Assembly: GCF_036365525.1 (NCBI RefSeq)
Contig: NC_090409.1
Coordinates: 39,132,437 to 39,196,436 of the forward strand
Source of the DNA: Heterodontus francisci
Taxonomy: Eukaryota
Reading direction: 5' to 3'
Length of the DNA: 64,000 bases
Of the stretch, positions 1 through 64,000 are shown one piece after another. The notes beneath the pieces are model-generated. The model searched no databases. It saw only the letters and a list, made by a program, of their open reading frames with translations, and was not told where the DNA came from. The position numbers and the translations under genes were made by a program. Position 1 is the first letter of the stretch. Every line of letters begins with the position of its first letter.

Positions 1-430
1 ACACAATCCCAATGAATCAAATCTCTTCCCATTCACTCCCATTGTACACAATCCCAATGAATCAAACCTCTTCCCATTCACTCCCATTGTACACAATCCC
101 AATGGATCAAACCCCTTCCCATTCACTCCCATTGTACACAATCCCAATGAATCAAACCTCTTCCCATTCACTCCCATTGTACACAATCCCAATGAATCAA
201 ACCTCTTCCCATTCACTCCCATTGTACACAATCCCAATGGATCAAACCCCTTCCCATTCACTCCCATTGTACACAATCCCAATGGATCAAACCCCTTCCC
301 ATTCACTCCCATTGTACACAATCCCAATGGATCAAACCCCTTCCCATTCACTCCCATTGTCCACAATCCAAATGGACCCAAACCTCTTCCCATTCACTTC
401 CATTGTCCACAATCCAAATGGACCCAAACC
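1..430. repeat. 45-bp minisatellite (continues off the left edge)
   Basis: Unit acacaatcccaatgaatcaaacctcttcccattcactcccattgt, about 9 copies. Confidence 0.95.
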
Positions 431-747
431 TCTTCCCCTTCACTCCCACTTTAGAGCATTTCAAAGAAAGGTGCGTTGTAGAGAAAGGCTCTTCCAATCT
501 TTCCACCATTTCCGAGATTCAGTTAACCCCAATGTCCACCTCTCAGGGAGGAAAAGTCAGCAGAGTGAGCTTGGTGGGGGTCAATAAGTGATCAGCCATT
601 CCGACAGGCCTTGTTGTGCAGTGTGCTGTCCTGCTGTTCCACCAGACAAAGGAATAAGCTCCTGGGGCCAGGCGGGTGGACAATGGCTTCACATCATTCA
701 TGAGGGGTTTGTGACCTGCAGAGAAAATTCAGAGCAGCTGCTGTTAC

Positions 748-817
748 CTTGGAGACATCCATCATGGTGTTGACTTGATCATGGAGTTTCCTCTGCCTCA
801 GTTTTGCCCTGCGGAAT
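748..817 (-). CDS. KCNN4: KCNN4-like exon 7
   Basis: cgtcag|[23 protein letters not shown]|gtaaca; 70 nt, phase 2/0. Confidence 0.92.
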
Positions 818-3800
818 CTGACGAGATGAGTTACACGTTAATCACGATTGCCTCATAAATCATTCAGCCGTGGCTCGGTGGGTGGCACTCTCTGCTCTGA
901 CTCAGGTTCAAGTCCCACACCAGAGACTGAAGCACAGAAATCGAGGCTGAAACTCCAGTGCAGTACTGAGGGAGTGCTGCACTGTCGGAGGGTCAGTACT
1001 GAGGGAGCGCTGCACTGTCGGAGGGTCAGTACTGAGGGAGCGCTGCACTGTCAAAGGGTCAGTACTGAGGGAGTGCTGCACTGTCGAAGGGTCCGTACTG
1101 AGGGAGCGCTGCACTGTCAAAGGGTCAGTACTGAGGGAGTGCTGCACTGTCGAAGGGTCCGTACTGAGGGAGCTCCGCACTGTCGGAGGGTCAGTACTGA
1201 GGGAGCTCTGCACTGTCGGAGTGTCAGTACTGAGGGAGTGCTGCACTATCGGAGGGTCAGTACTGAGGGAGTGCTGCACTGTCGGAGGGTCAGTACTGAG
1301 GGAGCTCTGCACTGTTGGAGTGTCAGTACTGAGGGAGTGCTGCACTGTCGGAGGGTCAGTACTGAGGGAGCTCTGCACTGTCGGAGGGTCAGTACTGAGG
1401 GAGTGCTGCACTGTCAGAGGGTCAGTACTGAGGGAGTGCTGCACTGTCAGAGGGTCAGTACTGAGGGAGCACTGCACTGTCGGAGGGTCAGTACTGAGGG
1501 AGCACTGCACTGTCGGAGGGTCAGTACTGAGGGAGTGCTGCACTGTCGGAGGGTCAGTACTGAGGGAGTGCTGCACTGTCGAAGGGTCAGTACTGAGGGA
1601 TTGCTGCAATGTCGGAGGGTCAGTACTGAGGGAGCACTGCACTGTCGGAGAGTCAGTACTGAGGGAGCGCCGCACTGTCGGAGGGTCAGTACTGAGGGAG
1701 TGCTGCACTGTCGGAGGTGCCGTCTTTCAGATGAGACATTAAGCCGAGGCCCCCGTCTGCCCTCTCAGGTGGGTGTAAAAGATCCCACAGCCACTATTTG
1801 GAAGAAGAGGAGGGGGAAGTTCTCACCGGTGTCCTGGGGACAATATTTATCCCTCAACCAGCATCACTAAAAAAACAGATGATCTGGGTCATTATCACAT
1901 TGCTGTTTGTGGGATCTTGCTGTGCGCACATTGGCTGCTGTGTTTCCTACGTTACAACAGTGAGCACACTTCCAAAAAAAGCCCTTCATTGTGTGAAGCC
2001 CTATGGGACGTCGTGAGGAAGTGAAAGGCACCAGAGAAATGGAAGTCTTTCTTTCTTCCTATGACTGCTGGACATGTATATCTGGATTCATGCATTGTGT
2101 TGTGATTGGTCTCTGATCTGTGTATCAGTTGGGCGATTGCAGGAGAACTGGAGCTGCCTCTGTCCTCAGAAAACCTGAGCTCGAGCAGAGATAAAGCCAG
2201 CCAGGGTTCCTGCCCCTGCTCGCTAAACATTCACCCCATGTGTGTACAGGATCAGGCTTCATTGTGATGCCCCACAGTCGAACAGCCCCCTGAAAATCAT
2301 TGCCCAGACTCTCAGGAGACGTGTCGTCATAATGATGGAATAAGGGACTCGATGGGAGAGTTAGGGGATTGGAAGGATGGTCTTCGATGGGAGAGTTAGG
2401 GGACCAGAGGGATGGTCTTCGATGGGAGAGTTAGGGGACTAGAGGGATGGTCTTCGATGGGAGAGTTAGGGGACTAGAGAGATGTTCTTCGATAGGAGAG
2501 TTAGGGGACTAGAGGGATGCTCTTCGATGGGAGAGTTAGGGGACTAGAGGGATGCTCTTCGATGGGAGAGTTAGGGGACGAGAGGGATGGTCTTCGATGG
2601 GAGAGTTAGGGGACTAGAGGGATGCTCTTCGATGGGAGAGTTAGGGGACTGGAGGTATGCTCTTCGATGGGAGAGTTAGGGGACTAGAGGGATGGTCTTC
2701 GATGGGAGAGTTAGGGGACTAGAGGGATAGTCTTCGATGGGAGAGTTAGGGGACTAGAGGGATGCTCTTCGATGAGAGAGTTAGGGGAGTAGAGGGATGG
2801 TCTTCGATGGGAGAGTTAGGGGACTGGAGGGATGCTTTTCGATGGGAGAGTTAGGGGACTAGAGGGATGGTCTTCGATGGGAGAGTTAGGGGACTAGAGG
2901 GATGGTCTTCGATGGGAGAGTTAGGGGACTAGAGGGATAGTCTTCGATGGGAGAGTTAGGGGACTAGAGGGATGCTCTTCGATGGGAGAGTTAGGGGAGT
3001 AGAGGGATGGTCTTCAATCGGAGAGTTAGGGGACTAGAGGGATGGTCTTCGATAGGTGAGTTAGGGGACTAGAGGGATGGTCTTCGATGGTAGAGTTAGG
3101 GGACTAGAGGGATGGTCTTCGATGGGAGAGTTAGGGGACTGGACGGATGCTCTTCGATGGTAGAGTTAGGGGACTGGAGGGATGGTCTTCAATGGGAGAG
3201 TGACGGGACTAAAGGGATGGTTTTTGATGGGAGAGTTACGGCAGTGGAGGGATGGTCTTTGATGGGAGAGTTAGGGGACTGGAAGGATGGTCTTCGATGG
3301 GAGATTGAGGGGACTAAAGGGATGGTTTTTGATGGGAGAGTTAGGGGACTGGAAGGATGGTCTTTGATGGGAGAGTTAGGGGACTGGAGGGATGGTCTTC
3401 GATGGGAGATTGAGGGGACTAAAGGGATGGTCTTCGATGGGAGATTGAGGGGACTAAAGGGATGGTCTTCGATGGGAGAGTTAGGGGACTGGAAGGATGG
3501 TCTTCGATGGGAGATTGAGGGGACTAAAGGGATGGTTTTTGATGGGAGAGTTAGGGGACTGGAGGGATGGTCTTCGATGGGAGATTGAGGGGACTAAAGG
3601 GATGGTTTTTGATGGGAGAGTTAGGGGACTAGAGGGATGGTCTTCGATGGGAGATTGAGGGGACTAAAGGGATGGTCTTCGATGGGAGAGTTAGGGGACT
3701 GGAGGGATTGGTGACGCTGCCTTTCCTTTTCTATTTCCATTCATGGGATGTGGGTGTCACTGGCAAGGCCGGTATTTATTGTCCATCCAGAGACGCCCCT

Positions 3801-6800
3801 TGTGAAGGTGGAGCTGGGTCTTCTTGAACCGTTTCAGTCCCGTGTGGTGAAGGTGCTCCCACGGTACCGTTAGGGAGGGAGATCCAGGATTTTGACCCAG
3901 TGACGATGAAGGAATGGCCGATATATCTCCAAGTTGGGACGGTGTGTGTGTGACTCAGAGGAGAACATGGAGGCGATGGTTTTCCCATGCTCCTGCTGCC
4001 CTTGTCCCTGCCTTCAATCAGTGAACGCAGCAGAGGCCATGGATGGAATCTGGGATGTCTGTGGCCTGGGCGGCTCAATGCCGCAGCGAGTAACAGGGCA
4101 GTCACCCACCCAGTGAGTGGAACACAGGGGAACATCTTCACCAGCTAACATTACAGCGGATTGTGTGGTTCACTCACCCACAAATTGCAGAAAGCACATC
4201 GCGCTGATACTTCCTGATCTTGTGCACATTTCTGTTCTTCTTTTGTTTGTACAACAGCCAAGCCACTCTAATCAAGTCAGCAGCAGTCTTCTGGACCTGG
4301 CACCAGATAAATAGCACAGTGTTGAAGAGGGAACCTCATCAATATAACCTTAAATAGCATCACCAGTGTTTGGTTATCAGCATCTCTTTCAAAAATGGAG
4401 GCTCACGCTGACACTCCCATCGAAGACCATCCCTCTAGTCCCCTAACTATCCCATCGAAGACCATCCCTCTAGTCCCCTAAATCTCCCATCGAAGACCAT
4501 CCCTCCAGTCCCCTAACTCTCCCATCGAAGACCATCCCTCTAGTCCCCTAACTCTCCCATCGAAGACCATCCCTCTAGTCCCCTAACTATCCCATCGAAG
4601 ACCATCCCTCTAGTCCCCTAAATCTCCCATCGAAGACCATCCCTCCAGTCCCCTAACTCTCCCATCGAAGACCATCCCTCTAGTCCCCTAACTCTCCCAT
4701 CGAAGACCATCCCTCTAGTCCCCTAACTCTCCGATCGAAGAGCATCCCTCCAGTCTCCTAACTCTCCCATCGAAGACCATCCCTCTAGTCCCCTAACTCT
4801 CCCATCGAAGAGCATCCCTCCAGTCCCCTAACTCTCCCATCGAAGACCATCCCTCTAGTCCCCTAACTCTCCCATCGAAGACCATCCTTCTAGTCCCCTA
4901 ACTCTCCCATCGAAGACCATCCCTCTGGTCCCCTAACTATCCTGTCGAAGACCATCCCTCTAGTCCCCTAACTATCCTGTCGAAGACCATCCCTCCAGTC
5001 CCCTAACTCTCCCATCGAAGACCATCCCTCCAGTCCCCTAACTCTCCCGTCGAAGACCATCCCTCCAGTCCCCTAACTCTCCCGTCGAAGACCATCCCTC
5101 CAGTCCCCTAACTCTCCCATCGAAGACCATCCCTCTAGTCCCCTAACTCTCCCATCGAAGACCATTCCTCTAGACCCCTAACTCTCCCATCGAAGACCAT
5201 CCCTGTAGTCCCCTAACTCTCGCATCGAAGACCATCCCTCCAGTCCCCTAACTCTCCGATCGAAGACCATCCCTCCAGTCCCCTAACTCTCCCGTCAAAA
5301 ACCATCTCTCCAGTCCCCTAACTCTCCCATCGAAGACCATCCCTCCAGTCCCCTAACTCTCCCATCGAAGACCATCCCTCCAGTCCCCTAACTCTCCCAT
5401 CGAGGACCATCCCTCCAGTCCCCTAACTCTCCCATCGAAGACCATCCCTCTAGTCCCCTAACTCTCCCATCGAAGAGCATCCCTCCAGTCCCCTAACTCT
5501 CCCATCGCAGACCATCCTCTAGTCTCCTAACTCTCCCATCGAAGACCATCCCTCCAGTCCCCTAACTCTCCCATCGAAGACCATCCCTCCAGTCCCCTAA
5601 CTCTCCCATCAAAGACCATCCCTCCAGTCCCCTAACTCTCCCATCGAAGACCATCCCTCTAGTCCCTTAACTCTCCCATCGAAGACCATCCCTCTAGTCC
5701 CCTAACACTCCCATCGAAGACCATCCCTCCTGTCCCCTAACTCTCCCATCGAAGACCATCCCTCCAGTCCCCTAACTCTCCCATCGAAGACCATCCCTGT
5801 AGTCCCCTAACTCTCGCATCGAAGACCATCCCTCCAGTCCCCTAACTCTCCCATCGAAGACCATCCCTCCAGTCCCTAACTCTCCCATCGAAGCGCATCC
5901 CTCCAGTCCCCTAACTCTCCCATCGAAGACCATCCCTCCAGTCCCCTAACTCTCCCGTCGAAGACAATCCCTCCAGTCCCCTAACTCTCCCGTCGAAGAC
6001 CATCCCTCCAGTCCCCTAACTCTCCCATCGAACACCATCCCTCTAGTCCCCTAACTCTCCCATCGAAGACCATTCCTCTAGTCCCCTAACTATCCTGTTG
6101 AAGACCATCCCTGCAGTCCCCTAACTCTCCGATCGAAGACCATCTTTCCAGTCCCCTAACTCTCCCGTCAAAGACCATCTCTCCAGTCCCCTAACTCTCC
6201 CATCGAAGACCATCCCTCCAGTCCCCTAACTCTCCCATCGAAGACCATCCCTCCAGTTCCCTAACTCTCCCATCGAAGACCATCCCTCCAGTCCCCTAAC
6301 TCTCCCATCGAAGACCATCCCTCTAGTCCCCTAACTCTCCCATTGAAGAGCATCCCTCCAGTCTCCTAACTCTCCCATCGAAGACCATCCCTCCAGTCCC
6401 CTAACTCTCCCATCGAAGACCATCCCTCCAGTCCCCTAACTCTCCCATCGAAGACCATCCCTCCAGTCCCCTAACTCTCCCATCGAAGACCATCCCTCTA
6501 GTCCCCTAACTCTCCCATCGAAGACCATCCCTCTAGTCCCCTAACTCTCCCATCGAAGAGCATCCCTCCAGTCCCCTAACTCTCCCATCGCAGACCATCC
6601 CTCTAGTCTCCTAACTCTCCCATCGAAGACCATCCCTCCAGTCCCCTAACTCTCCCATCGAAGACCATCCCTCCAGTCCCCTAACTCTCCCATCGAAGAC
6701 CATCCCTCCAGTCCCCTAACTCTCCAATCGAAGACCATCCCTCTAGTCCCCTAACTCTCCCATCGAAGACCATCCCTGTAGTCCCCTAACTCTCGCATCG

Positions 6801-9800
6801 AAGACCATGCCTCCAGTCCCCTAACTCTCCCATCGAAGACCATCCCTCCAGTCCCCTAACTCTCCCATCGAAGACCATCCCTCCAGTCCCTAACTCTCCC
6901 ATCGAAGAGCATCCCTCCAGTCCCCTAACTCTCCCATCGAAGACCATCCCTCCAGTCCCCTAACTCTCCCGTCGAAGACCATCCCTCCAGTCCCCTAACT
7001 CTCTCGTCGAAGACCATCCCTCCAGTCCCCTAACTCTCCCATCGAAGACCATTCCTCTAGTCCCCTAACTCTCCCATCGAAGACCATCCCTCTAGTCCCC
7101 TAACTATCCTGTCGAAGACCATCCCTCTAGTCCCCTAACTATCCTGTCGAAGACCATCCCTCCAGTCCCCTAACTCTCCGATCGAAGACCATCCCTCCAG
7201 TCCCCTAACTCTCCCGTCAAAGACCATCTCTCCAGTCCCCTAACTCTCCCATCGAAGACCATCCCTCCAGTCCCCTAACTCTCCCATCGAAGACCATCCC
7301 TCCAGTCCCCTAACTCTCCCATCGAAGACCATCCCTCCAGTCCCCTAACTCTCCCATCGAAGACCATCCCTCTAGTCCCCTAACTCTCCCATCGAAGAGC
7401 ATCCCTCCAGTCCCCTAACTCTCCCATCGCAGACCATCCCTCTAGTCTCCTAACTCTCCCATCGAAGACCATCCCTCCAGTCCCCTAACTCACCCATCGA
7501 AGACCATCCCTCAGGTCCCCTAACTCTCCCATCGAAGACCATCCCTCCAGTCCCCTAACTCTCCCATCGAAGACCATCCCTCCAGTCCCCTAACTCTCCC
7601 ATCGAAGACCAGCCCTCTAGTCCCCTAACTCTCCCATCGAAGACCATCCCTCCTGTCCCCTAACTCTCCCATCGAAGACCATCCCTCTAGTCCCCTAACT
7701 CTCCCATCGAAGACCATCCCTGTAGTCCCCTAACTCTCGCATCGAAGACCATCCCTCCAGTCCCCTAACTCTCCCATCGAAGACCATCCCTCCAGTCCCC
7801 TAACTCTCCCATCGAAGAGCATCCCTCCAGTCCCCTAACTCTCCCATCGAAGAACATCCCTCCAGTCCCCTAACTCTCCCATCGAAGAGCATCCCTCTAG
7901 TCCCCTAACTCTCCCATCGAAGAGCATCCCTCCAGTCCCCTAACTCTCCCATCGAAGACCATCCCTCTAGTCTCCTAACTCTCCCATCGAAGACCATCCC
8001 TCCAGTCCCCTAACTCTCCCGTCGAAGACCATCCCTCCAGTCCCCTAACTCTCCCGTCGAAGACCATCCCTCCAGTCCCCTAACTCTCCCGTCGAAGACC
8101 ATTCCTCTAGTCCCCTAACTCTCCCATCGAAGACCATCCCTCTAGTCCCCTAACTATCCTGTCGAAGACCATCCCTCTAGTCCCCTAACTATCCTGTCGA
8201 AGACCATCCCTCCAGTCCCCTAACTCTCCGATCGAAGACCATCGCTCCAGTCCCCTAACTCTCCCGTCAAAGACCATCTCTCCAGTCCCCTAACTCTACC
8301 ATCGAAGACCATCCCTCCAGTCCCCTAACTCTCCCATCGAAGACCATCCCTCCAGTCCCCTAACTCTCCCATCGAAGACAATCCCTCCAGTCCCCTAACT
8401 CTCCCATCGAAGACCATCCCTCTAGTCCCCTAACTCTCCCATCGAAGAGCATCCCTCCAGTCCCCTAACTCTCCCATCGCAGACCATCCCTCTAGTCCCC
8501 TAACTCTCCCATCGAAGACCATCCCTCCAGTCCCCTAACTCTCCCATCGAAGACCATCCCTCCAGTCCCCTAACTCTCCCATCGAAGACCATCCCTCTAG
8601 TCCCCTCACTCTCCCATCGAAGACCATCCCTCTAGTCCCCTAACTCTCCCATCGAAGACCATCCCTCCTGTCCCCTAACTCTCCCATCGAAGACCATCCC
8701 TCTAGTCCCCTAACTCTCCCATCGAAGACCATCCCTGTAGTCCCCTAACTCTCGCATCGAAGACCATCCCTCCAGTCCCCTAACTCTCCCATCGAAGACC
8801 ATCCCTCCAGTCCCCTAACTCTCCCATCGAAGACCATCCCTCCAGTCCCTAACTCTCCCATCGAAGAGCATCCCTCCAGTCCCCTAACTCTCCCATCGAA
8901 GAACATCCCTCAGTCCCTAACTCTCCCATCGAAGACCATCCCTCTAGTCTCCTAACTCTCCCATCGAAGACCATCCTTCCAGTCTCCTAACTCTCCCATC
9001 GAAGACCATCCCTCCAGTCCCCTAACTCTCCCATCGAAGACCATCCCTCTAGTCTCCTAACTCTCCCATCGAAGACCATCCTTCCAGTCCCCTAACTCTC
9101 CCATCGAAGACCATCCCTCCAGTCCCCTAACTCTCCCATCGAAGACCATCCCTCTAGTCCCCTAACTCTCCCATCGAAGACCATCCCTCTAGTCCCCTAA
9201 CTCTCCCATCGAAGACCATCCCTCCTGTCCCCTAACTCTCCCATCGAAGACCATCCCTCTGGTCCCTAACTCTCCCATCGAAGACCATCCCTCTAGTCCC
9301 CTAACTCTCGCATCGAAGACCATCCCTCCAGTCTCCTAACTCTCCCATCGAAGACCATCCATTCAGTCCCCTAACTCTCCCATTGAAGACCATCCCTCCA
9401 GTCCCCTAACTCTCCCATCGAAGACCATCCCTCTAGTCCCCTAACTCTCCCATCGAAGACCATCCCTCCAGTCCCCTAACTCTCCCATCGAAGACCATCC
9501 CTCCAGTCCCCTAACTCTCCCATCGAAGACCATCCCTCCAGTCCCCTAACTCTCGCATCGAAGACTATCCCTCCAGTCCCCTAACTCTCGCATCGAAGAC
9601 CATCCATCCAGTCCCCTAACTCTCCCATCGAAGACCATCCATCTAGTCCCCTAACTCTCCCATCGAAGACCATCCCTCTAGTCCCCTAACTCTCCCATCG
9701 AAGACCATCCATCCAGTCCCCTAACTCTCCCATCGAAGACCATCCATCCAGTCCCCTAACTCTCCCATTGAAGACCATCCCTCCAAATCCCTAACTCTCC

Positions 9801-12800
9801 CATCGAAGACCATCCCTCTAGTCCCTAACTCTCCCATTGAAGACCATCCCTCCAAATCCCTAACTCTCCCATCGAAGACCATCCCTCTGGTCCCTAACTC
9901 TCCCATTGAAGACCATCCCTATTGCCTCTCAGTGACACACTTCACATTCCTGTACGACCTTATTCAAGTTCTTCTGGATGCAATAGTTGGAGGCGGTCGC
10001 ATCGTGCTAATATCATTGGACCAGTAATCCAGAGGACCAGGCTAATGCTTTGGGGACATGGGTTCGAACCCCACCAGGGCACCTGGTGAAATTCGAATTC
10101 AGTAATCAAGCTGGAATTAAAAGGTTGTCTAATGGTGACGATGAAACCACTGCCGATTGTTCACTCATGTCTGTTCGGGAAGGAAATCCGCTGACCTTAC
10201 CCGGTCTGGCCTACATGTGACTCCAGACCCACAGTAATGGTGGTTGACTTTAACTGCCCTCTGAAATGGCCCAGCAAGCCATTCAGTTAGTGGGCAGCTC
10301 ACCACCACCTTCTCGAGGGCAATTAGGGATGGGCAGTAAATGCTGGCATGGCCAGCGACGCCCACGTCCCATCAATGAATAAAAAATAAATCCTAACTGA
10401 CTGCATCCCCGCACCTCCTACCCTGGTTCACCATCTGTCTGACTCCTCACCTCCTTCACAAGCTGGATGTCCTGCATGAAATTATGGACGTGTTTTTCAT
10501 CCTTGCTCAGCTCCATCTTCTTGGCAATCACGGCGATGAATAAAGCCGTGCAGGTAACACCCTTTGGGAAGCAAACACGGAGCTGGGTTATACTTCACTT
10601 GCACCTTCAGTGCCCCACACAAACATAAAAAGAAAGACTTGCATTTCTAGAACACCTTTCACAACCTCAGGGTACCCCAAATGCTTAATAACCAACTATT
10701 TTGATGTGCAGACATCCGAACCTCTGTTGCCCCCATGTCTTAACTCGCACCTGGTCCCAATTCCCCCGTCACCCCCTGTTACTCACTGACCTACACTGGC
10801 TCCCGGTCCAGGAACACCTCCCATCTTAAAATTCACATCCTTGTTTTCAAATCCCTCCACGGTCTCCTCGCCCCCTCCATATCTCTGTAACCGCCTCCAG
10901 TCCCTACACCTTTCCCTATCTCTGTAACCTCCGCCAGCCCCTACACCTTTCCCTATCTCTGTAACCTTCTCCAGTCCCGACACCTTTCCCTATCTCTGTA
11001 ACCTCCGCCAGCCCCTACACCTTTCCCTATCTCTGTAACCGCCTCCAGTCCCGACACCTTTCCCTATCTCTGTAACCTCCGCCAGCCCCTACACCTTTCC
11101 CTATCTCTGTAACCGCCTCCAGTCCCGACACCTTTCCCTATCTCTGTAACCTCCGCCAGCCCCTACACCTTTCCCTATCTCTGTAACCTCCTCCAGTCCC
11201 GACACCTTTCCCTATCTCTGTAACCTACTCCAGTCCCTACACCCCTCCCTATCTCTGTAACCTCCACCAGCCCCGACACCTTTCCCTATCTCTGTAACCT
11301 CCGCCAGCCCCTACACCTTTCCCTATCTCTGTAACCTCCGCCAGCCCCTACAACCCTCCCTATCTCTGTAACCTCCTCCAGTCCCTAAACCTTTCCCTAT
11401 CTGTGTAACCTCCTCCAGCCCCGACACCTTTCCCTATCTCTGTAACCTCCTCCAGCCCCTCCAACCCTCCGAGATCTCTGCACTCCTCCAATTCCGGCCT
11501 CTCGCCCATCCCCCAATTCCCATCGCTCCACCATTGGCGGCCGTGCCTTCAGCTGCCTGGGGCCCTAAGCTCTGGAATTCCCTCCCTAAACCTCTCCCCC
11601 TCTCTCTCTCCACCTTTGAGACGCTCTTTAAAAACCGACCTCTTTGACCGAGTTTTTGGTCATCGGTCCCTAATATCTCCTGATGTGGCTCGGGGTCAAA
11701 TTTGTCTGATTTACGCTCCTGTGAAGCACTCTGGGAAGTTTTACTAAAGTTAAAAGGGTGCTAAAAAAATGCAAATGGTTGTTGCTGTCATGTAAGGAAG
11801 ATAGCCAGCAATTTGTGCACAGCAAGATCCCACAAACAGCAATGTGATAATGACCCAGATTATCTGGTTTTTTTTAGTGATGTTGGTTGAGGGATAAATA
11901 TTGTCCCCAGGACACCGGGGAGAACTCCCCCCCCCTGCTCTTCTTCCAAATAGTGGCCGTGGGATCTTTTACACCCACCCGAGAGCTGTTTTCGTTTTGA
12001 CCTTGGAATTCTTTCTGAGGATTTGAAGTATTTTTAATTTCTTGGTTTGCTGTGCGTGTGCATGCTTCAATGTGATTGGCTCCTTAGCTGCTTGCTGACA
12101 TCACTGCTGCTGCATGCCCGAAGATCCCTTGATTTAAACCGCCACCGGGAGAAAGGAGATTGCGAGGTCTTTGCGGGCTGCTTTCTCTGAGGGCTTTAAC
12201 AAGCAGACGAGTGACAACCCCAACCACTAACTGCAGAAGCTAACATAGTCCGAGTGAAACAACTTGCTCTTACCGTAACCCCTATCATCAGGCAGATGAA
12301 CTTGCCGCACGTGGAATCTGGAACCATGTCTCCGTAGCCGATGGTGAAAAAGGTGATCGGGATGAGCCACATTGAAGCGATGAAGTTCAGCGTGCTGTTA
12401 AGGCAACGTTGCCTGTGGGATACGGGGAGAGGGGTGGGGGGTGGGTACGAGAGGAGGCAAGCGTCAGTGGATCCACAAACTCCGCACATCAGGGACATGA
12501 CTCATGAGACGAATAACCGCGCGATCTATCAACGTGAAGAAGGAAAGGAATGCGAGAAAGAAAGAGTCGGTGTTTGTGTGCGTTTGTGCGGACGTTGGGG
12601 GGGGGGGGGAGGTTGTAATTCATCACTGGGCTCGGACCGTGATGCATTTCATGGTCGAATAGCTCCCTGACACTATTTGGGCTCGCGCACAGAAATGTCT
12701 CGTCGGGGCAGCACCCAAACACGAGGGCATGTTGACAAAACGTAATGAGATCGCGGCTGACCTGCGATCTAACTCCCTATTCCCGCCTTTGCCCCGTATC

Positions 12801-15800
12801 CCTCAATAACTTTGGCGAACAGAAACCTCTGAGTTCTGATGAAGGGTCGCACGACCTGAAACGTTAACTCTGCTTCTCTCTCCACAGGGGCTGCCCGACC
12901 TGCTGAGTATTTCCGGCACTTTCTGCCCTTTATTTCAGAATCCCAGCATCGGCTGTATTTTGCTCTTATTACAATCGATCGAGCTCAGATTTAAAATTAA
13001 TCACTGATCCAGACATCGATTCCCGTTTGCGGAAAAGAATTTCCAAACTTCTCCCGCCCTTTGTGTGTGGAAGTGTTTCCGAATTTCACTCCTAATTTTT
13101 CGACTCGGCCCCCAAACCAGCGGGAATAGTTTCTCGCTATCGACCCTATCGGTTCCCCCTTCATATCCCAAAATCTTCGATCAAATCACCCCTTAAACCA
13201 TCTAAATTCCAGGGAATGCAACCCGGGTTTGTGTAATCCCTCCTCGTAATTTAACCCTTTGAGTCCCGGTGTCATTGCTGTCGACCATTGCTTGTCAGGG
13301 GAGCGCTCAAACAAAAGGCATCCCGTTAGGTCATTTACCTCTCGCACAGGCTCAGCATCCACGAGGCGACGAACCAAATGAGGAAGATGAGGAGAAAGAG
13401 AATCTTGCCTGGGCAACTGTTCATGAGAATCTTCAAGACAAAGTGGAACCTGAGGTTAATCCTGTTGAGGGAGCCGATGGTTCGATAGGACGGGTTGAGG
13501 ACCTCACTGTACATGAAGATGACTCGCTGAACCAAGTAGACGCGAAGGAACATTACATTGGACAGGACGATGGCAGTGTTGGACAGGATTGGGTCGGAGG
13601 TCCCAGGGAACGCGAGGGGAAATGGGTGGGCAGCGCACACCAGCAGCTCCAGGGTCACGGAAAGCTTCCTCTTCCGGGTCAGGGCCACCCTCCACTCTTC
13701 GACCCCCTCGTCGATCATGAAAAGCTGAGACAGAATTAATGACAGAAACAGTCAACCAACGGGGCAGGTGCTGATGGAAGTGGTTCGTAAGAATGAAAGG
13801 AAGCACAGGAGCAGGTCCTTCAGCCCCGCGCGCTCGTTCCATCATTCATCGCAACATAGGAACAGGAGGAGGCCATTCTGCCCTCGTACCCGGGGTGGGG
13901 AGGCAATCCCACCATCCTATTAGATCATGCCTAATCTGTAATTTAACTCCTTTGTGCCTTAACCCTTAATCCCCTCAGCCAAGAAAAATCTCAGCTTTTA
14001 AGACTCAGTTTAACCACTCACCCAAAAGGTGTGGCCGATGCAGCTAAGTAAATACACATATATGCATATATATATATATATATAAGATGAAAGTGTAGCA
14101 ACATATTGTTACAAAATGGGGTATTTACCCAAGGCATTGTGGGACAAGTTAGTTAGCTTGCAGCCTTGAGCATGGTACTGCTTAGCACAGGCAATTAGCC
14201 TGACCAAGGAGGGCCCCTCATATCAGTGCATAAGACAGCTGCTCTGTTTAATTGAGGACTACGCAAAGCAACTAGGAATGCAGGCCTGATAGAGGTAGAA
14301 GGATTCATTGTGAAGACTCAAGGATAGTTGATAAGGGGGGGTTTGGTAAACAAGCTGAGATGGTCAGGGGCGTACCACGAGCTACCCCCACAACCACATG
14401 ATGCATGATTAATAATTTTATTGGTAATGAACGTAATATATGTAATCAATAACCGTTATGATTGGATTATGTCCAGCCGGGATGGGCTGAGTAACTGTAT
14501 ATCTGTTGTGGATTTTCCTTTGTTCGGTGGAGAGGCATCTGGACAGCCCAGTGACCTGCTCCCCGCTGGCGTAACTCAATAAACTATTTGACATTGGAGC
14601 AGACCTAAGTGTCGAGTGATTCTGCCAGATTCATTCTCGCTAACAATACTGACCCTCCGACAGTGCAGCACTCCCTCAGTACTGACTCTCCGACAGTGCA
14701 GTGCTCCCTCAGTACTGACCCTCTGACAGTGCAGTGCTCTCTCAGTACTGACCCTCCGACAGTGCAGCACTCCGTCAGTACTGACCCTCCGACAGTGCAA
14801 AGAACAAACAAAGAACAACAAAGAACAATGAACAAAGAAAATTACAGCACAGGAACAGGCCCTTCGGCCCTCCAAGCCTGCGCCGATCCAGATCCTCTAT
14901 CTAAACCTGTCGCCTATTTTCTAAGGGTCTGTATCTCTTTACTTCCTGCCCATTCATGTGTCTGTCTAGATACATCTTAAAAGACGCTATCGTGCCCGCG
15001 TCTACCACCTCCGCTGGCAAGGCGTTCCAGGCACCCACCACCCTCTGCGTAAAGAACTTTCCACGCATATCCCCCCTAAACTTTTCCCCTCTCACTTTGA
15101 ACTCGTGTCCCCTCGTAATTGAATCCCCCACTCTGGGAAAAAGCTTCTTGCTATCCACCCTGTCTATACCTCTCATGATTTTGTACACCTCAATCAGGTC
15201 CCCCCTCAACCTCCGTCTTTCTAATGAAAATAATCCTAATCTGCTCAACCTCTCTTCATAGCTAGCGCCCTCCATACCAGGCAACATCCTGGTGAACCTC
15301 CTCTGCACCCTCTCCAAAGCATCCACATCCTTTTGATAATGTGGCGACCAGAACTGCACGCAGTATTCCAAATGTGGCCGAACCAAAGTCTTATACAACT
15401 GTAACATGACCTGCCAACTCTTGTACTCAATACCCCGTCCGATGAAGGAAAGCATGCCGTATGCCTTCTTGACCACTCTATTGACCTGCGTTGCCACCTT
15501 CAGGGAACAATGGACCTGAACACCCAAATCTCTCTGTACATCAATTTTCCCCAGGACTTTTCCATTTACTGTATAGTTCACTCTTGAATTGGATCTTCCA
15601 AAATGCATCACCTCGCATTTGCCCTGATTGAACTCCATCTGCCATTTCTCTGCCCAACTCTCCAATCTATCTATATTCTGCTGTATTCTCTGACAGTCCC
15701 CTTCACTATCTGCTACTCCACCAATCTTAGTGTCGTCTGCAAACTTGCTAATCAGACCACCTATACTTTCCTCCAAATCATTTACATATATCACAAACAA

Positions 15801-18800
15801 CAGTGGTCCCAGCACGGATCCCTGTGGAACACCACTGGTCACACGTCTCCATTTTGAGAAACTCCCTTCCACTGCTACTTTCTGTCTCCTGTTGCCCAGC
15901 CAGTTCTTTATCCATCTAGCTAGTACACCTTGGACCCCATGCGACTTCACTTTCTCCATCAGCCTACCATGGGGAACCTTATCAAACGCCTTACTGAAGT
16001 CCATGTATATGACATCTACAGCCCTTCCCTCATCAATCAACTTTGTCACTTCCTCAAAGAATTCTATTAAGTTGGTAAGATATGACCTTCCCTGCACAAA
16101 CCCATGTTGCCTATCACTGATAAGCACATTTTCTTCCAAATGGGAATAGATCCTATCCCTCAGTATCTTCTCCAGCAACTTCCCTACCACTGACGTCAGG
16201 CTCACCGGTCTATAATTACCTGGATTATCCCTGCTACCCTTCTTAAACAAGGGGACAACATTAGCAAATCTCCAGTCCTCCGGGACCTCACCCGTGTTTA
16301 AGGATGCTGCAAAGATATCTGTTAAGGCCCCAGCTATTTCCTCTCTCGCTTCCCTCAGCAACCTGGGATAGACACCATCCGGACCTGGGGACTTGTCCAC
16401 CTTAATGCCTTTTAGAATACCCAACACTTCCTCCCTCCTTATGCCGACTTGACCTAGAGTAATCAAACATCTGTTCCTAACCTCAACATCCTTCATGTCC
16501 CTCTCCTCGGTGAATACTGAATAGTGAGTACTCGTTTAAAATCTCACCCATTTTCTCTGACTCCACGCATAACTTTCCTCCTTTGTCCTTGAGTGGGCCA
16601 ATCCTTTCTCTAGTTACCCTCTTGCTCCTTATATATGAATAAAAGGCTTTGGGATTTTCCTTAACCCTGTTTGCTAAAGATATTTCATGACCCCTTTTAG
16701 CCCTCTTAATTCCTCGTTTCAGATTGGTCCTACATTCCCGATATTCTTCCAAAGCTTCGTCTTTCTTCAGCCGCCTAGACCTTATGTATGCTTCCTTTTT
16801 CCTCTTAGCTAGTTTCACAATTTCACCTGTCATCCATGGTTCCCTAATCTTGCCGTTTCTATCCCTCATTTTCACAGGAACATGTCTCTCCTGCACGCTA
16901 ATCAACCTCTCTTTAAAAGCCTCCCACATATCACATGTGGATTTATCTTCAAACAGCTGCTCCCAATCTACATTCCCCAGCTCCTGCCGAATTTTGGTAT
17001 AGTTGGCCTTCCCCCAATTTAGCACTCTTCCTTTAGGACCACTCTCGTCTTTGTCCATGAGTATTCTAAAACTTACGGAATTGTGATCACTATTCCCAAA
17101 GTAGACCCCTACTGAAACGTCAACCACCTGGCCGGGCTCATTCCCCAACACCAGGTCCAGTATGGCCCCTTCCCGAGTTGGACTATTTACATACTGCTCT
17201 AGAAAACCCTCCTGGATGCTCCTTACAAATTCTGCTCCATCTAGCCCTCTAACACTAAGTGAATCCCAGTCAATGTTGGGAAAATTAAAATCTCCTATCA
17301 CCACCACCCTGTTGCTCCTACATCTTTCCATAATCTGTTTACATATTTGTACCTCTATCTCATGCTCGCTGTTGGGAGGCCTGTAGTACAGCCCCAACAT
17401 TGTTACCGCACCCTTCCTATTTCTGCCGAAGGACTGTCACCAGCACCTCATGTGAACTGCTCCTATCTCCTGAGTGCATCTGCAGCCTGTGAAAAGCTGA
17501 GATAAACTAGCCTGTCCACATTGTGTCAGCGATACAGATTATCTGGGCTTCTCACACACACGCACACACACACACACACATACAGCTACTGTACCCATTT
17601 CACAAGAAGCAGTGCACGATGTACTCATGCGGAAGGTAACGTGATTTCAGCAGGTGATTGTATCAAATTATTGTGTACATAAATTCTATTGGCACCGCCC
17701 TGGGGCAAAGCTGCTCATGAGAGCAAAGTTAACCGTTTCAACATTCTCTCGAAGACTTCTACACTCCCTCAGATAAAACAGGAGATATGTTCCAGGGATG
17801 TGGGCGTCGCTGGTCAGGCCAGCATTTATTGCCCATCCCTAATTGCCCTTGAGAAGGTGGTGAGGTGGTGGTGAGCTGCCTTCTTGAACCGCTGCAGTCC
17901 ATGTGGGGTAGGTACACCCACAGTGCTGTTAGGGAGGGAGTTCCAGGATTTTGACCCAGCGACAGTGAAGGAACGGCGATATAGTTCCAAGTCAGGATGG
18001 TGTGTGACTTGGAGGGGAACTTGCAGGTGGTGGTGTTCCCATGCATCTGCTGCCCTTGTCCTTCTAGTTGGGAGAGGTCACGGGTTTGCTGTCGTAGGAG
18101 CCTCGGTGCGTGGCTGCAGGGACTGGACCCCAGTACATGGGGCAGTAAAGGGTTAAAATGGTTACCAATGTCAAAATTACCTGAATATCCCTCATGTGAT
18201 AAGCCAGTATTAGGCCAAGCAGTAGGACAGTAGAAACTGTGCTGGAAACACTGACTGTAATCAGAACCAACTGTTAAATAAAAAGAGACAAATACATTCA
18301 GAATGAGAAAAGGAAATGATTTAACATGTTCATACATGACACGGCTGTACCTGTACCAGACACTAGCTGCATCCTGACCCTTCCAAGATATGTCGACAAT
18401 TCAATTCAGAGGTCAATCTTGTTATATCTCAGTGACATGTATATTAGAACCTTGCAAATTGATCATCAGTAAATACTAACACATTGCCCGGGGACCCCCT
18501 GTAAATACTGACACACTCCCCGGGGACCCCCTGTAAATACTGACACACTCCCCGGGGACCCCCTGTAAATACTGACACACTCCCCGGGGACCCCCTGTAA
18601 ATACTGACACACTCCCGGGGACCCCCTGTAAATACTGACACACTCCCGGGGACCCCCTGTAAATACTGACACACTCCCGGGGACCCCCTGTAAATACTGA
18701 CACACTCCCGGGGACCCCCTGTAAATACTGACACACTCCCCGGGGATCCCCTGTAAATACTGACACACTCCCCGAGGACCCCCTGTAAATACTGACACAC

Positions 18801-21800
18801 TCCCGGGGACCCCCTGTAAATACTGACACACTCCCCGGGGATCCCCTGTAAATACTGACACACTCCCCGGGGATCCCCTGTAAATACTGACACACTCCCC
18901 GGGGACCCCCTGTAAATACTGACACACTCCCGGGGACCCCCTGTAAATACTGACACACTCCCGGGGACCCCCTGTAAATACTGACACACTCCCCGGGGAT
19001 CCCCTGTAAATACTGACACACTCCCCGGGGACCCCCTGTAAATACTGACACACTCCCCGGGGACCCCCTGTAAATACTGACACACTCCCGGGGACCCCCT
19101 GTAAATACTGACACACTCCCGGGGACCCCCTGTAAATACTGACACACTCCCGGGGACCCCCTGTAAATACTGACACACTCCCGGGGACCCCCTGTAAATA
19201 CTGACACACTCCCCGGGGATCCCCTGTAAATACTGACACACTCCCCGAGGACCCCCTGTAAATACTGACACACTCCCGGGGACCCCCTGTAAATACTGAC
19301 ACACTCCCCGGGGATCCCCTGTAAATACTGACACACTCCCCGGGGATCCCCTGTAAATACTGACACACTCCCCGGGGACCCCCTGTAAATACTGACACAC
19401 TCCCGGGGACCCCCTGTAAATACTGACACACTCCCGGGGACCCCCTGTAAATACTGACACACTCCCCGGGGATCCCCTGTAAATACTGACACACTCCCCG
19501 GGGACCCCCTGTAAATACTGACACACTCCCGGGTACCTCCTGTAAATACTGACACATTCCCGGGGACCCCCTGTAAATACTAACACATTGCCCGGGGACC
19601 CCCTGTAAATACTGACACACTCCCGGGGACCCCCTGTAAATACTGACACACTCCCGGGGACCCCCTGTAAATACTGACACACTCCCCGGGGATCCCCTGT
19701 AAATACTGACACACTCCCCGGGGACCCCCTGTAAATACTGACACACTCCCGGGTACCTCCTGTAAATACTGACACATTCCCGGGGACCCCCTGTAAATAC
19801 TAACACATTGCCCGGGGACCCCCTGTAAATACTGACACACTCCCGGGGACCCCCTGTAAATACTGACACACTCCCAGGGACCCCCTGTAAATACTGACAC
19901 ACTCCCGGGGACCCCCTGTAAATACTAACACATTGCCCGGGGACCCCCTGTAAATACTGACACACTCCCCGGGGACCCCCTGTAAATGCTGACACACTCC
20001 CTGGGGACCCCCTGTAAATACTGACACACTCCCCGGGGACCCCCTGTAAATACTGACACACTCCCGGAGACCCCCTGTAAATACTGACACACTCCCGGGG
20101 ACCCCCTGTAAATACTGACACACTCCCGGGGACCCCCTGTAAATACTGACACACTCCCCGGGGATCCCCTGTAAATACTGACACACTCCCCGGGGACCCC
20201 CTGTAAATACTGACACACTCCCCGGGGACCCCCTGTAAATACTAACACATTGCCCGGGGATCCCCTGTAAATACTGACACACTCCCGGGGACCCCCTGTA
20301 AATACTGACACACTCCCAGGGACCCCCTGTAAATACTGACACACTCCCGGGGACCCCCTGTAAATACTGACACACTCCCAGGGACCCCCTGTAAATACTG
20401 ACACACTCCCGGGGACCCCCTGTAAATACTGACACACTCCCGGGGACCCCCTGTAAATACTGACACACTCCCTGGGACCCCTGTAAATACTGACACACTC
20501 CCCGGGGACCCCCTGTAAATACTGACACACTCCCGGGGACCCCCTGTAAATACTGACACACTCCCCGGGGACCCCCTGTAAATACTGACACACTCCCTGG
20601 GACCCCTGTAAATACTGACACACTCCCCGGGGACCCCCTGTAAATACTGACACACTCCCCGGGGACCCCCTGTAAATACTGACACACTCCCTGGGACCCC
20701 TGTAAATACTGACACACTCCCTGGGACCCCTGTAAATACTGACACACTCCCCGGGGACCCCCTGTAAATACTGACACACTCCCCGGGGACCCCCTGTAAA
20801 TACTGACACACTCCCTGGGACCCCTGTAAATACTGACACACTCCCCGGGGACCCCCTGTAAATACTGACACACTCCCTGGGACCCCTGTAAATACTGACA
20901 CACTCCCCGGGGACCCCATGTAAATACTGACACACTCCCGGGGACCCCCTGTAAATACTGACACACTCCCCGGGGACCCCCTGTAAATACTGACACACTC
21001 CCGGGGACCCCCTGTAAATACTGACACACTCCCTGGGGACCCCCTGTAAATACTGACACACTCCCGGGGACCCCCTGTAAATACTGACACACTCCCGGGG
21101 ACCCCCTGTAAATACTGACACACTCCCCGGGGACCCCCTGTAAATACTGACACACTCCCGGGGACCCCTGTAAATACTGACACACTCCCCGGGGACCCCC
21201 TGTAAATACTGACACACTCCCGGGGACCCCCTGTAAATACTGACACACTCCCCGGGGACCTCCTGTAAATACTGACACACTCCCGGGGACCCCCTGTAAA
21301 TACTGACACACTCCCCGGGGACCCCCTGTAAATACTGACACATTGGCCCTGATATTAGAGTGGGGGAGTCGTGCACTAATGTGAGAAGGAGCTGGGGTTC
21401 CATTCGCAGGGAGGGAAGCACGGTGACAGGGGGGTGGGAAAAGGGGAAGTCCTCCTCTCCTCCTGGCCCACACTCAGTGCTGGAAAACCCTCACGTGCTG
21501 CAGCCGTCAGGCTGAAGTTGTAACCTCCTCTTCCCCTCCCCCAGGCCTCTCTGGTCCCCGACATGCGGTGCTGAAAATGATCCCCATCAAGTCACACTGC
21601 TGTCACACAGTTATGAAAAAGAAAATCTGCATCTCTCTGGGGCCTTTCCCCATCTCAGGACATCCCAAAGGGCTTCACAGACAATGAAGGGCTTTTTTCG
21701 GAAGTGTGCTGACTGTTGTAATGTCGGAAACACGGCAGCCAATTTTCACACAGGAAGATCCCACAAACAGCAATGTGATAATGACCCAGATCATCTGAGT

Positions 21801-24800
21801 TTTTTTTAGTGATGTTGGTTGAGGGATAAATATTGTCCCCAGGACACCGGGGAGAACTCCCTCCCCCCCCTGCTCTTCTTCCAAATAGTGGCCGTGGGAT
21901 CTTTTATACCCACATGAGAGGGCAGACGGGGGCCTCGGTTTAATGTCTCATCCGAAAGACGGCACCTCCGACAGTGCAGCACTCCCTCAGTACTGACCCT
22001 CTGACAGTGCAGCACTCCCTCAGTACTGACCCTCTGACAGTGCTGCACTCCCTCAGTACTAACCCTCCGACAGTGCAGCACTCTCTCAGTACTGACCCTC
22101 TGACAGTGCAGCACTCCCTCAGTACTGACCCTCCGACAGTGCAGCACTCCCTCAGTACTCATCCTCCGACAGTGCAGCACTCCCTCAGTACTGACCCTCC
22201 GACAGTGCAGCACTCCCTCAGTACTGACCCTCCGACAGTGCAGCACTCCCTCAGTACTGACCCTCCGACAGTGCAGCATTCCCTCAGTACTGACCCTCCG
22301 ACAGTGCAGCACTCCCTCAGTACTGACCCTCCGACAGTGCAGCACTCCCTCAGTACTGACCCTCCGACAGTGCAGCATTCCCTCAGTACTGACCCTCCGA
22401 CAGTGCAGCACTCCCTCAGTACTGACCCTCCGACAGTGCAGCACTCCCTCAGTACTGACCCTCCGACAGTGCAGCACTCCCACAGTACCGACCCCCTGAC
22501 AGTGCAGCACTCCCTCAGTACCGACCCTCTGACAGTGCAGCACTCCCTCAGTACTGACCCTCTGACAGTGCAGCACTCCCTCAGCACTGACACTCCGACA
22601 GTGCAGCACTCCCTCAGTATTGAGACTGGGAGTGACAGCCTAGTTAACGCTGCTCATGTCTGTGGTGCGGGTCTCAAACTCAGAACCTTGGGATTCAGAG
22701 AGAAGTTTGTCTGAAGCAGCAATAAAGGCACTGATTCCACCCCATGACTTTGCATTCAGACCTCTCGCGTTCCTAAGACAGTTCGTCAGAGAAATATGGC
22801 ACAGAAATATGCCATTCGGCCCATCGAGTCCATGCCAGCTCTCCCTGGAGCAATCCAGTCTGTCCCACTCCCCTCCTCTACCCTTGTCACCCTGCACGTT
22901 TATTTCCCTCAAGTGCCCATCCAATATCCTCTTGAAATCACTGATCGTCTCCGCTCCACCAGCCTCGCGGGCAGAGTTCCACATCTTTACCAGCGGTGCC
23001 CAGCAGCCAAGTGCAGACGGGCTGCGAGAGGGGAGGTGGTGAAAGGGGGCAAGGAAGAGGGGCCTCTGCTCACGTCTCACCCTCTCCTCCCCCCTCACAG
23101 TCCCAGCCCCAAATGCTGCCTCCTGTCCCGATGGCCGTGTCTGTCAGCCCCTGCACAGGTGTGGGTGGGGCAGTCTTCGCAAGAACGGGTTCCGAAACCC
23201 AGAGGACGTTCCGCACGATTGTGCGAAGACCCTGAGCAGGGGCGTGGGCAGAAGCCACGGGGCGGGGGGTGCAGTCACCACGTAGGCGAAGTGCGAAGAG
23301 GAATTGGAATGACCTCTGGTTGCACAATGGGAGGTGCCATAGGATGTGTCACACAATGTTAGATTGTGACATTTATGTTTGTTGTTCAGTCACACAGAGG
23401 TTATTTGTTTACGCCCTTTTCCTGAGCTGCTCACATTTGCTCGTTGGGTAACAAGTGGCGTTATCGCTTGAGATGAAGGATAAGACAAGAGCTGACATAG
23501 AGCAATGGGGGGTTGGCAGTGGGGGGCGGGGGGTGGGGGGTGGGTGCCTGTGAGAGGGACCTGCAGGAGTTGGCGGAAGGGCTTTGGGGGAGCAAAGTGG
23601 CTTTTGGCACATGGTTGTTAGATGAATGAACTGTCAGGAGACAACCAGACCTCACAATAATCAGGGCAGCAATGCTTTTTTATGTTTATTCACGGGATGT
23701 GGGTGTCACTGGCCAGGCCAGCATTTATTGTCCATCCCTAATTACCCTTGAGAAGGTGGTGGTGAGCTGCCTTCTTGAACCACGGCAGTCCATGTGGTGT
23801 AGGTACACCCACAGTGCTGTTAGGAAGGGAGTTCCAGGATTTTGACCCAGCGACAGTGAAGGAACGGTGATATAGTTCCAAGTCAGGATGGTGTGTGACT
23901 TGGAGGGGAACTTGCAGGTGCTGGTGTTCCCATGTATCTGCTGCCCTTGTCCTTCTAGTTGGTAGAGGTCACGAGTTTGGAAGGTGCTGTCTAAGGAGCC
24001 TTGGTGCGTTGCTGCAGTGCATCTTGCAGATGGTACACACTGCTGCCACTATGCGTCGGTGGTGGAGGGAGTGAATGTTTGTGGATGGGGTCTCAATCAA
24101 GTGGGCTGCTTTGTCCTGGATGGTGTCGAGCTTCTTGAGTGTTGTTGGAGCTGCACCCATCCAGGCAAGTGGAGAGTATTCCATCACACTCCTGACTTGT
24201 ACCTTGTAGATGGTGGACAGGCTTTGGGGAGTCAGGAGGTGAGTTACTCACTGCAGGATTCCCAGCCTCTGACCTGCTCTTGTAGCCACAGTATTTATAC
24301 AGCTACTGCAGTTCAGTTTCTGGTCAATGGTAACCCCCCAGGATGATAATGGAGGATTCAGTGATGGTAATGACATTGAATGTCAAGGGGAGATGGTTAC
24401 ATTCTCTCTTGTTGGAGATGGTCATTGCCTGGCACTTGTGTGGTGCGAATGTTACTTGCCACTTATCAGCCCAAGCCTGGATGTTGTCCAGGTCTTGCTG
24501 CTTTTCTACACGGACTGCTTCAGTATCTGAGGAGTTGCGAATGGTGCTGAACATTGTACAATCATCAGCGAACATCCCCATTTCTGACCTTATGTTTGAA
24601 GGAAGGTCATTGATGAAGTAACTGAAGATGGTTGGGCCTAGGACACTACCCTGGGGAACTCCTGCAGTGATGTTCTGGAGATGAGATGATTGACCTCCAA
24701 CAACCACAACCATCTTCCTTGGCGCTCGGTATGACTCCAACCAGCAGAGGGTTTTCCCCCTGATTCCCATTGACCCCAGTTTTACTCAGGCTCCTTGATG

Positions 24801-27800
24801 CCATACTCGGTCAAATGCTGCCTTGATGTCAAGGGCAGTCACTCTCACCTCACCTCTGGAGTTCAGCTCTTTTGTCCATGTTTGAGCCAAGGCTGTAATG
24901 AGCTGAGTGGCCCTGGCGGAACCCAAACTGAGCATCACTGAGCAGGTTATTGCTAACGCCACTTGATGGCACTGTTGATGACACCTTCCATCACTTTATT
25001 GATGATCGAGAGTAGACTGATGGAGGGATGGACCTGTCCTGCTGATTATGTACAGGACATACCTGGACAATTTTCCACATTGTCAGGCGGACACTGCTGA
25101 TGCGTTACGCACGTCCTGTTTCAGCTCCTCCTCTCCTCCTCTGAATCCTCAGAATAGACTCTGTGTCTCACTCCTCCTACCAGTACAAACCTCGCTGTTG
25201 TCCAGGGGAGCAGCACACCACGACGATTCTGGAGAGCTGGTAAAGCATCACTGCCACGTCCAGCTGGCGGCAAAATGTCTGCTGTCGCCGGACGCGAGAC
25301 CCTGAGCCTCCTGAGTCACTGGTGATCAGACACATCGAGGAATCTTATCCTCGGCCTGTCGGCCCCTGTGTTGTGGGAAGGGCCTCCTGTCAGCTGCCAT
25401 CTCTCTGTCTAACCCCTCCCTCCTGCGGAACAGCAACTCTGAGGCCACAAGAACACAATAGGAGCAGGAGTAGGCCATTCAGCCCATCCAGCCTGCAATA
25501 CGATCATGGCTGATCTTGGGCTTCAATTCCACTTTCCCGCCCACTCCCCATATCCCTTGATTCCCTGAGAGACTAAAAATCTATCTATCCCAGCCTTAAA
25601 TGTGTTCAACGATGGAGCATCCACAACCCTCTGGGGTAGAGAATTCCAAAGATTCACAACCCTTTGAGTGTCGTAATTTCTCCTCATCTCAGTCCTAAAC
25701 AATTGGCTCCTTATCCTGTGACTGTGTCCCCGTGTTCTATATTCCCCGACCAGTGGAAATAATCTCCCAGTATCTCCCCTATCCAGCCCCTTTAGAATCT
25801 TATATGTTTCGATGAGATCACCTCTCATTCCTCTAAACTCCAGAGAATACAGGTGCAATTTACTACGCTTCACAACCCCCTCATCCCAGGGACCAATTTA
25901 GTAAATCTTCACTGCACTGCCTCCAGTGCAAGTATATCCTTTCTTAAACGTGGAGACCAAAACTGCACACAATATTCCAGATGTGGTCTCACCAAAACCC
26001 TGTACAATTGTAGCAATACCTCTTTATTCCTGTACTCCAAACGCCTTGCAACAAAGGCCAACATACCATTTGCCTTCCTAATTGCTCGCTGTACCTGCAT
26101 GTTAACTTTGTGCGTTCCTTGTACAAGCACACCCAAGTCTCTTTGAACATTAACACTTACCAGTTTCACACCTTTTAAAAAATATCCTGCTTTTCCATTC
26201 TTACGACCAAAATGCATAACTTCACACTTCCCTACATTATACTCCATCTGCCACCTTGTTGCCCACTCACTTAGCCTGCCTATATCTCTTTGCAGCCTCT
26301 CTACATCCTCCCCTGCAGCTTACCTTTCCATCGAGCTTTGTACCATCAGAAAACTTAGATACATTACTCTCTGTCGCTTCATCTAAATCATTAACATAGA
26401 GTGTAAATAGCTGAGGTCCCAGCACTGATCCCTGTGGCACTCCGCTATTTACTGCCTGCCAACTTGAAAATGCTCCATTTTTGCCCAATCTTTGCTTCCT
26501 GTCTATTAACCAATCATCTATCCATACTAATATATTGCCCCCAACTCCATGAGCCCTTATCTTGCCAATTAACCTTTTGTGTGGCAACTTATCAAATACC
26601 TTTTGGAAATCCAGATATACCACATCTACTGGTTTCCCTTTATCTACCCTCCTAGTTACATACTCAAAAAACTCTAATAAATGTGTCAAACAGGATATAG
26701 ATTCCAGCATCTTCCCAATGACTGATGTTAGGCTAACTGGCCTGTAGTTTCCTGTTTTCTCTCTCCCTCCTTTCTTGAAAAGTGGCGTAACATTTGCCAA
26801 CTTCCAATCTGATGGGACTGTTCCCGAATCTAAGGAATTTTGGAAAATCATAGCTAGCGCATCCACTATATCTCTTTTAGTACCCCAGGGTGTAAGCCAT
26901 CTGGTCCTGGAGATTTGTCAGATTTTAGTCCCTTAAGTTTCTCCACTACCTTGTCTCAGCTGATACGCGTTTCCTGGATTTTCTCACCACTTTTATCCCC
27001 AAGGTTACTGCCTATTTCTGGTATGGAACCTGTGTCTTCTACTGTGAAGACAGACACAAAATATTTGTTCAATGCCTCTGCCATTCCCTCGTTCCCCATG
27101 ATAATTTTTCCTGTCCTGACCAACATCTACTTTAGTTACTCTCTTCCTTTTGATAGACCTACAAAAGCTCTTACAATCTGGTTTTTTTTTTGTTATTGGC
27201 TAGTTAAATCTCACTCTTTGTTTTTCTTTTTTATCAACTTTTTGGTGGAACCTTGCTGGTTTCTAAAACACTCCCAATCCTCGGACTTGCTGCTATTTTT
27301 TGCAACTTTGTAAGCCTTTTCTTTTAATCTAATACTATCCTTCACTTCCTGAATGAGCCACGGATGGGTCTTTCTGGCTGAGTTTTTGCTTTTCAAAGAA
27401 ATATATTTTTATTCAACATTTTGAATTGTTCCTTTATAGGTTTCCCACTGTGCATTTATCTCCATACCTTTTAATCTATTTACCCAATCTACCTCAGCCA
27501 GTTCTCCCCTCAGTCTCCATGTCACTGTCAAACTTAACATGGAATTCAATGGTATTATGATCACTATTTCCCAGTAGATCTTTTTACTGTGGCTTTGCTT
27601 ATTAACCCTGCCTCATTACACAATACTCGATCTAAGATTTATACCTAGTAGGCTCCTCAACATATTGCTCCAAAGAACTGTCCCAAAAACATTCTGCAAA
27701 CTCATCTTCTAGACCACTCCTGCCAATTTCATTGTCCCAGTCTATATGAAGATTAAAGTCCCCCCACAATTATTATATTGCCTTTGTTACAAGCTCCAAT

Positions 27801-30800
27801 CATTTCTTTTTTTATGCTCTGTCCAACAGTATAACTACTGTTAGGGGGGCCGCATAAACTACTCCCACCAGTGTTTGCTGATTCTTGCTATTCCTAATTT
27901 CCACCCAAACTGATTCTACTTCATGACCTTCTGAGGCCAGATCCCTTCTCACTAATGCCCTTATGTCATCCTTTACCATCAGTGCTTCCCCTCCTCCTTT
28001 GCTATTCTGACTGTCTTTCCGAAATGTTGCATACCTTCGAATATTTATTTCCCAACTTTGTTCACCATGTAACCATGTCTCTGTGATGGCGATTATATTT
28101 AAATCATGTACCTCTATTTGTGCCATTCGTTCATCTATCCTATTGCAGATGTTTCACGCATTCAGATATAGAAATTTTAATTTCATTTTTTTGCTTCTGT
28201 TCCCTTCAATGACCTTATTTGCTGATGTACAATTTCTGTTAAGCTCTCTGTTTCTTCCTGTCCTGTTCTGCTCGTCTTTACCCAAAACGCCATACTGTTC
28301 CACTACCTTTCTCTCTCTCTTCGGATTTCTAAATCTCACTTCTCTTGAACCCTTCCCTCTGTTAGTTCACAACCTCTAGCCTTATCTGCTGGCTCACTCT
28401 TGAGTTTGTAAGCACTGTCCCTTCCTGTCACACCCTGATTATCATTAACCATATTGCCATTTACTCTCTTGCTTTCTCCCCCTTTTTTTAAACTATCACA
28501 ATTTCCCTCACTTGATCCCTCGCCCCCTACTATTTAGTTTAAAGCCCCCTCTACTGCCCTAGTTATACTACTTGCTGAAACATTGATCCCAGCCCGGTTC
28601 AGGTGCAAACCGTCCCTACGGTACAGCTTCCACTTTCCCCAGTACTGGTGCCAGTGCCCCATGAATCGAAACCCATTTCTCCCACACCAATCTTGGAGCA
28701 GAAATTTAGCTCTCTATCATATTTACTCAATTTGCTCATGATTCAGGTAACAACCCAGAGGTTATTACCTCTGAGGTTCTGCTTTTTAATTTAGCCCCGA
28801 GCTGCTCACACTCCCTATGCGCAACCTCTTTCCTAGTCCTATATATGTCGTCGGTACCCATGTGGGCCACGGCAACTGGATCCTTCCCCCTCCCGCTGTA
28901 GCTTCCTCTCCAGCCCTGAGCAGATGTCCCAAACACAGCTGTCTGGACTCTCACTCTTGGCTGCAGAGAACAGTGTCTATCCCCTTCACTATACTGTCCC
29001 CTACTACCACTAGATTCCTATTAACTCCCCCCACCCCCCCCACCCCCACCACCGTTTGAATGGCTTCCTTTACCACGGTGCCATAATCAGTTTGCTCATC
29101 CAACCTGCAGCCCTCACTCTCATCCATACAGGCTGCAAGAACCTCAAACCTGTTGGACAATTTCAAGGGCTGAGGGTCCTCCACTTCTGCCTTCCTGATC
29201 CCTTTATCTGCCTCACTCACAGCCACACCCTCCTGTCCCTGACCACTGACCAAATCAGAAGACCCTATCCCGTGGGGTGTGACTGCCTTCTGGAACAAAG
29301 TGCCCAGGCAACTTTCCCCCCCTCCCTGACGCGTCGCAGTGTCTGCAGCTCGGCCTCCAGCTCACTGACTCTGAGCCGAAGCTCCTCGAGCCGCAGAAAC
29401 TTACTGCAGACGTGTTTGCCCTGGATCACGCTGACGTTCACCAGCTCCCACAGACTGCGGCTGCAACGCGTCACCCACTCTGCCATCCCAATTGTCTTTT
29501 AATTAACGATATATTGACTTCATGAATTGATAGGAAATATTCACCAGCCAATCTATGAAGCTGCACTAGTATTAGGAAATCAAACCTCGCAATTGGTAAG
29601 TTTACCAGATGCTGTTGCTGTTACTAAAAACACACCAGTGGCCATCTGATAGATCAGATTCAAAGTGCATCTCATACGTCCAAACTATCAAAGTTGGGAA
29701 AGTAACAACCAATACTGTGAAAATAATTTCTCAGTCCTGACAGCAGAACCTTTCACACACACATCGGCGGGGAAACAGCTGAGAGCACTCAGTACTCATT
29801 GGCGTATTTCCCCCTTGTGTCTTCGTAGAATCACAGAATGGTCAGAGCACAGGAGGAGGCCATTCGGCCCGTCCTGTCTGTGCTGGCTCTCTGTCAGAGC
29901 AACTCAGCTCGTCCCACTGCCCCCCGCCTTTTCCCCCCCTAGCCCCCGCACAACTTTACTCTTCACATCATTATCCAATTGCCTTTTGAAAGCCACCATT
30001 GAATGTTCCTCCACCACACTCTCAGGCAGCGCATTCCACATCCCAAACACTCGCTGACCAAAAAAGTTTCCCCCCTCCCCCATTCCGCCATTGCTTCTTT
30101 CTCCAATCGCCTTAAATCGGTGTCCTCTGACTCTCCATCCTTCCACCAACGGGAACAGTTTCTCCCGATCGCCCTGGTGGTTTCAAACACCTCGATCAAA
30201 TCTCCTCTCAAAGGAGAACAGTCCCAGCTTCTCCAATCTATCCACGTAACTGAAGTCTCTCATCCCTGGAACCATTCTGGTGAATCTATTCTGCACTCTC
30301 TCGAAAGCCTTCACATCTTTCTTAAAGTGTGGCGCCCAGAATTGGACACAATACTCCAGCTGAGGCCGAATCAGTGTTTTATAACGGTTCACCATAACTT
30401 CCTTGCTTTGTGCTCTATGCCTCTATTTATAAAGCCCAGGATACTGTCTGCTTTATGAACCACTTTCTCAACCTGTTCTGCCATCTTCAATGATTTGTAC
30501 ACATATACCCCCAGGTCCCTCTGCTGCTGCACCCTCTTAAGAATCGTACCCTTTATTTCATATTGCCTCTCCTCGTTCTGCCGACCAAAATGTATCTCTT
30601 CACACTCAGCCTCTCAATTGCCCTTGTGTTCTCACTTTGCTTTTACTGTCGAGTTGTCGGGAATCTCCGAGTAACCTGCGGAGCCACAGTGAAATGCCAA
30701 AAGCCCCGTTAATGTCTCTGTAATCCAGTGATTAACAGGTCGAGATAGGCACCGCGGGAGGTTTCGCACACGCAGCCTGACGCAGCTGGAGTGGGCCCTT

Positions 30801-31406
30801 GGGCGCCGGCAAGTTGGAACCCTATCCAGGAAGCGGCTTCATTGGCTGGAAAGTGCTCTGGCACGCCCGGAGGTGGGGAAAGGTGCTACAGAAATGCAAG
30901 TCTGTCTTTCTTAAAGCTGCGACCCGACGCTTTTGGAGAGAATTAACGGCTGATTCAGCGAGCGGGTAGTGGGGGGGGGGGCGGGTGGTGGGGGCAGGGG
31001 GGAATCAGATTGAGCCCGTGAGGCCCCATGTAGTCAAATAGCCCACTCCCAGGGGGGCGTGCCGCCCACCCTTTCCTTCTGGAAAAGAATTTCCTCTCTC
31101 TGAGGCAATAAACGTCAGGAAGCTGTCACTCACCGGTGGGTAGGTGCCGGCCAACGAGAGCTCCATGCTGGCCATCATGAGCCCGATGCCCAGTCCGGCC
31201 ACCAGCAGCGAGTAGGCACTCAGCCTCCTCTTGTACTCCACGATGCCCTTCCTCCGCTGCAGCCTGACGGCCAGGTCCGCCAGGGGGTCAACCGCCCTCT
31301 TCCTGGTATTCTGCCTCCCTGGCACGGTGCCGGGGGTCCGCGTTAGGTCTTCTCGGGGGAGTGGAGAGAGCTGCAGCTCGACCACTGTCACGTCAGGGTA
31401 GGACAT
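748..31406 (-). CDS. KCNN4: KCNN4-like intermediate-conductance Ca2+-activated K+ channel (KCa3.1/SK4); 7 coding exons in window, last exon off the left edge
   Basis: Exons 31134-31406, 18181-18270, 13339-13724, 12274-12412, 10451-10561, 4178-4296 and 748-817 join in frame with GT-AG sites and compatible phases. The product has 6 TM segments, pore TIGYGD and CaM-binding EKHVHNFM...[27 protein letters not shown], Thr before IGYG and GV.CTAL favour KCNN4 over KCNN1-3. Confidence 0.88.
864..2057 (+). mobile_element. Deu-domain SINE (SacSINE1/AmnSINE1-related) with expanded internal 33-bp array
   Basis: tRNA-like head, (agtactgagggagtgctgcactgtcggagggtc)n, Deu-type body gatgagacattaa..ccgaggcccc..gtaaaagatccca, tctt tail. 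Confidence 0.8.
2345..3708 (+). repeat. 35-bp minisatellite, G-rich orientation, about 39 copies
   Basis: Unit gatgggagagttaggggactagagggatggtcttc. Confidence 0.97.
3735..4010 (-). mobile_element. LINE 3'-end fragment
   Basis: Same 3' end as elements at 17790, 23685, 31875 and 41700. Confidence 0.7.
4178..4296 (-). CDS. KCNN4: KCNN4-like exon 6 (calmodulin-binding domain)
   Basis: tgccag|[40 protein letters not shown]|gtgagt; 119 nt, phase 0/2. Confidence 0.92.
4412..9920 (-). repeat. 35-bp minisatellite, inverted orientation, about 157 copies
   Basis: Unit gaagaccatccctctagtcccctaactctcccatc, the reverse complement of the 2345-3708 unit. Confidence 0.97.
9985..10390 (+). mobile_element. 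tRNA-derived SINE with LINE-derived 3' tail
   Basis: B-box ggttcgaacccc; tail cagctcaccaccaccttctc...atgaataaaa shared with the LINE 3' ends in this window. Confidence 0.75.
10451..10561 (-). CDS. KCNN4: KCNN4-like exon 5 (S6, HA helix)
   Basis: cccaaag|[37 protein letters not shown]|gtgagg; 111 nt; not in the ORF track. Confidence 0.93.
10740..11790 (+). mobile_element. L2-like LINE 3' fragment with internal 37-bp array (about 10880-11465)
   Basis: Degenerate LHWLPV...GGRAFS...LWNSLP; unit ccctacacctttccctatctctgtaacctccgccagc. Confidence 0.75.
11800..11985 (-). mobile_element. Deu-SINE body fragment
   Basis: Reverse complement of about 1770-1940. Confidence 0.75.
12274..12412 (-). CDS. 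KCNN4: KCNN4-like exon 4 (pore)
   Basis: cccacag|[46 protein letters not shown]|gtaaga; 139 nt, phase 2/0. Confidence 0.95.
12831..12870 (+). ncRNA. Minimal type I hammerhead ribozyme motif (Penelope-associated)
   Basis: GAGTT-CTGATGA-AGGGTC gcac GACCT-GAA-ACGT-T-AACTC: 5-bp stem I, intact core, stem II, palindromic ACGT in place of stem III. Confidence 0.7.
13339..13724 (-). CDS. KCNN4: KCNN4-like exon 3 (S3-S5)
   Basis: tctcag|[16 protein letters not shown]...[10 protein letters not shown]...[12 protein letters not shown]...WMLSLCER|gtaaat; 386 nt, phase 0/2. Confidence 0.93.
14107..14645 (+). mobile_element. Solo LTR
   Basis: TGTTA...TAACA termini, internal AATAAA near 14578, flanks ATAT/ATAC; 3' part matches 59016-59150 in reverse. 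Confidence 0.7.
14646..14798 (-). repeat. Short 33-bp Deu-SINE array remnant
   Basis: (actgaccctccgacagtgcagcactccctcagt)n. Confidence 0.85.
14799..17425 (-). mobile_element. Young 5'-truncated CR1/HER1-type LINE (partial endonuclease plus RT)
   Basis: ORFs 16483-17400 (GDFN, SDHN) and 14901-16496 ([23 protein letters not shown]) with one frameshift; microsatellite tail. Confidence 0.95.
17790..18085 (-). mobile_element. LINE 3'-end fragment
   Basis: Near-identical to 23690-23975 and 41715-42000. Confidence 0.8.
18181..18270 (-). CDS. KCNN4: KCNN4-like exon 2 (S2)
   Basis: tttaacag|[30 protein letters not shown]|gtaatt; 90 nt, phase 0/0. Confidence 0.88.
18468..21345. repeat. 31-32-bp minisatellite, about 90 copies
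   Basis: Unit cc(c)cggggaccccctgtaaatactgacacact. Confidence 0.97.
21617..22700 (-). mobile_element. Deu-SINE with 33-bp array
   Basis: Reverse-complement copy of the 864-2057 family. Confidence 0.8.
23685..25085 (-). mobile_element. 5'-truncated LINE (RT C-terminal half)
   Basis: [21 protein letters not shown] peptides. Confidence 0.9.
25447..29500 (-). mobile_element. Near full-length degenerate CR1 LINE (ORF1 plus ORF2)
   Basis: ORF1: Cys-rich/coiled coil [15 protein letters not shown] and SGNH esterase [13 protein letters not shown]2: [30 protein letters not shown]. Many stops and frameshifts. Confidence 0.9.
29825..30610 (-). mobile_element. CR1 3' fragment
   Basis: [20 protein letters not shown]. 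Confidence 0.85.
31134..31406 (-). CDS. KCNN4: KCNN4-like coding exon 1 (N-terminus, S1)
   Basis: MSYPDV...[44 protein letters not shown], followed by donor GTGAGT, phase 0. The start codon choice is uncertain because there is another in-frame ATG at 31520. Confidence 0.85.
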
Positions 31407-32329
31407 GCTGGTGGGGTGCTCAGAGAGAGAGAGCGACACACACACACACACAGAAGGAGAGAGAAAGAGAGAGCTCCCTTCAGTGACGCAAGGCTTAGTT
31501 TTATCAAACAGGGCTGACATTAGGATAGGAAACACCAGTTTCCTTTGCAAGGCTGAATATAGCCACCACCCACAACATGCGAAGGGGGTTTTACCATCCT
31601 GCGGAGGCAGGGGACTTGCCTGGAATCTGTATATTACTCAGCTTTGGCCTTCTCTGCTTTGTGATTCAATGTCATAATGGTGCTTTGAAGCCAGGGACCA
31701 TCATTGCCGACCAGTCTCCCATCCAAACACCAGAGGACAGGTACATAGCAAGGGTCAGTGGCTCAGCTTAGAGGTAAAACCGCTGCTTAGAATCATGCAT
31801 TGCAGTAGGAGGCCATTCTGCCCATCGGGTCAGTACTAGCCCTTCACAGGAGCTGTTCAATTCGGGCTTTTTTTTTAAAAAAATTCGTTCATGGGATGTG
31901 GACGTCGCTGGCCAGGCCAGCGTTTCTTGCCCATCGCAAATTGAGCCTTCTTGAACCGCTGCAGTCCGTGTGGGGTGGGTACACTCACAGTGCTGTTCGG
32001 GAGGGAGCTCCGGGATTTTGACCCATCGACAGTGAAGGAACGGCGATATAGTTCCAAGTCAGGATGCTGTGTGATTTATTTATGTTTCATTTAATCTGTG
32101 TCTTTGCACAAAACAAGATACCATCAGAACTCTGTGCGGCTGCCGAGCAACCCTCCCCTGCCGAACTTCCCTATTAAACAGGAGCACCTTTTAAACTCTG
32201 CAGCTTTCCCTCGGATTGCTGCATGAACAGAACAGTCCTGCAATAAAGCTGCTATAGACTTACTGCCCACAGGAGGGCACCATTGAGCACAACCCACACA
32301 ATCCTATTCCCACAGAATGATTAATTGTC

Positions 32330-33188
32330 AGAAAAAGACTTGCATTTCTCTAGCGCCTTTCATCACCTCAGGACGTCCCAAAGCGTTTCACAGACAATGA
32401 AGGACTTTCCAAGGGTCGTCACTGCTGTAATGCAGGAAACGCAGTGGCCAATTTTCACACAGCAAGATCCCAAAATCAGCAATAAGATAATGACACGGAT
32501 CAGCTGTTTTTTTTCATGATGTTGCTTGAGGGATAAATATTGTCCCCAGGACACCGGGGAGAACTCCCCCCCCTGCTCTTCTTCCAAATAGTGGCCGTGG
32601 GATCTTTTACACCCACCTGAGAGGGCAGACGGGGGCCTCGTTTAATGTCTCATCTGAAAGAGGCACCTCCGACAGTGCAGCACTCCCTCAGTACTGACCC
32701 TCGGACAGTGCGGCACTCCCTCAGTACTGACCCTCCGACAGTGCAGCACTCCCTCAGTACTGACCCTCCAACAGTGCAGCACTCCCTCAGTCCTGACCCT
32801 CCGACAGTGCGGCACTCCCTCAGTACTGACCCTCCGACAGTGCAGCACTCCCTCCATGCTGTCCCTCTGACAGTGCGGCGCTCCCTCAGTACTGACCCTC
32901 CGACAGTGCAGCACTCCCTCAGTACTGACCCTCCGACAGTGCGGCGCTCCCTCCGTGCTGTCCCTCTGACAGTGCGGCGCTCCCTCAGTACTGACCCTCC
33001 AACAGTGCGGCACTCCCTCAGTACTGACCCTCCGACAGTGCAGCACTCCCTCAGTGCTGTCCCTCTGACAGTGCAGCACTCCCTCAGTGCTGTCCCTCCG
33101 ACAGTGCAGCGTTCCCTCAGTACTGACCCTCCGACAGTGCAGCACTCCCTCAGCACTGACCCTCCGACAGTGCAGCACACCCTCAGTA
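32330..33188 (-). mobile_element. Deu-SINE with 33-bp array
   Basis: Same body and array as 864-2057. Confidence 0.8.
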
Positions 33189-34288
33189 ACAGGCCTTTCG
33201 GCCCATCTGCTCCATGCTGGTGATTCTGCCCCACACGAGCCTCCTCCCACCCCCCTCTCCATCTCACCATATCCTTCTATTCCTTTCTCCCTCATGTCTT
33301 TATCCAGCTTCCCCTTAAATGTATCGATACTATTCACCTCAACCACTCCCTGTGGGAGCGAGTTCCACATTCTCACCACTCTCTGGGGAAAGAGGTTTCT
33401 CCGGAATTCCCCATTGGATTTATTAGTGACTGTCTGATATTGATGGCCCCGAGTTCTGGTCTCTCCCCCCACAAGTGGAAACATCTTCTCTCCGTCTACC
33501 CAATCGAAACCCCCTTCATCATTTTTTTAAAACACAGCTTCAAAAACTGACAACTACAAAAAAGAAAGTCACCTTTATACAACACATTTGACAATCTCAG
33601 GATGTCTCAAAACATTCATGCTGGATAAACACATGAGGGAGAAAGGACTAGACGGATATGGTGGGAGGAGGCTGGTGTGGGGCAGTAACACTGTTAATGG
33701 ACTGCCACAGAGGTCAATGCTGGGACCTCAACTACTTACAATCAATAGTCATGACTTAGATGAAGGGACCGAGTGAATTGCAGCCAAGTTTGCTGGTGAT
33801 ACAATGATAGGTGGGAGAGTAAGTTGTGAATAAGACCCAAAGAGTCAGCAAAGTGATATCGACAGAGATCGGTGAAGTGAGTGGACAAGATTTGGCAGAT
33901 GGAGTATAATGTGGGAAAATGTGAGGTTGTCCACTTTGGCAGGAAGAATAGAAAAGCAGAATAATATTTAAATGGAGAGAGACTGCAGAATGCTGTGGTA
34001 CAGAGGAACCTGGGTGTCCTTGTACATGAATCACAAAGAGTCAGTCTGCAGGTACAAGTAATCAGGAAAGAAAATGGGATGTTGGCCTTTATTGCAAGGG
34101 GAATGGAATATAAAAGTAGGGAAGTCTTGCTACAACTGTACAGGACAGTGGTGAGACCACATCTAGAGTACTGTGTACAGATTTGCTCTCCTTATTTAAG
34201 GAGGGATATACTTGCGTTGGAAGCAGTTCAGAGAAGGTTCACTAGGCTGATTCCTGGGATGAGGGATTGGCCTGATGAGGAAAGGTTA
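33189..34288. mobile_element. Two CR1 fragments in opposite orientations
   Basis: Minus strand TRGH...QRVVRMWNSLP; plus strand [10 protein letters not shown]. Confidence 0.8.
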
Positions 34289-34289
34289 G

Positions 34290-34730
34290 TTACTGAGGGA
34301 GCGCCGCATTGTCGGAGGGTCAGGACTGAGGGAGTGCTGCACTGTTGGAGGGTCACTACTGGGGGAGTGCCGCACTGTCGGAGGGTCAGTACTGAGGGAG
34401 TGCCACACAGTCAGAGGGTCAGTACTGAGGGAGTGCCACACTGTCGGAGGGTCAGTACTGAGGGAGTGCTGCACTGTCGGAGGTGCCGTCTTTCAGATGA
34501 GACATTAAACCGAGGCCCCCGTCTGCCCTCTCAGGTGGGTGTAAAAGATCCCACGGCCACTATTTGGAAGAAGAGCGGGGGGGGGGGTAGTTCTCCCCGG
34601 TGTCCTGGGGACAATATTTATCCCTCAACCAACATCACTAAAAAAAAACAGATGATCTGGGTCATTATTACATTGTTGTTGGGATCTTGCTGTGTCTAAT
34701 GGCTGCTGCATCTCTGACATTACAACACGC
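34290..34730 (+). mobile_element. Deu-SINE (headless) with 33-bp array
   Basis: Array followed by Deu body. Confidence 0.8.
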
Positions 34731-34871
34731 TGGTAATCTGATGTAATGGTAATAAAACAGTATTGGAAATCTTTCAGCAGCGAATACAGTGATCAGAATA
34801 CTTCATATCGAGCCGAGATTGATAGATTCTCTGAATGAGAGCAGTGAGAAAACAAAATTAAATCAAGGTAA

Positions 34872-34877
34872 TTTATT
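34872..34877 (-). promoter_or_regulatory. Putative polyadenylation signal of copy A
   Basis: tttatt on the plus strand (AATAAA on minus), downstream of the stop at 35004. Confidence 0.55.
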
Positions 34878-35003
34878 ATTGTGGGTTTCAAATGGTCCTA
34901 ACAACTCAAACTGAATCGCTTCAAAGCCATTCGTATCTACCCAGCCTTCTGCTCAACGACTCTGCAGGTGCCAGACACTGACCACAACACACAGCACTGT
35001 TCG

Positions 35004-35172
35004 TTACTGCTGGACAGCCCCGTTCCCCAGAAGGTTTTGTTCTCCAGCTGCTCCATTCTGATGCTCAGGTGCTGTTGTGAAACATGGGACCTTGTGACCT
35101 GAACAAGTCACCCCTGTCAAAGGGACGACATTAGATGCTTCATTGCGATTGATGCTGAGTTTGTTCTCTTTC
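35004..35172 (-). CDS. Copy A terminal exon (cytoplasmic tail)
   Basis: Acceptor ggtttttccctcccag; phase 2 gives (W)KENKLSINRNEASNVVPLTGVTCSGHKVPCFTTAPEHQNGAAGEQNLLGNGAVQQ*; AATAAA about 130 nt downstream. Confidence 0.7.
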
Positions 35173-38100
35173 CTGGGAGGGAAAAACCAGCAGAGTTCAG
35201 GTTACATTAAAAGAATCCAACACTTTGTACAAGTGGGTAAAGGAGCTGTTCAGGAACACAGACCGATTAAATTACACTCAACATCCTGGGCACCAATGGC
35301 AGTTGGAAAATGGGTCACAGGAGCTGCACGGTGATGGAGCACAGAGTGTAGAGGAGAGGAGGCTGATAGAGGAGGCAATGGGCAAGAGCTGGACACTCCA
35401 CAGGACCTGTGCTGACCGAGGCACCAGACCAATAGAAAAATAACAGCTCACCTCAACATTGGAGATTAAGAAGAATTGATGAGGATCTCGGTTAACACTG
35501 AGCTGAAGATGATGGGGATCAGACCAGACAGGAGGAGGCTGGGAATGTCCGTACTCTCCAGACTGATCCTGTATTATTGAGAGGAGTCACAGATGGACAG
35601 GATATTCCCTGATGTGATCAAACCCAACCCAGCAGTGACCAAACAGGCTGACGGAGGCAGAAATATCGAGATGGGCGAGAGTCAGTGATCAGAGTTAGAG
35701 AGTCTGCTTAGTTAGTTAGTTCCCCCTCCCCACTGGCAGGTGGGTAAGAGGTGGGCAGGGAGATGTGGATGTTGAGGGAGACAGAGAAATGCAGCATATC
35801 CTTGTTAGTGATCAAAACCACAGATGGCCGGGTCACAGGGGGTGGTTTGAAAAATGTAACCACAAATAGAGATTGAACAACAACATGCATTGATATAGCT
35901 CCTTTATCATCCCAAGGTGCTTCACAGGAGCAATTATTAAACAAAATTTAACACTGAGTCACATAGGGATATTTTCGGACAGGTGATCAAAAGCTCAGTC
36001 AAAGAGGCAGCTTTTCAGGGAGAGGCGGAGGGGTTTTCAGAGGGAATTCCAGGAGCTTAGGGCCCAGACATCTGAAAGCACGGCCACCAATGGTAGAACG
36101 ATAGGAATCAGGGGATGTGCAAGAGGCCAGAATTGGAGGAGCACAGAGATCTCGGAGGGTTGTAGCACTGGAGGAGGTTACAAAAAGAGAGAGAGGGGGT
36201 GAGGAGACCTCAGAGGGATTTGAACAGGAGGATGAATGTAGGACAGTGAGTACAGGAGTGATGGGTGAATGGGACTTGGTGTGAGTTAGGATTCGGGGCA
36301 GCAGAATTTTAGATGAGCTCAAGTTTACGGTGGGTGCAAGGTGGAATTGGCCAGGGGAACATTGGAATTGTCGAGTCCAGAGATAACAAAGGCACGGATG
36401 GAGGGTTTCAGGAGATGGGAGCGGACACAGGGTATATCAGAGGTAGAGGGAGGGGTTCTTAGTGATGGAGAGGATATGGAGTGAGCAGCTCAGCACAGGG
36501 TCTGATAGGACTCCGAGGTTGTGAACAGTCTGGTTCAGCCTCAGACAGTGGCCAGGGAGGGGGATGGAGTCAGTGGCTGGGGAACAGATCAAGGATCAGA
36601 GGCTGGTGAAAAGTCAGAGGAGAGGGGACAAGGGGATTTTAGGTGTAGGCTGGTGAGTTGTTTGCTGCAGAGATTAGGCGAGTGTCTATTAACTGTGTGA
36701 TAGAGGGAGCCGCACATTCCTGCTCTTCACCTTCAGTTCAGCAGCTAGAGGATGACAACAAGCTGGAAGTGACTGGATAATGCAGCATTGAAACATCCCA
36801 CACAGCACAAAGTGTATCAGTGCACACAACATTTCCACAACACCAAATATAATAAAACAAAACTAGAATTAACAATGGGAACTGTAGAACATTCTAGAAC
36901 TCACCATCTTTGTCGCTTTCGGACAACAAAAACCACAATTACAGCAATGAGGAGGAGAAGAAGAAGAATTCCGATGACCAATCCAACTATTGCTTCAGTA
37001 GAGAGTCCACGACCTGGAGACAGAATGAAGCCGTTAACAGACTGCGACACACTAACAAAACTAACAGCAGAGACTGTCAGCACCTAGTGTTTCAGAACCA
37101 TCCCCAGTACAAACACATCCCTGGTCAATTCTAGTCCTGGAGGAATGTGNNNNNNNNNNNNNNNNNNNNNNNNNNNNNNNNNNNNNNNNNNNNNNNNNNN
37201 NNNNNNNNNNNNNNNNNNNNNNNNNNNNNNNNNNNNNNNNNNNNNNNNNNNNNNNNNNNNNNNNNNNNNNNNNNNNNNNNNNNNNNNNNNNNNNNNNNNN
37301 NNNNNNNNNNGCACACACTCACTGCCCCACAGTCTGATTGATACATGCTTTCCAATGCAGAGAACTGGACACTGACCAGCAGCAGCCTCCCTTCAATTTG
37401 GGAATGGAAAGGGAGTTTGGAGATGGAACAACAGCTTCCAAGGGTGAGGGGTTGTTTTTTTTTGAGGAGGGGGTGATGATGGTGGATTTAAAAGGAGGAA
37501 TGGAGAATATCTGAAGAGAAAGAACCATTTAAAATACCGGCTCACGTGGGACCAGGAGGGAAAGTTGGATGATTAGTAGTTTAGCAGGAACAGGATCAAG
37601 GGGACAGGAGGTGGGTCTCATGGACAAGATGAGTTTAGAGAGGGAATGAGTGGAAATAGGAGAGAAACCAGAGAAAGATGAGAGTTCAGGGTTAGGGCAG
37701 GGGGGAGGATTATAGGAGGTTTAGCCAGGTGGGCTACTGGAAGGGAGGGACACAGCAGAAGCAGCACAGTGGCACAGTGTTTAGCACTGCAGCCTCACAG
37801 CTCCAGCGACCCGGGTTCAATTCTGGGTGCTGCCCGTGTGGAGTTTGCAAGTTCTCCCTGTGTCTGCGTGGGTTTCCTCCGGGTGCTCCGGTTTCCTCCC
37901 ACAGCCAGAAGACTTGCAGGTTGATAGGTAAATTGGCCATTGTAAATTGCCCCTAGTATAGGTAGGTGGTAGGGAAATATAGAGACAGGTGGGGACATGG
38001 TAAGAGTATGGGATGAATGTAGGATTAGTATAAATGGGTGGTTGATGGTCGGCTCAGACTCGGTGGGCCGAACGGCCTGTTTCAGTGTTGTATCTCGAAA

Positions 38101-41100
38101 TAAATATTTTTAAAAAGAGACAGCTGATCGAATGGTCTCGAACTTAGTGACAGAACAGTCCATGAGCTCCTCGCACGTATTGTTGGACTTATTACCCATT
38201 CAGTGTGAGCATATGTAAAATCTAAAAACACATGCAGTAGTTTAGAAACAGATTTACCTGGTACAGGTGTGTTCAGTACAGGTGGGCAATTGCGCTCTAA
38301 AGAAAACATCATGTGTTTAGTATTGTGTGTGACGGTAGACAGGCAATTGCTAACACCTGAAGATCTAATACACAGTTTACAACAAAAATGCATTTCTTTA
38401 ATGTAAAAAATCCCAGCAAGAAAAGTGTTCCAACTGTAGCTAACAAAAGAAATCAAGGATTGTATTAGAGCAAAGGAAGAGGCGTATAAAGTTGTCAAAA
38501 AAATGTTAATCCTGAGGATTGGGAACATTTCAAAATTCTGCAAAGGAGGACCGGGAAAAAGTTTAAGAAAGGGAAATAGAATACGAGAGTAAATTAGCGA
38601 GAAACATAAAAACAGACTGTAAAAGCTTCTCCAGATCTGCAAAACAGAAAAGATTAGCAAAGACAAATGTGGGTCCATTACAAACAGACTTAGGAGAATT
38701 TATAATTGGGAACAAGGAAATGGCAGAGAAAATAAAACAAATACTTTGTGTCAGTCTTCACAGAGGAAAATACTAAAAAGCTCCCAGAAATAATGGAGAA
38801 TCAAGGGACTAGTGTAAACAAGGAACTGCAAGATACCAATATTAATAAACAAGTACAAGAGAAATTAGTGGGACTGAAAGTAGATAAATCCTCTGGACCT
38901 GATGATCTATATCCCAGCATGTTGAAAGAGGTGGCTGTAGAGATAGTTGATGCATTAGTGGTCATCTTTCAAAATTCTGTAGACTCTGGAATGGTTCCCG
39001 CAGACTGGAAGGTGGTAAATGTAACCCAACTGTTTAAGAAAGGAGGGAGAGAGAAAACAGGGAACTACAGACCTGTTAGCCTAGACATCAGTCATAGGGA
39101 AAATGCTAGAATCTACAATAAAGGATGTGATAACTGGACACTTCGAAAATAATGGTAGGATTGGGCAGAGTCAACCTGGATTTATGAAAGGGAAATCATG
39201 TTTTATAAACCTGTTGGAGTTTTTTTTTGAGATGTAACTAACAGAATAGAAAAGGGAGGGAAGAGGTGGATGTGCGATATCTGGATTTGAAGAAAACCTC
39301 TGATAAAGTCCCACACAAGAGGTTGGTAAACAAAATGAGAACACATGGGATTGGAGTGAATATACTGGCAGGGATTGAGAACTGGTTAACAGACAGAAAA
39401 CAGAGAGTCGGAATAAATGGGTCATTTCCAGGTTGGCAGGTTGTTACAAGTGGGATACTACAAGGAACAGTGCTTGGGCCCAGCTATTCACAATCTAGAT
39501 CAATGATTTGGATGTGGGGATTAAATGTAATATTTCCAAGTTTGCAGAAGACAAAAAACTAGGTGGAAGTGAGAGTTGTGAGGAGGATGCAAAGAGGCTT
39601 CAAGGGGATTTGGAGAGGTTAAGCAAGTGGGCAAAAGATTGGAGAAATGTGAGGTAATCCACTTTGGGAGGGAAAACAGAAATACAGAGTATTTCTTAAA
39701 CAGTGAGAGGCTGGGAATGTTGAATTTCAAAAGGACTTGGGTGTCCTTGTTCATGAGTCACTGAAAGCTAACATGCAGGTACAGCAAGCAATTAAAACAG
39801 CTAATGGTATGTTGGTTTTTATTACAAGAGGATTTGAGTATAGGAGTAAAGACTGCAATTATATAGAGCCTTGGTGAGACTGCATCTGGAGTATTGTGTA
39901 GTTTTGGTCTCATTACCAAAGGAAAGATACACTTGCCTCGAAGACAGTGCAACGAAGGTTCATCAAACTAATTCCCGGGATGGAGGGATTGTCTGATGAG
40001 GAAAGATTAAATGGACTGGGCCTTTATTCTCTAGAGTTTAGGAGAATGAGAGGTGATCTCATTCAAACATACAAAATTCTTACAGGTCTCGACAGGGTAG
40101 ATGTAGGAAGGATGTCTCCCCAGGCTGGGGGTGGGGGGGGTGGGGTCTAGAACCAGGGGACACAGTCTCAGAATAAGAGGTAAGCCATTTAGGACTGAGA
40201 TTAGGAGGAATTTCTTCACTCAGAGGGTGGTGAATCTTCAGAATTCTCTGCCCCAGAGGGCAGTGGAGGCTCAATCATTGAGTATGTTCAAGACTGAGAT
40301 CGACAGATTTCTACATATTAAAAATATCAAGGGTTACGGGGGTAGTGCAGGAAAATGGTGTTGAAGTAGAAGATCAGCCATGATCTCATTGAATGTCGGA
40401 ACAGGCTCGAAGGGCTGAATGGCCTCCTCTTGCTCCTATTTCTTATGTAAACTGCAGAAATGTTCAAATACTCTATCGGGCTGTAGGGAAACACATCCCG
40501 GGAGGAACGAGACTCGGGACAAACAGATCAGGAAGGATCAGGAACAGGGTCGGCAGAGTGAAAAATCCAACAGGATTGCATTCACTTTGAGGGGTAGAAT
40601 GGAAGTTTTCCAGAGTTACCCCCAGCAGGATCATTCCCAGCAGACTACACCCACCTGTGGAGAGAATTCCCACAGGATCCTGGGCCGACTGGGAAAACAC
40701 TTTCAAGGTAAGTGCACTGGGTCTTGTAAAGGCTGCCTGAGGGGTGCTATGGACCCCACTCCTGCACCCCAACATCTGGAGACAGATGTAGCATGTTTTT
40801 GGAGAGTGAGAGCAGCTTGATAGCACCGTTAACTCCTTCCATCACCCAGTTTAGCAGCTCTGTCCTTCAGGGCTCAGCCAGCTCGGTCAGTGGTGGGATT
40901 ACAGAGTGACCCTTAGTGATAGACAGTGAAGTCCCCACTCAGTACATTCTGTGTCCTTGTTACCCTCAGTGCTTCCTCCAAGTGGTGTTCAACGTGGAGG
41001 AGAACTGATTCATCAGCTGAGGGAGGGCAGGAGGTGATAATCAGCAGGAGGTCTCCAGGCCCATGTTTGACCTGAAGCTGTGAGATTTCATGGGGCTCAG

Positions 41101-44100
41101 AGTCAATGTTGAGGAGTCCTGGAGTCACTCCCTCCTGACTGTATACCACTGTGTCCCCACCACTGGTGGGTCTGTCCTGCCAGTGGGACAGGACATACCC
41201 AGGGATGGTGATCGAGGAGTCTGGGATGTCGGGTTGATTCTGTGACTATGACTGTCTCACAAATCTCTCCCAACATGGACACCAGTCTCCAGATGTCAGT
41301 GAGGGGGACTTTGCAGTGTCAAAAGGGCTGGGTTAGCCTTTGCTGTGTCCTGATTCGATATCTGGGTCACAGCCAGTGGTCCGTTCAGTTTTATTCTTGT
41401 TTTTCTTTCTGGTGGTTTGATACAAACTGATTGAAGTGACCGAGCAAATCAGAGGGCAGTTAAAAGTCAACCAGGTTAATGTGGGACTGGAGTCACATAT
41501 AGACCAGACCAGGTAAGGATGGCAGGTTTCCTTCCCGAGAGGGACATTAGTGAACCAGTTGGGTTTTACAACAATCCAACAGCTTCATGGTCACTTTTAT
41601 TGGGACCAACTTTATATTTCCAGATTTATTTTAAACTGAATTTCAATTCTGAAAGTGGGATTCCATGGTGGGATTTGAACTCACATTCTCTGGATTATTT
41701 TTTTTAATTCATCCATGGGATGTGGGCGTCGCTGGCCAGGCCAGGATTTATTGCCCATCCCTAATTGCCCTTGAGAAGGTGGTGGTGAGCTGCCTTCTTG
41801 AACCGCTGCAGTCCAGGTGGGTTAGGTACACCCACAGTGCTGTTCGGAAGGGAGTTCTAGGATTTTGACCCAGCGACAGTGAAGGAACGGCAATATAGTT
41901 CCAAGTCAGGATGGTGTGTGACTTGGAGGGGAACTTGCAGGTGGTGGTGTTCCCATGTATTTGCTGCCCTTGTCCTTCTAGTTGGTAGAGGTCACGGGTT
42001 TGGAAGGTGCTGTCTAAGGAGCCTTGGTGCATTGCTGCAGTGCATCTTGTAGATGGTACACACTGCTGCCACTGTGCGTTGGTGGTGGAGGGAGTGAATG
42101 TTTGTAGATGGGGTGCCAATCAAGCGGGCTGCTTTGTCCTGGATGGTGTCGAGCTTCTTGAGTGTTGTTGGAGCTGCACCCATCCAGGCAAGTGGAGAGT
42201 ATTCCATCACACTCCTGACTTGTGCCTTGTAGATGGTGGACAGGCTTTGGGGAGTCAGGAGGTGAGTTACTCGCCTCAGGATTCCCAGCCTCTGACCTGC
42301 TCTTGTAGCCATGGTATTTATATGGCTACTCCAGTTCAGTTTCTGGTCAATGGTAGCCCCTAGGATGTTGATAGTGGGGGATTCAGCGATGGTAATGCCG
42401 TTGAATGTCAAGGGGAGATGGTTAGATTCTCTCTTGTTGGAGATGGTCATTGCCTGGCACTTGTGTGGTGCGAATGTTACTTGCCACTTAACAGCCCAAG
42501 CCTGGATATTGTCCAGGTCTTGCTGCATTTCTACACGGACTGCTTCAGTATCTGAGGAGTCACGAATGGTGCTGAACATTGCACAATCACCAGCGAACAT
42601 CCCCGCTTCTGAACTTATGATTGAAAGAAGGTCATTGATGAAGCAGCTGAAGATGGTTGGGCCTCGGACACTACCCTGAGGAATTAGAATTAGAACATTA
42701 CAGCGCAGTGCAGGCCCTTCGGCCCTCGATGTTGCGCCGACCTGTGAAACCATCTGACCTACACTATTCCATTTTCATCCATGTGTCTATCCAATGTCCA
42801 CTTAAATGCCCTTAAAGTTGGCGAGTCTACTACTGTTGCAGGCAGGGCGTTCCACGCCCTTACTACTCTCTGAGTAAAGAAACTACCTCTGACATCTGTC
42901 CTATATCTATCACCCCTCAACTTAAAGCTATGTCCCCTCGTGTTTGCCATCACCATCCGAGGAAAAAGACTCTCACTATCCAACCTATCTAACCCTCTGA
43001 TTATCTTATATGTCTCTATTAAGTCACCTCTCCTCCTCCTTCTCTCCAATGAAAACAACCTCAAGTCCCTCAGCCTTCCCTCCATACCAGGCAACATCCT
43101 AGTAAATCTCCTCTGCACCCTTTCCATAGCTTCCACATCCTTCCTATAATGCAGTGACCAGAACTGCACGCAATACTCCAGGTGCGGTCTCACCAGAGTT
43201 TTGTACAGCTGCAGCATGACCTCGTGGCTCCGAAACTCGATCCCCCTACTAATAAAAGCTAATACACCATATGCCTTCTTAACAGCCCTATTAACCTGGG
43301 TAGCAACCTTCAGGGATTTATGCACCTGGACACCAAGATCTCTCTGTTCATCTACACTACCAAGAATCTTCCCATTAGCCCAGTACTCTGCATTCCTGTT
43401 ACTCCTTCCAAAGTGAATCACCTCGCACTTTTCCACATTAAACTCCATTTGCCATCTCTCAGCCCAGCTCTGCAGCCTATCTATGTCCCTCTGTACCCTA
43501 CAACACCCTTCGACACTATCCACAACTCCACCGACCTTCGTGTCATCCGCAAATTTACTAACCCACCCTTCTACACCCTCATCCAGGTCATTTATAAAAA
43601 TGACAAACAGCAGTGGCCCCAAAACAGATCCTTGCGGTACACCACTAGTAACTAAACTCCAGAATGAACATTTGCCATCAACCACCACCCTCTGTCTTCT
43701 TTCAGCTAGCCAATTTCTGATCCAAAGCTCTAAATCACCTTCAACCCCATACTTCCGTATTTTCTGCAATAGCCTACCATGGGGAACCTTATCAAACGCC
43801 TTACTGAAATCCATATACACCACATCCACTGCTTTACCCTCATCCACCTGTTTGGTCACCTTCTCGAAAAACTCAATAAGGTTTGTGAGGCACGACCTAC
43901 CCGTCACAAAACTGTGCTGACTATCGCTAATAAGGAACTCCTGCAGTGATGTCCTGGAGCTCAGATGATTGACCTCCAACAACCACAACCATCTTCCTTT
44001 GTGCTAGGTATGACTTCAGCCAGCGGAGGGTTTTCCCCGATTCCCATCGACCTCAGTTTTGCGAGGGCTCCTTGATGCCATATTCGGTCAAATGCTGCCT

Positions 44101-45464
44101 TGATGTCAACGGCAGTCACTCTCACCTCACCTCTGGATTACTAGTCCAGGCCTCTGGATTACTAGTCTAGTAACATAACCACTGCACTACTGTACCAATA
44201 AAATCAGAGTAAATGCAGAATACCTGAAACAGAAACCTCTCACCTGTTACAGAGAGATCGACATCTTGATGAAAGACAACATCTGCCCTCTTGTAAAACT
44301 GGCACACATACTTGTACTGGTCTGACTGCCTGAGGTCAGAGATCATAACTGACCAGTTGCCTTGTTCCAGTTGATCTTTGAACAGGTTTGTTCTGTTTCT
44401 GAACCGTGGGTCTTGTAGTGCCAAATCATCATTTCCATTGACAAATTTGTGTAAAACTCCACGCTTGAATATCCACCAAATTACCTGGAAATCAGAGACT
44501 GGGACATTCTCTTTGTAGACACATGGCAGCACAACCTGCTCCCCAAGGAACCCAGAAACTGGGACAGGCGAGTAACCTGGAAAAGATTGAAAGTATTTAT
44601 CCACAGATATAACCTCCCTGCTGGTACATTCCATCCCAAGCTTCACATGGTTACACTGCGATGCTTGATTTACAAGAAGCACTGATCAGTAACTCACTGC
44701 TTTCATTTCTGTGGGAAGGTTAAAGGTCAGGCATTAAGGGCCTTCAACTAAAACCAGCTTGTGCTGGATATTTGTATCCACAGAGCAGCTGGACAGCACT
44801 TTGAATCGTGTGTTTCCCATTGTACACATGCTGGGAGAACACATCAGGATATTGGTCACCCTGCCCACCTCCCCCCTTTGGGAGAACAATGACAGACCAG
44901 TGAACTGGCAGTGAGATCCCCAAACAAACACTGGATTTGGGACTGAGGTTTGCAGAATCACCCAGGCTTCAACACTGAACCAACTAATCCGAGCTCTGCT
45001 GAACGTGAGAGCAGTCACAGCGCTTACCTGAAACAGCAGCAACAGCATTTAGCAGCAGCAGGAGGAGGAGGAGTTTCTGTAAGTTGGGTCCCTGCAACAA
45101 GAAAACACAGTTACCCCCCTTTACCACAGTTTCTTGCTGCTCATGTCCATTTCTGAACCGGACTGTGTCACTGTGTCCCCCACCCCTGGGTGTAGATTAA
45201 CAGCTAGGTGTTTATTTTCAGTTTAAACACAGTTTCTCTCGCTCCATCTCCTGTCTGACATTTCTCCTTTTATAAATGAGACCCTGCCCCAGGGTCAGGA
45301 AGACAACGCCCCGAAATGGAACAAACTCTCCTCCTTTTTTTTTAGAGGGAGACAAACAATAAAGAGGCGAATCCTCGGGGAGAGAAAGGAAAGTTTCCCC
45401 CACATCCCCCTCCCTCTCCCCGGGTGTGAGACACTGACAATACCTGCAGCGCTTTTCCATCCAT
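35004..45464 (-). CDS. Copy A: single V-set Ig type I membrane protein, B7/CD276/butyrophilin-like, about 231 aa
   Basis: Exons 45444-45464, 45028-45091, 44244-44576, 36905-37013 and 35004-35172 total 696 nt in one frame, encoding signal peptide, V domain, TM and tail. Confidence 0.82.
35880..36590 (-). mobile_element. L2-like LINE 3' fragment
   Basis: TIGGRAFRCLGPKL; related to 10740-11790. Confidence 0.7.
36905..37013 (-). CDS. Copy A exon 4 (transmembrane)
   Basis: ctccag|GRGLSTEAIVGLVIGILLLLLLIAVIVVFVVRKRQR|gtgagt; 109 nt, phase 1/2. Confidence 0.87.
37150..37310. other. Assembly gap (161 N)
   Basis: Run of N. Confidence 1.
37761..38105 (+). mobile_element. HE1-type V-SINE
   Basis: gcacagtggcacagtg...gggttcaatt...gtggagtttgcaagttctccc...gggccgaa CR1-like tail. 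Confidence 0.85.
38330..40450 (+). mobile_element. Degenerate CR1 LINE ORF2
   Basis: [33 protein letters not shown]. Confidence 0.9.
41698..44130 (-). mobile_element. 5'-truncated LINE inserted in copy A only
   Basis: Flanked by CTCTGGATTA at 41688-41697 and 44131-44140; RT ORF 41992-42753. Confidence 0.88.
42684..43932 (-). mobile_element. Young CR1/HER1 LINE nested in the previous LINE
   Basis: Open RT ORF; AGGAA duplicated at 42679-42683 and 43933-43937; (ttagaa) tail. Confidence 0.92.
44244..44576 (-). CDS. Copy A exon 3 (IgV domain)
   Basis: VVLPC...VIWW...QDPRFRNRTNLF.DQL..GNWS..I..LRQSD..Y.C is a B7/BTN-type V-set pattern; 333 nt, phase 1/1. Confidence 0.92.
45028..45091 (-). CDS. 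Copy A exon 2 (signal peptide)
   Basis: ttgcag|GPNLQKLLLLLLLLNAVAAVS-G|gtaagc; 64 nt, phase 0/1. Confidence 0.87.
45444..45464 (-). CDS. Copy A exon 1 coding part (MDGKALQ)
   Basis: ATG...CAG|gtattg, phase 0; homologous to 56020-56040. Confidence 0.75.
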
Positions 45465-45579
45465 TCTCCCGAACCCTGATCATCCCCTCTCGGAGACGGA
45501 GACAGGGAATCTGCTGCTCAACCCGGATCGGCCAACTGCGCCTGTTATACTTTGAAACACAGGGACGATAGGGGTATGG

Positions 45580-46635
45580 TCCAGACAGAGGGGAATCAGT
45601 CCCGGTCCCCGTGTCTGTGTCTCTGTCCAGACAGAGGGGGGATCAGTCCCAGTCCCTGTGTCTGGGTTCAGACAGAGGGGGATCAGTCCTGGTCCCTGTG
45701 TCTGGGTCCAGACAGAGGGGAATCAGTCCTAACCCCTGTGTCTGGGTCCAGACAGAGGGGGATCAGTCCTGGTCCCAGTGTCTGGGTTCAGACAGAGGGG
45801 GATCAGTCCGAGTCCCTGTGTCTGGGTCCAGACAGAGGGGGATCAGTCCCAGTCCCCGTGTCTGGGTCCAGACAGAGGGGGATCAGTCCCAGTCCCCGTG
45901 TCTGTGTCAGGGTCCAGACAGAGGGGGATCAGTCCCGGTCCCTGTATCTGGGTCCAGACAGAGGGGGATCAGTCCGAGTCCCTGTGTCTGGGTCCAGACA
46001 GAGGGGGATCAGTCCCAGTCCCCGTGTCTGGGTCCAGACAGAGGGGGATCAGTCCCAGTCCCCGTGTCTGTGTCAGGGTCCAGACAGAGGGGAATCAGTC
46101 CCGGTCCCTGTGTCTGGGTCCAGACAGAGGATGATCAGTCTGGGTCCCTGTGTCTGGGTCCAGACAGAGAGGGATCAGTCCCGGTCCCTGTATCTGGGTC
46201 CAGACAGAGGGGGATCAGTCCCGGTCCCTGTATCTGGGTCCAGACAGAGGGGGATCAGTCCCGGTCCCCGTGTCTGGGTCCAGAAAGAGGGGGATCAGTC
46301 CCGGTCCCCGTGTCTGGGTCCAGAAAGAGGGGGATCAGTCCCGGACTCTGTGTCTGTGTCTGGGTCCAGACTGAGAGGGGAGTCAAACCCAGTCCCAGTC
46401 CCTGTGTCTGGGTCCAGACAGAGAGGGATCAGTCCTGGTCCCTGGGTCTGGGTTCAGACAGAGAGGGATCAGTCCTGGTCCCTGTGTCTGGGTCTGGGTT
46501 CAGACGGAGAGGGATCAGTCCCAGTCCCTGTGTCTGGGTCTGGGTTCAGACGGAGAGGGATCAGTCCCGGTCCCTGTGTCTGGGTCTGGGTCCAGACAGA
46601 GAGGGATCAGTCCTGGTCCCTGTGTCTGGGTCCAT
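45580..46635. repeat. 40-46-bp minisatellite directly upstream of copy A exon 1
   Basis: Unit tccagacagagggggatcagtcccggtccctgtgtctggg. Confidence 0.95.
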
Positions 46636-46639
46636 GGAG

Positions 46640-47165
46640 AGTATGCACACCATTCTGCTGTTAGGAAGGATGTTGCAGGATTTTGACCCAGCGACAGTTC
46701 TACTCGGGATGGTGTGTGGCTTGGAGGGGAACTTGCAGGTGGTGGTGTTCCCATGCATCTGCTGCCTTTGTCCTTCTAGTTGGTAGAGGTCATGGGTTTG
46801 GAAGGTGTTGTCTAAGGAGCCTTGGTGCGTTGCTGCAGTGCATCTTGTAGATGGTACACACTGCTACCACTGTGTGTCGGTGGTGGAGAGAGTGAATGTT
46901 TGTAGATGGGGTGTCAATCAAGCGGGCTGCTTTGTCCTGGATGGTGTCGAGCTTCTTGAGTGTTGTTGGAGCTGCACTCATCCAGGCAAGTGGAGAGTCT
47001 TCCATCACACTCCTGACTTGTGCCTTGTCGATGGTGGACAGGCTTTGGGGAGTCGGGAGGTGAGTTACTCGCCTCAGGATTCCCAGTCTCTGACCTGCTC
47101 TTGTAGACACAGTATTTATATGGCTGGTCCAGTTCAGTTTCTGGTCAATGGTAACCCCCAGAATG
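46640..47165 (-). mobile_element. LINE 3' fragment
   Basis: [15 protein letters not shown]...HSLHHR. Confidence 0.88.
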
Positions 47166-47469
47166 TTCTGGATGATATTTCCAGGATGGTGAGTGACCTT
47201 GAGAGGAACATGCGAGGCCTCCTTAGACCGACTGCACAATTTTTGTATCCGTGCTTATATAATGAATATTTTGCACTTGTTTTGCTCTCAGCAAATTTTA
47301 AAATTAAAAATTAGATTCCATAGTGAGGGAATAATGTTAAAAAGAAAGCCCAAACAGAAACAAAGCAAATTGACTATAATTATAAACTCTGTCCTGCTTT
47401 CCAGTCAATGAGGTTTTATCACAACTGCTGAAAGTCTTTATTTCACAATTTTATTGTTTTAGCTCGATT

Positions 47470-47760
47470 TCTATTGGTGGATTCTAACCGTCAATCAGCG
47501 CAGACCCGCCCCTCGGCGGCGAAACAGCTGGGCGGAGCATTCATCGCCTTGACCCTGATCGACACCGAGCTCGGCCAATAGGAACACAGACTGACATGAG
47601 TCGGTTCAGCCAATGGGCGGCAGCGGGGGCGGGACCGCGCTGAACAAGATGGCCCCCCGTGTCCGCCGCCATTTTAAAGTTTATTTCCTGCACCATCTGG
47701 TCTGGATGGTGAACGGTGCTGAAAAAAACAAGGAGGCGCAAACCGCAAACAGCAACGTTT
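47470..47760. promoter_or_regulatory. CpG island with housekeeping-promoter motifs
   Basis: Three CCAAT/ATTGG boxes, three GC boxes, and YY1-type CAAGATGGC and CGCCATTTT motifs. Confidence 0.6.
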
Positions 47761-47818
47761 ATCAGGAAGGAGCCGCTCGCCATTACTGACCCCCCCGAGT
47801 GTGAGACACTGACAGTAC

Positions 47819-47854
47819 CTGAAACCCCTTTTCTATCGTCAAGGCCTCAATCAT
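47819..47854 (-). other. Third copy of exon 1 (candidate distal alternative first exon of copy A, or paralogue remnant)
   Basis: Similar to 45424-45520. Reads ATG ATT GAG GCC TTG ACG ATA GAA AAG GGG TTT CAG|gtactgtcagtgtctcacac, phase 0. Confidence 0.55.
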
Positions 47855-48063
47855 CCCCTCCCGGAGACAGGGGAGCTGCTGCTGCTCAGCCGGAGGAGTC
47901 AGACCGAAAGAGAAAGAGCAGCTGCAGGCAGAGACCAAAGTACAAGGGCAGGGTGGAGCCGGAGGCTGAGCGGATAATGTTATCGGACTGGCAATCCAGA
48001 GGCAATAAAAACAGAAAGTGCTGGAAAACGATCAGGCAGCGTCTGTGCAGCGAGAGAGAACAG

Positions 48064-48100
48064 AGTTAACGTTTCAGGTCTGTGTCCCTTCATCAGAACT
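48064..48100 (-). ncRNA. Second minimal hammerhead motif at the end of a Penelope-like element
   Basis: Reverse complement reads AGTT-CTGATGA-AGGgacacagaCCT-GAA-ACGT-T-AACT; stem II is weaker. Confidence 0.55.
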
Positions 48101-48748
48101 GCAATAGATTAATAACCACAATGTCAGGGTTAGACCTGAGAGAAGGGAGTGCAGCAAGTTCAGAGGGAGAGAGGTTAGAGTGAGTGAGTGAGTGAGGGGG
48201 GTGCGGGGAGGGGGTGGCAGAGAAACTAAGAAGACCGATGTCACGCCGACAGTTTTCAATGAAAAGCTCAAGAGCGGGTAAGAGGCCAGGGGGAGGGGTC
48301 CGATGCCGGAGGCGGGTGAATGGGACTGCTGGTCGGCGGGGTTGGACTCCTGGTCAAAGAAGTGATCCCAGAGGCAAAAGTGACGAAGGAAAAGCTCAAC
48401 ATCATGTCCAGCACAAAATACATTGAGGTAGGGGGCGTAAGGGTGTAAAACGGAGTCCTTTGCTAAGTACAGGTTGTTCAGCATCAAAGAGGGGAAGGTC
48501 AGAGGGTATTGTGAATACATGGTGTTACAACCGAGGTGGGAGGAATGCACTGTTAATTCAGTCCCGCTTCTCCACGGGCCACAGCATATCAATACATTTT
48601 CCCACTTACTGAAACAGCCAGTTAGATACTCTGTCCCCCAGAATAAAGCACAGCAACCAGGTCTTCTTTAATCAACAACAAAATTAACTGTTTATTATAA
48701 AGCCAAATCTTAACCAATAATGAAGTAAATATATATTCAAACCGAGAT

Positions 48749-49620
48749 TGTAACAAGGTTTAATGTTAAACACACTCTCTTTATAGCTCCCCTTTGGCGA
48801 ATCCTTGTTCACCGCTTTCCAATTATAAGGAAAAGAAATCAGCACACACAGGTTTTTTTAGGTTTAAAGAAGAAAGATTGAAATTTATTAAATTTAACCT
48901 TGAACTCTAATTCGGATAATGCCTACAGATACATGACCCGCCCACGCCAGCATGCATACATGATGTATGTAGATAAGGACTGAAAAGAGAAGATAAATGA
49001 AGTGAAAAGTTTGAGGCAATCTCTAAAAGGGGGGTTCGTTACTGTGCTTCAAGCTCGCTGTGGAGTCTTTGATTGTAGGTAGGTCTTACATGTCATTGGG
49101 GCCCAGTATTCTTCTTAAACCTTGTTCAATGTAGGAGACTTTTCTCTCTTTGAGGTTCATGTGTCTTCAGTGGGTTCAGAGGCTTGTGAGAAAGAGATGG
49201 GAGCAGGCAGGAGAGACCTTCTTCAGTCTAGGAGTAAACTGCTTTCTGCCAGTTACAAACACTGTGGCAGGTTCAAATTCAAAAAAAAAAACTCAGGTGG
49301 CCCTGCAAGTTAGTCATGTGACTAGCTGGTCTGACCACGTCCATTTTTGTATACGGCAATCTTAGCCATCAACCTGGAATGTGAACTCCTCCACCTTTAA
49401 GATCTGATAATCAAAAGTCCATTGTGGATTGAACGTGTCAGGGTCTTTTGTCCCTTTTAAGTATTGTCTGTAAATAGGCAAATATCTTTCCAGTCAAGGG
49501 TCTGGTGTTTTTTTTTTTAAAAAAGCAAGTTCTTTTTTTACACCAGTAACAGTTTAAAAATCAATGTGCATGTGGCAAAATTAATATGCCTCATTTTTGG
49601 GAATGGGGGCCTGCATGACA
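48749..49620. mobile_element. Solo LTR (inner, 872 bp) with 4-bp TSD
   Basis: TGT...ACA termini; AGAT at 48745-48748 and 49621-49624. Confidence 0.82.
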
Positions 49621-49963
49621 AGATGTTAAAGTCCCTTATTTTCCCTAGCCCTCATGCACACACCACACATCCATTCAAAAACTGGTTAACCGGGGGAGCA
49701 AAAAGGAGTTTGGTTTACAGCTGTTTCATAGGAATGAAAAGAACAATAAAAAAAAAACGTTGTCATGATCTGGAAGGAAGATCTTTGGTTTGGTGAGGTG
49801 AACCAAAGTCGAATAGTTGGATGCCACTCGAAGTCTTTCCAGGTGAGGATGAGCCGTCGATGATGGGTAGGCTTTCAAAGAACCTCAACAAAAGAAGGCT
49901 TTATATAAGGCTTTCCATCAGGTATGCAGCATGAAGGCTGTTTGGTCTTACAGCAGCAGTAAA

Positions 49964-50330
49964 GGGCGGCACAGTGGCGCAGTGGTTAGCACCGCAGCCT
50001 CACAACTCCAGGGACCCGGGTTCGATTCCGGGTACTGCCTGTGTGGAGTTTGCAAGTTCTCCCTGTGTCTGCGTGGGTTTTCTCCGGGTGCTCCGGTTTC
50101 CTCCCACAAGCCAAAAGACTTGCAGGTTGATAGGTAAATTGGCCATTATAAATTGTCACTAGTATAGGTAGTTGGTAGGGAAATATAGGGACAGGTGGGG
50201 ATGTTTGGTAGGAATATGGGATTAGTGTAGGATTAGTATAAATGGGTGGTTGATGTTCGGCACAGACTCGGTGGGCCGAAGGGCCTGTTTCAGTGCTGTA
50301 TCTCTAATCTAAATCTAAAAAATCTAATCT
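49964..50330 (+). mobile_element. Full-length HE1-type V-SINE inside the outer LTR
   Basis: A-box tggcgcagtgg, B-box ggttcgattcc, (ctaat) tail. Confidence 0.9.
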
Positions 50331-51324
50331 ATAGCAGGAAAAGATTTCTTGCAATATTCAGGATTTCTTCAAAACACAGAAGGTAACAGGAACCACTCTT
50401 GATGCAGGAATCCTTTAGCGAGAGATAATAATCTTTCCGGGTCTACTTCTGACCTCCGGGCAGGTCAGAATCCAATTTCAAAATGTCTGCTTTTTGGCCA
50501 AACCCACTGACTTTATAAAAGTTCAAAACTGAAACCACAACTTTCCATAAACAATTCACATGCCCAGTGATAAATTCTCTCCTGTGGTAACAGAGGGTAA
50601 CTCTGAGGTCCACCCCCTGCTGGTTTCCTTGATATTACCTGCATTCCTGTCCTTGTTTACCAGTTCAGCTTTCGTTGAACGTCCTATCAAAACATCCATA
50701 AAGTTCAGATCTCAATATCCACTGAAATCCTTTTCAGTTTTTAAAGACATGGAATCTGAAGTTTTAATACAAAAAAAAAATCCTCGTAACAATGGCAAGA
50801 GGTGAGATTAGGAGGGATGGGGGGTCAGAGGGAAGGGGAAGAAAGATCTGGAGGGGTGTTGGTACCCATGAGGTGCTGGAGCTTATGCTTCTTTAACACC
50901 TGAAAGGAAGAGATAAAGTTTTTTGTAAATGCATCGGAGAAGGTGAAGGATGAAATGGAACTGCAGAGCAGGACAGCTCTGAGATCGGGTGAGTCGGTGC
51001 TGCTGGAGAGAGAGGTCAAGTGCGTCCATGTGCACGGAGTATGGATCGCGATACCTGTAATCCTGGGTGGATTCAAAACACAGAGGATAAAACTTCAGTT
51101 GGAGTCTACGTGGAATAAGTCGGAGTCGGAGACAGTCGCTGAGGAAGGAGATGTGGCTGTGAAAATGAGTTTTAGCAGAAACCTTATTGAACAGCAGGAG
51201 GGAAATGGGAAGCAATGAAGGTGAGAAATGTAAACGAGATAAACGGAAATCCCAGAGAAAAGAGCAGAACTGCTTTGTGGTAGCATTCCTGCAAGAGAAG
51301 TGGCAGTGAAGTAAATACTAAAAT

Positions 51325-52175
51325 AACAGCAAAATAATGTGGATGCTGGAACTCTGAAATGAGAACAGAAATGTGAGAAACGTAGCCCACTTGATAACAA
51401 TTTACACCAAGTCAAACTCTGAAGAAGTAAGTTTATTTAACGTTCTTGCAAGATCGGGTGTCCTACAAGCAGGCACACCGATCAACATATTCAGTTCATG
51501 TTTATGCAATACAAATCCATTTGTCCACGCCTTTATTTTACATTATTGGTTATAACGTATTATGACACTAACCTATCCTATGGTTGCTACAGTCTCCTCC
51601 TCTGTTTACTTCTCCCCCTACTCTAACTTTCTAGCCCCTAACTCTTGTTTTTGTTTTACCTTATTTGGCTCTCCATTATGTGTTTTAACTTGCAGCTGTC
51701 AGCCTTTATCTTAGTGGGGCAGTTTCTTATTCACTACATCCGTTGTTCTAACTCTTGCTGTTTCTCTGTTATCTGCCTAAGCACAATTTTTAAGTGATGT
51801 ACTGTCCCAAGGTCTCCACTTACATACCCTTATCAATTCTCTTTGTCAGTGATGTACTGTCTTAAGGTCTCCACTGACATATCCTTATCAGTTCTCTTTT
51901 TCAGTGATTTCATTATGTTGTGCACAAATGACTTCTTGGTAACTTTCCACAAGCTGTAGAAACAACATTTCAGTATTTCTTATTCTCACAGAAAGTGTCA
52001 GAAATACTCAGCAGATCTGGCAGCATCTGTGTAGAGAGAAACAGAGTTAACATTTCAAGTATCTGACCTTCCATCAGAACCTGGAATGTTAACCCTGTTT
52101 CTCTTTACTTGCTGAGTATTTCCAGCACTTTCTGTTTTTATTTCAGAGATCCAGCATCTGCAGTATTTTGCTTTT
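51325..52175. mobile_element. Palindromic Penelope-terminus-derived element, interrupted by an LTR
   Basis: Arms gcaaaata..gatgctgga..tctgaaat..acagaaa and tttctgt..atttcaga..tccagcatc..tattttgc. Confidence 0.6.
51372..51990. mobile_element. Solo LTR (619 bp) with 4-bp TSD
   Basis: TGTGAGAA...TTCTCACA termini; GAAA on both flanks. Confidence 0.85.
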
Positions 52176-52239
52176 CCGCATGGATTCTGACATGCTGCCG
52201 GCCAGAAGCATACACTTCCAGCAGGTCTGAGCCGACCCA

Positions 52240-52760
52240 GTCCCTCAGAGTCGCAAACAACTCAACTGGTAATCTGTCGCTCCTGGGGGGGTGGTTTTAC
52301 TCGTCTCGAAGGACCTGACAGCCTTTGTCAGTTTGTCCAGAATTAGCGGTTTGTCCAGACTCTCCCACGTACTGTCATCTAAGACCTCCGTGACAGATGA
52401 CAGGAAGGACTGGGAGGCCGTGCTGTCTGTGGGCTTCACGTCGTACAGCCCAGCATAAAAGGATTTGCTGAACCTTAGTATGTCAGACTGCGATGACGTT
52501 ACCAAGCTGTCTTCTTCCTCCAGGCTGCTGATCACAGAGCTCTCTCTGTGTACCTTTCGGAAGAAGTAACACGAGCACGTCTCATCCTGCTCCACGGAGC
52601 GGACTCTGGACTGGAAGATGATCTTGCAGGCCTCTGCGGCAAAGAGCAAGTCCTGCTGGCTCTTCACCTCTTGGAGATCCTCCTTGGCCTCGACCCCAAT
52701 CGACTGCAGCCGGAGCAGATTCTGCATGCTTTTCTGCCAACTCTCTGATCATCCTGGGAT
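52240..52760 (-). mobile_element. Tx1/L1-like LINE ORF2 fragment
   Basis: SRVRSVEQDETCSCYFFRK...SFYAGLY linker preceding the RT. Confidence 0.65.
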
Positions 52761-53018
52761 AGACAGTCATATGAACATATGAATTAGGAAAAGAACTCAG
52801 TCACATGAATTCTCGAGCCTGCTCAGCCATTCAATAAGATCATGGCTGATCTGATTACTCCACATTCTCAACTATCCCCAATAACCTTTCCCCACCTTGC
52901 TTATCATGAATCTATCTACCTCTGCCTTAAAAATATTGAAAGGCCTTTTGACATCATCACATTTTGAAGAAGAGCTTTATACAAACGGGAACAGTGTTAT
53001 ACAACATCAACTGAGATT

Positions 53019-53091
53019 GGACCCTAATGAGATTTGAACTCACAACTCATGGTTTACAAGACCAGCTCTCTAACCCCTGAGTAATGGAGCC
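53019..53091 (-). pseudogene. tRNA-Thr(TGT) pseudogene
   Basis: Reverse complement GGCTCCATTACTCAGGGGTTAGAGAGCTGGTCTTGTAAACCATGAGTTGTGAGTTCAAATCTCATTAGGGTCC; 73 nt, TGT anticodon loop, mismatches in acceptor, D and anticodon stems. Confidence 0.8.
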
Positions 53092-53499
53092 AGATGTCAG
53101 CGAGGAGGAGGCAGGAGTCGGAGAAGAACACCGGCTTGACGTCAGTGGATCCGACTGTGAATGCGCGGGACACAAACAGGAAGTCAATCCTGGAATGGAC
53201 GGACCCGTCTGGTCTTCACCAGGTCTATCTACACTCTGCTCCATCTGCAGGCCAAGACATTGTGCAGCTTGGCCTCTTTGACTGTTTCCATTTGGAGTCT
53301 GGACGGGGCTGAGTAAATTGGTCCTATATTCTGTGGAGTTCAGAAAAATGAGAGGTGATCTAATTGATTCTGAAAGGGTTTGATAGGGTAGAAGCTGAGA
53401 GATTGTTCCCGCTGGTCGGGGGATCTAGAACATGGGGACACAGTCTCAGGATAAGGGGCCAATCATTCAGGACTGAGATGAGGAGAAATTATTTCAGGT

Positions 53500-55425
53500 A
53501 TAGGCAGCTGGGATCAAGCGAGTCCCTCGGAGTATAAGGGATGCAGGAGTACACTTAAGAAGGAAATTAGGAGGGCGAAAAGGGGCCATGAGATTTCCCT
53601 GGCAGATAAGATAAAGGAGAATCCTAAAAGATTCTGTAAGTTTTTAAGAGTAAAAGGGTAGCGAGGGAGAGAGTAGGTCCCCTTAAGGATCAGTGTGGTA
53701 ATGTATGTGAGGAGCCACTGGAAATGGGCGAGGTCTTAAATGAATACTTCTCGTCTGTATTTACCATGGAGAAGGTCATGGAATCTAGTGAGTTCAAGGG
53801 AGGGAACAGCGATATCCTGGAGCCTATCAACATTACAAAGGAGGAGGTGTTGGAGGTTTTGAAGCGCATTAAGGTGGATAAATCCCCAGGGCCTGACCAG
53901 ATGCATCCTAGGACATTATGGGAAGCAAGGGAGGAGATTGCTGGGGCCCTGGCAGAGATTTTTGTATCATTGTTAGCCACGGGTGAGGTACCGGAAGACT
54001 GGAGGATATCTAATGTTGTGCCTTTAAGAAGGGCAGCAGGGATAAGCGAGGGAACTACAGGCCGGTGAGCCTTACATCAGTAGTGGGAAAGTTATTGGAA
54101 GGGATTCTGAGAGACAGGATCTATATGCATTTGGAAAGGCATGGTCTGATTCGGGATAGTAAGCATGGCTTTGTATGTGGGAAATCATGTCTCACAAATT
54201 TGATTGAGTTTTTTGAGGAGGTGACTAAGAGGATTGATGATGGCAGGGTGGTGGACGTTGTCTACATGGACTTTAGCAAGGCCTTTGACAAGGTCCCGCA
54301 TGGTAGGCTGGTCTGGAAGGTTCGAACACATGGGATCCATGGTGAGCTAGCCAATTGGATACAAGATTGGTTTGGTGATGGGAGGCAGAGGGTGGTAGTG
54401 GAGGGTTGTTTTTCAGATCGGAGGCCGGTGACCAGTGGTGTGCCGCAGGGATTGGTGCTGGGCCCTCTGTTTGTCATATATATTAATGACATGGATGAGA
54501 ATGTAGGGGGCATGATTGGTAAGTTTGCAGATAACACCAAAATTGGTGGTGTAGTGGACAGTGAAGAAGGTTGTCTAAGATTACAACAGGATATAGATAA
54601 ACTGGGAAAGTGGGCAAGGGATTGACAAATGGAATTTAACGCAGACAAGTGTGAAATTATGCATTTTGGGACGCTAAACCAGGGCAGGACATATACAGTG
54701 AATGGCAGGGCCCTGGGGAGTGTTGTTGAGCAGAGAGACCCTGGGGTGCAAGTACATAGTTCCCTGAAAGTGGCAACACAGGTAGACAGGATGGTGAAGA
54801 AGGCATATGGCATGCTTGCATTACGGCCGAGGCATTGAGTACAAGAGTTGGGACGTCCTGTTACAGTTGTACATAACGTTGGTTCGGCCGCATTTGGAGT
54901 ACTGTGTGCGGTTCTGGTCGCCGCACTACAGGAAAGATGTGATTAAGCTAGAGAGGGTGCAGAAAAGATTCACAAGGATGTTGCCTGGTTTGGAGGGCTT
55001 GAGTTATAAAGAGAGATTGGATAGGCTGGGTCTGTTTTCACTGGAGCTAAGGAGGTTGAGAGGGGACATGACAGAGGTATATAAAATTATGAGAGGCATA
55101 GATAAGGTAGATAGCCAGAATCTATTTCCCATGGTAGGGGTGACTAAAACTGGAGGACATAGATTTAAGGTGAGAGGGAGGAGGTTTAAAGGAGTTCAAA
55201 GGGGTACATTTTTCACACAAAGAATAGTGGGTATCTGGAATGAGCTGCCAGAGGAGCTGGTGGAGGCAGGAACAGTAGCAACATTGAAGAGGCATCTGGA
55301 CAGGTACTTGAATGAACAAGACATGGAGGGATATGGAATTAATGCAGGCAGGTGGGATTAGTATAGATAGGCATTATGGTCGGCATGGACGCGGTGGGCC
55401 GAAGGGCCTGTTTCTATGCTGTACC
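53500..55425 (+). mobile_element. 5'-truncated CR1/HER1 LINE
   Basis: [37 protein letters not shown]; several frameshifts. Confidence 0.93.
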
Positions 55426-55439
55426 ACTCTAACTCTAAG

Positions 55440-55660
55440 TGAGCCTGGAGGCAACGGAAGACGAGCTCAATGTCATACCGAGGGTGAAATTCATTGAGGT
55501 GGAGGCGGAAGGGGATAAAACAGAGTCCTTTGCTGAGTAAAGAACGTTCCCTGTCAGAGAGAGGAAGGTCTGAGGGTTTAGTGAATACACAGCAAGGGGT
55601 CAGATCAGAGGGAAGTGAAGGGGAAGAAGGATCTGGAGAGGCAATAGTCCCCATCAGCTC
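55440..55660 (-). mobile_element. Penelope-like fragment
   Basis: DLPLSDRERSLLSKGLCFIP..LNEF..YDIELVFR. Confidence 0.7.
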
Positions 55661-55704
55661 CTGGAGCTGGTCTTCCTCAACACCGGAAATGAACTAAACA
55701 GAAC

Positions 55705-55990
55705 TGAATCAGCCAAGGGGCGGGGCCAGGGGACTGTGGGCGGGGTTAGTAATGAGTGACAGGCCAGTCCGGCCGCTGATTGGGCGATTGGCTCTGAGAC
55801 CCGCCACTGGGGCCAGGAGAAGTTGTTAGCCCCACCCCGGCGGGTCGAGCGCTGAGTGACAGGCGGGCCCGGTCGCTGATTGGGCGACCTGCTCTGACCC
55901 CGGCCCTGACTGCCAATAGAAGCCGTGCCCGCCAAGTATTGGTTTCTTTATAAACCGGATGAAGGGTTCAGGCAGATTCCCGCCATTTTC
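55705..55990 (+). promoter_or_regulatory. CpG-rich promoter of copy B
   Basis: GC boxes (GGGCGG), several ATTGG/CCAAT motifs, TATAAA at 55949-55954, and YY1/initiator-like CGCCATTTT at 55981, about 30 nt after the TATA. Confidence 0.7.
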
Positions 55991-56019
55991 ACTGGAGCTG
56001 GTGATCCAGGATCGGGGCA

Positions 56020-56040
56020 ATGGATAGAAAAGCACAGCAG
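56020..56040 (+). CDS. Copy B exon 1 coding part (MDRKAQQ)
   Basis: ATG...CAG|gtattg, downstream of a TATA/CCAAT promoter. Confidence 0.78.
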
Positions 56041-59000
56041 GTATTGTCAGTGTCTCACACCCGGGGGGTCAGTCATGGGGAGAGGGACCATGGACTGTTT
56101 CAGGGCTGCTCCCGGTCTCAATGTGTCTCAGAGCCGGGAGGGAGGGGAGTCAGTAATGTGGAGAGGGACCATGGACTGTGTCAGGGCTGCTCCCGGTCTC
56201 AATGTGTCTCAGAGCCGGGAGGGAGGGGGGTCAGTAATGGGGAGAGGGACCATGGACTGTGTCAGGGCTGCTCCCGGTCTCAATGTGTCTCAGAGCCGGG
56301 AGGGAGGAGGGTCAGTAATGGGGAGAGGGACCATGGACTGTGTCAGGGCTGCTCCCGGTCTCAATGTGTCTCAGAGCCGGGAGGGAGGGAGGTCAGTAAT
56401 GGGGAGAGGGACCATGGACTGTGTCAGGGCTGCTCCCGGTCTCAATGTGTCTCAGAGCCGGGAGGGAGGGGGGTCAGTAATGGGGAGAGGGACCATGGAC
56501 TGTGTCAGGGCTGCTCCCGGTCTCAATGTGTCTCAGAGCCGGGAGGGAGGAGGGTCAGTAATGGGGAGAGGGACCATGGACTGTGTCAGGGCTGCTCCCG
56601 GTCTCAATGTGTCTCAGAGCCGGGAGGGAGGGAGGTCAGTAATGGGGAGAGGGACCATGGACTGTGTCAGGGCTGCTCCCGGTCTCAATGTGTCTCAGAG
56701 CCGGGAGGGAGGGGGGTCAGTAATGGGGAGAGGGACCATGGACTGTTTCAGGGCTGCTCCCGGTCTCAATGTGTCTCAGAGCCGGGAGGGAGGGGAGTCA
56801 GTAATGTGGAGAGGGATCATGGACTGTGTCAGGGCTGCTCCCGGTCTCAATGTGTCTCAGAGCCGGGAGGGAGGAGGGTCAGTAATGGGGAGAGGGACCA
56901 TGGACTGTGTCAGGGCTGCTCCCGGTCTCAATGTGTCTCAGAGCCGGGAGGGAGGGGGGTCAGTAATGGGGAGAGGGACCATGGACTGTGTCAGGGCTGC
57001 TCCCGATCTCAATGTGTCTCAGAGCCGGGAGGGAGGGGGGTCAGTAATGGGGAGAGGGACCATGGACTGTGTCAGGGCTGCTCCCGGTCTCAATGTGTCT
57101 CAGAGCCGGGAGGGAGGGAGGTCAGTAATGGGGAGAGGGACCATGGACTGTGTCAGGGCTGCTCCCGGTCTCAATGTGTCTCAGAGCCGGGAGGGAGGGG
57201 GGTCAGTAATGGGGAGAGGGACCATGGACTGTTTCAGGGCTGCTCCCGGTCTCAATGTGTCTCAGAGCCGGGAGGGAGGGGAGTCAGTAATGTGGAGAGG
57301 GACCATGGACTGTGTCAGGGCTGCTCCCGGTCTCAATGTGTCTCAGAGCCGGGAGGGAGGGGGGTCAGTAATGGGGAGAGGGATCATGGACTGTGTCAGG
57401 GCTGCTCCCGGTCTCAATGTGTCTCAGAGCCGGGAGGGAGGAGGGTCAGTAATGGGGAGAGGGACCATGGACTGTGTCAGGGCTGCTCCCGATCTCAATG
57501 TGTCTCAGAGCCGGGAGGGAGGGGGGTCAGTAATGGGGAGAGGGACCATGGACTGTGTCAGGGCTGCTCCCGGTCTCAATGTGTCTCAGAGCCGGGAGGG
57601 AGGGGGGTCAGTAATGGGGAGAGGGACCATGGACTGTGTCAGGGCTGCTCCCGATCTCAATGTGTCTCAGAGCCGGGAGGGAGGGGGGTCAGTAATGGGG
57701 AGAGGGACCATGGACTGTGTCAGGGTTGCTCCCGGTCTCAATGTGTCTCAGAGCCGGGAGGGAGGGGGGTCAGTAATGGGGAGTGGGACCATGGACTGTG
57801 TCAGGGCTGCTCCTGGTCTCAATGTGTCTCAGAGCCGGGAGGGAGGTCAGTCATGGGGGGAGGGACCATGGACTGTGTCAGGGCTGCTCCCGGTCTCAAT
57901 GTGTCTCAGAGCCGGGAGGGAGGGGGGTCAGTAATGGGGAGAGGGACCATGGACTGTGTCAGGGCTGCTCCCGGTCTCAATGTGTCTCAGAGCCGGGAGG
58001 GAGGGAGGTCAGTAATGGGGAGTGGGACCATGGACTGTGTCAGGGCTGCTCCCGGTCTCAATGTGTCTCAGAGCCGGGAGGGAGGGGGGTCAGTAATGGG
58101 GAGAGGGACCATGGACTGTGTCAGGGCTGCTCCCGGTCTCAATGTGTCTCAGAGCCGGGAGGGAGGGGGGTCAGTAATGGGGAGAGGGACCATGGACTGT
58201 GTCAGGGCTGCTCCCGGTCTCAATGTGTCTCAGAGCCGGGAGGGAGGAGGGTCAGTAATGGGGAGAGGGACCATGGACTGTGTCCTGTCCCGGTTCAGAA
58301 ATGGACATGAGCAGCAAGAAACTGTGGTAAAGTGGGGTAACTGTGTTTTCTTGTTGCAGGGACCCAACTTACAGAAACTCCTCCTCCTGCTGCTGCTGCT
58401 AAATGCTGTTGCTGCTGTTTCAGGTAAACGCTGTGACTGCTCTCACATTTCAGCAGAGCTCGGGGCTGCTGGTGATATGGATTATATCAGGATTGATCTT
58501 CCTGGATGGTGCTAACCTTGTGAATTTATACAGACTGCAGTTAGCTATCTCCTGGAAAGAACATTTGTCTGGGTGTCTGGGACTGAAATCAGTAATGTGT
58601 ATATTACTGGGGAATCTTCTTCTTCTTTGGCCTCCTTGTCTCGAGAGACAATGGGTAAGCGCCTAGAGGTGGTCAGTGGTGTCAGTCGCTGTGAGGCAAC
58701 TATGGAGTGACCTCTCCATGGCGCATGCCTGGGCGAATGTATGGAGGTTGAGAGTTGCCCAAGCGTCAAAACCCCCCTCTCGGCCTTTCTGGTGGGGTCC
58801 AAAGGAGTGCAGAGCACGACGTTTGGCACCGGTAGTATTCATTATATCAGGAATTCATCTTGCTTTAAGGTGCTGTGTTCACTGTGAGTGGGCCCATTGA
58901 GGGAGTGGACACAGTCGGTTCACATTACACATAATGATCATGAGACCTGAAAGGAAGGCAGTTAATGTCTTCAGATTAACCCCTGTGATGTGAACAGTGG

Positions 59001-62000
59001 AATCTGGACACTGAGTGTTAGTGAGAATGAATCTAGAAGAATCACTCGACACTTGGGTCTGCTCCAATGTCAAACAGTTTATTGAGTTACGCCAGCAGGG
59101 AGCAGGTCACTGGGCTGTCCAGATGCCCCTCCACTGAACAATGAAAAATCATCAATACTTATACATTTTCAAACAGTTACTCAGCCCATCCTTTCTGGAC
59201 ATGGTCCAATCATAATGATTACAGATTCTCTCCATTGATTATTAAAGACCAATAGAAGTGGTTACCAGGTGTGAAAGGGGCTGCAGGACCAACCCATGGA
59301 CAGATAGGGGATTACTCATGATGTTTTCCATTCCTTTCTAGTCCCCATCCTTGGTTCTCCTGTACGCACACCACCTTATCTTAACCTTGTTACAGGCTGG
59401 TATCTTTGTCAGCATTCCACATGGACATCTGCTCTCCATTGAATAAGTCTTTGAATTTATGTTACTCAGTTCCTGTGTGGAATGTGGTCAAGTTGGCTAA
59501 ACCCCATGATGCCTTGCAAACTCTTCATTGTTCACTAAAATTACGTTACGAGTTACTCAAATAACATTTAAACAGGATGTTCTTTTCTGCAGGTGCCTCT
59601 GCGCTTGGGAATACCCGTCAACACTGAGCAACACTCGGTGACACTGGGATGGGGTCCTGAGCACTGGGATCAGGAGTCTGGGACAGTCCTGGATCAAATA
59701 GAACTGGGAATTGCCTCTGAGCATGGGGAGTAGGGTCATCAGGATTGGGGATTGTGTTTTGGGTCCTGGGAGGGGGCAGAGTCTGGCCGTATTAGGGTGA
59801 GGAGCAAGGTCTGACAGGTTAGTGGTGGAGGGAGATGAGGATCCACATTGCCTCGGCCCCTTTCAGACCATCAGGTGCTGCCTCACCCCCTACACAGTGT
59901 ACTCATCCGTCATTGTCCCCCCAACCTGTCCAAAGCCCTTTCCACATCCTCGGGTACCCCCTCCCCCACCCGTTCCTGTCTTTACATTTCAGGGTCAGTT
60001 TTCTGCTCCTGAGCTCCACCTCACATTGTGCACCCCCAGTCTGTCATTGTTCTCCCAAAGGGGGGAGGTGGGCAGGGTGACCAATATCCTGATGTGTTCT
60101 CCCAGCATGTGTACAATGGGAAACACACGATTCGAAGTGCTGTCCAGCTGCTCTGTGGATACAAATATCCAGCACAAGCTGGTTTTAGTTGAAGGCCCTT
60201 AATGCCTGACCTTTAACCTTCCCACAGAAATGAAAGCAGTGAGTTACTGATCAGTGCTTCTTGTAAATCAAGCATCGCAGTGTAACCATGTGGAGCTTGG
60301 GATGGAATGTACCAGCAGGGAGGTTATATCTGTGGATAAATACTTTCAATCTTTTCCAGGTTACTTGCCTGTCCCAGTTTCTGGGTTCCTTGGGGAGCAG
60401 GTTGTGCTGCCCTGTATCTACAAAGGGAATGTCCCAGTCTCTGATTTACAGGTAATTTGGTGGATATCCAATCGTGAAATTTTACACAGATTTATCGATG
60501 GGAACGATGACTTAATACAACAAGACCCACGGTTCAGAAACAGAACAAACCCGTTCAAAGATCAACTGGAGCAAGGCAACTGGTCACTAATGATCTCTGA
60601 CCTCAGGCAGTCAGACCAGAATGAGTATCAGTGTCAGATTTACAAGAGGATTGGTGAGCACTATCAATGGCAACAAGCTGATTCAGTCCATCTCTCTGTA
60701 ACAGGTGAGAGGTTTCTGTTTCAGGTATTCTGCATTTACTCTCTGATTTTATGAGTACGGTAGTGCAGTGGTTATGTTACTGGACTAGTAATCCAGAAGC
60801 CTGGACTAATAATCCAGAGAACGTGGCTTCAAATCCCACCATGGCACTTTCAGAATTGAAATTCAGTTTAAAATAAATCTGGAAATATAAAGTTGGTCCC
60901 AATAAAAGTGACCATGAAGCTGTTGGATTGTTGTAAAACCCAACTGGTTCACTAATGTCCCTCTCGGGAAGGAAACCTGCCATCCTTACCCGGTCTGGTC
61001 TATATGTGACTCCAGTCCCACATTAACCTGGTTAACTTTTAACTGCCCTCTGATTTGCTCGGTTACTTCAATCAGTTTGTATCAAACCACTAGAAAGAAA
61101 AAACAGACTAAAACTGAACAGACCACTGGCTGTGACCCAGACATCAAATCAGGACACAGGAAAGGCAAACCCAGCCCAGTTGACACTGCAAAGTCCCCCT
61201 CGCTGACATCTGGAAATTGGTCTCCATGTTAGGCGAGCTGTGTGACAGTCATACTCACAGAATCAACCCTCCAACCCAGACTCCTCTATCACCATCCCTG
61301 GGTATGTCTTGTCCCACTGGCAGGACAGACCCACCCGAGGTGGGGGCACAGTGGTATCCAGTCAGGAGGGAGTTTTTTATTCTTTTGCTGCATTTGCTGA
61401 CAATGCATCCACTCGGTGTCGCAATACTTGCACATGTGAAAATGCAGCCTGATCCACTGAAACGTCGCTGTCTGTGACCTTTTTGGCAGCTGCCAGTAAT
61501 AAAGATGGCGACGCTCAATTTATCACAAAACAAATGAAACACAAATGCCCACAGTGGCTGTGATCACTGCCTCCATCACACCCCCAACAGTACCTCGCTC
61601 CCTCCTGCCATCACCACCTCCATCCCACCCCCAGCAATACCTCGCTCCCTCCTGCCATCGCCACCTCCATCAGTACCTCGCTCCCTCCTGACATCACTAC
61701 CTCCATCCCACCCCCAGCAGTACCTCGCTCCCTCCTGCCTTCGCCACCTCCATCCCACCCCCAGCAGTACCTCGCTCCCTCCTGCCTTCGCCACCTCCAT
61801 CCCACCCCCAGCAGTACTTCGCTCCCTCCTGCCATCGCCACCTCCATCCCACCCCCAGCAGTACCTCGCTCCCTCCTGCCATCGCCACCTCCATCCCACC
61901 CCCAGCAGTACCTCGCTCCCTCCTGCCATCGCCACCTCCATCCCACCCCCAGCAGTACCTCGCTCCCTCCTGCCATCGCCACCTCCATCCCACCCCCAGC

Positions 62001-63699
62001 AGTACTTCGCTCCCTCCTGACATCACTACCTCCATCCCACCCCCAGCAGTACCTCACTCCCTCCTGCCATCACCATCGCCATCCCACCCCCAACAGTACC
62101 TCGCTCCCTCCTGCCATCACCACCTCCATCCCACCCCCAGCAGTCCCTCGCTCCCTCCTGACATCGCCATCCCACCCCCAACAGTACCTCGCTCCCTCCT
62201 GCCATCGCCACCTCCATTCCACCCCCAGCAGTCCCTCGCTCCCTCCTGACATCGCCATTCCACCCCCAACAGTACCTCGCTCCCTCTTGCCATCGCCACC
62301 TCCATCCCACCCCCAACAATACCTCGCTCCCTCCTGCCATCATTGCTGCCTACCGCAGCAGTCTACTCACCACTTGCTCCTGGCATCGCTGCTTCATTCC
62401 CTCTGCCATCCCTCTGCTCCCCTCCCCTGCTTATCTTTTCTGTCTCTGTGCGAGGAAGAAAGGCAGCAATCGCGGGACGGAGTGGGGAGGCTGGAGTGAA
62501 TGGCCCACAGATAGGTGGAGGTGTGAAGCGTGGAGTGAGTAGGTGGGGGGGTGGGTGGTGGAGGGCGGAGATGAAGCGAGGCTGGGGGTGAGCGGTGAGC
62601 AGACATTGCAGTACACAATGATGTTTGAGCGTAGACATGAGTAAGTCCTGGTAAACCGGGTGCTGACGTAGACTGCACATGGGCAGCACTGTACGAACAG
62701 CAAGACTCTGATCTGCACATGTGTGAAGCTGGGAGCTTCTGATGTTGGCAGTGGGTTGCGTTGTCAGCAGTCACTTTGTTTTATTTTATTCATGTTAGTG
62801 GGATGTCTGCGTCACTGGCCAGGCCAGCATTTATTGCCCATCCCTAATTGCTGTTGAACTGAGTGGCTTGCTCGGCCATTTCAGAGGGCAGTTCAGAGTT
62901 AACCATATTGCTGTGAGTCTGGAGTTACGTGTAGGCCAGACCAGCAGATTTCTTTCTCTAAAGGACATTCATGAACAAATCGACTGTTTTCATGGTCACC
63001 ATTATTCTAGCTTTTTATTTTAAATTACTGATTTTATTAATTAAATTCAAATTTCACCATTTGCTGTGGGTGGGATTCAAACCCCTGTCCCCAGAGCATT
63101 CACCTGGGCTCTGGAGTACTAGTCCAGTAACAGTCCCACTACACCCCACCAGTTCCCCATAGGCCCCAGGACTCCTCAGCATTGAAGTCAGTGGAAAGTA
63201 ATACTGATCCCATTGTAAACCAGCGTTCCATCCAATCCTGTGGTTTACCCAAACAGCAAATTATTTTAAATTCCTGCTCTATTTCAGCGGGCTGTTGGGT
63301 TTAATTAAAGGGAGGCTGCTGCTGGTCAGGGTCTGGTTATCTCCATTGGAAACCATGTATTGATCACATTGTGGGTGTGTAAGAAAGTCGAGCTGTGGGG
63401 TGGCTTCCTGTGTCTGTGGCTGTTTATTGGTGTTTAATCTCCCACATCCCTCCAGGACTAGAATTGACCAGGGATGTGTTTGCACTGGGGATGGTTCTGA
63501 AACACTAGGTGCTGACAGTCTCTGCTGTTAGTTTTGTTAGTGTGTCCCAGTCTGTTAACAGCTTCATTCTGTCTCTAGGTCCTGGACCCTCTACTGGATT
63601 GGTAGTTGGATTGGTCATCGCAATTCTGGTTCTTGTTTGCATAATTCTTGTTCTTCTTTGCATAATTCTGGTTTTCATAATCCAAAACCGACAAAGATG
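56020..63699 (+). CDS. Copy B: single V-set Ig type I membrane protein, B7/CD276/butyrophilin-like; tail exon beyond the window
   Basis: Exons 56020-56040, 58360-58423, 60360-60704 and 63579-63699 join in frame and mirror copy A. Confidence 0.82.
56062..58285 (+). repeat. 81-bp minisatellite (about 27 copies) filling intron 1 of copy B
   Basis: Period 81 (gagagggacc at 56161, 56242, ...); one unit has a 4-nt deletion near 57845. Confidence 0.97.
58360..58423 (+). CDS. Copy B exon 2 (signal peptide)
   Basis: ttgcag|GPNLQKLLLLLLLLNAVAAVS-G|gtaaac; same peptide as copy A. Confidence 0.87.
59016..59566 (-). mobile_element. Solo LTR related to 14107-14645
   Basis: TGTTA...TAACA; shares the AATAAA-containing end; no TSD visible. 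Confidence 0.6.
60360..60704 (+). CDS. Copy B exon 3 (IgV domain)
   Basis: ttccag|GYLPVPVSGFLGEQVVLPC...WW...YQCQIY...VHLSVT|gtgaga; 345 nt, phase 1/1. Confidence 0.92.
60765..61375 (+). mobile_element. tRNA-headed element followed by APE-endonuclease start (uninterrupted copy)
   Basis: Head shared with the SINE at 9985; degenerate VILTES..IPGYVLSH.QDRP..GGTVV. Confidence 0.7.
61575..62345. repeat. 47-bp minisatellite
   Basis: Unit cccacccccagcagtacctcgctccctcctgccatcgccacctccat. Confidence 0.95.
62785..63150 (-). mobile_element. tRNA-derived SINE (family of 9985-10390)
   Basis: Same head and LINE-type tail in reverse. Confidence 0.7.
63579..63699 (+). CDS. Copy B exon 4 (transmembrane)
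   Basis: ctctag|GPGPSTGLVVGLVIAILVLVCIILVLLCIILVFIIQNRQR|gtgagt; 121 nt, phase 1/2. Confidence 0.87.
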
Positions 63700-64000
63700 G
63701 TGAGTTCCAGAATGATCTGCAGTTCCCATTGTTAATTCTAGTTTTGTTTTATTATATTTGGTGTTGTGGAAATGTTGTGTACACTGATACACTTTGTGCT
63801 GTGTAGGATGTTTCAATGCTGCATTATCCAGTCACTTCCAGCTTGTTGTCATCCTCTAGCTGCTGAACTGAAGGTGAAGAGCAGGAATGTGCGGCTCCCT
63901 CTATCACACAGTTAATAGACACTCGCCTAATCTCTGCAGCAAACAACTCACCAGCCTACACCTAAAATCCCCTTGTCCCCTCTCCTCTGACTTTTCACCA

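What the first reader, a model, noticed from the sequence alone, without database searches (positions are those of the whole stretch)
2345..9920. KCNN4 exon 6 sits in the loop of a large inverted minisatellite pair
Seen in sequence: the same 35-bp unit forms a 1.4-kb array (2345-3708) and a 5.5-kb array in the opposite orientation (4412-9920), with a ~700-nt spacer containing exon 6 (4178-4296, CaM-binding region). Established: inverted intronic repeats promote exon skipping, back-splicing and ADAR editing. Inference: the pre-mRNA can form over 1 kb of dsRNA in many registers. Skipping the 119-nt exon would frameshift, giving NMD or a Ca2+-insensitive subunit, so array length could tune channel output.
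Basis: partly seen in the sequence, partly recalled or inferred. Interest (0 to 1): 0.7.

Follow-up and report, generated by a model that had tools for sequence, protein, structure and literature searches.

The report
Inverted minisatellites bracket shark KCNN4 exon
In a horn shark potassium-channel gene, two oppositely oriented arrays of a roving 35-base repeat (1.4 and 5.5 kb) bracket one exon, yet the main RNA still includes that exon, so the pair is likely a tolerated by-product of how this repeat spreads rather than a splicing switch.

Summary
Observation confirmed: 39 and 158 copies of one 35-bp unit, inverted and about 91% complementary, bracket the 119-nt calmodulin-binding exon 6 of horn shark KCNN4. 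The unit is a dispersed family: at least 30 arrays on 10 contigs, mostly with unrelated flanks. A ~60-nt seed inserted 0.5 kb from another array points to local templated seeding. A second inverted pair brackets an in-frame 66-nt ADAM exon. Spliced contigs include exon 6 in 3 of 3 runs and the ADAM exon in 4 of 4, with no back-splice joint (one individual; contigs hide rare forms). Skipping would put a stop only 31 nt before the last junction, so NMD is doubtful. Editing was untestable. Best reading: a tolerated by-product; a minor skipped, circular or edited form stays open. This scan had not noted this locus or family before; earlier notes reached similar 'passenger' verdicts for other minisatellites of this genome.

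The parts
2349..3708 (-). Array A: 39 copies of the 35-bp unit in KCNN4 intron 6; C-rich strand on the transcript; inner end 469 nt after the exon 6 donor
3721..4007 (-). 5'-truncated LINE-like 3' fragment in the spacer, 92-95% like copies in the cluster to the right of the window; array A starts about 25 nt after its tail
   Evidence: (very high depth)
4178..4296 (-). KCNN4 exon 6, 119 nt, calmodulin-binding region; included in spliced contigs
4414..9920 (+). Array B: 158 copies of the same unit, opposite orientation, in intron 5; G-rich strand on the transcript; ends about 115 nt before the exon 6 acceptor; has its own roughly 1-kb higher-order repeat
748..817 (-). KCNN4 exon 7 (70 nt); an exon 5-7 join would stop at its nt 39
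10451..10561 (-). KCNN4 exon 5 (111 nt)
12274..12412 (-). KCNN4 exon 4 (139 nt; pore GYG)
13339..13724 (-). KCNN4 exon 3 (386 nt)
18181..18270 (-). KCNN4 exon 2 (90 nt)
31134..31406 (-). KCNN4 first coding exon (the last exon lies about 9.2 kb left of the window)

Best explanation
Two inverted arrays of a dispersed 35-bp minisatellite bracket exon 6 of horn shark KCNN4, the main spliced RNA includes the exon, and the pair likely arose as a by-product: a one- or two-unit copy was likely pasted near an existing array by templated repair and then grew in tandem. Shown: the family is dispersed with mostly unrelated flanks; a short seed sits inside an older repeat 0.5 kb from another array; a second inverted pair brackets an ADAM exon; both exons are included in spliced contigs. 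Inferred: arrays A and B are sisters; orientation of a seed is arbitrary; exons end up in the loop because these arrays often lie near exons in gene-dense, repeat-filled DNA and because deleting or flipping a loop with an essential exon is selected against; inclusion survives because the splice signals lie 115 and 469 nt clear of the arms and exon 6 is likely committed, or intron 5 removed, before array A is made.
For: Family: 936 exact hits of a 20-mer, 92 in the window; 30 arrays of >=7 units on 10 contigs, flanks unrelated except two duplicated loci. Seed: L107:3401-3467, about 1.8 units inside a dispersed repeat whose 19 intact copies lack it, 1 nt lost, 2-nt microhomology at each end, 0.53 kb from a 64-unit array, direct orientation; an inverted single unit abuts the left C46 array through a short palindrome. 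Kinship: unit variant 14C>G in 13 of 155 units of B and 8 of 38 of A against 8 of 1357 in 26 other arrays (2 or more copies in 1 of 26) and 0 in two more. Second pair: L049 4195-4964/5365-5950 around a 66-nt in-frame exon of a reprolysin (ADAM) gene. Inclusion: 3 of 3 and 4 of 4 runs, no back-splice joint; 1 of 30 proteins listed is identical over exon 3, a full-length single-member cluster. Background: 35% and 46% minisatellite in 464 and 232 kb; 14 of 43 same-family pairs within 10 kb are inverted; a 69-bp family brackets a further exon-like frame.
Against: All RNA-like runs come from one individual and one study, are contigs, are RNA by the tool's guess (they do jump the introns), and would drop rare junctions, circles and intronic editing. 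Exon 6 is the only internal exon of the gene so bracketed, and the two 35-bp pairs are the two tightest inverted pairs in 0.70 Mb, both around an exon and with the same geometry on the transcript. The kinship variant was picked after the fact; by whole-profile distance A's nearest array is B, but A ranks only sixth for B, and the C46 pair shows no kinship. In primates such pairs do raise skipping (PMC13019944).
Confidence: 0.7

Rival explanations
1. The duplex forms on part of the transcripts and yields a minor exon-6-skipped mRNA, an exon 6 circle or edited introns. The skipped mRNA would likely escape NMD and give a subunit that keeps the pore but lacks the calmodulin-binding region, so array length could modestly tune channel output.
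For: Over 1.3 kb of 91% complementarity in many registers and 313 inter-array pairs in a 1405-nt fold; stop 31 nt before the last junction; Alu duplex minigenes changed inclusion by about 1 to over 40% (PMC13019944); 30-40 nt repeats suffice for circles (PMC4201285).
Against: No broken contig or back-splice joint in 3 of 3 runs; the in-frame ADAM exon, where NMD cannot hide skipping, is included in 4 of 4; hairpin stability does not predict circles (PMC4201285).
Confidence: 0.2
2. Array A acts as a row of decoy acceptors: each unit on the transcript reads like a branch point, a pyrimidine run and YAG about 27 nt later, and may draw part of the splicing from the exon 6 donor.
For: Unit sequence as seen; the consensus it is compared with is recalled.
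Against: Contigs join exon 6 straight to exon 7 in 3 of 3 runs; a nearer AG lies inside each unit; by eye, arrays of the family lie in both orientations on their host transcripts.
Confidence: 0.05
3. The orientation of array A is an assembly error.
For: Only one of four array ends was touched by a read contig, and by 27-29 nt only.
Against: No N in this part of the window; private variants exclude a mirror copy; the same geometry recurs at an unrelated locus.
Confidence: 0.03
4. The pair is a Foldback-type transposon with modular tandem-repeat arms.
For: Long inverted arms built of tandem units around a short loop, found twice.
Against: The loops are unrelated host exons in their native order and strand; 26 of 30 arrays have no inverted partner in the DNA fetched; no target-site duplication seen by eye.
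Confidence: 0.02

Closest known systems
Exon skipping by inverted intronic Alu duplexes, including TBXT (PMC13019944; parts 1-2 of 6 of the main text read)
   Same: Inverted complementary repeats in both introns next to one exon, close to the splice sites.
   Different: Arms are expandable minisatellite arrays of 1.4 and 5.5 kb that can pair in many registers, not 300-nt SINEs; no skipping seen here.
Circular RNA driven by short intronic inverted repeats (PMC4201285; passages read)
   Same: Back-splicing geometry around one exon.
   Different: No back-splice joint in contigs; the exon is only 119 nt; that paper finds hairpin stability a poor predictor.
Simple tandem repeat enrichment on small shark chromosomes and chromosome ends (10.1101/2022.10.17.512540 and 10.1101/2025.06.08.657570; passages read)
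   Same: Gene-dense, GC-rich regions of smaller chromosomes filled with tandem repeats.
   Different: The passages seen give bulk content only, not dispersed families, local seeding or exon-bracketing pairs.
Templated and fold-back insertions at DNA breaks in yeast (PMC11724301; abstract and outline only)
   Same: Short templated insertions with microhomology, direct or inverted, as in the L107 seed and the C46 palindromic junction.
   Different: Shown there at induced breaks in yeast; here inferred from junctions and followed by tandem growth.
Amphioxus 'mirage' minisatellites (PMC3087553; passages read)
   Same: Intronic minisatellites beside exons that leave normal splicing intact.
   Different: Mirages copy the host's own exon boundary in direct orientation; this unit is a dispersed family unrelated to the host exon, and inverted.

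Membership tests
KCNN4 (KCa3.1) | SK_channel, pore and CaMBD domains in one chain | tested here: met
KCNN4 (KCa3.1) | Divergent fourth KCNN gene, apart from the SK1-3 type | tested here: met
   4 KCNN loci in the genome, the other 3 at 45% over exon 3; tree of 17 rows sets it with shark IK-like proteins and teleost KCNN4 (100/99) apart from two own paralogues, with a long-branch warning; the C4 paralogue was not in the tree
KCNN4 (KCa3.1) | Short CaM-binding exon (119 nt against 128 nt) | tested here: met
   119 nt here, 128 nt in 2 of 2 paralogues checked; that 119 nt marks KCNN4 in mammals is recalled
KCNN4 (KCa3.1) | Synteny with PLAUR/LYPD genes (recalled) | tested here: inconclusive
   one Ly6/uPAR-type frame about 155 kb left, Pfam E 0.018 only
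Inverted-repeat-driven exon skipping | Complementary arms in both flanking introns | tested here: met
Inverted-repeat-driven exon skipping | Exon skipped in 5-95% of mRNA | tested here: inconclusive
   included in unbroken contigs in 3 of 3 runs; contigs drop rare forms, so only inclusion as the main form is shown
Inverted-repeat-driven exon skipping | Duplex in cells; removing an arm restores inclusion | not testable with these tools
   needs cross-linking data or a minigene
Repeat-driven circular RNA | Back-splice junction | tested here: inconclusive
   none among the 7 joints listed and none; library type not on record
ADAR hyper-edited inverted repeat | A-to-G clusters in the arms | not testable with these tools
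Foldback-type transposon | Long modular inverted arms | tested here: met
Foldback-type transposon | Arms and loop move as one unit, with a target-site duplication | tested here: not met
   loops are native, unrelated host exons; 26 of 30 arrays unpaired; no duplication seen by eye
Mirage minisatellite | Unit copies the host exon boundary | tested here: not met
   same unit at 30 arrays in unrelated genes

The most novel reading that the evidence does not exclude
A self-seeding shark minisatellite builds kilobase-scale, length-variable RNA stems around essential exons, and at KCNN4 the array length sets the level of an NMD-escaping, calmodulin-blind subunit: a repeat-length dial on channel output; or else sharks hold a splicing safeguard that makes such stems harmless.
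Probability: 0.1. Interest if true: 0.65.

Novelty: new variant of a known kind. Interest (0 to 1): 0.3.

Why it matters
If the best reading holds, it gives two natural cases in which 0.6-1.4 kb of about 91-93% complementary intron sequence, 115-470 nt from a short exon, does not displace that exon from the main mRNA: a useful limit on predicting skipping or circles from flanking inverted repeats. It also catches a minisatellite family spreading by short templated seeds, which helps explain how gene-dense shark chromosomes become 35-46% tandem repeat. If the rival holds, array length would be a heritable dial on a calcium-activated potassium channel.

Tried and rejected
Mirror-image misassembly: rejected on private variants. 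Locus-specific repeat: rejected, the family is dispersed. Carrier transposon with shared flanks: rejected. LINE-plus-array unit: 2 of 28 arrays start just after a LINE-like tail in an 85-nt window (background 0.17%; a third lies just outside; noticed after the fact), but the three LINE pieces are only 74-89% alike, so no common master. Polarity rule (C-rich strand starting at the end nearer an exon): 10 of 12 on a first by-eye pass, about 12 of 18 after more exon-like frames were seen (many exons judged by eye, 112 frames picked for Pfam from 367 listed); dropped. A second repeat-end motif at array starts: 0 of 28. No RNA holder is on record as RNA. Related genomes are not held for this window, so conservation in other sharks was not tested. 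The bamboo shark circRNA paper (PMC7759564, passages) gave nothing on flanking repeats. Literature searches for this arrangement or family found nothing specific; subscription papers are not covered and no supplements were read.
Full report
Observation. Array A matches array B at 91.5% over 1360 nt in the best ungapped register and about 91% in many others; the longest perfect duplex is 93 nt; a 1405-nt piece of the pre-mRNA strand folds with 313 pairs between the arrays. The arrays carry private unit variants (6 of 6 genome hits of an A motif in A, 6 of 6 of a B motif in B), so one is not a mirror copy of the other. A DNA contig runs from the spacer 27-29 nt into B as assembled, just short of the tool's bridging rule; the other three ends were not checked with reads.

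The gene. Exon 3 is identical to one listed protein, named by its source as KCNN4-like of horn shark (P0001; 1 of 30 proteins listed). All six internal exons have AG..GT ends. Exon 6 (4178-4296, 119 nt) lies inside Pfam CaMBD. The genome holds four KCNN loci; two paralogues checked have a 128-nt exon here, and a 17-row tree sets this gene with shark IK-like proteins and teleost KCNN4, with a long-branch warning.

The repeat is a dispersed family. One 20-mer has 936 exact hits, 92 of them in the window. Three listings, each cut at 100 rows, led to 30 arrays of 7 or more units on 10 contigs, 11 of them within 3.5 Mb on this chromosome; this is a lower bound. Flanks are unrelated except at two duplicated loci, so no carrier element was found. 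At L107 a seed of about 60 nt sits inside a dispersed repeat whose 19 intact copies lack it, with one base lost and 2-nt microhomology at each end, 0.53 kb from a 64-unit array and in direct orientation. At C46 a single inverted unit abuts an array through a short palindrome. These junctions resemble templated and fold-back insertions described in yeast (PMC11724301, abstract only); the mechanism in the shark is inferred. A and B share variant 14C>G (8 of 38 and 13 of 155 units) against 8 of 1357 units in 26 other arrays and none in two more. This was picked after the fact, and whole-profile distance supports it one way only (A's nearest is B; A is sixth for B), so sisterhood is likely, not proven.

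A second case. On C46 the same family forms an inverted pair (22 and 16 units, 417-nt gap, 92.7% alike) around a 66-nt in-frame exon of a reprolysin-type ADAM gene, with the same geometry on the transcript; these two arrays show no kinship signal. The surroundings are 35% (464 kb) and 46% (232 kb) minisatellite. Of 43 same-family pairs within 10 kb, 14 are inverted; of 10 within 2 kb, 4 are inverted, and the two 35-bp pairs are the tightest of these (the C46 region was chosen because it held the pair). A 69-bp family also brackets a cysteine-rich exon-like frame (weak Pfam only). Coding exons with Pfam support lie within about 1.2 kb of several single arrays too (Tim10, TNFAIP8, claudin-type and myosin clearly; EF-hand, LRR, apolipoprotein more weakly), so an exon in a short loop is not very surprising. 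Enrichment of tandem repeats on small shark chromosomes and chromosome ends is published (passages).

What the RNA shows. Three runs guessed to be RNA each hold one contig of 1668, 1407 or 1714 nt (depth 243, 21, 79) that covers exon 6 only, leaves the unique intron uncovered and runs on on both sides; the listed loose ends are exon 7 in 3 of 3 and exon 5 in 2 of 3 (the table was cut); none of the 7 listed joints is a back-splice. The ADAM exon, whose skipping would keep the frame and so escape NMD, is joined to both neighbours in contigs of 2.7-2.9 kb in 4 of 4 runs, with no joints. All runs are from one individual and one study, and contigs drop rare forms, so this shows inclusion as the main form and no more. 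Editing could not be tested.

The frameshift argument. An exon 5-7 join reads 12 new residues and stops at nt 39 of exon 7, 31 nt before the next junction. Exon 8 appears to be the last exon (and contigs run 550 nt past exon 6). By the recalled 50-55-nt rule this mRNA would likely escape NMD, which removes one excuse for not seeing it and makes a truncated subunit the more likely product if skipping occurs.

Mechanism. Shown: dispersed family, a local seed, two inverted exon-bracketing pairs, inclusion of both exons. Inferred: seeding in either orientation followed by tandem growth; retention because loss or inversion of the loop would remove an essential exon; inclusion because the arms stop 115 and 469 nt short of the splice sites and splicing commits co-transcriptionally. 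In primates inverted Alu pairs are linked to skipping, with minigene effects from about 1 to over 40% (PMC13019944, parts 1-2 of 6 read), and short repeats can drive circles although stability does not predict them (PMC4201285, passages); a minor effect here therefore stays open at about 0.2.

Novelty and score. Six literature searches found no account of this family or of minisatellite arms looping an exon; coverage is limited to the open library and no supplements were read. The architecture is a new variant of a known kind; its function, on present evidence, is likely none. Interest 0.3.

Noticed in passing
L107:3401-3467 (G000:C1104): About 1.8 units of the 35-bp repeat inserted into an older dispersed repeat with microhomology at both ends, 0.53 kb from a 64-unit array: a minisatellite caught at birth.
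   Followed up: yes
L049:4195-5950 (G000:C46): Second inverted pair of the same family around a 66-nt ADAM exon; one inverted unit abuts the left array through a palindrome.
   Followed up: yes
G000:C46:11552288-11559098 (L109): Inverted pair of a 69-bp minisatellite family (1.9 and 1.6 kb, 95% alike, 3.3-kb gap) around a cysteine-rich exon-like frame; resembles the end of DCST1 by recall only.
   Followed up: partly
window 3721-4007: LINE-like piece in the spacer, 92-95% like copies in the cluster to the right; without it the spacer would be about 425 nt, close to the 417 nt of the C46 pair.
   Followed up: partly
window 2349-9920: The unit's C-rich strand reads like branch point, pyrimidine run and YAG; its G-rich strand holds one telomere-type hexamer and G runs (consensus motifs recalled).
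   Followed up: no
window 44236-44550 (-): Immunoglobulin V-set exon (Pfam E 1.7e-10) of a neighbouring gene on the minus strand.
   Followed up: partly
window 961-1717, 14647-14799, 21965-22623, 32666-33188, 34291-34483: A 33-bp minisatellite tied to a fixed flank of a dispersed element, in both orientations; 32666-33188 and 34291-34483 form an inverted pair 1.1 kb apart with no clear exon between.
   Followed up: partly
L006:7266-7637 (-): Ly6/uPAR-type frame about 155 kb left of the window (weak Pfam).
   Followed up: partly
G000:C39:38990196-39009291 and 39084961-39109577; C46:11457078-11481738: Giant arrays of 19-25 kb; the C46 one shares its 32/33-bp unit with window 18469-21342.
   Followed up: no
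P0006: An annotated epaulette shark isoform of this gene lacks the 37 residues of exon 5, not exon 6.
   Followed up: no

Follow-up and report, generated by a model that had tools for sequence, protein, structure and literature searches.

How can the exons of two neighboring genes be older than the introns that surround them? This question is raised by a 64,000-nucleotide stretch of Heterodontus francisci DNA (the window), in which two genes adjoin head to head, copy A on the minus strand (RefSeq XP_067874663/664) and copy B on the plus strand (RefSeq XP_067874667/668). Both consist of a leader, a B7-type IgV domain, an optional stalk, a transmembrane (TM) segment, and a 55-amino-acid tail without tyrosine, and their RefSeq proteins (236 to 249 amino acids) contain V-set as the sole domain. 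Translation of the copy A IgV exon (44244..44576, minus strand, phase 1, codons from 44574) gives a Pfam V-set match (E = 3.7e-12) and 100% matches to the RefSeq proteins P0004 and P0050; the copy B IgV exon (60360..60704, plus strand, codons from 60362) gives a V-set match when translated (E = 2.9e-11) and corresponds at 100% to P0066 and P0068, i.e., XP_067874667/668. Window exons were searched singly, and full-length searches used P0050 and P0066.

The leader (signal peptide) exons are located at 45026..45094 on the minus strand in copy A (tblastn, 100% to P0004 residues 12-34) and at 58357..58425 on the plus strand in copy B. The first coding exon lies at 47819..47854 in copy A (minus strand; MIEALTIEKGFQ) and at 56020..56040 in copy B (plus strand; MDRKAQQ), and the A-side homolog of the latter, at 45444-45464, belongs to a 65-nt piece with no more than 87.7% identity. 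Copy A further contains an optional Pro/Thr-rich stalk exon (38259..38297, minus strand; ERNCPPVLNTPVP) used in isoform X1 (P0050), a TM exon (36905..37013, minus strand, by tblastn to P0004), and the cytoplasmic tail exon (35007..35172, minus strand). The copy B TM exon (63579..63699, plus strand) carries an internal 7-amino-acid duplication and two cysteines. A LINE insertion with a reverse-transcriptase open reading frame (41700..44130, minus strand) occupies intron 2 of copy A, is absent from copy B, and breaks the alignment of the two copies.

We show here that divergence between the genes is mosaic, in a comparison that at the DNA level covers the two copies A and B. The original prediction had noted identical signal peptides and about two differences in the approximately 320 bp preceding the V exon, and both observations were confirmed. 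The leader peptides match and differ by one synonymous change in the DNA, and the intron 5' of the V exon (A 44897-44577, B 60039-60359) shows 2 differences in 321 nt (0.6%). Extended by 52 nt into the V exon, these 3' 321 nt of intron 1 form a near-identical tract (A 44525..44897, minus strand; B 60039..60411, plus strand) with 3 differences in 373 nt. The leader homology block (A 44989..45161, minus strand; B 58290-58463) has 4 mismatches and 1 indel in 173 nt, a divergence of 2.3%. This block begins 6 nt past the end of an 81-nt minisatellite of copy B. Around the TM exon, 5 differences were counted in about 300 nt of the following intron (A 36604..36904, minus strand; B 63700-64000) and 5 in the 136 nt preceding it (A 37014-37149), giving 10 differences in approximately 435 nt, or 2.3%. 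An N run occupies 37150-37310. The expectation that introns flanking the V exon are much less divergent than the exon itself thus held for the 5' intron but only in part for the 3' intron, which is not near-identical (5.2% in the first 115 nt, 6.2% over a further 566 nt), yet remains below the V exon body (p = 1.6e-6). Other noncoding pieces diverge by 12% (exon 1b piece) and 15% (pre-TM piece), and no further upstream homology was found in the A/B alignment; the pair is therefore old rather than a recent duplicate.

The V exon contrasts strongly with the intron that precedes it: its body differs at 44 of 266 positions, compared to 2 of 321 in the intron (Fisher p = 3e-14). Among the first 96 residues, 19 differ, and the F-G loops, ADVVFHQDVD in copy A and IGEHYQWQQADSVH in copy B, are separated by a 4-amino-acid (12-nt) indel, in agreement with what had been read from the sequence before. 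Divergence is uneven along the exon, amounting to 4.8% in codons 1-35, 26% in codons 36-53, 4% in codons 54-86, and 23 to 56% in codons 87-102. Two hyperdivergent patches account for the clustering of changes that had been described after the C-strand Trp and near the F-strand Cys. Patch 1 (codons 36-53; A 44416..44469, minus strand; B 60467-60520) has 14 differences in 54 nt and spans the C-C' loop and the C' and C'' strands. Patch 2 (codons 87-110; A 44245..44316, minus strand; B 60620-60703) diverges by 23 to 56% in addition to the 12-nt indel and spans the F strand, the F-G loop, and the G strand. Amino acid differences favor the C-C'-C'' and F-G segments (22 of 48 residues versus 6 of 62 elsewhere, p = 2e-5), as the original prediction had anticipated. 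It is with the front sheet (GFCC') that B7-type V domains usually bind their ligands.

Every codon change in the F-G loop is nonsynonymous. At least seven synonymous exon differences had been noted, and exactly seven purely synonymous codon differences were counted (codons 17, 47, 48, 50, 51, 70, and 91); four of these fall within the five adjacent codons 47-51 of patch 1 (P of about 2e-5 at a 6% baseline). With a dS of 0.17 to 0.23 and an omega of 0.5 to 0.8 (Nei-Gojobori, A versus B), the V exon is older but not measurably under positive selection. The TM exon repeats this pattern of a diverged exon amid introns differing by about 2%. It carries 26 substitutions in 109 nt (24%) and a 12-nt indel, significantly more than its flanking introns (26/109 versus 10/~435, p = 3.5e-12), with a dS of 0.33 and a dN of 0.29. 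Synonymous divergence of the modules therefore far exceeds the 0.6 to 6% of the adjoining introns, which bears out the view that the exons are older than their introns. The predicted dN/dS excess was not observed, omega over the V and TM exons being 0.5 to 0.9, and diversifying selection stays a matter of inference.

Which family do these proteins belong to? The modeled V domain of copy A (AlphaFold pLDDT 92.9) is closest to the IgV domains of B7-H4 and PD-L1 in Foldseek (TM-scores 0.86 to 0.88; top match 4gos, B7-H4, 0.87), and phmmer against the PDB returned CD276 (1e-13), VTCN1 (3e-13), MOG (7e-11), and also PD-L1. The canonical Cys18, Trp, and Cys91 and two conserved N-glycosylation sites are present, and both cysteines are invariant or nearly so in the family. 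With an IgV fold, a Cys-Trp-Cys core, and closest similarity to B7-type domains, the V domain is placed by sequence and structural model in the B7/butyrophilin superfamily. Its best sequence and fold matches are the B7 family IgV domains (B7-H4/VTCN1, B7-H3/CD276, PD-L1, MOG, and butyrophilins), but identity to them is only 23 to 30%, and the shark proteins contain neither IgC nor B30.2. In canonical B7 ligands (CD80/86, PD-L1, and B7-H3/H4), the ectodomain comprises an IgV followed by an IgC domain; no Ig-like open stretch was detected between the V and TM exons of either copy. Butyrophilins possess a cytoplasmic B30.2 (PRY/SPRY) domain, whereas the 55-amino-acid tail matches no Pfam family. 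The CEACAM N domain is of the IgV type but lacks an intradomain disulfide; the shark domain has Cys18 and Cys91, and no CEACAM chain was among the best 60 PDB matches. In paired receptors, one partner carries an ITIM or ITSM and the other a charged TM residue or a link to an ITAM adaptor. Neither a tyrosine motif in the tail nor Lys, Arg, Asp, or Glu inside the membrane segment of any TM type was found (type T2 has Gln), and no sign of an activating and inhibitory pair was seen. The V-stalk-TM layout also suggested the CD28/CTLA4 family, whose members have a single V domain, a stalk, a TM segment, and a tail with Tyr-based motifs; the tails of A and B lack tyrosine, and their V domains score best against B7 ligands. 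A study on the diversity of that family (PMC11599192) reports no shark cluster of this kind, and membership in it was rejected.

Chicken BG genes are among the closest likenesses. Salomonsen et al. (2014, PMC4046983) reported about 14 clustered genes, many of them hybrids with differing 5' and 3' histories. Both systems have a B7/butyrophilin-type single V domain and a TM segment without a C domain, and both form clusters of about 14 genes whose parts have different histories. However, BG tails are long with heptad repeats, whereas the shark tail is short (55 amino acids) and not repetitive; BG genes are found within or close to the MHC, whereas the shark cluster adjoins KCNN4; and the V sequences resemble each other only as B7-type domains generally do. 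We therefore did not assign the shark genes to BG despite the common V-TM layout.

The two copies belong to a family of at least 14 paralogs on one scaffold, adjoining KCNN4. In the phylogeny, 15 of 15 horn shark V domains fell into one clade (99/91), a horn-shark-only clade comprising V types A to E with the subclades A, B, and C/D/E. At the protein level, TM types reassort against V types across the family. A-type V domains were found with three TM types: the TM exons of A4 and A5 are 92% identical to that of gene E and 59% to that of copy A, and the TM of A3 is 83% identical to that of copy B. Likewise, the 7-amino-acid TM duplication is present both with and without an A-type V, and the patch 1 variants KRG and RNG combine with differing F-G types. 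Unitigs from the DNA run covering the pre-V intron had 0 to 1 differences and depths of 115 to 162, a unitig matching only A and its twin had a depth of 18, and one for the A-type F-G loop had a depth of 43.7, corresponding to approximately 13 to 19, 2, and 5 genes, respectively. Easily over-read as contig depths are, these values suggest that the pre-V intron is common to the whole family.

Transcription is evident from RNA contigs containing the leader-to-V splice joint (45026 to 44574, minus strand, GT..AG). This joint and an approximately 1000-fold contrast in depth between exon and intron were present in runs X1, X2, and X9. For copy B, transcription is taken from the RefSeq models, since its RNA variants are common to other V types. 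One intron-less leader-V contig occurred within a DNA-labeled run. The proposal of a gene family in a cartilaginous fish thus proved correct; the family is multigene (at least 14 genes), transcribed, and B7-like. Outside sharks, the searches found no ortholog exceeding 50% identity, the nearest matches being teleost multi-V models named 'butyrophilin-like 2' or 'hemicentin-like' (26 to 38%), and our literature search for any account of the shark family returned nothing relevant.

We consider it probable that gene conversion keeps the backbone of these genes alike and that exon modules escape conversion or are swapped. A and B would then be two old paralogs, with V types A and B, of a horn-shark-specific expansion, whose parent family would be shark-wide type I membrane proteins with one B7-type IgV and one TM segment, an optional stalk rich in Pro/Thr, and a tail that is short and conserved. 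Conversion between paralogs would keep the TM-flanking introns, the leader exon, and the 3' portion of intron 1 near-identical, and would have been less recent in intron 2 and the V exon framework. Three modules, the C'-C'' segment, the F-G segment, and the TM exon, would persist as deep lineages reassorted among genes, the two V modules lying on the front sheet. We infer that conversions homogenizing these modules are removed by selection and that the proteins serve as a diversified set of surface ligands or receptors. Leader and intron divergence of 0.6 to 2.3% against an exon dS of 0.17 to 0.33 is the pattern of concerted evolution with exon escape, and homogenized tracts may also be common to several paralogs, for which the observations are unitig depths and a protein-level incongruence of V and TM types. 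The idea of conversion or V exon exchange among paralogs fits the reassortment over at least 14 genes, but the backbone is not wholly homogenized, and its stronger form, in which conversion homogenizes everything but the binding exon, fails on the 3' V intron (5 to 6%), the other noncoding pieces (12 to 15%), and the TM exon, which also escapes. Some observations count against the preferred explanation or sit awkwardly with it. Pairwise omega lies below 1, there is no simple conversion gradient, since the leader block (2.3%) is more diverged than the adjoining intron (0.6%), and near-identical tracts exactly flanking the TM exon are hard to explain without selection or a later exon-sized exchange. 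A simpler model, a 3' baseline of about 6.5% plus one recent conversion tract on the 5' side, was dropped in view of a TM exon diverged by 24% within introns at about 2% and the noncoding pieces at 12 to 15%.

Could the pair instead stem from a recent inverted whole-gene duplication, the V segments and TM exon of one copy having been replaced by short tracts from distant paralogs, such that exons were exchanged and introns were not homogenized? The divergent blocks are exon-sized in a backbone whose tracts are only 0.6 to 6% apart, V codons 54-86 (4%) resemble that backbone, and the family clearly shows reassorted V and TM types. However, this reading seems unlikely given the 12% and 15% pieces and the lack of other upstream homology. 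Moreover, no donor is visible at the protein level, no other paralog pairs the patches of A or B with a different backbone type, and unitig depths suggest that far more than two genes share the intron. Another reading keeps the recent duplication, takes the introns to give its true age, and invokes fast exon divergence by positive selection or exon-targeted hypermutation. The clustering of amino acid changes on the C-C'-C''/F-G face (p = 2e-5) and the exclusively nonsynonymous codon changes of the F-G loop agree with this, but synonymous divergence, too, exceeds that of the intron 3- to 30-fold at an omega of 0.5 to 0.9, five conserved codons hold four synonymous changes, and the TM exon, which has no binding face, behaves in the same way, making fast exon divergence very improbable.

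Also very improbable is that function rather than conversion conserves the introns, for example because they act as an enhancer or alternative promoter or host an RNA. A contig in X9, a run with another organism label, covers 348 nt of the intron with only 2 differences, and the intron contains a CCAAT-like motif and has a fold z-score of -2.08; yet this fold signal is weak, no Rfam match was found at E up to 1, RNA depth on the intron is approximately 1000-fold under that on exons, and enhancer constraint does not normally produce near-identity over 320 nt and again over 300 nt behind the TM exon. Collapsed or misjoined paralogs deserve mention in a cluster this repetitive, with its minisatellites and near-identical copies. 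An assembly artifact would nevertheless not set boundaries at exon modules twice, independent DNA-run contigs match the window exactly over one exon and one intron segment, and RNA contigs and RefSeq models fit both copies exon by exon, so that we give this explanation almost no weight.

The process itself is already known from bovine CEACAM32 and the MHC; it is the shark family for which no description was found in the literature. In bovine CEACAM32, GENECONV finds tracts only in the leader exon and introns while the ligand-binding Ig exon is spared, and a distinct TM exon has been co-opted; Hanske et al. (2020, PMC7042247) concluded that conversion of the mature protein is impeded by selection. 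The CEACAM32/CEACAM1 paralogs, like the shark genes, form a multigene Ig-superfamily receptor cluster. They belong, however, to a mammal and to a different family, with N domains lacking the Cys-Cys bridge of the B7-like shark domain. CEACAM32 is one escaping gene, whereas the shark cluster holds several reassorting V and TM lineages, and the shark escaping unit is smaller than an exon, consisting of two patches in the V exon. In the MHC, too, binding-site exons hold old lineages while flanking introns are homogenized by recombination or conversion, but the sequences contrasted there are mostly alleles of a single locus under balancing selection, whereas in the shark they are paralogs.

A more far-reaching and doubtful reading is a germline cassette system, in which the identical introns of about 13 to 19 copies would serve as homology arms for the repeated shuffling of hypervariable V patches (C'-C'' and F-G) and alternative TM exons among paralogs. 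As a side possibility, spliced cDNA might take part in such shuffling (compare the intron-less leader-V contig). If this were true, sharks would possess a repertoire of B7-like surface molecules that arises combinatorially but without rearrangement.

Our analysis of this locus points to a shark-wide, lineage-expanded, B7-like V-only family that appears strongly expressed and so far carries only inconsistent automatic names (MOG-like, VTCN1-like, CD276-like, ICOS-ligand-like, and sodium channel beta-4-like). For annotation, paralog trees built from whole genes or introns will mislead here. The genes provide a clear, quantifiable case, in a very old jawed-vertebrate lineage, of immune-type Ig genes with binding-face segments escaping concerted evolution, in which escape can affect less than a whole exon and can extend to the membrane anchor.

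Copies A (minus strand) and B (plus strand) are inverted duplicates in head-to-head orientation, separated by about 13 kb on a 44 Mb scaffold that carries both, and they adjoin KCNN4, which is directly beside the cluster (first coding exon 31008-31637, minus strand) and was also placed at window positions 2345-9920. Human KCNN4 is at 19q13, among Ig-superfamily clusters (CEACAM/PSG and PVR/nectin). Window exons were searched singly and unjoined, and database proteins served as full-length queries. The V exon of A (44576-44244) was 100% identical to RefSeq XP_067874663/664 (proteins P0050/P0004), and that of B (60360-60704) to XP_067874667/668 (P0066/P0068). On the minus strand, A further comprises a first coding exon (47854-47819), a leader exon (45094-45026), an optional stalk exon (38297-38259), a transmembrane (TM) exon (37013-36905; a run of N occupies 37150-37310), and a tail exon (35172-35007). 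On the plus strand, B has a first coding exon (56020-56040), a leader exon (58357-58425), and a TM exon (63579-63699); its tail exon lies past the end of the window, in which no B stalk exon was found. An IgC exon is absent from both genes. Two alternative plus-strand first exons (48320-48427 and 49765-49842) are 100% identical to first exons that RefSeq assigns to three other genes of B type (XP_067874638 to 653) and are missing from B's own models. Their distance from the A first exon, approximately 470-1900 bp, hints at a promoter region that works in both directions.

The original prediction held that the V exon is far more divergent than its flanking introns. This was borne out on the 5' side, where the 3' part of intron 1 differs at 2 of 321 nt (0.6%; Fisher p = 3e-14 against the V exon body), but intron 2 falls short of near identity, diverging by 5-6% (5.2% in the first 115 nt, 6.2% in a further 566 nt). 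Signal peptides proved identical, with one synonymous difference in the DNA. As expected, 19 of the first 96 V-exon residues differ, 7 codons differ by synonymous changes only, and the F-G loops are unrelated and differ in length by a 4-aa indel. V-exon divergence is confined to two patches, codons 36-53 (14/54 nt, 26%) and the F-G segment (23% in codons 87-96; 56% plus a 12-nt indel in codons 97-102), set in a framework differing by 4.8% in codons 1-35 (a single change within the initial 52 nt) and 4.0% in codons 54-86. The TM exon (26/109, 24%, with a 12-nt indel) is likewise bounded by introns with 5/136 differences before and 5/301 after it, and thus the divergence map displays the intron/exon contrast twice. 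The leader block differs at 4/173 positions (2.3%), an exon 1b piece at 8/65 (12%), and a pre-TM piece at 11/73 (15%).

Elsewhere in intron 1, 91 nt in A (44898-44988) and 1575 nt in B (58464-60038) are unalignable. A high-depth DNA unitig is an exact match to A as far as 44897, beyond which it continues unlike A, suggesting that the B-like form of intron 1 is common and that A carries a deletion. Beyond these segments, repeats break up the A/B alignment, among them a LINE inserted at 44130-41700. This LINE lies in A intron 2 inside a tRNA-derived SINE, is absent from B, and retains an open reverse-transcriptase stretch of 414 aa (42762-44003, minus strand). Minisatellites were found upstream of A exon 1b (40-nt unit, 25 copies, 45578-46634), in B intron 2 (47-nt unit, 17 copies, 61570-62341), and at 56063-58284 (81-nt unit, 27.5 copies, 96% matches), the last stopping 6 nt before the B leader homology block.

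An AlphaFold model of the A V domain, built from a 45-sequence alignment (pLDDT 92.9), contains strands A (4-8), B (14-16), C (30-35), C' (39-45), C'' (48-49), D (62-64), E (76-78), F (88-95), and G (98-109). Its best Foldseek matches were the IgV domains of B7-H4 and PD-L1 (TM-score 0.86-0.88), and sequence searches concurred with the fold (CD276, VTCN1, MOG, and PD-L1). The C-C'-C''/F-G sheet is the usual binding face of B7-type V domains. As anticipated, amino-acid differences between A and B cluster on these segments, at 22 of 48 residues versus 6 of 62 elsewhere (p = 2e-5).

Every accession from XP_067874629 to 673 is a family member, and grouping accessions by isoform series gave at least 14 genes. 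V type A is found in five genes, one of which encodes a V protein identical to that of A, types B and C in four each, and types D and E in one each. When analysed by maximum likelihood together with 36 V domains (33 proteins) of 10 other shark species, the 15 from the horn shark formed a single clade (99/91) with subclades A (100/98), B (100/95), and C/D/E (97/80). The best non-shark matches were teleost multi-V "butyrophilin-like 2" or "hemicentin-like" models (26-38% identity). Across the family, A-type V domains are paired with three TM types: the TM exons of paralogues A4 and A5 are 92% identical to that of gene E and 59% to that of A, while that of A3 is 83% identical to B's, with a 7-aa duplication common to both. 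Within the V exon, the patch 1 (C'-C'') variants KRG and RNG occur with differing F-G types. Since all four combinations occur at both levels (V/TM types and patch 1/F-G), exchange is required both between and within exons. The tail matches no Pfam family and lacks Tyr, and none of the TM types has a charged residue; hence, nothing marks an activating/inhibitory pair, and the designation of A and B as paired receptors was not upheld. Stalk TPV(P/L)(N/D) units number 1 to 4 depending on the paralogue. Some isoforms stop in GIVFKIITASIKMKHLMSSL after the stalk exon, without a TM segment, and are possibly secreted; others stop in QRCSAS after TM, and several RefSeq models are read-through or truncated isoforms (P0006, P0010, P0060, and P0068).

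All read evidence came from Logan contigs. In X1 and X2, small runs on the sample that also supplied the genome, contigs carry a leader-to-V joint from 45026 to 44574 (GT..AG, minus strand), and the same joint was present in X9, a run with another organism label. X1/X2 contig depth summed to ~50-170 over intron 1 but reached 1e5 to 6e5 at the leader and V exons (44244-44576 and 45026-45094). Joint and exon depth together indicate that the family is transcribed and spliced, as the prediction required, chiefly with A-type letters. The exon depths hint at very strong expression in the source tissue, although contig depth is unreliable. In the DNA run X3, unitig depths agree among themselves with the gene counts: 18.0 for the patch 1 version that A shares solely with its twin, 43.7 for the F-G loop of A type (five genes), and 115 and 162 for intron 1 with 0-1 differences. 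This suggests some 13-19 copies with identical intron sequence, a figure which we take as a lead only, because copy number cannot be read directly from contig depth. A 1816-nt X3 contig (depth 7.5) joins a divergent V exon start (44485-44574) to the leader (45026 onwards) without intron 1, and could represent either a processed retrocopy or a paralogue whose intron differs.

By the Nei-Gojobori method, the A and B V exons have dS of 0.17-0.23 and dN of 0.10-0.17 (omega 0.5-0.8), and the TM exons dS of 0.33 and dN of 0.29. Protein-conserved codons 47-51 of patch 1 (GNDDL) carry four synonymous changes (P ~2e-5 at a 6% baseline). These dS values and synonymous changes imply that the modules are old, in agreement with the proposal that exons predate their introns; a dN/dS excess, expected of a diversifying receptor, was not seen in the pairwise A/B data. 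Fast evolution limited to the exons, which would leave the introns as the clock, is unlikely beside these synonymous changes. Constraint on the intron would explain its near identity; this too is unlikely, as the intron has no Rfam match and a weak fold signal (z = -2.08). An assembly artefact, which would make the mosaic spurious, is likewise unlikely.

The main rival, in which a recent duplication preceded replacements of exon size, we regard as doubtful. The non-coding pieces at 12-15% divergence and the lack of other upstream homology argue against newly duplicated genes whose exons were later changed. Given these pieces and no other homology upstream, A and B are better described as old paralogues with homogenised tracts.

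In the MHC, the same signature of introns set against binding-site exons is classical. It has also been published for bovine CEACAM32, where conversion affected the leader exon and introns and spared the Ig exon, the TM exon being distinct (PMC7042247). In architecture and hybrid-gene evolution, the closest parallel is provided by the chicken BG genes (PMC4046983). No description of the shark family was found in the literature. Here, gene conversion among paralogues has probably homogenised the backbone of leader, introns, and V framework, while the C'-C'' segment, the F-G segment, and the TM exon would have persisted as old modules that reassort within the family; we infer that selection acts against the homogenising of these modules.
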